Notes: generated by a model from the letters alone, not told the origin. A stretch of DNA of 39,016 bases from Gemmatimonadales bacterium (GCA_050053635.1 JASFTI010000003.1:1-39016), one strand, 5' to 3'. Counted from the stretch's first letter, positions 1-39,016 are shown. Made by a program: numbers and translations.

Positions 1-211
1 GCGTCCCCCGCTCGCCGTGGAACCAGGCCAGCACACTGGTACCGGGGATGCCGAACAGGTAAAGGACGAGGACGATCTGGTACGTCAAGACCGGTAAGAG
101 CCCATGCCCTACGGCCTGGTCAACGCCTTCGAGTACAAGGAAACCGGCTGCGATCTAAGCGCCTAAGAACACGGAAACGCGGCGCTTACGCTGCTCGGCC
201 CAGAGTTTCAT
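1..211 (-). pseudogene. 5' part of a membrane-anchored protein (N-terminal transmembrane module of the kind found on TolB/TPR/adenylate-cyclase-like proteins) with an in-frame TAG at codon 19; runs off the left edge
   Basis: ATG at 211 with GGAGAGG RBS. Reads MKLWAEQRKRRVSVFLGA*IAAGFLVLEGVDQAVGHGLLPVLTYQIVLVLYLFGIPGTSVLAWFHGERGT. The TAG at 157-155 sits where the family pattern RRRV...AY has Tyr, and the frame stays open and hydrophobic after it. Confidence 0.6.
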
Positions 212-382
212 CCTCTCCTGCCCGCTGGTAAGATTCGAACTACGGTCGCGAAGGATGGCCAAGGCGACCCGGGTTCGCCAGGCAAGCTTCGAGACGCGAA
301 ACTCGGGACGGGATGCAGCGGTTTGTCTGGTGAACCCGACGCACATAGGATCGCCGGACAACCAGGGAGATACGGTAACGGG

Positions 383-1201
383 ATGGAGAAGCCTTTGGCT
401 GCAGATCGCGTCAAGCGCGCCGGTCGCGGGCCGTCGCTTCTGCCGCGCGAGCACGGTGCCTACGCTCAGCTAGGCTTTCCGCTGCTGACGGCGCTGGCGC
501 TCGGCGACCTACGCCTCGCTCCCCTCCTTCTGGTCGTCGGCATCATCGCCACCTTCCTCGTCCACGAACCGGTAATGGTCTTGAGTGGCGGGCGCGGGGG
601 TCGTGCGAAGCGCGAAGGGGGCGATCGGGCGCGCCGCCGCGGCGCCACCCTCGTCTCCGCCGCTGTGATCGCCGGTTTGAGCGGCTTGTGGTTGGCACCG
701 CCCCTCGCACGCTACTCGGCCGTCTTTCCCATCGCGCTGGGCCTGCTGCTCGCCCCGCTGACTCTCAACCGTCAAGAGAAGACTCTGATCGGCGAACTGC
801 TGGCTGCGGTCACGCTCTCGAGCACTATGATTCCGGTCGCCCTCGCCGGTGGGGCCGGCGTCTTCGAGACCCTGGTCGCCTTCGTCGTCTGGTCGGTGGT
901 CTTTTCTCTCGGCACAATAACGGTCCGAGCCATCATCGCCCGGGCGAAAAAGGCGACGCAGCCGTACCGGGCCGTACACCTGGCTCCCATGCTCAGCGCC
1001 ATCGCCATCGCCATCGCTCTGGGCCTCGCCATCGGCAGCGACGTTCCCCCGCTCGCCGCCGTGGCCGTCGTGCCCACGGCGTTCGCCGCCCTCATCTTCG
1101 GGCTGCTGGGCATCCATCCCCGCAACCTGCGGCGCCTGGGCTGGTCGCTGGTGGCGAGCAACGTCTTCGTGCTGGCCGCACTTCTCATCGGCCTCGCCTG
1201 A
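383..1201 (+). CDS. YwiC-like family membrane protein
   Basis: LLPREHGAYAQLGFPLL N-terminal motif and many TM segments. Start chosen at ATG 383 (ORF track starts at 323). Confidence 0.75.
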   Translation: MEKPLAADRVKRAGRGPSLLPREHGAYAQLGFPLLTALALGDLRLAPLLLVVGIIATFLVHEPVMVLSGGRGGRAKREGGDRARRRGATLVSAAVIAGLSGLWLAPPLARYSAVFPIALGLLLAPLTLNRQEKTLIGELLAAVTLSSTMIPVALAGGAGVFETLVAFVVWSVVFSLGTITVRAIIARAKKATQPYRAVHLAPMLSAIAIAIALGLAIGSDVPPLAAVAVVPTAFAALIFGLLGIHPRNLRRLGWSLVASNVFVLAALLIGLA

Positions 1202-1208
1202 CGGCTCT

Positions 1209-2129
1209 TTACCCCACGCGCTCTCGAACCGCGTTGTAGACCATTCGCGAGATGTCGGCGATCAAGTCTTCGGCGTAACCGTCGTGCCCCTCGCCACCCT
1301 TCGTCAGCACCACGAGCACGTAGACGTCTCCGTCGGCGAGATACACGATGCCACCATCGTGGCTGACATAATCGGGTATCCAGCCGGTCTTGTGTGCCAC
1401 CCGCGCGGCCGGCGGCAGGCCAGCGGGGATCTTGGTGTCGAACACCTGGTGCAGCAAGATCTCGATCATCTCACGGCCCGCCACACCGCCCACCGCTCGG
1501 CCTTCGGCTACCGCGGTGAAAATCACGCCCAGATCCCGGGCGGTCGTCGTGTTGCTCAGACCCACCCGGTACGCCTTGATATCCTCGACCCCGCGGAGAA
1601 CTTCGATGGAATCCGCGCCCAGTTCACGCATCGTCGCCGTCACCCGATCGGCACCCGCGTGCTCGATCAACATGTTCGTCGCCAGGTTGCTCGAGGCAGC
1701 GATCATCAGCTCGGTTAGTCGCCGCACGCTCTCCCGCTCTCCGACCCGGCGATAGAGCGTCGTGTCGCTATCGTCCGCTGCACCCAGCTCGTACGCCGAG
1801 CCGTCGACGATCGACTCGAATGTCCTCCTGATCGTCAGGCTGTCCTCGAGGCTCGATAGTCCCGCAGCGTGATCACGGAACAGCTGGATCATCACCGGCA
1901 CCTTCATCATGCTCGCCGCATGAACTCGGACGTCGCCGGCGATCAGCAGCGAGTCGCCGCTCACGAGATCCCTGAAGTAGACGCTGACGACTTCCGCTTC
2001 GCTTTCAGCGATGCGCGCCTCGATCCGGTCGCCAAGCGCGGCGAGCCGATCGCCGGTGCACCCGGCGGCGCAAACCAGGGCGGCGCAAAGTAGGCCACGC
2101 CAGGCGGCTATCCCAACGGTCACCTGCAT
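1209..2129 (-). CDS. Class A beta-lactamase-like serine hydrolase, probable lipoprotein
   Basis: SxxK (ASMMK), SxN (SSN) and KTG motifs. Signal peptide with lipobox-like LVCAAG-C. Start inferred at ATG 2129 inside the longer ORF 1209-2558. Confidence 0.8.
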   Translation of the reverse strand: MQVTVGIAAWRGLLCAALVCAAGCTGDRLAALGDRIEARIAESEAEVVSVYFRDLVSGDSLLIAGDVRVHAASMMKVPVMIQLFRDHAAGLSSLEDSLTIRRTFESIVDGSAYELGAADDSDTTLYRRVGERESVRRLTELMIAASSNLATNMLIEHAGADRVTATMRELGADSIEVLRGVEDIKAYRVGLSNTTTARDLGVIFTAVAEGRAVGGVAGREMIEILLHQVFDTKIPAGLPPAARVAHKTGWIPDYVSHDGGIVYLADGDVYVLVVLTKGGEGHDGYAEDLIADISRMVYNAVRERVG

Positions 2130-2232
2130 GAGCCAGATCCGATCCAGTTCAGCGGTTTGATGGCGCGGGGGCTGCGCTTTACGTTGCAGCCACTCTTCAG
2201 CAGCTGTCAATCGCCAGGAGACGGGGGGAGCC

Positions 2233-2879
2233 ATGACCCATCGCCGTGTCTTCATCAAGCCCTGGCCGCCGTAACCGGCGCCTCCGGTTTGGGAAGTCTG
2301 CTGGCGATCGAGGAGGCGTTCGCCGAGGAGCGGCGAAAGCTGCCCCGCGCCGCTGCGAACGGGTCGACGGCGCTCCGCGACCGCTACATGCTCAGCCCCG
2401 AGGTCACCTACCTGAATCACGGTTCGATCGGGACGATCCCGCGGGCCGTGCACGAGGCACGCGCCGCCTACCTCGAGATCTGCGAGACCAACCCCTGGCT
2501 CTATATGTGGAGCGGTGCCTGGGAGGACCTGGCCCTCGGCGACGCCATCGACTTCCACGAGGCGCTGGGCCGCAAGTGGAAGGAAGAGCGCTGCGCCGCG
2601 CTCTGGGAGCGCCTCCGCCTCATGGCCGACGAATCCGACCGCGTCGCCTGGCGGTCACCGCGGTCGTGGCCCGCCTCCGCCTCCCTCTTCGCCCTCGAGA
2701 TCCGCGGGACCGACAGCCAGGACGTCTTCGATTTCATCCACCGGGAACACGGATTCGTCTTCCGGCCGTTTAACACCCAGGGGCTGAATACGGTCAGAAT
2801 CTGGCCTAACGTGTACAATACGGAGGAGGAGGTTGCGCGGTACTTCGAGCACGCGGGGTCGGTGAACGGTGGTCGGTAG
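2233..2879 (+). pseudogene. Tat-signal class V PLP aminotransferase (isopenicillin N epimerase/cysteine desulfurase-like), frameshifted and internally deleted
   Basis: GGGGGAG RBS then ATG 2233 gives MTHRRVFIK, which goes out of frame before ALAAVTGASG...AFA. YLNHGSIG N-terminal motif and VRIxPNVYNTEEE C-terminal motif are present, but the PLP-binding core (DxxQ, SxxK) is missing between GAWED and LALGDAIDFH. Confidence 0.7.
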
Positions 2880-2977
2880 TCGGTAGTCAGTGTTCGGTCA
2901 CCTGAGATCGGTAGGCCAGCAGACGGCAGTTTACGTACAACCACCGGCTACCGACCACTTACAACCGACTACTGGTC
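2857..2977. repeat. Inverted array of degenerate heptamer repeats (RGTCGGT / ACCGACY)
   Basis: Left arm ggtcggt-gaacggt-ggtcggt-agtcggt-agtcagt-gttcggt (2857-2898). Right arm accggct-accgacc-acttaca-accgact-actggtc (2943-2977) is made of reverse-complement units. Confidence 0.7.
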
Positions 2978-3044
2978 CCCGTGCACAATCCTGATACTAT
3001 TGGGAGACTTTACATCCGTTAAGGACCGACAAGCAGGTAGTACC

Positions 3045-4961
3045 ATGAGCGCGAATAGCCCCGACGTCGGCGCTGCCGAGCCCAGCGGCTCCGGCGGTGG
3101 CCCCGCGCCTGTCGGCGGCCCGCGACCCCGGGAGATCCGCGACGAGATCGTCATCCGTTTCGCCGGCGACTCGGGTGACGGCATCCAGCTGACCGGCACC
3201 CAGTTCGCCATCGAGAGCGCGCTGGCCGGCAGCGATATCGCCACCTTCCCCGACTATCCCGCCGAGATCAGGGCACCCGCCGGCACCACCTACGGTGTTT
3301 CGGCCTTCCAGGTCCACTTCGGGTCCGTCGACATCAAGACGTCGGGCGACGAGCTGGACGTGCTGGTCGCCTTCAACCCGGCGGCGCTCAAGGTGAACCT
3401 GCACGACCTGCGGATCGGCGGTATGGTGATCGCCGACGAGAGTTCGTTCACCGACCGCAACCTTAGGAAAGCCGACTACGAGTCGAGTCCGCTGGAAGAC
3501 GACACACTGGCGCGCTTCCAACTGATCAAGCTGGACATCACGCGCCTAACCGAGGAGGCGGTCAAGGAGTTCGGACTCAGCGCCAAGGAGGCACGGCGTT
3601 CCCGCAACCTGTGGGCGCTGGGCCTGATGCTCTGGATGTACGGGCGCGACCGAACGGCGACGATCGATTGGCTGAAGGCCAAGTTCGGCAAGAATCCGGA
3701 CATCATGAACGCCAACATCGCCGCTCTGAACGCCGGGCACGCCTTCGGCGAAACGGCGGAGATGCCCAGCGACGTCGTCGGCTACACGGTGGCGGCGGCG
3801 GATGTCGAACCGGGACTCTACCGCACGATCACCGGCACCGAGGCCACCGCCTACGGCCTGCTCGCCGGCGCCCGCGCCGCCGGGCTCGGCCGCATCGTCT
3901 TCGGATCCTATCCCATCACCCCGGCCTCGCCGCTGCTCCACGCCATGGCCCGGCTCGCCGAGTACGGGGTCGTCACTTTCCAGGCGGAGGACGAGATCGC
4001 CGCCATCTGCTCGGCGATCGGCGCCTCGTACAGTGGCGCTCTGGGAGTGACCTCCAGCTCCGGCGCCGGCGTCGCCCTCAAGACCGAGGCGGCCGGACTC
4101 GCGGTCGGAACCGAGTTGCCGCTCATCATCGTAAACGCACAGCGGGCCGGGCCCTCGACCGGCATGCCCACCAAGGCCGAACAGGCCGACCTCCTGCAAG
4201 CGCTGCACGGCCGGCACGGCGACGCACCGCTGGCCGTGGTGGCGGCGGCGACACCCGGCGACTCGTTCGAGGTCGCAATGGAGGCGGTCCGCTTGGCGAC
4301 AAAGTACATGACGCCGGTCTTCCTACTCTCCGATGCGTACCTGATGAACGCAGCGGAGCCCTGGGCGATACCGGACGTCGATGGGCTGCCCAGCTTTCCG
4401 GTCAGGTTCAGGACCGACCCCGAGGGCTTCCACCCGTTCCTGCGTGACCCGGCGACGCTGGCCCGGCCGTGGGCCAAGCCCGGCACGCCGGGCCTCGAGC
4501 ACCGGGTCGGCGGCCTCGAGCGCGACTACGAGACCGGCGACATCTCGTACGACCCCGAGAACCACGCGCGGATGACCGAGGCACGCGCCGCCAAGATCGC
4601 CCGGATCGCGGACGACATCCCGCTCCAGAGGCCCGAGATGGGTCCCGAGAAGGGCGCCATGGCGGTCGTCGGCTGGGGCTCGACCTACGGTCCTATATAT
4701 CAGGGCGTCGGCCGAGCGCGCGAAGAAGGCTTCGACGTCGCCCACATCCATCTCCGCTACCTCTCACCCTTCCCGCGCAACCTGGGTGACCTGCTCGGCG
4801 GCTACGGCCAGATCCTGGTACCGGAGATGAACCACGGCCAGCTCGTAACGCTATTGCGCAGCGAGTTCCTGATACCGGGTGAGCCGTTGACGAAGGTGAA
4901 GGGTCAGCCGTTCAAGATCGCCGAGATCCACGAGGCGATCGTCTCTAGACTGAAGACGTGA
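3045..4961 (+). CDS. korA: 2-oxoacid:ferredoxin oxidoreductase subunit alpha (gamma-alpha fusion, KorA type)
   Basis: IRFAGDSGDG, YPAEIRAPAG, YPITP, QAEDEIAA, QRAGPSTGMPTK and VPEMNHGQL motifs. Confidence 0.93.
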   Translation: MSANSPDVGAAEPSGSGGGPAPVGGPRPREIRDEIVIRFAGDSGDGIQLTGTQFAIESALAGSDIATFPDYPAEIRAPAGTTYGVSAFQVHFGSVDIKTSGDELDVLVAFNPAALKVNLHDLRIGGMVIADESSFTDRNLRKADYESSPLEDDTLARFQLIKLDITRLTEEAVKEFGLSAKEARRSRNLWALGLMLWMYGRDRTATIDWLKAKFGKNPDIMNANIAALNAGHAFGETAEMPSDVVGYTVAAADVEPGLYRTITGTEATAYGLLAGARAAGLGRIVFGSYPITPASPLLHAMARLAEYGVVTFQAEDEIAAICSAIGASYSGALGVTSSSGAGVALKTEAAGLAVGTELPLIIVNAQRAGPSTGMPTKAEQADLLQALHGRHGDAPLAVVAAATPGDSFEVAMEAVRLATKYMTPVFLLSDAYLMNAAEPWAIPDVDGLPSFPVRFRTDPEGFHPFLRDPATLARPWAKPGTPGLEHRVGGLERDYETGDISYDPENHARMTEARAAKIARIADDIPLQRPEMGPEKGAMAVVGWGSTYGPIYQGVGRAREEGFDVAHIHLRYLSPFPRNLGDLLGGYGQILVPEMNHGQLVTLLRSEFLIPGEPLTKVKGQPFKIAEIHEAIVSRLKT

Positions 4962-4962
4962 T

Positions 4963-5985
<1,023 letters not shown>

Positions 5986-5995
5986 GCGCCTACTG

Positions 5996-6439
5996 CTAGA
6001 ACGTCACCACCACCCAATCACCCTTGAGCATCTCGGTGAGCGGCTCGCCCATGTACCTTACCTCGACGCCTAGCTCTTCCAACTTACCGGATACTCCGTA
6101 GCTGTCGGCGCACGCCTTACACGCGACCAGCTCTACCTCCGCTTCCTCCATCTCGGCGACCGCCGCCTGCAGCTCCTCATCGACAGAGAGGAGCTTCGAG
6201 GATGGCCCCCAGACGATGAGTTGGACCTCCTCGAACCAGGCGCGTCGCTTGGCGTTCAGGGTGTACATGAAGACCATCTTCAACGCCACGTCCCGCTCGC
6301 CGCTCGTCCACAGTACAGCGAGCCGCGACGGCTCGCCCGACGCATCCTGCCCCGACGCGGCTGGCTGGCTCGCCAGCGTTCCCGCGGCGAAGGCGCCGAC
6401 GCACGCCACGAGCACCGCGATTTGCCTTAAACTGCTCAC
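5996..6439 (-). CDS. DsrE-family protein with N-terminal signal peptide
   Basis: LAVLWTSG, VQLIVWGPS and VACKACAD motifs. GTG start at 6439 with GAGGAGG RBS, followed by hydrophobic SLRQIAVLVACVGAFAAGTLA. Confidence 0.75.
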   Translation of the reverse strand: MSSLRQIAVLVACVGAFAAGTLASQPAASGQDASGEPSRLAVLWTSGERDVALKMVFMYTLNAKRRAWFEEVQLIVWGPSSKLLSVDEELQAAVAEMEEAEVELVACKACADSYGVSGKLEELGVEVRYMGEPLTEMLKGDWVVVTF

Positions 6440-6477
6440 GCTTCCTCCTCTCGGACCACCGTTCCCGATGCCGGGCC

Positions 6478-6506
6478 TTGACCCTATCCCTGTAATAGAG
6501 CATGAT
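6478..6506 (+). promoter_or_regulatory. Putative sigma70 promoter for the cytidylate-kinase-like pair
   Basis: TTGACC - 17 bp - CATGAT, 58 bp upstream of the GTG at 6565. Confidence 0.45.
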
Positions 6507-6564
6507 CGAACATTCGCATCCCAGCAAAATGAGCTGTCCACGAGGCGCCTGAAAGGACCGAAGC

Positions 6565-7212
6565 GTGGCGATCATTACGATCTCGCGGGGTACGATGAGC
6601 GGAGGCCGCGCCACGGCGGAGTGTCTTGCCGACGCGCTCAAGTATCCCTGCGTCGGGCGCGAGATCCTTCAGGAGGCCGCCCGCAAGCTGGGGGCGTCCG
6701 AGGAGAATCTGAGCGGCAAGCTCGAGGCGCCACCCTCGCGTTGGGCTCGCCTGACACAGGAGCGCAAGACCTATCTGCTCGCGGTGCAGACCGCCCTGGC
6801 GGAGCGCTGTGTCGGCGGCGATCTGGTCTACCACGGGCTGGCCGGGCAATTCCTGCTGCGAGACCTTCCCGGCGTGCTGGCTGCGCGGCTCATCGCACCG
6901 CTCGAGGTGCGCATCCAGGCATTGATGGATTCACACCACCGCATGACCCGTAAGGTAGCCGAGGATTTCATTCACAATGTGGACGAAGATCGCAGGCGAT
7001 GGGTCAAGCTGATGTACAAGGCCGACGTCGAGGACCCTGCGTTGTACGATCTGACCGTCAACCTTCAGTCGATCTCTTTCGATACGGCGTGCGAGATCAT
7101 CGCGGAAGCGGCTGCACAGCCGCAATTCGAGGTGACCGACGAGGTGAAGAAGAAGCTCGAAACCTTTGCCAGCACGTGCCGTGAACAGCTCCGGCGGGCA
7201 GGAGAGAGCTGA
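6565..7212 (+). CDS. Cytidylate kinase-like family protein (Cytidylate_kin2 type)
   Basis: N-terminal IITISRGTMSGG degenerate P-loop; VYHGLAG, RLIAPLEVR, D..RRRW and DPALYDLTVN motifs. Confidence 0.8.
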   Translation: MAIITISRGTMSGGRATAECLADALKYPCVGREILQEAARKLGASEENLSGKLEAPPSRWARLTQERKTYLLAVQTALAERCVGGDLVYHGLAGQFLLRDLPGVLAARLIAPLEVRIQALMDSHHRMTRKVAEDFIHNVDEDRRRWVKLMYKADVEDPALYDLTVNLQSISFDTACEIIAEAAAQPQFEVTDEVKKKLETFASTCREQLRRAGES

Positions 7213-7215
7213 GGC

Positions 7216-8034
7216 GTGGCAATCATCGCGATTTCTCGGGGCACGCAAAGCGGCGGCCGAAGAATGGCGGAATGCCTTGCCGACCAGCTTCAGTACCCCG
7301 TCGTAGCGCGCGAGATCATTCGAGAGGCGGCTTCCGAGCTCGATGTTTCCGAGCAGGAACTGAGCCGAGCGATGGACCGCGCACCGAGGTTGTGGTCCCG
7401 ACACGCGTCGGCGCGGCGCGTCTACATCGCGATGGTTCAGGCAGCCCTCGCCGAACACATCGTCGGCGGAGATCTGATCTATCACGGACGCGCCGGCCAA
7501 CTGCTCCTCGCGGGTCTGCCCGCCGTCTTGCGCGTGCGCCTGATCGCCCCCATCGGCGATCGAGTATGTGCACTGCTGGAGAGCGACGAAATGACTCCTA
7601 CATCGGCGGAGGAGTACATCCGGCACGTCGACGAGGCACGGGCACGCTGGGTCAAGATGATGTACGGTCAAGACATCGAGGACCCGCAGCTTTACGACAT
7701 GGTGATCAACCTGAAGACCCTGTCGGTGCCCGCCGCCTGCAATATTGTGACGCGGGCCGCTCGCCGGCCGGATTTCGCCGTCACCCCCGAGGTGAAGGCG
7801 CAGCTCATGGATTTCCGCGTCGCCTGTCGGGTCAGAGTCGCTCTGCTAAGCGAACGCCAGACCCGCGCCCACGATCTCCAGATCGAGGCGCACGGCGGAG
7901 TAGTCGATGTATCCGGTACTGCCCCCGCCCTGAAGTCCGGTCGGATGGGAGAACAGATCGTGGAGATCGCTCGCTCGGTCCCCGGCGTGGAGGAGGTTCG
8001 CCTGAAGGTCGAGTGGTTTGACCCGTATCCCTGA
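7216..8034 (+). CDS. Cytidylate kinase-like protein with C-terminal BON domain
   Basis: Paralogue of the upstream gene (IIAISRGTQSGG, YHGRAG, DPQLYDMVIN). C-terminal RVRVAL...IEAHGGVVDVSG...IARSVPGVEEV is BON-like. Confidence 0.78.
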   Translation: MAIIAISRGTQSGGRRMAECLADQLQYPVVAREIIREAASELDVSEQELSRAMDRAPRLWSRHASARRVYIAMVQAALAEHIVGGDLIYHGRAGQLLLAGLPAVLRVRLIAPIGDRVCALLESDEMTPTSAEEYIRHVDEARARWVKMMYGQDIEDPQLYDMVINLKTLSVPAACNIVTRAARRPDFAVTPEVKAQLMDFRVACRVRVALLSERQTRAHDLQIEAHGGVVDVSGTAPALKSGRMGEQIVEIARSVPGVEEVRLKVEWFDPYP

Positions 8035-8056
8035 TCGCCCGCACCCGTAGCTGCTT

Positions 8057-9616
8057 CTATAGCAGGACCGGCATCCCCATCGCCGGCCAGATCACCCAGA
8101 CAAACAGCGCCAGCACGACGAGTAGCAGCAGGCTGGCCGGAATCCCGGCCCGCAAGAATTCTCCGGTGGTGAACTGATTGCTCGCATAGGCGATAGCGTT
8201 CGGGGCCGCACCGACCAGTAGCAGAAAGGGCATCCCAGCGGTAACGAGCGAAGCGAAGAGGATCACCTCGGGAGCGACCCCGACATACGGGGCGATGACC
8301 AAGGCCACCGGGACAGTGATGGCGATGGCCGCGACGTTCATGATCAGATTGGTCATCACCATTACGAACGTCGCAACACCCAGCACGAAGAGCAGCCAGT
8401 GGGCGCCATGCAGCAGGCCCAGCCACTTGACCGCCAGCCACTCCGCCGCCCCCGTCTGCCACAGGCAGAACCCGATGCTCATCGCGCCGCCGAACAGCAA
8501 CACGATGTTCCACGAAGTACGCTCCAGATCCTCCAACGACACGACCCGGAACACGAAAAAGAGAACCCCCGCCACGAGGATGATCGCGCTCTTGTCGAGA
8601 GGCTCCAGCGCCGGGACAAAAGACCGGAGACTCAACACCACGATCGTCGACAGCACGATCAACACGGCCATGATTTCGTTGCGGCTGATCGGGCCCAGCC
8701 TGGCATACAGGCTCTGCACACGCTCCCGCAGGCCCGGGATCGTCTTCTCCTCCGGCGGATAGTAGACCATGAAGTAGATCCAGAGCAGGACCGTCATCAC
8801 CACGCCGACCGGAAGCATGTAATAGCTCAGCTCGAAGAAGCTGATCTGGCGGCCCGAGATGTCCCGGAAGAACCCGATCGCCACCGCGCCGCGGGCCGCG
8901 CCCAGCAGGGTGATGATGCTACCCGCGCCAGCGACAAAGGCCATCCCCATGAACAGTCCTTTACCGAATCGCGTCGGCTCGCTCTCCTCCGTATACAGGG
9001 CGTAGATAGCCAGGAACAGTGGGAAGACCGTGGCGGCCACGGCCGTGTGCGCCATCACCAGCGTCAGTGACGCCGTCATGACGTAGCAGCCAAGATAGAT
9101 CATGCTCGTCCGCTCTCCCACCAGCGATAGCATCTTGTACGCCAGCCGCCGTGTGAGACCCGTCTTGGTGAAGACCATCCCGAAGACCAGCGAGCCGAAA
9201 ATGAACCATACCGACGGATCCATGAAATCGGTGAAAGCGACACGCGCGGGCCGAATCAAGAACAGCGCTTGGACCACGCCGATCGCGATGCTGGTCACCC
9301 CGATTGGGACAACCTCGGTGACCCACCACGTCGCTGCGAGGAAGAACAGCGCCAACGCCGCCTTACCCTCCCGCGTCAGGGCGAAGACTTCGCCCTGTGG
9401 GTCCACCGCGGCGTCAGGCAGGGGCGCGAAGTACACGAGGGTGAAGAGAACCACACCCAGCAGGATGAAGCCGACCCTCTTCCAGTCGGTCTGCTCGACC
9501 TCTTCGGCCCTCTTAGGGCGTGCCAACTCCACACCCCCCAACCCACTCTCTGGAGCGGACTTGGAAGCGGCGCCGGGCACAACCGTTACTCTCTCGGACG
9601 ATGCCTCATCGGTCAT
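8057..9616 (-). CDS. SLC13/DASS family anion transporter (probable sodium:sulfate symporter)
   Basis: WWVTEVVPIGVTS, HTAVAA, GSIITLLGAARG, WNIVLLFGGA, MNVAAIA and GAAPNAIAY; many TM helices. The substrate is inferred from context. Confidence 0.85.
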   Translation of the reverse strand: MTDEASSERVTVVPGAASKSAPESGLGGVELARPKRAEEVEQTDWKRVGFILLGVVLFTLVYFAPLPDAAVDPQGEVFALTREGKAALALFFLAATWWVTEVVPIGVTSIAIGVVQALFLIRPARVAFTDFMDPSVWFIFGSLVFGMVFTKTGLTRRLAYKMLSLVGERTSMIYLGCYVMTASLTLVMAHTAVAATVFPLFLAIYALYTEESEPTRFGKGLFMGMAFVAGAGSIITLLGAARGAVAIGFFRDISGRQISFFELSYYMLPVGVVMTVLLWIYFMVYYPPEEKTIPGLRERVQSLYARLGPISRNEIMAVLIVLSTIVVLSLRSFVPALEPLDKSAIILVAGVLFFVFRVVSLEDLERTSWNIVLLFGGAMSIGFCLWQTGAAEWLAVKWLGLLHGAHWLLFVLGVATFVMVMTNLIMNVAAIAITVPVALVIAPYVGVAPEVILFASLVTAGMPFLLLVGAAPNAIAYASNQFTTGEFLRAGIPASLLLLVVLALFVWVIWPAMGMPVLL

Positions 9617-9658
9617 GGTAGTGACGACCTCGCGAGCGGCCTCGGGATGAGGCCACGC

Positions 9659-10186
9659 CTATCTCACCAGTTGGGCCAGGTCGTGAAACACATCCACCGA
9701 CCGCACGACCCCCACGAGTTTCCCTTCCTGAAGCACCGGAATCAGGTTCACATCTAATGCTACCATCGCTTGGACTGCCTTCATGACGTGATCCTCGGCG
9801 TCGAGGATCGTAACGATCGGCTGCATCACGTCGCTCACCGGCCTGTTCGCCTGCTCCCTGATCCCTCGTACGACCCGATCGTAGGACAGCTCTGCCAGAT
9901 TGGGATCGACGTCTATGTCAAACAACTTCTTCTTGTATTCCAGTGGCTTGCTCAGCAAGTACTTCGGCTCCAAGCCCCGCATGATGTCACGGCGCCGGAC
10001 GGTCCCGACCAGCACGTTGATCTCATCGAAAACCAGGAGTACGCGAGGCAGAGACTTGCGCAGTTCAACCTCCAGCTGTGCCTCCTCGATCGTCACGATC
10101 GCTTCCCGCAGCGTGGCGTTGTCTCGCACCGACGGGTACTCCTCCACCGGAATCATGACTTCCCTGACCCGCCTCATGGCTTCCAC
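9659..10186 (-). CDS. CBS-domain protein
   Basis: VREVMIP...ATLREA and VSDVMQP...IPVLQEGKLVGVVRSVDV form a CBS pair. Confidence 0.85.
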   Translation of the reverse strand: MEAMRRVREVMIPVEEYPSVRDNATLREAIVTIEEAQLEVELRKSLPRVLLVFDEINVLVGTVRRRDIMRGLEPKYLLSKPLEYKKKLFDIDVDPNLAELSYDRVVRGIREQANRPVSDVMQPIVTILDAEDHVMKAVQAMVALDVNLIPVLQEGKLVGVVRSVDVFHDLAQLVR

Positions 10187-10191
10187 GTTCT

Positions 10192-10623
10192 TTACCAGCC
10201 CTTCTTTCGCATGATGTCGGACAGCTTGTCCTCGATGCGCTTTTCCCTGAGCGACGACCGCTTCGTCGCCGCCTCCTCGATCTTCGCCACCAGCGTTTCG
10301 ATCTCCACCGGCTTCTCCAGAAAGTCCAACGCCCCCAGCTTCATCGCCTCTACGGCCTGGCCCAAGGTCGCGCGACCGGTCAGCAAGATGACCTGGAGGT
10401 CCGGGTTGATCTTGAGAAGCCCTTTCAGGGTCTCGATGCCGTCCATCCCCGGCATCGCCATATCCAGCACGATCGCATCGAACGGTCGCTTACCGGCTCT
10501 CTCCAGCGCCAGCTCGCCGTTGCTCGCCGTGTCCACCGTGAGACCGCGCGCCTCCAACCGCTCGGCCAGGACATCGACGAAATCCTCCTCATCGTCGACG
10601 AGCAGGACGGTGCTCTCGCTCAT
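10192..10623 (-). CDS. Single-domain response regulator
   Basis: VLLVDDE, LDMAMPGMDG, LLTG, FLEKP; no output domain. ATG 10623 overlaps the upstream stop. Confidence 0.9.
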   Translation of the reverse strand: MSESTVLLVDDEEDFVDVLAERLEARGLTVDTASNGELALERAGKRPFDAIVLDMAMPGMDGIETLKGLLKINPDLQVILLTGRATLGQAVEAMKLGALDFLEKPVEIETLVAKIEEAATKRSSLREKRIEDKLSDIMRKKGW

Positions 10624-11000
10624 TCTAACTCCTCCTCGCGGTCGCAGGCGGTGAGCAGGGCCCGCACCAGATCGCTGATCTTCACCGGTTTCATCAGGTA
10701 ATCGTAGGCGCCCAGTGCCTTGCCCTTCTCGGCGTCCTCTTCGGAGCCCCAACCGGTCAGCAGGATTACCTGCAGCCCCGGTTGCTCCGCCTTGATCCTC
10801 CGGATGACCTCCAGCCCGCCTAAGCCCGGCATCTTCAAATCGAGCAGCACCACATCGAACGGCTTCTCCGCGATCGAAGAGAGCGCTTCGGCGCCAGTGG
10901 TCACGCCGCTGGCCTCGAACCCCCGCAGGTTCAGGCGCTCCTCCAGGGCGCTGACCAACTCTGCTTCGTCGTCCACGATCAGAACACGTAACGGTTCCAT
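10620..11000 (-). CDS. Single-domain response regulator
   Basis: VLIVDDE, LDLKMPGLGG, LLTG, YLMKP; 126 aa. Confidence 0.9.
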   Translation of the reverse strand: MEPLRVLIVDDEAELVSALEERLNLRGFEASGVTTGAEALSSIAEKPFDVVLLDLKMPGLGGLEVIRRIKAEQPGLQVILLTGWGSEEDAEKGKALGAYDYLMKPVKISDLVRALLTACDREEELE

Positions 11001-11009
11001 GTGCTGCTC

Positions 11010-12758
11010 CTAGGCGTGCGCCCGCCGTATCGGCAGTGTTACTGTGAAGCAGGTGCCTTCTCCCACCTGGCTCTCCACGCTGATTTGGCCACCCAGTTTC
11101 TGCACGATCCCGTACGTAATGGACAGACCCAGACCTGTCCCCGCACCCTTCTTCGTCGTGAAGAACGGATCGAAGATCTGCCCAAGCTGTTCCTCGGGGA
11201 TGCCAACGCCATCGTCCGCGATGGTAATCGCCACTGCGTCGTCCCCTACCCGTTCTATCCCTATCTCGATCCGCCCACCGTCCTCGACCGCGGCGAACGC
11301 GTTGTTGATGATGTTGAGGAACACCTGCTGCAACTGCCCTCTATCGCTGACGATGGGAGGCGGCGCTTCGGGGTACTTGAATTCGATCTCTATGTCTCGG
11401 TAGCTCGCTTCCTTACCCAAAAACTCCAGAACCTCTTTGAGCAGCACATCGAGGTCGATGGTCTCCCACTGTACCTCCATGTGCCTGGCGAAACCCAGAA
11501 GCCGGTGGGTGATCCCACCGCAGCGCTCAGCCGCATTGATCACCGCATTGACCAGATGGGCCAGCTTCTCCCGCGCCGGTAACTCCTCGGGCAGCGTGAT
11601 CAGGTCCTTCAGCAGCCCCGCATTTTGGGTGATGATCGAGAGCGGATTGTTGATCTCGTGAGCCACACCTGCACCGAGGCGCCCGATAGCGGCCATCTTG
11701 TTCGTGTACTCCATCTTGTGGTAGAGCGCCGCGCGCTTCGCGTCCGCCTCGCGAACACGTCTCACCACGTAGATCGAGCCCCAGACGACCACCGCCAGAA
11801 TCAGCGCGACACTGATCGCCGGGAATATCAACAGGTCGCGGCGCAGTGGTAGCCAACCCGCGTGCAGCGCTACCCGCGGACTCAACACCACCAGCGTGAA
11901 TGGCGAGCGATCGATCTGCGCGTAGCTGACGATCAGCGGCTCTCCCTGCTCGTCCACCAGATCGACAAGCTCCGCCTCGTTGCTGGGCGGCAGAGCGGGC
12001 AACGGTGTGCGCTCCAGCACGTTGCCGTAGAGCCGCGAAGCGCTTTGCAGGACACCCTCGCGGTTAACAATGAACGCGTCGCTGAATGGCTGGACCCCCA
12101 GCGAATGGCAGCGGCGACAAACCGGATCCAGTTCCGGACGTCGCGCCGTACGCGCGCGCACCAGCCAGTGGAACGCGTCGGTGTCGATCGTGGCGCGTAG
12201 GACGTAGCGGTTGCCTTCCGCGTCGACATGCTGGACCGCGACAATGATGTGGGGCAGGTTGCGGTATCCCAGGAACACGTCGCCCACGTAGGAGCCTCGG
12301 GCACTCACTTCTCGGAACCACGAATCGTCCGCGTAGCTGAGCGCTTGCGATTCCGCCGGACCGGCATAAGCAACCTGCGTGCCCTCATCGTCGATCAGGG
12401 CGAGCTCGATCACTCCACCAAAGGTCTGATTCAAGTTAGAGAGCACCGAGGCCAGTCTGCCCGCGTCGCGAAGCTCCTTTAGCGGTCTCTCCCGAGCCAC
12501 GACGGCCAGCGCCGACCGCCGCTCTGACAGGTAGGACTCGATCGACTGCTTCCCAGCCTCGGCGAAGCGCAGCATGGGACGAGTCAGTTCGGCACGGAAC
12601 GCCTCTTCGTACTGGTGGTAGGTGATGCCCGACATGATGAGAAGCGGAACCACGGCAACGGCGGACACCGAGAGCACCGCCACGAGGACCATCTTCCGAT
12701 AGCGCCGCCTCGAGATCAGCTGATCCTGATCCTCCTCCGATCTGCTTCCCCGGCTCAC
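11010..12758 (-). CDS. Membrane sensor histidine kinase with Cache-like periplasmic domain containing a CxxCH motif
   Basis: Two TM segments; H-box GVAHEINNPL, N-box QVFLNIINNA, G1 DDGVG, F-box FDPFFTTK, G2 GTGLGL. CRRCH at 12119-12105 lies between the TMs. Confidence 0.92.
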   Translation of the reverse strand: MSRGSRSEEDQDQLISRRRYRKMVLVAVLSVSAVAVVPLLIMSGITYHQYEEAFRAELTRPMLRFAEAGKQSIESYLSERRSALAVVARERPLKELRDAGRLASVLSNLNQTFGGVIELALIDDEGTQVAYAGPAESQALSYADDSWFREVSARGSYVGDVFLGYRNLPHIIVAVQHVDAEGNRYVLRATIDTDAFHWLVRARTARRPELDPVCRRCHSLGVQPFSDAFIVNREGVLQSASRLYGNVLERTPLPALPPSNEAELVDLVDEQGEPLIVSYAQIDRSPFTLVVLSPRVALHAGWLPLRRDLLIFPAISVALILAVVVWGSIYVVRRVREADAKRAALYHKMEYTNKMAAIGRLGAGVAHEINNPLSIITQNAGLLKDLITLPEELPAREKLAHLVNAVINAAERCGGITHRLLGFARHMEVQWETIDLDVLLKEVLEFLGKEASYRDIEIEFKYPEAPPPIVSDRGQLQQVFLNIINNAFAAVEDGGRIEIGIERVGDDAVAITIADDGVGIPEEQLGQIFDPFFTTKKGAGTGLGLSITYGIVQKLGGQISVESQVGEGTCFTVTLPIRRAHA

Positions 12759-12799
12759 TCTCTCCGCTCGCTCCGCGTTACACCGGCAACCGTCCGTGC

Positions 12800-13726
12800 C
12801 TACTCCATCTTCCGACGCGATCGACCCGCTTCCCTGACAACTTCCATGAGGCGGTTGATGTCGACCGGCTTGCTCAGGTACTCGAACGCTCCCAACCGGC
12901 GAGCCTCCGCCTCGTCAGCCTCCGACCCGTGGCCGGTCATGATTATCACTTCCATCTCGGGATACATCTTCTTCACCTGGCGCAACACCTCCAACCCGTC
13001 GATGCCCGGCATGCGGAGGTCGAGAACCATCACGTCCGGTACTTCGTCCTCGAGCATCTGTAGCGCCTGCTGTCCATCCAGCGCCACCTCGCTGTCGACC
13101 TCGCGCATCTCCATTCTCTCAGCCATGGTCCGCACGAAGTCCTCTTCATCGTCGACGAATAGGACCTTCAGCGTCTGAACGCCGGTGTCGGTTTCCTCGG
13201 CGCCAGGCTCGGCAGCGCTCTCGCTACCTCGGCGAGCTGACTCTTGCATGGCTTCCCTGGCGATTTCCGGTGCGCCCGCCTCGGCGAAGGCGGCCGCGGC
13301 CATGCTCCCCTCAAACTCCTCCTGCGAGTCCTTGATAAACTCGGCGGCGGCCTTCAAGCTCTTTCTCCAGGCGGCCCTCACCGTCTTCAGCAGGTGGCCC
13401 GTATCCGCCGGCTTCTGCAGGTACTCGAATGCACCCAGCCTACGGGCCTCATTTTCCTCTCTGTCCGAGCCGTGCCCGGTGAGGATGATCACCTCTATCT
13501 GGGGGTGCTGCTGCTTGACCCGTTCCAGCACCTCCATCCCATCGATGCCCGGCATGCGGAGGTCGAGAACCATCACGTCGGGTGGCTCGTCCTCGAGCAT
13601 CTGCAGCGCTTCCTCGCCGCTCAACGCCACGCGACTGCCGACATCGCGCATCTCCATGCGTTCGGCTAACGTCTTTACATAGGCTTCTTCGTCATCGACG
13701 AGGAGCACCTTGATCTTGCTCATCAC
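12800..13726 (-). CDS. Tandem REC-REC response regulator
   Basis: Two complete receiver domains (VDDEE, LDLRMPGIDG, TGHGS, KP) joined by a linker containing MAAAAFAEAG. Confidence 0.9.
   Translation of the reverse strand: MMSKIKVLLVDDEEAYVKTLAERMEMRDVGSRVALSGEEALQMLEDEPPDVMVLDLRMPGIDGMEVLERVKQQHPQIEVIILTGHGSDREENEARRLGAFEYLQKPADTGHLLKTVRAAWRKSLKAAAEFIKDSQEEFEGSMAAAAFAEAGAPEIAREAMQESARRGSESAAEPGAEETDTGVQTLKVLFVDDEEDFVRTMAERMEMREVDSEVALDGQQALQMLEDEVPDVMVLDLRMPGIDGLEVLRQVKKMYPEMEVIIMTGHGSEADEAEARRLGAFEYLSKPVDINRLMEVVREAGRSRRKME
12999..13579. repeat. Intragenic direct repeat between the two receiver domains
   Basis: Identical 38-mer tcgatgcccggcatgcggaggtcgagaaccatcacgtc at 12999-13036 and 13542-13579, within longer similar flanks. 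Confidence 0.85.
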
Positions 13727-13750
13727 AGCCTCCCTACTACCTCGCTTGCG

Positions 13751-14401
13751 TCACCCTGAAAGGGTCAGCCGGAAACCCGGCGTCGCTTCGCTCTGCTCGA
13801 GCGAAGCGCCAAGGACCTCGAGGACCGCCGCTAGCCCGCTCCAGCCCGCGGCCTCGGTCGGAACGAATCTTACCGCCTCACCCTCGACCTCACCGGCGAA
13901 CTCGAGCGCCGGTCGATCTCCGTGCCGAATCGGCTGCAGGGTCAACCTGCCCCCCTCGGGCAGTTGCTCCAGACAGCACTCGACGGCTGCGTGCAGAGCC
14001 ATCTGCAGGCGCAGCAAGTTGACCACTACCGTCAGGTTCTCCTCTCCGGGCTGCGCCTCTACGAGGTGCCTCCCCTTTCTGGCAACGCGCTGGCAAAGAA
14101 ACGAGACCTGACGAGCCACATCACTGAGGTCGGTCTCGTCCTCGGCATGATCCAAGCTGTGGGCGAATCGATTGAGGTTCGTGAGGAGCTCCGATCCGCG
14201 CTTGACCTGATCTTCGATGCGGCCGACCGCCCGCATTAGCTTGTCGGCTCTCGATGTCCCAGGCTTGTCGGATGATCTGACCAGGTCTGCGATCAGACCC
14301 GCAGACTCTTTGACGATTGCCAGAACGTTGCGGAGTTCATGGGTGGCGCCGGCGGTTATTTTGCCGATGAACGCCGCTTCTCGATCTTCGCTCGTGCTCA
14401 T
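13751..14401 (-). CDS. Histidine kinase-like protein with intact H-box and degenerate ATPase domain (possible phosphotransferase)
   Basis: GKITAGATHELRNVLA H-box; no recognisable N, G1 or G2 boxes; no sensor domain; 216 aa. Confidence 0.75.
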   Translation of the reverse strand: MSTSEDREAAFIGKITAGATHELRNVLAIVKESAGLIADLVRSSDKPGTSRADKLMRAVGRIEDQVKRGSELLTNLNRFAHSLDHAEDETDLSDVARQVSFLCQRVARKGRHLVEAQPGEENLTVVVNLLRLQMALHAAVECCLEQLPEGGRLTLQPIRHGDRPALEFAGEVEGEAVRFVPTEAAGWSGLAAVLEVLGASLEQSEATPGFRLTLSG

Positions 14402-14562
14402 GACTCCCAGACCACGTGTGGTCCCGCGTGGATGCTGAACGCCCTCAAGCCTATACGAGGCGCATTACAGCTACATGGCCTCGCACGAGAAAAGCGGCCA
14501 CCGGAAGATATCATATCGCTCGATGTTTCTCCAGCGATGACACACTCCACAGATCGCACAGC

Positions 14563-14624
14563 TTGACACCGCCGGCCGCCTACCTTATCTGGCAGCAGGC
14601 CGAATCGTGCCGATTGTCACGATT
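14563..14624 (+). promoter_or_regulatory. Putative promoter with downstream Rex-like palindrome for the tauE operon
   Basis: TTGACA at 14563, then 17 bp, then TATCTG (weak -10). Palindrome AATCGTG-ccgattgt-CACGATT at 14603-14624. Confidence 0.5.
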
Positions 14625-14666
14625 TCGCGTGACGGCCCGAGTGGAGACCGGGTGAGGAGGGAGAAG

Positions 14667-15689
14667 GTGAGCGCCCAGGAACCGGACAGGATTCCGGGAA
14701 AGGACCACCGCCCCATGAGGGCACGGCTTCCTGCTTCGCTCACCCGCGTCGTCGCACTCCTCGGCCTCACCCTGCTCTTCGATCCGACCGTCGTCCAGGC
14801 GAGCGCGGTGACGGCGCCAGCGGTCGCTGACGGCGCGATGGCCTGGTGGGCGTGGCCTCTCATCCTCTTCCTGCTCACGTTCGTCATGGGGATCCTCGCG
14901 GCCCTGGGCGGTGTGGGAGGAGGGGTTTTGTTCGTACCCATCGTGAGCGGTTTCTTCCCCTTTCACATCGACTTCGTGCGTGGCTGCGGACTCCTAGTAG
15001 CACTGAGCGGCGCTCTGGCCGCCGGGCCCGGCTTTTTGAAGATGAACCTGGCCAGCCTGCGCCTGGCGATGCCGGTAGCTTTGATTGCCTCGAGCTGCGC
15101 GATCGTCGGGGCGATGATCGGCCTCGCTCTGCCGACGGATGTCATTCAGACGGCCCTGGGTGCGACCATCCTGGGGATCGTCGTCATCATGATGGCGGCG
15201 AAGAAGTCGGTGTTCCCGGACGTCGAGGAGGCGGACCGCGTCTCTTCGGCCCTGCGGATCTGCGGCGTCTACACCGAGGCCAGCATGGGCCAGGCGATCA
15301 ATTGGCAGGTGCACCGAACGGTGCCCGGCCTGCTGTTGTTCGTTGTCATAGGCGTAATGGCGGGGATGTTCGGGCTGGGCGCGGGCTGGGCCAATGTTCC
15401 CGTTCTGAACCTGGTGATGGGTGCGCCGCTCAAGGTCAGTGTGGCGACCAGCAAGTTTCTCCTATCGATCACGGACACCTCGGCGGCCTGGATCTACGTC
15501 AACCGCGGCGCGGTGATCCCAATGATGGTCGTTCCGTCGCTGGTCGGTATCATGCTGGGATCGTTTATCGGGGTACGTATCCTGCGGATCGCGAGGCCGG
15601 GATTCGTCCGTTGGATCGTGATCGCCTTGCTGCTCTTCGCCGGGGCCAAGGCCATTACCAAGGGACTGGGCCTTCCGTTTATCGTGTAG
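14667..15689 (+). CDS. TauE/SafE (TSUP) family sulfite/sulfur-compound transporter
   Basis: Two GxGGG-type repeats (LGGVGGGVLFVP, MFGLGAGWANVP) and VATSKF. Start uncertain: GTG 14667 has a strong GAGGAGG RBS; 14607 and 14715 are alternatives. Confidence 0.85.
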   Translation: MSAQEPDRIPGKDHRPMRARLPASLTRVVALLGLTLLFDPTVVQASAVTAPAVADGAMAWWAWPLILFLLTFVMGILAALGGVGGGVLFVPIVSGFFPFHIDFVRGCGLLVALSGALAAGPGFLKMNLASLRLAMPVALIASSCAIVGAMIGLALPTDVIQTALGATILGIVVIMMAAKKSVFPDVEEADRVSSALRICGVYTEASMGQAINWQVHRTVPGLLLFVVIGVMAGMFGLGAGWANVPVLNLVMGAPLKVSVATSKFLLSITDTSAAWIYVNRGAVIPMMVVPSLVGIMLGSFIGVRILRIARPGFVRWIVIALLLFAGAKAITKGLGLPFIV

Positions 15690-15710
15690 TGAGCGAGGGG
15701 AAACACGGAG

Positions 15711-16157
15711 ATGAATGGCGAAATAGACTGCCCGAGTGCCGACGAGGAACAGCTGCTTTATGCCAAGATCCTCCAGACCGGCATGTACATCGGGTTGGCG
15801 ATCCTACTCGCGACCTTCGCCCTCTATAGTTCTGGCATCGTCGCGCCAGCCATACCCGTCGAACAACTTCCCGAGTACTGGGCGATGAACGTCCACGAGT
15901 ACCTGGAGGTAACGAACCAAAACCACCTGCACCACGAGCACCCGATATCCGGATGGTCCTGGCTATCGGTTCTTGAAAAGGGAGACTATCTTAATTTCCT
16001 CGGGATTGCCGTGCTTGCCGCAGTGACCATCTTCTGTTTCCTCGGAATCGTCCCCACGCTGATCAGGAAGAAGGACACACCCTATATGGTCATGGCGCTG
16101 CTGGAGGCCGCAATCTTGACACTGGCCGCGAGCGGCATCTTGAGTGTGGGGCATTGA
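15711..16157 (+). CDS. DUF1634-like small membrane protein (TSUP partner)
   Basis: Three TM segments and GDYLNFLGIAVLA; immediately follows the TSUP gene. Confidence 0.65.
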   Translation: MNGEIDCPSADEEQLLYAKILQTGMYIGLAILLATFALYSSGIVAPAIPVEQLPEYWAMNVHEYLEVTNQNHLHHEHPISGWSWLSVLEKGDYLNFLGIAVLAAVTIFCFLGIVPTLIRKKDTPYMVMALLEAAILTLAASGILSVGH

Positions 16158-16187
16158 ACCGAGACAATCGAATGGACCCAGGAGGAT

Positions 16188-16685
16188 ATGACTAGCGAGC
16201 CCTCGGACACGCTGCGCTTCCTTCCGGTAGGACTCGACGTCCGGGATAAGAGCTGCCTCGTCGTCGGCGGAGGTAGCGTTGGGACTCGCAAAGCCACCAC
16301 CCTGGCGCGTGCCGGCGCGGCCGTGACCGTCGTATCACCCGCGGTGACAGACGAGCTAGCCGAGCTGATCGGTGCCGGCCGCGTCCGCTGGGTGCAGGAC
16401 TCGTTCCGCGAGGAGCACCTGGGTAGCGCATTCCTCGCCGTTGCCGCCACCGATAGCGACGACCGCAACGCGGCGGTCGTCCGGGCAGCGCTCGCGACCG
16501 GCGCCCTGGCGTGCGATGCCTCAGCGGCGGAGCGATCCCAGCTGATCTTCGGTGCCCTGCTGGAAGATGACGACGTTACGATCGCTGTCTTCACTGGCGG
16601 CCGCGATCCAGCGTTGGCGCGGCAGGCACGCGACCGGATCGCCGATCTCATCGGCCGAGAACGGGGACCCAAAGACCGAGCATGA
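16188..16685 (+). CDS. Precorrin-2 dehydrogenase/SirC-Met8-like protein (CysG N-terminal type), short
   Basis: CLVVGGGSVGTRK NAD-binding motif, VTVVSP, AVAATD and IAVFTGGRDPALAR; 165 aa, lacking the C-terminal helical region. Confidence 0.8.
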   Translation: MTSEPSDTLRFLPVGLDVRDKSCLVVGGGSVGTRKATTLARAGAAVTVVSPAVTDELAELIGAGRVRWVQDSFREEHLGSAFLAVAATDSDDRNAAVVRAALATGALACDASAAERSQLIFGALLEDDDVTIAVFTGGRDPALARQARDRIADLIGRERGPKDRA

Positions 16686-18874
16686 GTTTGCAGACTGAGC
16701 CGTCTTCGCGCCGAGACCGCCCGTCGCCCGATTCGCGGCGCCGTGGTGTCGTGCTGGTCGGCTTGGGGGCACCCGATGGGCCCGACGTTGACTCGGTGCG
16801 CGAGTTCCTCGCGGAATGCTTCACCGACCCCTCGGTCAGCGGGTGGTCTCAGCGACTCAGGTGGCTGCAGAGGGCCCTCGGCCGCAACCGCGCCGGACGC
16901 CTGGCACCTCGGGCAGCCAACCTGTACCGCGAGCTCCGGGAGGTTCGCGGGACGTGGCCGGCCGCCGTCATGTCGGAGCAGGCGTCGGCCCTCGCCGCAG
17001 CGCTGCCCGACGGCTGGTCGGTCTACGTGGCCATGCGCTATGGCCGGCCCGCGATCGCCCAAGTCATGACTCAGGTCGAGGCGGACGGCATCGATGACCT
17101 GGTCGTCGTGCCGATGTATCCGCAGTTCAATCGTGCCACGTCCGGCACGATCCTGCGTGAGGTGCACCGCGTGCTCGGGCACACGGGGCAGCACATCAAT
17201 GTAGCCCTCCGTTCCACCTGGTACGACGACGTGGGGTACGTGAAAGCCCAGGCCCAGCTGCTCGCCGACTACGCGGGGTCACGAGGCCTGTGGCCGGATG
17301 ACACGCATCTGGCCTTCTGCGCTCACGGTCAGCCGGCCTCCAGGTCCTACAAGGGCGCCCTTTACGCGGGACAGGTGAGAAGGACCGTCAGGCTGGTCGC
17401 CGACCGCCTGGGCTGGCCGCCGGAACGGGCCTCGCTCGCCTTCCAGACCCACCCCGCCCCGGTTCGCTCACTCCGCCCCCATATCCGGGAGAGGCTGGCC
17501 GAGCTCGCCGCCGCCGGTGAGGAGAAGGTGCTGATCTGCCCGATCACCGCCGCGCTGGATGGCATGGAGACGATAGGGGAGGTCGATGTGGAGTGCCGGG
17601 AGTTGTTCGAGTCGGGCGGCGGTCAGCTCCATCTGTGCCCGGCGCTGAACGCGTACGACCCGTTTATCGCAGCCCTGAGGAATCTGGTGCTGCGCGGGCC
17701 ACGTCCGCTTACGGCCGATCGGCCGGCGCCCGTACCACTGCTGAGGCTCAAGCCCGAGTTGGAACTGTGCGACGGGGAACCCGAGTCGCTGATGATGATC
17801 GGCGTCTCGTTCGAGGGCGAAGTCGGCCCGGGTCGCGGCCCGCAGATCAGGTACAGCCATCCGCAGGCCTTTGGTAAGGTGAGAAAGACGCGCAAAGAGG
17901 TGCGTGAGTTCCTGAATGGGGTGCGGGAAGCGCCGGAAGTGAGCGAGTCGTTCGTCTGGAGTACCTGTCAGCGAATCGAGTTCTACGGATGGCTCGCCGA
18001 TCCCGGTGACCGCGCCGCACGGGAGCGTGCCGTCGAGCGGATACGCGCTCGCCTGTTCGGCGCCGAGCCTGAAGAACTCGAGGTGAACGCTCTGTTCGGC
18101 GTCGAGGCCTGGCACCATCTGATGCGCACCGCCTGCGGCCTGAATAGCGCGTTGCCAGGAGACACCGACGTGGTGGCGCAATTGCAGACGGCCTGCCGAA
18201 CCGCAGAGCGCGCCGGGACCGCGGGCCCTCGAGCGACCTGCCTGGTGAACAGCGCCATGGCGCTGTCGCGGGATGTGCGAGCCGAGACTGCATGGAGCGA
18301 CTTCAGCCACAGCTACTGTCTTGCCGCCCTGGCACGGCTCCACGAGGTGGACGGCGCCCACATGGACGAGTGTCACCACGTGGTCATCGGCGGCTCGGCT
18401 ACCTCGCGGTCGATCCTCTTCGCCCTCTCGCAGCACTTCGACGTCCCTCAGAGCCAGATGACGCTCGTCTACCGCGGGCACCACGGCCAGCTGAAGCTGC
18501 TGCGCGGCGCCATCGGCCACGGGAAACGCCTGCGTGTCCAATCGTACTCCCAGGCCAGCGTTATCCGCGCCATCGCCGATGCCGACTTCGTCTACTTCGG
18601 AGTCGACACCCAGACACCCATCCTCGATGCCGAAACCCTCAGCGGCCTAGGGGACCTCCTCCACCGCCCCCTCCGAGTCGTCGACTTCAACACACTGGGC
18701 TCCGTCGCCCGCACCGAGATCCCAGCCCCGCTCACCCTCTGGACCGCCGGGGATCTCGACCGCGCCGTGGCCGCTTTCGCCGAAACGCTGCGCTCCCGAC
18801 CCCACTTCGCAGGCGCCGTCGACCAGGCGGAGGAGTGGATCGAGAATCGCCTGCCCTCACTGGTCGGCTCGTGA
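16682..18874 (+). CDS. Fusion of ferrochelatase (HemH/CpfC-like, N-terminal) and glutamyl-tRNA reductase-like (HemA, C-terminal) domains
   Basis: HemH motifs: VVLVGLGAP, AMRYGRP, VPMYPQF, FCAHGQP, DGMETIGEVD, CPALN. HemA motifs: STCQRIEFY, HLMRTACGLNSALPGDTDVVAQ. Single uninterrupted 730-aa ORF. Confidence 0.85.
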   Translation: MSLQTEPSSRRDRPSPDSRRRGVVLVGLGAPDGPDVDSVREFLAECFTDPSVSGWSQRLRWLQRALGRNRAGRLAPRAANLYRELREVRGTWPAAVMSEQASALAAALPDGWSVYVAMRYGRPAIAQVMTQVEADGIDDLVVVPMYPQFNRATSGTILREVHRVLGHTGQHINVALRSTWYDDVGYVKAQAQLLADYAGSRGLWPDDTHLAFCAHGQPASRSYKGALYAGQVRRTVRLVADRLGWPPERASLAFQTHPAPVRSLRPHIRERLAELAAAGEEKVLICPITAALDGMETIGEVDVECRELFESGGGQLHLCPALNAYDPFIAALRNLVLRGPRPLTADRPAPVPLLRLKPELELCDGEPESLMMIGVSFEGEVGPGRGPQIRYSHPQAFGKVRKTRKEVREFLNGVREAPEVSESFVWSTCQRIEFYGWLADPGDRAARERAVERIRARLFGAEPEELEVNALFGVEAWHHLMRTACGLNSALPGDTDVVAQLQTACRTAERAGTAGPRATCLVNSAMALSRDVRAETAWSDFSHSYCLAALARLHEVDGAHMDECHHVVIGGSATSRSILFALSQHFDVPQSQMTLVYRGHHGQLKLLRGAIGHGKRLRVQSYSQASVIRAIADADFVYFGVDTQTPILDAETLSGLGDLLHRPLRVVDFNTLGSVARTEIPAPLTLWTAGDLDRAVAAFAETLRSRPHFAGAVDQAEEWIENRLPSLVGS

Positions 18875-19004
18875 ACCGGCCGCAGCCGGGGGACCGCTCC
18901 CCAAACCTCCCAAGTCAGCCCACCCGCTGTCCCGAGTCATCGCGGCGCTGAATTCGGACAACGGCGTCAACTTTACGGCCCCTCCTTGCGCGCAGCGAAT
19001 TCCC

Positions 19005-19067
19005 TTGCCACATTGCAATCGTGACAAAAATCTCGGTAGGTGCCGAGAATCGTGAAAAAAATCGCAC
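19005..19067 (+). promoter_or_regulatory. aprBA promoter region with tandem Rex-like operator boxes
   Basis: TTGCCA at 19005. Direct repeat AATCGTGA(C/A)AAAAATC at 19017 and 19048 (31-bp period), each an imperfect TCGTGA-N6-TCACGA palindrome. Confidence 0.6.
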
Positions 19068-19184
19068 AAGCCCCACCCTCCACAGCCTGACACCGCTTCC
19101 CGCTCCGGGGAGCTCCTCGGCGACGCGCGACGATCAGCCAGGAGAGATGTACACCTACTTACAAACCAACCAGGAGGCGCGGAG

Positions 19185-19652
19185 ATGCCGAGTTACGTGA
19201 TTGGGGACAAATGTGACGGCTGCAAGGCGCTCGATAAGACCGCCTGCCAGCACATTTGCCCGAACGATCTCATGGTCCTGAACAAGGACACGATGAAGGC
19301 CTACAACCAGGATCCGCAGATGTGCTGGGAATGCTACAGCTGCGTGAAGATCTGCCCGACCCAGGCGATCGAGGTCCGCGGTTACCAGGACTTCATTCCG
19401 CTGGGCGCCAGCGTGACGGCGATGCGCAGCAGCGAGGACATCATGTGGACCCTGCAGTTCCGCAGTAAGGACATCAAGCCGAAGCGCTTCAAGTTCCCGA
19501 TCCGCCGGGGCGTGGACGAAGGCAAGGCGCAGCCGTTCGATCACTATCCGACCGGCGACGACGACCTGAAGAGCCCGACGCTGATGTGCGAGCCGGCCGG
19601 TCTCAACACCGAGAAGGGGCCGGTGAAGATCGACAAGACTCTGACGCTGTAG
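19185..19652 (+). CDS. aprB: Adenylylsulfate reductase subunit beta
   Basis: MPSYV..KCDGCK....TACQHICPNDLM, CWECYSCVKICP, IEVRGYQDF and RFKFPIR. Confidence 0.97.
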   Translation: MPSYVIGDKCDGCKALDKTACQHICPNDLMVLNKDTMKAYNQDPQMCWECYSCVKICPTQAIEVRGYQDFIPLGASVTAMRSSEDIMWTLQFRSKDIKPKRFKFPIRRGVDEGKAQPFDHYPTGDDDLKSPTLMCEPAGLNTEKGPVKIDKTLTL

Positions 19653-19705
19653 TCGGGTATGCTCGAGCTCTTCAGACGACGAACAGCAAAGGGAGAGATG
19701 CAAAA

Positions 19706-21598
19706 ATGCCGGAATTCGAGACCGTAACGGTTGACACCGATCTGCTGATCTGCGGCGGCGGGATGGCCGCTTGCGGCGCGGCGGTCGAAGCGTCCTACTG
19801 GGCGAAAAAGAACGGGTTGAAAGTCACTCTTGTCGACAAGGCGGCCATGGATCGCTCGGGCGCCGTCGCCATGGGCCTATCGGCCATCAACCAGTACGTG
19901 GACCTGAACAGCGGCAACAACACGCTAAAGGACTACGTCGACTACGTCCGCAACGATCTCATGGGCATCACGCGCGAGGATCTCGTGGCCAGCATCGCGC
20001 GCCACGTGGACTCGACGGTCCACCTGTTCGAGAAGTGGGGCCTGCCCATCTGGAAAGACAAGGAAGGCAACTACGTCCACGAGGGCCGCTGGCAGTTGAT
20101 GATCAACGGCGAGTCCTACAAGGTCATCGTTGCCGAAGCCGCGAAGAACGCTTTGGCAGAGGCCGACGGCGAGTACTTCGAGCGCGTGTTCATCACGCAT
20201 CCACTGGTCGACGGCGACAAGTGCGTGGGCGCCGTCGGATTCAGCGTTAGGGAAAACAAGCTGTACGTGTTCAAGGCGAAAGCCACGCTCGTTGCCATGG
20301 GCGGCGCGGTACACGTGTTCAAGCCGCGTTCGACCGGCGAAGGCTTTGGCCGCTCCTGGTATCCGCCCTTCAATTCCGGCGCCAGCGCCTTCTTTACCAT
20401 CTACGGCGGCGCCGAGATGACCTGCCAGGAGGTCCGCTTCATCCCCGTACGCTTCAAGGACGCTTACGGTCCCGTGGGCGCCTGGTTCCTGCTCTTCAAG
20501 TCGATCGCGACCAACGCCGAGGGCGGCAACTACATGCAGGAAAACGCCGCCGAGCTCGACAAGTGGGAGCCCTACGGCAAGGTGAAGCCGCGTCCCGCCA
20601 ACATCCGCAACTGGCTGATGATGCTGGACGTGATGGACGGCAAGAGCCCCATCTACATGCAGACCGCCGACGCGATCAAGAAGATCGCCGACGAGGCACC
20701 CGATGAGAAGGCGGCGAAGAAGAAGCTGAAGGAGCTCGAGGCCGAGGCTTGGGAGGACTTCCTCGACATGACGATCTCGCAGGCGATCCTCTGGGCCGCC
20801 ACCAACGTCGAGCCCGAAAAGAAGCCTTCCGAGATCATGGCCTGTGATCCGTATTTCATCGGGTCCCACTCCGGTGCCTCCGGCGCCTGGGTCTCCGGTC
20901 CGGAAGATCTCCAGACCCCCGATACCAAAGACGAGTACTTCTGGGGCTACCCGCACATGACCACGGTCAGCGGCATGTTCGCCGCCGGCGACGCCTCGGG
21001 AGCTTCGAGCCACAAGTTCTCCTCCGGCTCACACGCCGAGGGGCGGATCGCAGCCAAGGCGGCGATCTCCTACATCGTCGACAACAACGAGGCACCCAAG
21101 GTCGACCAGGCCAAGATCGACGCCCTCAGAGCCGAGATCCTCAAGCCCCTGGCCACCTTCGAGGAGCACAGTGGAACGACCACCGACCCGGACATCAACC
21201 CCAACTACATCCGTCCTAGGCAGTTCATGTACCGCCTGCAGAAGATCATGGACGAGTACGCGGGTGGCGTGTCCAGTCAGTTCAAGACCAGTGACAAACT
21301 GCTCGAGAAGGGTATGGAGCTGCTGACCTTCTTGAAGGAGGATGCGGACAAGATGGCGGCGTCCAACCTGCACGAGCTGATGCGCTGCTGGGAGAACATC
21401 CACCGCATGTACCAGGCGGATGCCCACATGCGCTCCATCTTGTACCGGGAGGAGACCCGCTGGCCGGGTTACTACTTCCGCGCAGACAAGCCGAGCATGG
21501 ACAACAAGAACTGGCTTGCCTTCTGCAACTGCAAGTACGATAGGGATACGGGCGAGTGGACGATGATGAAGAAGCCCGTCAAGTACATCACGAGCTAG
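19706..21598 (+). CDS. aprA: Adenylylsulfate reductase subunit alpha
   Basis: GGGMAACG, RSGAVAMGLSAIN, WQLMINGESYK, RFKDAYGPVGAW, HKFSSGSHAEG and ETRWPGYYFR. Start at ATG 19706. Confidence 0.97.
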   Translation: MPEFETVTVDTDLLICGGGMAACGAAVEASYWAKKNGLKVTLVDKAAMDRSGAVAMGLSAINQYVDLNSGNNTLKDYVDYVRNDLMGITREDLVASIARHVDSTVHLFEKWGLPIWKDKEGNYVHEGRWQLMINGESYKVIVAEAAKNALAEADGEYFERVFITHPLVDGDKCVGAVGFSVRENKLYVFKAKATLVAMGGAVHVFKPRSTGEGFGRSWYPPFNSGASAFFTIYGGAEMTCQEVRFIPVRFKDAYGPVGAWFLLFKSIATNAEGGNYMQENAAELDKWEPYGKVKPRPANIRNWLMMLDVMDGKSPIYMQTADAIKKIADEAPDEKAAKKKLKELEAEAWEDFLDMTISQAILWAATNVEPEKKPSEIMACDPYFIGSHSGASGAWVSGPEDLQTPDTKDEYFWGYPHMTTVSGMFAAGDASGASSHKFSSGSHAEGRIAAKAAISYIVDNNEAPKVDQAKIDALRAEILKPLATFEEHSGTTTDPDINPNYIRPRQFMYRLQKIMDEYAGGVSSQFKTSDKLLEKGMELLTFLKEDADKMAASNLHELMRCWENIHRMYQADAHMRSILYREETRWPGYYFRADKPSMDNKNWLAFCNCKYDRDTGEWTMMKKPVKYITS

Positions 21599-21612
21599 AG
21601 GTTCATGAGCCA

Positions 21613-21652
21613 CGGGATCTTCGGGCGTCCCTCACAACGCTCGAAGGTCCCG
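21613..21652 (+). terminator. Strong stem-loop after aprA (mRNA stabiliser or partial terminator)
   Basis: cgggatcttcgggcgt / acgctcgaaggtcccg form a 16-bp stem with two G-U pairs and an 8-nt loop; no U-tract. Confidence 0.55.
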
Positions 21653-21768
21653 ACGCTCCACACTCCCAGACTCGTCCTATGTCAAGCAGCGTTTCCTTAC
21701 GCCACACCGGCAAGGTGATCGACCGCTCTATGATCGCCGCAGTAATCTCTCAACGAGCGAGGAGCCCG

Positions 21769-22050
21769 ATGGCTGGAGCGCGCACCTGTCCACATTGCGG
21801 CGACCGTCTCAAGAAGTGGCTCGTACCGGACGGCGCCACATGGACCGAAAAGTTCCTCTTCGTCTGCTTCAACGACGAATGCTCGTACTATCGGGAGGGC
21901 TGGGAGTGGATGGAGCAGCAATACGGTCAACATGCATCGTACCGATACATGGTCAATCCCACCACTGGCGCCTCGTCGATGATTCCGGTCTGGTCGGACT
22001 CCGCGACGCGGGAGATGATCGTGGAGGATGACGAAGGAGAGAGCGAATGA
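21769..22050 (+). CDS. Small zinc-ribbon-like protein
   Basis: GAGGAG RBS before ATG 21769. CPHC...VCFNDEC four-Cys pattern; stop overlaps the next start (ATGA). Confidence 0.75.
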   Translation: MAGARTCPHCGDRLKKWLVPDGATWTEKFLFVCFNDECSYYREGWEWMEQQYGQHASYRYMVNPTTGASSMIPVWSDSATREMIVEDDEGESE

Positions 22051-22943
22051 CCGACGAGCAACGTTCCCCGGCGTCCGCCGACCCCCGTGGCCCCTTGCAG
22101 GAGAAAATCCTCACCGATCAGCCGAGGCTCGGCCCGGACGACACGTTCAGCTTCGCCTGCCATCCGGGTGTCTCCTGCTTCAATAAGTGTTGCAGTGACG
22201 TGAACATCTTCCTGTCACCCTACGACGTCCTGCGCATCAAGCGACGCCTCGGCATGACATCGAGCGACTTCCTCGAGGTGTACACGCTGCTCCCCGTCCA
22301 GAAGGACATGAGGACCCCCGTCGTCGTGCTGCGCATGACCGACGATGAACTCAAAACCTGTCCGTTCTTGACCGACGGCGGCTGCGGCATCTACTCCGAC
22401 CGGCCTTGGCCCTGCCGCATGTACCCCCTTGGCCTCGCGGCCCAGAAGGACACACCCAACGGTTGGCGAGGCGACCGCTTCTACTTCCTCCTTAAGGAGG
22501 AGGGCTGTCGTGGGTTCGACGAGTCGCACCGCTGGACGGTCCGCGAGTGGCTCGACGACCAGGGGATCGATCAGTACGACGAGTGGGGTGAAGCGTACAA
22601 GGAGCTGACGCTCCACAAGTTCTTCGAGGACGGCGGTGTCCTCTCCCCCCAGAAGATGGAGATGTTGTTCACCGCCTGCTACGACCTCGACAAGTTCCGC
22701 GAGTTCGTGTTCGAGAGCACGCTGCTGCAGCGGTTCGAGGTGGATGAGGAGTTCGTCGAAGAGATGCGCTACGACGACGAGGCGCTGCTACGATTCGCGT
22801 TTCTCTGGTTGCGCTTCAGCCTCTTCGGCGAGCCGACCGTAAAAGCCAGGGCCGAAGTCGTCGATGCGTTCAAGGGTAGCCTCGATAAGAGGAAGGTATT
22901 CGGCAGCGAACCGGCCACGGCCGGCGACGAGGATAGACCATGA
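22047..22943 (+). CDS. YkgJ/CxxCxxCC family cysteine-cluster protein
   Basis: FACHPGVSCFNKCC and CPFL...GCGIYSDRPWPCRMYP; translationally coupled to qmoA. Confidence 0.85.
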   Translation: MTDEQRSPASADPRGPLQEKILTDQPRLGPDDTFSFACHPGVSCFNKCCSDVNIFLSPYDVLRIKRRLGMTSSDFLEVYTLLPVQKDMRTPVVVLRMTDDELKTCPFLTDGGCGIYSDRPWPCRMYPLGLAAQKDTPNGWRGDRFYFLLKEEGCRGFDESHRWTVREWLDDQGIDQYDEWGEAYKELTLHKFFEDGGVLSPQKMEMLFTACYDLDKFREFVFESTLLQRFEVDEEFVEEMRYDDEALLRFAFLWLRFSLFGEPTVKARAEVVDAFKGSLDKRKVFGSEPATAGDEDRP

Positions 22944-24202
22944 GCGGAAACGGAAAGCGGGGTACGGTTCTGGTGATCGGTGGCGGGATAAGCGGCATCA
23001 CCGCCGCCATCGAAACGTCCGAAGCAGGCTGCGACGTGGTGCTGGTAGAAAAGAACCCCTATTTGGGCGGCCGCGTGGCTCAACTGAGCCAGTACTTTCC
23101 CAAGCTCTGCCCACCGACCTGCGGCCTGGAGATCAACTTCCGTCGCATCCGGACCAGCCCGCGCATACGTTGTCTGACGCTATCAGAGGTCGAGCGAGTC
23201 AGCGGCGGACCCGGCAACTACAGAGCCACGATCCAGCGCACACCACGCTATGTGAACGCCAAGTGCACGGCCTGCGGCGCCTGCGTCGAGGCCTGCCCCG
23301 TCGAGCGCCCCGACGACTTCAACTGCGGCATGAGCAAGACCAAAGCGATCTATCTGCCGTTCGAGATGGCTCACCCGCTGCAGTTCGCGATCGACGGCGC
23401 CGTCTGCCCGGGCAGCGAATGCGGGAAGTGCGTGCCGGCCTGCCCCTACCAAGCCATCGACCTCGAGATGAAGCCCGAGACGATCGAGCTGGATGTCCAG
23501 TCGGTAATCTGGGCGACGGGCTGGAACCCGTTCTCCGCCGAGACCATCGAGAACCTGGGGTTCGGCACGTATCCCAACGTGATAACGAATCTCATGATGG
23601 AACGGCTGGCCTCGGGCAACGGGCCCACGGGCGGGGTAATCCAGAGGCCGTCCGACGGAAAGGAGATCGACAGCATCGCGTTCGTACAGTGCGCCGGCTC
23701 GCGTGACGAGAACTACCTCAAGCACTGCTCCGGCGTCTGCTGCCTGGGATCTCTCAAGCAGGCACGCTACGTCCGCGAACAGTACCCCGAAGCACAGATC
23801 TACATCTTCTACATAGACATCCGCGCGCCGGGCCGGCTCGAGGACTTCTTCGCCGCGACCGAGAAGGACGAGAAGCTCAGCCTGATCAAAGGCAAGGTGG
23901 CGAAGATCAGCGAGGACGCCTCTGGATACCTGGAGGTCGAGGCGGAAGACACGCTCACCGCCGAACGGGTGAAACAGAAGGTCGACCTCGTCGTTCTGGC
24001 GACCGGAATGGTACCCGCCGGCGCTGGTGATGTGCAGATGAACGGCGGTCTGCGGACCGACGAGTTCGGGTTCCTGACCAGCGAGCAGGAGCACCCGGGG
24101 CTGCTGGCCGCCGGTTGTGCCAAGCGCCCCACGGACGTGGCCACATGTGTGCGAGACGCCACCGGCGCCGCCATGAAGGCCCTCAAAAGCTGCGGGGAGT
24201 AA
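22940..24202 (+). CDS. qmoA: QmoA (HdrA-like flavoprotein)
   Basis: GGGISG, YFPKLCPPTCGLEIN, ferredoxin motifs, FVQCAGSRD, CSGVCC and YIDIR. Confidence 0.93.
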   Translation: MSGNGKRGTVLVIGGGISGITAAIETSEAGCDVVLVEKNPYLGGRVAQLSQYFPKLCPPTCGLEINFRRIRTSPRIRCLTLSEVERVSGGPGNYRATIQRTPRYVNAKCTACGACVEACPVERPDDFNCGMSKTKAIYLPFEMAHPLQFAIDGAVCPGSECGKCVPACPYQAIDLEMKPETIELDVQSVIWATGWNPFSAETIENLGFGTYPNVITNLMMERLASGNGPTGGVIQRPSDGKEIDSIAFVQCAGSRDENYLKHCSGVCCLGSLKQARYVREQYPEAQIYIFYIDIRAPGRLEDFFAATEKDEKLSLIKGKVAKISEDASGYLEVEAEDTLTAERVKQKVDLVVLATGMVPAGAGDVQMNGGLRTDEFGFLTSEQEHPGLLAAGCAKRPTDVATCVRDATGAAMKALKSCGE

Positions 24203-24205
24203 AGG

Positions 24206-26455
24206 GTGGAGAAGAAAGTAGCCGTTTACATATGCCATGGCTGCGACATCGGCAGCTCGCTGAACGCGGAGGAGCTGTGCGAGCTCGCTACGGGAGACTG
24301 CGAGGCCGACCTATGTCGCGACCACGAGTTCCTCTGCGGCGAATCAGGTCTCGAGCTGATCAAGAGTGATATCGAGCAGGGCGCTAACGTGCTCGTCGTC
24401 GCCGCCTGCTCGCCTCGCTTCAAGACCGACGACTTCACCTTCGACGGATGTGTCACCGAGAGGGTGAACCTTCGCGAGCACGTGGTCTGGAGCCACGAAC
24501 CCAACGACGAAGACACGCAGATGCTCGCCGCCGATTACCTGCGCATAGGGATCGCTCGGGCGAAAAGAACAGAAATCCCGGAACCGTTCGACGAAGAGAT
24601 CGACAAGACGATGCTGGTCGTCGGTGGCGGCGTAACCGGGATGGCGGCGGCGCTCGATGCCGCAGGCGCAGGCCACGACGTCGTCCTGGTGGAAAAGGAG
24701 CAGCAACTGGGCGGTTGGGCGGGCAAGTTCGCCTGGCGTTTCCCCCTCAACCCTCCCTATCGGGACCTCGAACCGGTCGATCTCAGCGAGCGCATTGCCG
24801 AGGTCGAGGGCAACGAGCGGATCACCGTCCACACCGGCGCGACCGTCCAGAAGGTCGCCGGGCAACCGGGCCAGTTCGACGTCAGTATCAACGCCAACGG
24901 CTCGAGCTCCGAGTTCCGCGTCGGCGCCATCATCCAAGCCACGGGTTGGCAGCCGTACGACGCCTCGCGCCTCGGCCATCTGGGCTACGGCCGCTCTCCC
25001 AACGTGATCACCAACGTGCAGATGGAGGAGCTGATCGCCGCCGGCGCGATTGCGCGGCCCAGCGACGGTAAGCCGGCTCGCCGGATCGCCTTCATCCAGT
25101 GCGCCGGCTCGCGCGACGCCGATCACCTGCCCTACTGTTCCGCCGTCTGTTGTCGCGTGACGATCAAGCAAGCCCTGGTGGCTCGGAAATTCGACTCCGA
25201 GGCCGAGGCATACGTGCTCTACAAGGACATCCGCGCGCCGGGACAGTACGAGGAATTCTACCAGACGGCCCAGGACGATCCCGGCATCTTCTTCACCAAG
25301 GCCGAAGTGGTCGGCGTCGAGGAAGTCGCCGACGGGGACCTGCAGGTCGAGGCCGAAAACACCCTGTTGGGCGACCGGGTCCGCATCGAGGCCGACCTCG
25401 TGGTCCTGGCGACCGGCATGGTGCCGGCAGCGGCCGACGGCGAGGGGATCCGGAAGCTCACCGACGCCAAAGCGGTGATCCAGAAGGGAGAAGCGGGTGC
25501 GCAGCTGGAAGCCGCGAAGGTCACGGTCGAGGAGCTCAAGCACCTCGAAGGCACCGCCATTCTGAATCTCGACTATCGGCAAGGCCCGGACCTTCCGGTG
25601 CTCAAATACGAGTTCCCTGACTCGCACTTCATCTGCTTCCCCTACGAGACCCGGCGAACCGGTATCTACGCCGCCGGCTGCGTTCGGGCGCCCAACGATT
25701 CGCTCGTCTGCATGGAAGACGGCGCCGGCGCCGCGCTCAAGGCGATTCAGTCCGTCGAGCTCGCCAGCCGGGGTGAGGCCGTCCACCCCCGCTGGGGCGA
25801 CACCTCCTACCCCGACTTCTTCATGCAGCGCTGTACCCAGTGTAAACGCTGCACCGAAGAATGCCCCTTCGGAACACTCAACGAGGACGAGAAGGGCACG
25901 CCGCTGCTCAACACGACCCGCTGCCGCCGCTGCGGCATCTGTCTGGGCTGTTGCCCCGAGCGGATTATTTCCTTCAAGGACTACTCGGTGGAGATCGTCT
26001 CCTCGATGATCAAGTCAGTCGACATTCCCGACGAGTTCGAGGAGAAGCCTCGCCTGCTCGGTCTGCTGTGCGAGAACGACGCCTATCCCGCCCTCGACGT
26101 CGCCGGCCTCAAGCGCATCAAGCACAGCCCCTTCATCCGCTTCATCCCGGTCCGCTGCCTGGGATCGGTCAATACGGTCTGGGTCGCCGATGCACTGTCC
26201 CGCGGCTTCGACGGCATTCTGCTAATCGGATGCAAATCGGGTGACGACTACCAGTGTCACTTCATCCGCGGCAGCGAGCTGATGGAGACGCGAAGCGAGA
26301 ACATTCGCGAGAAGCTCAAACAGCTCGCCTTAGAAGAGGAACGCGTCCGTGTAGAACAGCTGCCGATTTCTGACTTCGAGAGGCTGCCGGAGATCATCAA
26401 CGAGTTCGCCGAGCAGATCGATGAGATTGGGTTGAACCCGTTCAAGGGGTTCTAG
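24206..26455 (+). CDS. qmoB: QmoB (HdrA-like with C-terminal MvhD domain)
   Basis: YICHGC, AACSPR, ERVNLRE, QCAGSRD, SHFICFPYETRRTG, CTQCKRCTEECP, CENDAYPA, RCLG, GCKSGDDYQCHF and NPFKGF. Confidence 0.95.
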   Translation: MEKKVAVYICHGCDIGSSLNAEELCELATGDCEADLCRDHEFLCGESGLELIKSDIEQGANVLVVAACSPRFKTDDFTFDGCVTERVNLREHVVWSHEPNDEDTQMLAADYLRIGIARAKRTEIPEPFDEEIDKTMLVVGGGVTGMAAALDAAGAGHDVVLVEKEQQLGGWAGKFAWRFPLNPPYRDLEPVDLSERIAEVEGNERITVHTGATVQKVAGQPGQFDVSINANGSSSEFRVGAIIQATGWQPYDASRLGHLGYGRSPNVITNVQMEELIAAGAIARPSDGKPARRIAFIQCAGSRDADHLPYCSAVCCRVTIKQALVARKFDSEAEAYVLYKDIRAPGQYEEFYQTAQDDPGIFFTKAEVVGVEEVADGDLQVEAENTLLGDRVRIEADLVVLATGMVPAAADGEGIRKLTDAKAVIQKGEAGAQLEAAKVTVEELKHLEGTAILNLDYRQGPDLPVLKYEFPDSHFICFPYETRRTGIYAAGCVRAPNDSLVCMEDGAGAALKAIQSVELASRGEAVHPRWGDTSYPDFFMQRCTQCKRCTEECPFGTLNEDEKGTPLLNTTRCRRCGICLGCCPERIISFKDYSVEIVSSMIKSVDIPDEFEEKPRLLGLLCENDAYPALDVAGLKRIKHSPFIRFIPVRCLGSVNTVWVADALSRGFDGILLIGCKSGDDYQCHFIRGSELMETRSENIREKLKQLALEEERVRVEQLPISDFERLPEIINEFAEQIDEIGLNPFKGF

Positions 26456-26469
26456 GGAGTGTCGCGAGG

Positions 26470-27660
26470 ATGTCCAACGCCAGCTTGCTGATTCCCGACC
26501 GAGAGTTCGTCGACGAGATCATCGCTTCAGGCGGCAGCGACCTGAAGAAGTGCTACCAGTGCGCCACCTGCTCGGTGGTCTGCGAGCTGGCACCCGACGA
26601 CCGGCCCTTCCCCCGCAAGGAGATGATCTGGGCCCAGTGGGGACTGAAGGATCGGCTCATCGCCGACCCCGACGTCTGGCTCTGCCATCAGTGCAACGAT
26701 TGCTCGCTCAGGTGCCCGCGCGGCGCGCGCCCGGGCGACGTCCTGGCGGCGGTCCGCCAGCGCGCCGTGCGGCACTTCGCCGTCCCCAAGTTCCTGGGCC
26801 GCTGGGTGAACAGCACCAAGCTGCAAACGCCGCTGATGGCTCTCACGGCGGCGCTGCTCGCCCTGGCGCTCGTGGCCCGCCAGCCGATCGAGAACGCCCT
26901 CGGCTTCGGTGAGCCCCACGGCTTCTACGCGGAGTTCTTTCCGCACTGGCTGCTAATCGGCTTCTTCGCCTTCTTCACCGCCCTCGCGTTCCTTGCTGCC
27001 GTGGCAGGGGTCGTGCGGTTCTGGCGTGCGATGAAAGAGGGCGATGCTCGGCAGGGCGCACCGCCACCGCCTGTCGGCGCGATCAGGAGCATCGTTCGGG
27101 CCGTCGTATCGATATTCGCCCATGATAAGTTCGCCAAGTGCAGCGCCCGACCTTCACGCAGGATCACGCACCTGGCAGCCTTCTACGGGTTCGTAGCACT
27201 CTACATCGTTACGATCTGGGCCGTGCTCGACCTGTACGTGTTGCCGCGATTCGGGATCGCTTCCCTGTATCCCTTCGACTTGGCGCACCCCATTAAGGTC
27301 TTGGCCAACATCGGCGGCTTGCTCCTGGTCTTCGGATGTGCCAAAGCCATCATCGACCGGCTCCGCGACCCGAATGACACGCAGAGGAGTACGGCGTTCG
27401 ATTGGACCTTCGTCTGGCTGCTGCTCGGCGTGGGACTGACAGGCTTCATGATCGAGATACTGCGATTCGCGATCGACCCCGCCGTAGAGTCGGCGGCAGT
27501 GTCGATAGCCTACGCGCTCTACTTCGTACACTTGGTGCTCGTCTTCCAGCTCCTCGTGTACCTACCGTTTTCGAAATTCGCTCACCTGCTGTACCGGACC
27601 GTGGCCATGGTATACGTGGAACGCACGGGCCGGAACCAGCAGCTGGCGAAAGCCGCCTGA
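26470..27660 (+). CDS. qmoC: QmoC (HdrC-like Fe-S plus heme b membrane domain)
   Basis: CYQCATCSVVC, PFPRKEMIWAQWG, CHQCNDCSLRCP, TM helices and YFVHLV...YLPFSKFAH. Confidence 0.95.
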   Translation: MSNASLLIPDREFVDEIIASGGSDLKKCYQCATCSVVCELAPDDRPFPRKEMIWAQWGLKDRLIADPDVWLCHQCNDCSLRCPRGARPGDVLAAVRQRAVRHFAVPKFLGRWVNSTKLQTPLMALTAALLALALVARQPIENALGFGEPHGFYAEFFPHWLLIGFFAFFTALAFLAAVAGVVRFWRAMKEGDARQGAPPPPVGAIRSIVRAVVSIFAHDKFAKCSARPSRRITHLAAFYGFVALYIVTIWAVLDLYVLPRFGIASLYPFDLAHPIKVLANIGGLLLVFGCAKAIIDRLRDPNDTQRSTAFDWTFVWLLLGVGLTGFMIEILRFAIDPAVESAAVSIAYALYFVHLVLVFQLLVYLPFSKFAHLLYRTVAMVYVERTGRNQQLAKAA

Positions 27661-27759
27661 GGGCGAGAAGCATGCGACCAACACAGAGGACCGTGAGATC
27701 GAGGTGACGGGCAAGAGAGAATCACTCCACTCATCGCCCCATAGACGAGAGGGACAACA

Positions 27760-28995
27760 ATGGACCAGCTGGTGAAGCCACACGGAAAAGACGGGAAACT
27801 CAAGCCGCTGCTACTCCACGGCAAGGAACTGGCAGCCGAACAGAAGAGAGCCGAATCGCTCAAGAAAATCACCGTCACGTCGCGCGAGACGGGCGACGCC
27901 ATCATGATGGGCATCGGCGGGTTCACGCCCCTCGATGGCTTCATGGGCGAAAAGGACTGGAGGGGTGTCTGCACCGAGATGCAGATGACCGACGGCACAT
28001 TCTGGCCCATCCCGGTGACCGTCTCAGCGACCAAGGAAGACGCCGACGCGATCAAGACCGGCGAGGAGATAACCCTGGTCGACGTAGACACCGGGACCAG
28101 CATGGCCATCATGACGGTGACCGACAAGTACACCATCGACAAGGAGCTGGAATGTAAGGAGGTCTTCAGGACCACCGACAGCGAGCATCCGGGCGTCGCG
28201 ATGGTGATGGAACAGAAAGAAGTCAACCTGGGCGGCCCGATCAAGGTCCTGAGCGAGAGTTACTTCCCCGAGGAGTTCAAGGAAGTCTACATGCGGCCAG
28301 CCGAGTCGCGCCAAATCTTCAACGATAAAGGCTGGCGGACTGTAGCGGCGCTCCAGCTGCGGAACCCGATGCACCGCTCCCACGAGTACCTGGCCAAGAT
28401 CGCTCTGGAAACGCTCGACGGCCTGTTCATCCACCAGCTCGTCGGCAAGCTCAAGCCGGGTGACATACCGGCCGACGTTCGGGTCAAGTGCATCGATGCC
28501 CTGGTGGACAACTACTTCCTCAGAGACTCGGTGGTCCAGGGCGGGTATCCCCTGGACATGCGCTATGCCGGCCCCCGCGAAGCGCTGCTCCACGCCGTGT
28601 TCCGCCAGAACTACGGCTGCAGCCACTTGATCGTGGGACGCGACCACGCCGGCGTGGGCGATTACTACGGACCGTTCGACGCCCAGGAGATCTTCCACGA
28701 GATACCCGAGGGCGCGCTCGAGACGCAGCCGCTCAAGATCGACTGGACCTTCTACTGCCATAAGTGCCGGGGCATGGCCTCGATGAAGACCTGCCCGCAC
28801 GGCAAAGAGGACCGCCTGCTGCTGAGCGGCACGGTCCTGCGGAAGACGCTGTCGGAAGGCGGGGATCCGCCTGAGGACTTCAGCCGGCCCGAGGTGCTGG
28901 CCATCCTGAAGCAATACTACGCCGACCTCGAGGATAAGGTCGAGGTCAAGCTGCACGGTATGGCAACCGGACAAGTGAAGAAGAAGAAGAAGTAG
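27760..28995 (+). CDS. sat: Sulfate adenylyltransferase (ATP sulfurylase)
   Basis: [29 protein letters not shown] and Zn site CHKC...CPH. Confidence 0.97.
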
Positions 28996-29006
28996 AGATT
29001 TTTTCA

Positions 29007-29399
29007 ATGGATCTCATCACCATCACGAGACGAGAGAACCTGGAGTTCAAGATCCAGGTGCGCGGGCACGACGTCACCACCGACATGTCAGAGGACGACG
29101 GGGGCCGGGGAGCGGGCTTCTCACCAGCGGAGCTCCTCGCCGGCTCGCTCGGGTCGTGCATCGCGATGATGGTGCAGGGCTACTGCGACAGGAACGGGTA
29201 CACCGACGGTGATGTCAGTGTCAGCCTCACACTGGAACTCGCTGACAAGCCCAAACGTGTGGGCGCCATCGTGGTCGACGTCGAACTGCCCGATGGGGTC
29301 CCCGAAGACCGCTGGAAGGCGATAAGAAGTGTAGCCGAAAAATGCACGATCCAGGAGACGTTCAATCATCCACCTCGCGTGGATGTCGAGTTCGTGTAG
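29007..29399 (+). CDS. OsmC/Ohr family protein
   Basis: GGRGAGFSPAELLAGSLGSC and AEKCTIQETF with the two conserved Cys. Confidence 0.85.
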   Translation: MDLITITRRENLEFKIQVRGHDVTTDMSEDDGGRGAGFSPAELLAGSLGSCIAMMVQGYCDRNGYTDGDVSVSLTLELADKPKRVGAIVVDVELPDGVPEDRWKAIRSVAEKCTIQETFNHPPRVDVEFV

Positions 29400-29448
29400 C
29401 CCGCAGCCAAGCCGATAAAGGCAAGGCGGCCTACAAAGGAGGGTTCTA

Positions 29449-29766
29449 ATGGAGAAGAAGGAATTCGGTGGGAAGCTGATCGAGATCGACGAGGACGGGT
29501 TCATCCAGGATCCCGATGCGTGGGATCAGGGCGTTGCCGAGGACCTCGCGAAGACCGAGGGCGTCGAGTCCATGACGGACGAACATTGGAAGGTCGTCAA
29601 CTACCTGCGCGAGTACTACCTCGAGTACAACATGGCGCCGATGATCCGCAAGCTCTGCAAGCAAACGGGCTTCAAACTGAAGGAGATCTACGACCTGTTC
29701 CCCAGCGGACCGGCAAAGGGCGCCTGCAAGGTCGCCGGACTGCCGAAGCCGACCGGATGTGTTTGA
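29449..29766 (+). CDS. dsrC: DsrC sulfur carrier
   Basis: DEDGF, HWKVVNYLREYY, APMIR and LFPSGPAKGACKVAGLPKPTGCV with both C-terminal Cys. Confidence 0.96.
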   Translation: MEKKEFGGKLIEIDEDGFIQDPDAWDQGVAEDLAKTEGVESMTDEHWKVVNYLREYYLEYNMAPMIRKLCKQTGFKLKEIYDLFPSGPAKGACKVAGLPKPTGCV

Positions 29767-29791
29767 TCGGGCCGGCACAGGAGATCATACG

Positions 29792-30361
29792 GTGAGGCTG
29801 CGAAAACTGTTGCACGACAAGCGAGAAGCCATCGCCCGGAGGTGGCTCGAGGAGGTACTGGCGACGTATCCCGGCAACTCGGCCGCTCTTTTCGCGCGCC
29901 AGATGGACCGGTTCGCCAATCCCGTGGGCCACGCCTTGCGCGTGGGCACCGAAGCGATTCTCGACGCTTTGCTCGACGGCGCGGACACGCAAGAGCTGCG
30001 CAGGCACCTGCATGAGATGGTCAAGATCAGGGCGATCCAGCAGTTCGCTCCTTCACAGGCCCTCGGCTTCGTCCTCCGCTTGAAGGAGGTGGTTCGGGCC
30101 GAGCTGGGAGGGGCCGCGGCGGATCCAGAGTTCCCGCTCGAGCTCGCGGAACTCGACGCGCAGATCGATCGGGTCGCCCTGCTGGCCTTCGATACGTACG
30201 TCGAGTGCCGCGAACAGCTGTACCAGCTCCGCATCAACGAAGTGAAGCGACAGGTCTCCTGGATCATGGGCAAAGTGAACCAGCGGGATCCCGATCCGGA
30301 ACTTGTTCAAATCACCCGGAGCACTGAAGGAGGTAACGTGGGGCGCGAGGATTCACGATGA
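29792..30361 (+). CDS. dsrT: DsrT (RsbRD N-terminal domain protein)
   Basis: DRFANPVG, KIRAIQQFAPSQA and AFDTYVECREQLYQLRINE; directly upstream of dsrM. GTG start with AGGAGA RBS. Confidence 0.9.
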   Translation: MRLRKLLHDKREAIARRWLEEVLATYPGNSAALFARQMDRFANPVGHALRVGTEAILDALLDGADTQELRRHLHEMVKIRAIQQFAPSQALGFVLRLKEVVRAELGGAAADPEFPLELAELDAQIDRVALLAFDTYVECREQLYQLRINEVKRQVSWIMGKVNQRDPDPELVQITRSTEGGNVGREDSR

Positions 30362-31347
30362 ACGTGTTGATCGCCTTGGTGGCCGTAGCCGGACTCTTCC
30401 TGCTGGGTCTGCTCGGCGGTTCGCCCGGCCTGGGCTGGGTACTCGGCGTCGTAGTTCCTTACGCCGCCCTGCTGCTCTTCGTCTTTGGGGTGATCTACCG
30501 TGTCTTGAGCTGGGCCAACGTCCCTGTTCCCTTCCGTATTCCGACGACCAGCGGACAGCAACGATCGCTTGGCTGGATTCGACAGCAAAAGCTGGAGAAT
30601 CCGCACAACACGCTCCAGGTGATCGGAAGGATGGCCATGGAGGTCCTCTTCTTCCGCTCACTGCTCAGGAACACGAAGACGGAGCTGGTCGAGGGCCGCC
30701 GCTTGGTGTACGCGACCGACCTGGGACTGTGGATCGCCGCGCTGGCCATGCACTGGTCGTTGTTGATCATTCTTATCAGACACCTGCGGCTGTTCACCAA
30801 CCCCGTCCCCTTCTTCGTGACCATGCTGGAACGGGCCGATGGCTTCATGGAGGTCGGCCTCCCCGCCGTCTTCATCACCACCGTGATCTTCTTGGTGGCA
30901 TTAGCCTACTTGTTATACCGACGGCTGGCGATCGGCCAGCTGCGGTACATCTCATTGGTCGGCGACTACTTCCCGCTGTTCTTGCTGCTGGGAATCGGTG
31001 TCAGTGGACTCTGGCTGCGGCACCTGGCCAAGACCGACATCGCCAGTGTCAAAGAGATGGCACTCGGGCTAGCGCGCTTCGCGCCGGTGGTGCCGGACTC
31101 GATCAGCCCGCTGTTCTACGGCCACCTCTTCCTGGTCTGCGTGCTGCTGGCCTACCTGCCGTACAGCAAGCTGACTCATATGGCGGGCGTATTTCTCAGC
31201 CCCACGCGCGTTATGGCGAACAACAATCGCGCGGTAAGACACGTCAACCCCTGGGACTACCCCGTCAAGGTTCACACTTACGAGGAATACGAAGACGAAC
31301 TGAGGGAAAAAATGAAATCGGCCGGGATTCCGGTGGAGCGGCAATGA
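30358..31347 (+). CDS. dsrM: DsrM membrane cytochrome b
   Basis: PVPFRIPTTSGQQ, EVLFFRSL, heme His in HWS/RHLR/GHLF/THM, SPTRVMANN and YEDELREKM. Confidence 0.95.
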   Translation: MNVLIALVAVAGLFLLGLLGGSPGLGWVLGVVVPYAALLLFVFGVIYRVLSWANVPVPFRIPTTSGQQRSLGWIRQQKLENPHNTLQVIGRMAMEVLFFRSLLRNTKTELVEGRRLVYATDLGLWIAALAMHWSLLIILIRHLRLFTNPVPFFVTMLERADGFMEVGLPAVFITTVIFLVALAYLLYRRLAIGQLRYISLVGDYFPLFLLLGIGVSGLWLRHLAKTDIASVKEMALGLARFAPVVPDSISPLFYGHLFLVCVLLAYLPYSKLTHMAGVFLSPTRVMANNNRAVRHVNPWDYPVKVHTYEEYEDELREKMKSAGIPVERQ

Positions 31348-33011
31348 GAAAGCCAAAGCCGGACGAGATGGACTATTACCAGCAGGAAGACCTGCTGAAG
31401 CTGGACTGGCGCCCGCCCACGACATCGTGGATGGAAACGCCGGTCGACTTCAGGCCGGGCACGTACATCTACCCGGGCAAGGCCAAGAACCTCCGGGTCC
31501 TCGACCTGCCGAACCCCAGGGACTGGGCCGTCACCGACGAGGACTGGCAGCTTCCGGAGGACTGGAAGCGGACCGTTCTGGAAGGGATGGCGGACCGGCT
31601 GAGCCGCTACCGCAGCTTCAGGGTCTTCATGGATACCTGCGTGCGCTGCGGGGCCTGCGCCGACAAGTGCCACTTCTTCATCGGCAGCGGTGATCCCAAG
31701 AACATGCCGGTGCTGCGGGCCGAGCTGCTACGCTCCATCTACCGCAAGGATTTTACGGCCCTCGGTAAGGTCTTCGGCAAGCTGGCGGGCGGTCGGGAAC
31801 TGACGACCGACGTGATCAAGGAGTGGTTCTACTACTTCTACCAATGTACCGAGTGCCGGCGCTGCTCGGTGTTCTGTCCCTACGGTATCGACACCGCCGA
31901 GATCACCATGATGGGTCGGGAGCTGTTGGGGCTCCTGGGGCTGTACGTCAACTGGGTCGTCGAGCCGGTGGCGAACTGCTACCTGGTTGGCAACCACCTG
32001 GGAATCCAACCTCACGGTCTGAAAGACACCCTCGAGTTCATGGCCGAGGACATCGAAGAGGCCACGGGAATCAAGATCGAAATTCCCATCAACAAGAAGG
32101 GTGCCGAGATCTTGTTCTTCACGCCTTCAGGTGATTTCGTCGCCGCACCGGGGATCTACACCTGCATGGCCTACATGCTGTTGTTCCACGAGTTGGGGAT
32201 CGACTACACGTGGAGCACCTACGCGTCGGACGGGGGCAATTTCGGGCTGTTCACCTCGCACGAGGCGATGAAGCGCCTCAACGCCAAGATCTACACCGAG
32301 GCCAAGCGCCTCGGGGTCAAGTGGATTCTCGGCGGCGAGTGCGGGCACATGTGGCGGGTGATCAACCAGTACATGGACACCATGAACGGCCCCGCCGACT
32401 TCCTCGAGGTGCCGAGGTCGCCGCTCACCGGTACGGTGTTCGAGCACGCCCGCTCGACTAAGGTCGTTCACATCATGGAGTTCCTCGCCGACGCGATTCG
32501 CCACGGCAAGCTGAACCTCGATCCGTCGAGGAACGACCACATCCGCGTCACGTTCCACGATTCCTGCAACACCGCCCGCGGCATGGGCATCCTCGAAGAG
32601 CCGCGCTACGTGATTCGGAACGCCTGCAATCACTTCTACGAGATGCCGGAAAACACGATCCGCGAGCAGACGTTCTGCTGCGGCGGCGGCGCCGGGCTGG
32701 GAACAGACGAGAACATGGAGATGCGATTGCGCGGCGGCCTGCCCCGCGGTAGCGCCGTGCGCTACGTGCAGGAGCAGTACGGGGTCAATCAGCTGGCCGC
32801 GATGTGCGCCATCGACCGCGCCACACTGGTGACGGTCTGTGACTACTGGGCGCCGGGGGTCCAGGTCACCGGCATCAGCGAGCTCGTTGCCAATGCGATG
32901 ATCTTCAGTGGCGAAAGACGACGCACGCACAATCTCCGACTGGAGCCGATCCCGGGCATGGCAGACGTCGAAGAGGAGGGCGAGACGGTGGAGGTTGCCG
33001 CCGATGAGTGA
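31344..33011 (+). CDS. dsrK: DsrK Fe-S subunit (HdrD-like)
   Basis: CVRCGACADKCH, CTECRRCSVFCP, GECGH, HDSCN, FCCGGG and CAID. True start is ATG 31344, overlapping the dsrM stop. Confidence 0.95.
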   Translation: MRKPKPDEMDYYQQEDLLKLDWRPPTTSWMETPVDFRPGTYIYPGKAKNLRVLDLPNPRDWAVTDEDWQLPEDWKRTVLEGMADRLSRYRSFRVFMDTCVRCGACADKCHFFIGSGDPKNMPVLRAELLRSIYRKDFTALGKVFGKLAGGRELTTDVIKEWFYYFYQCTECRRCSVFCPYGIDTAEITMMGRELLGLLGLYVNWVVEPVANCYLVGNHLGIQPHGLKDTLEFMAEDIEEATGIKIEIPINKKGAEILFFTPSGDFVAAPGIYTCMAYMLLFHELGIDYTWSTYASDGGNFGLFTSHEAMKRLNAKIYTEAKRLGVKWILGGECGHMWRVINQYMDTMNGPADFLEVPRSPLTGTVFEHARSTKVVHIMEFLADAIRHGKLNLDPSRNDHIRVTFHDSCNTARGMGILEEPRYVIRNACNHFYEMPENTIREQTFCCGGGAGLGTDENMEMRLRGGLPRGSAVRYVQEQYGVNQLAAMCAIDRATLVTVCDYWAPGVQVTGISELVANAMIFSGERRRTHNLRLEPIPGMADVEEEGETVEVAADE

Positions 33012-33384
33012 TCGAGCGAAGGTCTTGAGCGGCGTGGCCATCTTTCTGGTTCTGCTAGCATTTCCTACGTGGCAGACGCTCGGCGCCGCGGGCGATGCTG
33101 CCCGCCCCGAGCTCGAGCTGCCCGAGGACGAGACCCAGTGCATCGAAGAGACCGAGTACATGAGCGCTCGCCACATGGAGTTTCTCAACCAGTGGCGCAA
33201 CGCCGTGGTCCGCGAAGGCGAGACCGAGTACACGTCGTCGTCCGGTGAGACCTACACGATGAGCCTGACGGGAACGTGCATGGAGTGCCATGACAACCGA
33301 GAGAACTTCTGCACCCGGTGCCATGACTACGCCAACGTCGCACCGCGTTGTTGGAACTGCCACATCGAGCCCGAGGGAAGCTGA
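33004..33384 (+). CDS. dsrJ: DsrJ triheme cytochrome c
   Basis: N-terminal anchor, YMSARHMEFLNQWR, and CMECH, CTRCH, CWNCH. Confidence 0.94.
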   Translation: MSDRAKVLSGVAIFLVLLAFPTWQTLGAAGDAARPELELPEDETQCIEETEYMSARHMEFLNQWRNAVVREGETEYTSSSGETYTMSLTGTCMECHDNRENFCTRCHDYANVAPRCWNCHIEPEGS

Positions 33385-33387
33385 CCG

Positions 33388-34191
33388 ATGAGCGAGGATC
33401 GACGCACGTTCCTGAAAGAGGTCGGATTCGCCGCCCTCGGCCTGGGCTGCGGCCTCCCGTTCGTACGCGCCACCCTCGGGGCCGCCCAGCACGGTACGGA
33501 CCAGGAAGCCGGAACATCCAACCAGTGGGCCATGGTGGTCGACATCGAGAAATGCCTGAACGAGGAGGTGCGCGCCGCCTGCGTCGAGGCCTGCCATAGC
33601 GAGCACAACGTGCCCCAGATCCCCGATTCCGACGACCGGATCGCCTGGATCTGGGACGAAGAATACCAGCACGTGTTTCCCGACCAGGTTCACGAGCATA
33701 GCCCGGCCGCGCTTCAGGAGATGCCGGTGCTCGTGATGTGCAACCACTGCACCAACCCACCCTGCGTCCGGGTTTGCCCCACCCAGGCCACCTGGAAGCG
33801 GGAGTCGGACGGGCTCGTGATGATGGACCAGCATCGCTGCATCGGCTGCCGCTACTGCATGGCCGCCTGCCCTTACGGATCGAGGAGCTTCAACTGGAGA
33901 GATCCGCGCGGCTACGTCAGGGCGGACGAGAACGGACAGCCGCTGTCGGACTATCCCACCCGCACCAAAGGGGTAGTGGAGAAGTGCAACTTCTGCGCCG
34001 AGCGACTGCGCGACGGGCGGCAGCCGGCATGCGTGGAGGCCGCCGACGCGGTGCCGGGCGGCGCGGGAGCACTGAAGTTCGGGGACCTGGCCGACCCCGA
34101 TTCGGAGGTCAATCGGATCCTCGCCCAGAGACATACCATCAGCAGGAGGGTGAACCTTGGGACTGGCCCCAACGTCTATTATGTCGTCTAA
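33388..34191 (+). CDS. dsrO: DsrO periplasmic Fe-S protein
   Basis: Tat motif DRRTFLK; CNHCTNPPCVRVCP, CIGCRYCMAACP and KCNFC. Confidence 0.94.
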   Translation: MSEDRRTFLKEVGFAALGLGCGLPFVRATLGAAQHGTDQEAGTSNQWAMVVDIEKCLNEEVRAACVEACHSEHNVPQIPDSDDRIAWIWDEEYQHVFPDQVHEHSPAALQEMPVLVMCNHCTNPPCVRVCPTQATWKRESDGLVMMDQHRCIGCRYCMAACPYGSRSFNWRDPRGYVRADENGQPLSDYPTRTKGVVEKCNFCAERLRDGRQPACVEAADAVPGGAGALKFGDLADPDSEVNRILAQRHTISRRVNLGTGPNVYYVV

Positions 34192-34221
34192 AGCCGTGCC
34201 GCAGGAAGGCGGGAGACTGTA

Positions 34222-35382
34222 ATGCTGCAGGATGCTTTCCGCGGAGGGAAACGATACTGGATCCTCCTGGGATTCTGGGCGGCGCTGATCGTCGTCGGCT
34301 TGGCAGCCTACGGCCGCCAGTTGAGCGAGGGCCTCTACATCACCGGGATGAGCCAAGACGTGACCTGGGGGCTCTACATCTCACAGTTCACCTTCCTGGT
34401 CGGGGTGGCGGCCTCGGCCGTGATGGTGGTCCTGCCTTACTACCTGCACGACTACAAGGCGTTCGGCAGGATGGTGATCCTGGGCGAGTTCCTGGCGGTC
34501 TCGGCAGTGCTCATGTGCGGTCTGTTCATCGTCGTCGACATGGGTCAGCCGGCGCGCGTCGCCAACATGATCCTGCACCCGTCACCCAATTCGGTGATGT
34601 TCTGGGATATGCTGGTGCTCACCGGCTACCTGCTGCTCAATCTGGTCATCGGCGTCATGACCTTCGACGCCGAGCGCAAGGGAGCGCCGCCGGCCAACTG
34701 GGTGAAGCCGCTGATCTACCTGTCGATCCCCTGGGCGATCAGCATCCACACGGTCACTGCCTTCCTCTACTCGGGCCTGGAAGCCAGGCCGTTCTGGATG
34801 ACCGCCATCCTGGCGCCCCGCTTCCTGGCTTCGGCGTTCGCCTCCGGGCCCAGCCTGTTGATCCTACTGGCGCTCATCACACGGCGCTTCACCCGCTTCG
34901 ACCCCGGGTGGAAAGCGATTCAGGCGCTCGCCACCATCGTCGCCTACGCCATGGTGGTCAACCTGTTCTTCGTGCTGGTCGAGCTGTTCACCGGGCTCTA
35001 CAGCGATATGCCGCACCACCTGCATGCCTTCGAGTATCTGTTCGTCGGACTCGAAGGGCGTGCCACCCTGGTTCCCTGGATGTGGGTCAACGCAGGGCTC
35101 ACGGTCGCCGCAGTTGCCCTGCTGCTGATACCGGGGATTCGCAGGCAAGAGAAGTTTCTCGCGCCGCTGTGTGCCGCAGTGATCCTGGCGATCTGGATCG
35201 AGAAGGGCCTCGCTATGGTGGTGACGGGGTTCATCCCCTCACCGCTGGGGCAGATAACCGAATACGCGCCGACGGCCCCCGAGATCGCGATCACCGTGGG
35301 CGTTTACGCACTCGGTTTCTTCGTATTGACGATACTATACAAGGTAGTAGTCAACGTCAGGGAACGCCTGCAGGCAACCTGA
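34222..35382 (+). CDS. dsrP: DsrP (NrfD/PsrC family membrane protein)
   Basis: [34 protein letters not shown] and [13 protein letters not shown]. Confidence 0.94.
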
Positions 35383-35431
35383 CCAGAAGGGCAGTGGAAG
35401 CGTCATCATGCCCGTCCGAAAGGAGTTGAAG

Positions 35432-36637
35432 ATGGCAGAGAAAGGCAAGAACGGTACTCCACTTCTGGACGATCTCGAGAAGGGACCGTGGCCCAGCTTC
35501 GTAACGCAGATCAAGGAGACGGCCGAAAACAGCAAGGAGTGCCAGGCCCTCCTCGGCCTACTGGAGCGGTCCTACGAGGAGAAGATCGGCCACTGGAAGC
35601 ACGGCGGTATTGTGGGGGTCATGGGCTACGGCGGAGGTGTGATCGGCCGCTACAATGACCTGCCAGATGAGTTCCCAGATATCGCCCACTTCCACACGCT
35701 GCGCGTCAACATGCCGAGCGGCTGGTTCTACACCTCCGACGCGCTGCGCACGGTCTGCGACATCTGGGAGCGCCACGGATCCGGAATCACCAACATGCAC
35801 GGGTCCACCGGCGACATCATCCTGCTGGGAACCACGACGGACGAGCTCGAGCCGACGTTCGCCGAGCTCACCGCCAACGACTTCGACCTGGGCGGTTCCG
35901 GCTCGGACATGCGCACGCCCAGTGGCTGCGTCGGCCCGGCCCGCTGCGAGTGGGCCTGCTACGACACGCTGCACATTACCAACGATCTCACGCAGACGTT
36001 CCAGGACGAACTCCACCGTCCCGCCTTCCCGTATAAGTTCAAGGTCAAGTGTGCGGGCTGTCCCAACGACTGCGTGGCCTCGGTCGCCCGCGCCGACATG
36101 TCGATCATCGGTACCTGGCGCGATGAGATCCAGATCGATCAGGCGCAAGTGGCGGCTGCCGCCGACGCCGGGCTCGACATCCAGAGAGACGTCTGCAACA
36201 ACTGCCCCACCAAGTGCATCGAGTGGGACGGCAAAGAGCTCAAGATCGACGACGAGAACTGTGTGAAGTGCATGCACTGCATCAACACGATGCCCAAGGC
36301 CCTGAGGCCCGGGAACGATCGGGGCGCGACCATTCTGCTCGGATCGAAAGCGCCGATCGTCGAAGGCGCTCTGCTTTCGTCCGTCCTGATTCCGTTCATC
36401 AAGATCGAGCCTCCCTACGAGGAGATCAAAGACCTGATCGAACGCATCTGGGATGTGTGGGGCGAGCACGGCAAGAACCGGGAACGGGTCGGCGAGTTCA
36501 TGCAGCGCGTCGGGCTAGGCAACTTCCTCGAGGCTATCGAGGTGGAGCCCGTACCGGAGATGATCGCCCATCCCAGAGAGAACCCTTACGTCTTCTACGA
36601 AGAGTACTTCGAAGCGGAAGAGGAGGTAGAGGAATAA
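35432..36637 (+). CDS. dsrA: Dissimilatory sulfite reductase alpha subunit
   Basis: [22 protein letters not shown], siroheme-[4Fe4S] motif CVGPARC...CAGCPNDC and CVKCMHCIN; AAGGAG RBS. Confidence 0.98.
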
Positions 36638-37713
36638 TGGCTGCCGAAAGACTGACCGATATCGGGCCTCCGCTCTACGAGAAGTTTCTGCCCCCCGTGA
36701 TCAAGTCCAATTACGGGAAGTGGCAGTACCATGAGATACTCAAACCCGGGGTGATGGTCCACGTCGCCGAGTCCGGTGACAAGCTGTTCACGGTGCGCGC
36801 CGGTTCACCGCGCCTGCTCGGCGTTAAGCGGATCCGCGAGTTCGCCGACCTGGCGGACAAGTACTGCGATGGCTACCTGCGGTTCACCAGCCGCAACAAC
36901 GTCGAGTTCCTGCTCACTGACGAGTCCAAGATCGACCCGTTGATCAAGGACCTCGATAAGCTCGGCCACCCGGTGGGCGGCATCGGCCATGCTATCTCGA
37001 ATATCGTCCACACACAGGGGTGGGTGCACTGCCACTCCGCCGCCACCGACGCTTCCGGCATCGTAAAGGCCGTGATGGACGATCTCTGCGACTACTTCAC
37101 CGGGCAGGAGGTGCCGGGGAAGCTGCGCATCGCCCTGGCCTGCTGCCTCAACATGTGCGGCGCGGTACACTGCTCGGATATCGCCATCCTTGGCATCCAC
37201 CGCAGGCCGCCGCAGATCCAGCACGACACCCTCAACAAGGTATGCGAGATCCCCAACGTGGTGGCTTCCTGCCCCACCGCAGCGATCCGACCCGCCACGG
37301 TGGAGGGCAAACCCTCCATCGAGTTGGCTGAGGAACTGTGCATGTTCTGCGCGAACTGCTTCACCGTCTGCCCAGCGCTGCCGATGGCCGACGCGCTCAA
37401 CGACGGCGTATCCATCTGGGTCGGAGGCAAGGTCTCCAACGCTCGCTCGGAGCCGACGTTCTCCAAGCTGGCGATCCCCTTCCTACCCAACAATCCGCCC
37501 CGCTGGCCCGAGGTGGTCGAGGCGGTCCGCAATCTCGTGGAGATCTGGATCAAGAACGCCCGCAAGTACGAGCGGATGGGCGAGTTCATTGAGCGTATCG
37601 GCTGGCCTCGCTTCTTCAAGATGGCCGGCATCGAGTTCCAGAAAGAGCACATCGATGACTTCAAGCATGCGGGCCTTACGTACAAACGGTCCGCGCAGCT
37701 CAGGCACTTCTAG
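36637..37713 (+). CDS. dsrB: Dissimilatory sulfite reductase beta subunit
   Basis: [42 protein letters not shown] and [12 protein letters not shown] overlaps the dsrA TAA. Confidence 0.98.
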
Positions 37714-37723
37714 GAGGTGCGCG

Positions 37724-37984
37724 ATGGCAGTAACGAAGGAACAGGTCGCGGACGCCATGTATGAACTTGTCGCCGAGTACCAGGGTAAGAAGAAGTTCAA
37801 GGCGAGCGACCTGACCAAGGCGATGATCGAGAAGTTCGGCGAAGACGAGGTCGACAAGAAACTTTGCAAGGCCGCCATTCGCATCCTGATGGACTCCGGC
37901 CGCTGCATCTATACCTACTGGGGCGGCAGCTTCATCGAGCTACCCCCGGAAGAAGGCGGCGAAGGCGGCGCGAGCGGCGGCTGA
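37724..37984 (+). CDS. dsrD: DsrD-like winged-helix protein
   Basis: 86-aa ORF with AGGAGG RBS immediately after dsrB. GKKKFK..D, KAAIRILMDSG and YTYWGGS fit a divergent DsrD. Confidence 0.8.
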   Translation: MAVTKEQVADAMYELVAEYQGKKKFKASDLTKAMIEKFGEDEVDKKLCKAAIRILMDSGRCIYTYWGGSFIELPPEEGGEGGASGG

Positions 37985-38025
37985 GTATGGCCGCATAGTC
38001 GCGGTCACGGAATTGTAGACGGGAC

Positions 38026-38060
38026 GCGCATTCCCCCTCCGCGCCGGTAGAGGAATGCGC
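38026..38060 (+). terminator. Stem-loop between dsrD and dsrL
   Basis: gcgcattcc ... ggaatgcgc perfect 9-bp stem; no U-tract. Confidence 0.4.
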
Positions 38061-38104
38061 CTGACAACGACGAGCGTTTGAACACGCGCGGCACGGGGTG
38101 AGTT

Positions 38105-39016
38105 ATGGCTGTCAAGAAGGTAAAGAAAAAGAAAAGGACTTTGGGGGCGAGGGGGTTTTCCAGCGGTGGCTCGCGTGAGATGTCGCCTCTGCGACCCAAG
38201 TACGTCGAGAAGAGGCCACCGTGCCACGATACCTGCCCCAGCGGCAATCGGATCCGCGAGTTCGTGACCAGAATCGCTCAGGCGGAACGGCTGAAAAAGC
38301 CGCTGGACCAGGCCTTCCAGGAAGCCTGGGATATCTACACGGATACCAGCCCCTTCCCCTCCATCTGTGGGCGAGTTTGTCCGGCTCCCTGCGAGACCGA
38401 ATGCAATCGCATCGAGCTCGAGGGCGCTGTCAACATCAACAAGATCGAGCGGGCGATCGGCGACTACGGGATCGAGCATAATCTCCCGCTCAAGACCCTC
38501 AGCGAGGAGAAGAAGCCGCAGAAGATCGCTGTAGTCGGCGCCGGTCCCAGCGGCCTCTCCTGCGCCTACCAACTGGCGCGGCGGGGCTACGGCGTGACGG
38601 TGTTCGAGGCGCTGGAAAAAGCCGGCGGAATGCTGCGTTACGGCATCCCGGGCTATCGACTGCCCGAGTCGGTGCTCGACACCGAGATCCAGAAGATTCT
38701 CGACGTCGGCGTCGAGCTCAAGTGCGGCGTCAAGATCGGTAAGGACGAGGGTCTGGATGAGCTCAATAGCTCATACGACGCGGTTTACGTCGCGCTAGGC
38801 GCCCAGCAGGGAGTCAGCCTCGGTGTCGACGGCGAAGATGCGCCCAACGTGTTCAGCGGCGTCGACTTCCTCAGTCGCTTCCACCACGGTGAGAAGCTGG
38901 ATCTGGGCAAGGACGTGGTGGCAATCGTCGTGGGCGGCGGCGACACGGCTATCGACGCGGCGCGGATCTGCAAGCGCCTCGGCGCCAACGTCACGGTTCT
39001 CTATCGCCGCACGCTG
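38105..39016 (+). CDS. dsrL: DsrL iron-sulfur flavoprotein (DsrL-2 type), 3'-truncated by the window
   Basis: Not in the ORF track because there is no stop in the window. My translation gives MAVKKVKKKK...SPLRPKYVEKRPPCHDTCPSG, CGRVCPAPCETECNR, GAGPSG, GGMLRYGIPGYR, GGGDTAID and LYRRT. Position after dsrABD supports the call. Confidence 0.88.
   Translation, partial: MAVKKVKKKKRTLGARGFSSGGSREMSPLRPKYVEKRPPCHDTCPSGNRIREFVTRIAQAERLKKPLDQAFQEAWDIYTDTSPFPSICGRVCPAPCETECNRIELEGAVNINKIERAIGDYGIEHNLPLKTLSEEKKPQKIAVVGAGPSGLSCAYQLARRGYGVTVFEALEKAGGMLRYGIPGYRLPESVLDTEIQKILDVGVELKCGVKIGKDEGLDELNSSYDAVYVALGAQQGVSLGVDGEDAPNVFSGVDFLSRFHHGEKLDLGKDVVAIVVGGGDTAIDAARICKRLGANVTVLYRRTL

Follow-up and report, generated by a model that had tools for sequence, protein, structure and literature searches.

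The window, a 39,016-nt stretch of DNA from a Gemmatimonadales bacterium (GCA_050053635.1, JASFTI010000003.1:1-39016), has a single open reading frame at the head of its apr/qmo/dsr cluster that joins a ferrochelatase (HemH) domain to a module resembling glutamyl-tRNA reductase (GluTR, HemA). GluTR catalyses the entry into tetrapyrrole synthesis, a step that limits the rate of the pathway and is heavily regulated. The locus raises the question of whether this fusion is a real gene and what it does next to genes for sulfur metabolism. The reading preferred here, with a probability of about 0.6, is that the gene encodes a conserved ferrochelatase-GluTR fusion whose GluTR-like half, named HemA' here, is a working GluTR that in this genome feeds tetrapyrroles to the dsr enzymes.

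The fusion gene

The features of the gene, with positions counted from the first letter of the window, are:
16682-18874, + strand: whole fusion ORF (P0001), 730 aa, without an internal stop
16742-17692, + strand: ferrochelatase (HemH) domain, residues 21-337 (Pfam, 210.8 bits)
17693-17875, + strand: residues 338-398, comprising the Pro-rich linker and the strand that opens the HemA' module (from the sequence)
17876-18289, + strand: GluTR N-terminal catalytic domain, residues 399-536 (GlutR_N, 75.7 bits)
18290-18871, + strand: Rossmann-type domain carrying the IGGSATS loop variant, then a tail of two short helices (Foldseek to GluTR)

The first-pass annotation had described one 730-aa ORF with a ferrochelatase domain, a Pro-rich linker and a HemA-like domain, and this architecture is confirmed. 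Both the N-terminal Ferrochelatase match (PF00762) and the C-terminal GlutR_N match (PF05201) exceed the Pfam cut-off of 27 bits. The Pro-rich stretch of the linker spans residues 339-365, with pLDDT below 50 at residues 357-362. The AlphaFold2 model of the fusion has a pLDDT of 91.1 and is confident for both halves. No description of a HemH-HemA fusion was found in the main texts of the literature searched, which agrees with the earlier statement that no characterised one was known.

A single frame of this kind could result from an assembly or frameshift error that joins two genes, or it could be a decaying gene. The window is from a fragmented metagenome-assembled genome (MAG; 458 contigs, 87.8% complete) and the database gene call is shorter (634 aa, starting at Met97 of the fusion), both of which would fit such an artefact. 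However, the same 730-aa frame occurs in close relatives from several other assemblies. These homologues align with the whole of the fusion (100% coverage, 75-78% identity), in support of a start at the ATG of 16682. A stop or indel was looked for in DNA contigs over the gene and none was found, and the junction is continuous in these contigs. One contig from run X1, possibly the source of this DNA, covers 17123-17978 with zero differences, and contigs from run X2 over 17298-17640 and 17722-18506 have one substitution and zero indels. In the window's clade dN/dS is far below 1, at 0.18-0.31 in the HemH half and 0.15-0.24 in the HemA half, and the gene is neither unique to this assembly nor drifting neutrally. 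Together with the confident model of both halves, these data leave an artefact or pseudogene with a negligible probability. The fusion is a genuine, conserved gene under purifying selection and an uncharacterised variant of known enzymes.

The family is broad. Both PF05201 and PF00762 are carried by 90 of the 92 protein clusters matched (37-83% identity), and other assemblies hold 65 family loci, the titles of these MAG records naming Gemmatimonadota or Phycisphaerae/Planctomycetota.

The GluTR-like half

The C-terminal half aligns in Foldseek with Arabidopsis GluTR with NADPH (5yjl) over 366 columns (E 4.7e-16) and with 1gpj over 365 columns (E about 5e-16). Its catalytic domain contains the motifs W-S-T-C429-Q-R-I-E-F-Y, with the Cys codon at nt 17966-17968, and GLNSALPGD. 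Cys429 of STCQR aligns with position 48 of 1gpj, which is Ser in that chain, and with the Cys of Arabidopsis STCNR. Cys429, Arg431, His479, Ser489 and Gln500 all align to the GluTR structures 1gpj and 4n7r; the catalytic Cys and the His, Ser and Gln reported earlier are indeed kept, as is the reported change of GE to GD. The pocket differs from that of GluTR at three positions (Asn to Gln, Glu to Asp in the GD motif, and Glu/Gln to Asp). Across the HemA' family the Asn position is Gln or His. Residues T428, C429, R431, H479, G486, S489 and Q500 do not vary among 116 sequences, and TC-x-R-x-E is found in 119 of 119 rows among the sequences listed.

The Rossmann region is more divergent in motif. 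The loop IGGSATS (residues 569-575, nt 18386-18406) replaces the GAGEMG of GluTR, as first noted, but the description of this NADPH motif as degenerate does not hold, since G570, S572 and T574 are invariant in the same 116 sequences. Y622, D668, F669 and N670 are also invariant, and further motifs of the region are YR (597-598) and DFNTLGS (668-674). There is no match to the NADPH-binding Rossmann model PF01488 at E values up to 1, the loop here being GGSATS. The dimerisation domain PF00745 has no match either, and the structural model has just two short helices past the Rossmann domain. The hemA equivalog TIGR01035 fails (79.5 bits against a cut-off of 209.55) and its match covers model positions 18-275 of 416, which indicates that the tail is truncated, as had been proposed. 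All other hemA equivalogs score far under their cut-offs.

Since the dimerisation domain is absent, GGSxTS replaces GxGxxG and the pocket has three changes, an altered substrate or cofactor is possible. HemA' could then be a neofunctionalised reductase acting on another activated carboxylate or using another cofactor, with 5-aminolevulinate (ALA) coming from another route. The invariance of the GGSxTS loop, the score under the hemA equivalog cut-off, the change of the pocket Asn to Gln or His and a tree in which a very long branch (2.75 + 2.75 changes per column) sets it apart from canonical HemA are all consistent with this. However, the pocket changes are conservative and Arg431, His479, Ser489 and Gln500 do not vary. 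The genomic context, described below, makes this reading improbable.

A heme cluster in Phycisphaerae

Downstream of the fusion, the 27 Phycisphaerae loci have hemN (in 22), hemE (19), protoporphyrinogen oxidase (hemY, 19) and hemB (15), with hemL (10), hemC (8) and hemD (8) on the opposite strand. The steps without separate genes in this heme cluster are hemA and hemH. Four of the five complete Phycisphaerales genomes have no GlutR_N match outside fusion genes, and in two of the five the fusion is also the sole ferrochelatase match. No ALA synthase over the cut-off was found in the four Phycisphaerales genomes tested. A sample of 121 genomes of the class contains six with a fusion-type match, which is the sole GlutR_N match in four. 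HemA' is likewise the sole GlutR_N match in 7 of the 14 Gemmatimonadota-clade genomes checked, among them a genome with 96% completeness and a record whose title calls it a chromosome. A sole homologue here means the result of HMM searches in six frames, with MAGs making up the majority of the genomes.

Since HemA' is the sole GluTR homologue in four of five complete Phycisphaerae genomes, the likeliest reading is that it works as the GluTR of a C5 pathway. A reductase with another substrate is difficult to reconcile with genomes that keep hemL, hemB, hemC, hemD and hemE in the same cluster, have no other GlutR_N homologue and show no ALA synthase over the cut-off.

The first-pass annotation had linked the fusion to cofactor supply for the dsr enzymes, and had considered that its being common in genomes without dsr genes would speak against this. 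In Phycisphaerae it is common in such genomes: DsrA is absent from four of the five complete Phycisphaerales genomes with the fusion. With DsrA absent from most of these complete genomes and the gene located in a heme operon, the dsr link is a lineage-specific deployment rather than the defining role of the family.

Linkage to sulfur genes in Gemmatimonadota

The neighbours of the fusion in the window are:
14607-15689, + strand: TauE/SafE-family anion (sulfite) exporter (Pfam TauE, 120.2 bits)
15711-16157, + strand: 148-aa membrane protein, co-conserved with TauE
16188-16685, + strand: SirC-like gene of the siroheme synthase N-terminal / precorrin-2 dehydrogenase type, 165 aa (PF13241, TIGR01470)
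19185-21598, + strand: aprB (19185-19652) and aprA ORF (19586-21598) (Pfam; first aprA match from ORF residue 52)
38105-39016: DsrL-like ORF, open at its 3' end

The TauE gene opens a conserved block of TauE, the 148-aa membrane protein, the SirC-like gene and the fusion. TauE is present in 18 of 36 Gemmatimonadota-clade loci and the membrane protein, which has no Pfam or NCBIfam match, in 19 of 36. The SirC-like protein scores 86.8 bits with NAD_binding_7 (PF13241, cut-off 22.1) and 102.7 bits with TIGR01470 cysG_Nterm (cut-off 62.3). The latter match covers model positions 1-146 of 205 alone, so the C-terminal helical domain is missing from the protein. The stop codon of the gene and the ATG of the fusion overlap (ATGA). 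On the other side, a 310-nt gap separates the fusion stop from aprB; the sulfur genes start with aprB and aprA and continue with qmoABC, sat, dsrC, dsrMK(J)OP, dsrAB and the dsrL-like ORF. Pfam matches thus support the apr/qmo/dsr neighbourhood originally described and add sat to it. Three short contigs from RNA libraries, which may contain DNA, match without mismatches at 16188-16283 (start of the SirC-like gene), 16262-16478 (inside it) and 18333-18474 (inside HemA').

The SirC-like gene of the window is the sole strong PF13241 match in the genome. A cobA and a small cbiX (79.8 bits) adjoin each other on another contig (C37). The genome also holds two canonical hemA genes and one canonical hemH (263 bits). 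The fusion is an extra copy beside these, which is consistent with a supply of cofactors encoded together with the dsr genes.

Among 401 genomes sampled from the phylum, the module is found in five and DsrA in eight. All five carriers have DsrA, the module is absent from all 393 DsrA-negative genomes and it is missing from three of the eight DsrA-positive ones. A dsr/apr/qmo/sat gene is present at 26 of 36 Gemmatimonadota-clade loci, and a SirC-like gene at 26 of 36. Six of the 10 genomes whose locus had no such sulfur gene have DsrA elsewhere; DsrA was not found in the other four, one of which is a record titled chromosome. In two MAGs (L078, L082) a SirC-like domain and HemA' share a single frame. 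Seven other DsrA-positive genomes have a single SirC gene on the contig with dsrA or, in G128, with the HemA' gene. The tight link to dsr/apr and to a SirC-like gene fits a tetrapyrrole cofactor supply for sulfur enzymes. The earlier proposal of a dsr-linked supply is thus sustained for Gemmatimonadota, but it does not extend to the whole family.

The ferrochelatase half

The HemH half passes the hemH equivalog TIGR00109 (170 bits, cut-off 124.6). The catalytic residues claimed for it are in place: His215 of the AHG motif (nt 17324-17326) aligns with the His of SAHSLP, and Glu296 of the ET motif (nt 17567-17569) with the Glu of HIETL, in human ferrochelatase (2pnj), positions that we take to be H263 and E343. 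The MRY motif at 118-120 aligns with the human FRY, Arg119 and Tyr120 corresponding to Arg164 and Tyr165. In Foldseek the half matches ferrochelatase of human and yeast (E from 2e-19 to 3e-17, TM(target) 0.72-0.78), which shows that the two-lobe class II chelatase fold is present; the matches include 3aqi and 4f4d (E 2e-19, TM(target) 0.75-0.77). The pLDDT is mostly above 90. At conserved sites the half departs from the Phycisphaerae consensus (FCAHGQP vs FSAHGLP; DGMETIGE vs DCLETLEE). Since its catalytic residues are kept, the HemH half here probably still makes protoheme.

The two halves have had different histories in the family. The catalytic His is kept in 72 of 119 sequences and the Glu in 75, and in a 46-sequence alignment L108 is the sole invariant residue of the HemH half. 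The half is intact in Phycisphaerae and eroded, deleted or SirC-replaced in other Gemmatimonadota; it is wholly absent in L064, L074 and L083, and SirC takes its place in L078 and L082. In eroded relatives it changes 1.6-5.9 times faster than HemA' at non-synonymous sites. The window's own subclade retains the His in 7/7 and the Glu in 6/7, with a dN about equal to that of HemA'. By these sequence comparisons HemA' is the conserved core of the family, and the HemH half is the one that relatives can dispense with.

This pattern bears on two other roles for the HemH half. Its main task might be to bind porphyrin or heme and so regulate or scaffold the GluTR to which it is attached, a form of end-product control in which ferrochelatase activity would not be needed. 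A ferrochelatase fold of ~200-240 residues without the catalytic residues persists in many Gemmatimonadota relatives (by our reading of the alignment, His in 4/20 and Glu in 3/20 of such rows outside the window's subclade, with residues 30-95 mostly deleted), a canonical hemH is already present in the genome and GluTR is heme-regulated in other organisms, all of which would suit a feedback sensor. However, the faster change of the HemH half and its outright loss in relatives suggest decay rather than a conserved new role, and the intact residues and matched dN in the window's subclade also argue against a purely regulatory domain there. Such a sensor is therefore unlikely, though the least unlikely of the alternatives. 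It overlaps in part with the preferred reading.

The HemH half might also insert iron into sirohydrochlorin and so complete siroheme with the SirC-like protein, an option raised in the first-pass annotation together with a non-catalytic HemA domain. The half adjoins and is translationally coupled to a SirC-like gene without its C-terminal domain, and the class II chelatases include ferrochelatase as well as SirB, CbiX and CbiK. However, the half passes the hemH equivalog and is nearest to protoporphyrin ferrochelatases, CbiX (PF01903) scores 15.3 bits on it (cut-off 22) and nickelochelatase models reach E about 0.007, far under their cut-offs. A small CbiX is encoded beside cobA elsewhere in the genome, relatives in the same sirC/dsr setting lack the catalytic residues or the whole domain, and in Phycisphaerae the domain is in a protoporphyrin-pathway operon, where it is the sole ferrochelatase of two of the five complete genomes. 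A sirohydrochlorin chelatase is very unlikely, and the invariance of HemA' residues speaks against the non-catalytic HemA domain.

Proposed role and significance

Under the preferred reading of a working GluTR fused to a ferrochelatase, HemA' would keep the thioester chemistry of GluTR, with Cys as the nucleophile, Arg holding the carboxylate, and His, Ser and Gln. It would make glutamate-1-semialdehyde for 5-aminolevulinate. The fusion is translationally coupled to the SirC-like gene and lies directly upstream of aprBA-qmo-sat-dsr; HemA' could raise tetrapyrrole flux and the SirC-like protein could divert precorrin-2 to sirohydrochlorin. The siroheme of DsrAB would be completed with CobA and the small CbiX, whose genes lie elsewhere, and DsrM, DsrJ and QmoC, which are heme proteins, would probably obtain protoheme from the ferrochelatase half. 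Both enzyme activities of the fusion, as well as its co-expression with the sulfur genes, are inferences.

If this is correct, the HemA' family would show the catalytic and Rossmann domains working without a dimerisation domain and with a different nucleotide loop; to our knowledge, all characterised GluTRs are dimers built on the C-terminal dimerisation domain. It would also show the first and last heme enzymes fused in nature, and sulfur-respiring Gemmatimonadota that keep tetrapyrrole-entry and siroheme-branch genes of their own within the dsr locus. The N-terminal series of intact, eroded, deleted and SirC-replaced domains is a natural experiment in domain loss after gene transfer. NCBI records label these proteins just 'ferrochelatase', so a pathway reconstruction would count hemA as missing from genomes whose sole GluTR is HemA'.

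A bolder and tentative proposal, which we consider doubtful, is that HemA' is a new structural class of GluTR without the V-shaped dimer, and that the ferrochelatase-fold domain, active or dead, is a built-in heme or porphyrin sensor. This device may have been captured by a mobile dsr/apr island and paired or fused with SirC to become a dedicated siroheme-flux regulator for dissimilatory sulfite reductase. If the sensor were real, the last enzyme of the pathway would throttle the first directly.

Comparison with known systems

The siroheme enzymes CysG, Met8p and SirC resemble the SirC-like protein encoded upstream of the fusion, which passes TIGR01470. It differs from them in its 165-aa length and the missing helical domain, and in being fused to HemA' in two MAGs; we know of no described SirC-GluTR fusion. 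A sirC-hemA gene neighbourhood occurs in anaerobes, and SirC is beside a canonical hemA in one DsrA-positive genome here (G012).

Compared to human FECH (1HRK/2HRE) and the yeast enzyme (1LBQ), both protoporphyrin ferrochelatases (HemH/PpfC), the fold of the HemH half matches over its full length (TM(target) 0.75-0.78). Identity is only ~23%. The half lacks the [2Fe-2S] C-terminal extension of human FECH and has the GluTR module in its place. It has Leu and Gly at the positions that are presumably Met76 and His341 in human numbering.

The only ferrochelatase fusion mentioned in the accessible part of a 2026 review (PMC13564367) is the HemH-HemQ (CpfC-ChdC) protein of Cutibacterium acnes. Both fusions join a ferrochelatase to another heme-pathway enzyme. 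The C. acnes protein joins consecutive coproporphyrin steps, whereas the fusion described here joins the last step to the first committed one, with no shared intermediate.

Canonical GluTRs (1GPJ from Methanopyrus kandleri; 4N7R/5YJL from Arabidopsis) share with HemA' the T-C-x-R-x-E catalytic domain, the His, Ser and Gln and the Rossmann domain, and they align with it structurally over ~365 columns. In contrast to them, HemA' has no spinal helix or dimerisation domain, the latter present, as far as we know, in all solved GluTRs. HemA' also has GGSxTS instead of GxGxxG and GLNSxLPGD instead of GLDSxxxGE, and it is usually fused to a ferrochelatase domain or SirC. Its genomic role would nevertheless be the same as that of canonical GluTR, the GluTR of the C5 pathway.

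Architecture of the fusion and gene order

The fusion is an open frame of 730 codons at 16682-18874 (+) with two Pfam domains: residues 21-337 match Ferrochelatase (210.8 bits) and residues 399-536 match GlutR_N (75.7 bits). This bears out the first-pass annotation of a HemH-HemA fusion in one frame. In NCBIfam the HemH half scores above the hemH equivalog cut-off (170 vs 124.6 bits). The C-terminal half, a divergent and shortened glutamyl-tRNA reductase (GluTR)-like module referred to as HemA', is far under the hemA equivalog cut-off (79.5 vs 209.55 bits) and its match ends at model position 275 of 416. The catalytic residues claimed for both halves are present. His215 and Glu296 align to the human ferrochelatase pair, Arg119/Tyr120 align to the Arg-Tyr pair of the same enzyme, and Cys429, His479, Ser489 and Gln500 align to the active site of the GluTR structures 1gpj and 4n7r. 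Arg431 also aligns to an active-site residue of these structures, and the change from GE to GD is seen in the same alignment.

The AlphaFold2 model of the fusion, built from an alignment of 116 family sequences, has a mean pLDDT of 91.1 and a pTM of 0.63; therefore, the placement of the two halves relative to each other is not fixed. Foldseek pairs the HemH half with the human and yeast ferrochelatases (E 2e-19 to 3e-17); HemA' aligns over 365-366 columns with the GluTR of Arabidopsis and of Methanopyrus (E about 5e-16).

The DNA contigs from two runs that match this stretch show no indel or stop. The linker is bridged by one DNA contig, whose run may itself be the assembly source. All four runs compared with the window consist of contigs, so uncovered stretches in X2 (one of the DNA runs) and in the RNA runs carry no meaning. 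The database gene call (634 aa, 16970-18874) begins at Met97 and so would lose 96 N-terminal residues, among them the beginning of the ferrochelatase domain. Homologues of 730 aa that match from residue 1 onward support the ATG at 16682, a start codon that overlaps the stop of the preceding gene.

Gene order of the window
8057-14401 (-): sulfate symporter, CBS protein, two response regulators, sensor kinase, 216-aa ORF without a family
starts 14607: TauE
starts 15711: 148-aa membrane protein
starts 16188: SirC-like gene (165 aa, precorrin-2-dehydrogenase type)
16682-18874 (+): the fusion
starts 19185: aprB
starts 19586: aprA
21556-22050 (+): Cys-rich ORF between aprA and qmoA, Ogr/Delta-like zinc finger
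22047-22943 (+): Cys-rich ORF between aprA and qmoA, CxxCxxCC family
22940-27660: qmoABC
starts 27760: sat
starts 29007: OsmC-like
starts 29449: dsrC
starts 29759: RsbRD_N protein
30358-35382: dsrM, dsrK, dsrO, dsrP
35408-37713: dsrAB
38105-39016 (+): DsrL-like, after dsrB, 3' open

The block at 8057-14401 diverges from TauE; its symporter belongs to Na_sulph_symp and its kinase is a Cache-type histidine kinase. In the relatives L015-L017 the block is syntenic with the island, and it may be the regulator of the locus. Both Cys-rich ORFs are kept in L015 and L016 at 71-89% identity. The ORF at 38105-39016 reaches 344.9 bits with NF009410, below the cut-off, and is called DsrL-like because it matches NAD(P)-binding, glutamate-synthase-small-subunit-like models. 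This ORF and the RsbRD_N protein bear on the reductive or oxidative direction of the pathway. Three short RNA-library contigs match the window and, at best, hint weakly at transcription. An RNA contig inside aprB has a 123-nt skip.

Family size and conserved core

The fusion is a member of a family and is not unique to this assembly. A word-indexed protein search returned 92 clusters, 90 of which, including the window's own product, carry both Pfam domains, at 37-83% identity. The matched proteins come from metagenome-assembled genomes (MAGs) of Gemmatimonadota and Planctomycetota/Phycisphaerae and are named at source as "ferrochelatase" or, at JGI, "protoheme ferro-lyase/glutamyl-tRNA reductase". 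An exhaustive HMMER search (E up to 1e-30) gave 128 representatives, among them both fusions and what look like C-terminal modules standing alone. When species-representative genomes were scanned with a pattern built on a 16-sequence alignment, 65 family loci were located (36 in a Gemmatimonadota clade and 29 in a Phycisphaerae clade). Two further genomes of the Phycisphaerae class have one intermediate GlutR_N match each (G477:C4:502957-503283 and G514:C5:74037-74363; 96.6 and 83.3 bits) in frames of 382-388 aa, which may be stand-alone short GluTRs.

Every invariant column among 116 sequences falls in the C-terminal half (T428, C429, R431, H479, G486, S489, Q500, G570, S572, T574, Y622, D668, F669 and N670), and the HemH half has a single invariant column, L108, in a 46-sequence alignment. 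By this pattern of sequence conservation, the core of the family is its GluTR-like half. Its signatures are W-x-T-C-x-R-x-E-x-Y, GLNSxLPGD, GGSxTS and DFNxxGS. The NADPH motif was described as degenerate. IGGSATS does replace GAGEMG; however, since GGSxTS is among the family signatures, the altered loop is a fixed trait across the family and the word degenerate does not hold.

Erosion of the HemH half

Of 119 family members, 72 retain the ferrochelatase His and 75 the Glu. By clade, from a reading of the alignment block, the Phycisphaerae rows keep FSAHGLP and DCLETLEE, with His in 28/28 rows covering that region and Glu in 28/29 (Asp in the remaining one). Rows of the window's subclade read FCAHGQP and DG(M/V/F)ETLGE (His 7/7, Glu 6/7). 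Where a HemH domain persists in the other Gemmatimonadota forms, residues 30-95 are mostly missing, and His is retained in 4/20 and Glu in 3/20. The domain is wholly absent in several members, for example L064, L074 and L083/G128. In two Gemmatimonadota MAGs (L078:8235-10010 and L082:1536-3443), SirC-like and HemA' share one stop-free frame with a low-complexity linker at the junction and no ferrochelatase domain.

The ratio of dN between the HemH half and HemA' is about 0.8-1.1 in Phycisphaerae, 1.0-1.4 in the window's subclade and 1.6-5.9 in the short forms. Within the window's subclade the HemH half has a dN/dS of 0.18-0.31 and HemA' one of 0.15-0.24; outside this subclade only the dN ratio between halves was used, because dS is mostly >1 or undefined. 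At L077, L080 and L085, dsrA, dsrB or dsrP is split across two or three reading frames, and at L080 and L085 the HemH/HemA' gene is likewise split over several frames, which points to either assembly indels or decaying loci.

A putative working glutamyl-tRNA reductase

In Phycisphaerae the fusion is followed by heme genes: hemN in 22/27 loci (TIGR00538, above cut-off), hemE in 19/27, protoporphyrinogen oxidase in 19/27 and hemB in 15/27, with hemL (10/27), hemC (8/27) and hemD (8/27) on the opposite strand; these counts are limited by contig ends. The steps absent as separate genes from these clusters are exactly hemA and hemH. GlutR_N matches are confined to fusion genes in four of five Phycisphaerales chromosome records, one of the four having two fusion paralogues, while the fifth also has a canonical hemA. 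The fusion is the sole ferrochelatase in 2/5 of these records, and no ALA synthase reached the cut-off in the four Phycisphaerales genomes tested. In a sample of 121 genomes of the class, six have a fusion-type match, which is the sole GlutR_N match in four; a single canonical hemA is the usual state in the remaining genomes, 23 of which have none. In the Gemmatimonadota clade, HemA' is the sole GlutR_N match in 7 of 14 genomes checked, including a chromosome-titled record with a stand-alone HemA' and a 96%-complete, 10-contig genome.

Since heme-gene clusters lack a separate hemA and HemA' is the sole GlutR_N match in many genomes, we infer from the genomic evidence that HemA' is probably a working GluTR. 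Against this reading, HemA' is under the hemA equivalog cut-off, lacks a domain common to every solved GluTR, and differs from the canonical enzymes in its nucleotide loop and at three pocket positions. The sole-homologue argument also rests partly on MAGs.

In 19/27 Phycisphaerae loci (L028:9304-9837 and 18 others) the fusion is immediately preceded by a conserved ORF of roughly 175-195 aa. It has hydrophobic, membrane-like stretches and a C-terminal R-A-P-P-(A/V), and it has no match in Pfam or NCBIfam. The siroheme-dependent (Ahb) heme route was considered as a candidate explanation for HemH loss: its AhbD-type model TIGR04545 was above the 500-bit cut-off in 0/8 genomes; full-length matches of 300-306 bits occur in G049 and G306, and G059 has only partial radical-SAM matches. 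The DsrA-positive G059 (96% complete, 10 contigs) lacks both canonical hemA and hemH and any AhbD match above cut-off. Only the fusion is present, with a ferrochelatase-like half that lacks the His.

Linkage to sulfur and siroheme genes

The proposed linkage to dsr clusters is supported in Gemmatimonadota. In a phylum sample of 401 genomes, the HemA' module is present in five, all of which have DsrA. DsrA itself occurs in 8/401, three of which lack the module. The module was found in 0 of the 393 DsrA-negative genomes, where four weaker matches are plain hemH. Of the 36 Gemmatimonadota-clade loci, 26 have a dsr, apr, qmo or sat gene inside the fetched flanks, 26 have a SirC-like gene (immediately upstream in 25) and 18 have TauE. 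The genomes of the 10 loci without a sulfur gene have DsrA elsewhere in six cases and no match in four. The link does not hold in Phycisphaerae, nor in a small subclade of the Gemmatimonadota.

Seven other DsrA-positive genomes have one SirC gene each, located on the dsrA contig or, in G128, on the HemA' contig; a canonical hemA precedes it in one. The window's genome has no strong PF13241 match other than the SirC-like gene; cobA adjoins a small cbiX on another contig, and there are two canonical hemA and one canonical hemH. Canonical GlutR_N genes lie on contigs C456 and C121 (172.7 and 160.6 bits); genome contamination is 1.43%. A complex prediction with alignments for SirC-like (165 aa) and HemA' residues 365-730 scored 0.00 (mark 0.32), which argues neither for nor against.

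On the simplest reading, both the entry step (GluTR) and the branch step to siroheme (SirC) would be carried by the dsr island, so that cofactor supply would follow the sulfur enzymes. The ferrochelatase half may be a passenger, still intact and predicted to be able to make protoheme.

Origin and possible transfer

A HemA' tree was obtained by a quick maximum-likelihood search with SH-aLRT support only and rooted on four canonical HemA sequences; L044, L066, L080 and L085 were too short to include. All Gemmatimonadota-clade rows form one group (SH-aLRT 100) within a Phycisphaerae grade. This suggests, as a lead, a single transfer from donors resembling Phycisphaerae, with the HemH half decaying afterwards. 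Because the root branch is very long, the direction is a lead and is not proven. The DsrA of one Phycisphaerales genome is 85% identical to that of the window, so dsr genes have probably also moved between these phyla. The complete Phycisphaerales genome G404 (locus L065) carries a pair of fusion paralogues separated by about 8 kb. A 56-aa AprB-like stretch with 89% identity lies between them (L065:5851-6018) and the 85% DsrA is elsewhere on the chromosome, which hints at sulfur-gene exchange between the two phyla.

Comparison with known systems

A literature search for a ferrochelatase/GluTR fusion brought up nothing relevant among the matches listed. HemH-HemQ is the only fusion named in the passages on fusions of a 2026 heme review (PMC13564367). 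The terms ferrochelatase, hemA and precorrin are absent from the main texts of two dsr surveys. The architecture is already visible in automatic annotation; therefore, the bare fusion is not a discovery. What is new is the dsr/sirC linkage and the decay series of the HemH half, together with the reading of the fusion family as a putative distinct, shortened GluTR class with a probable role as sole GluTR.
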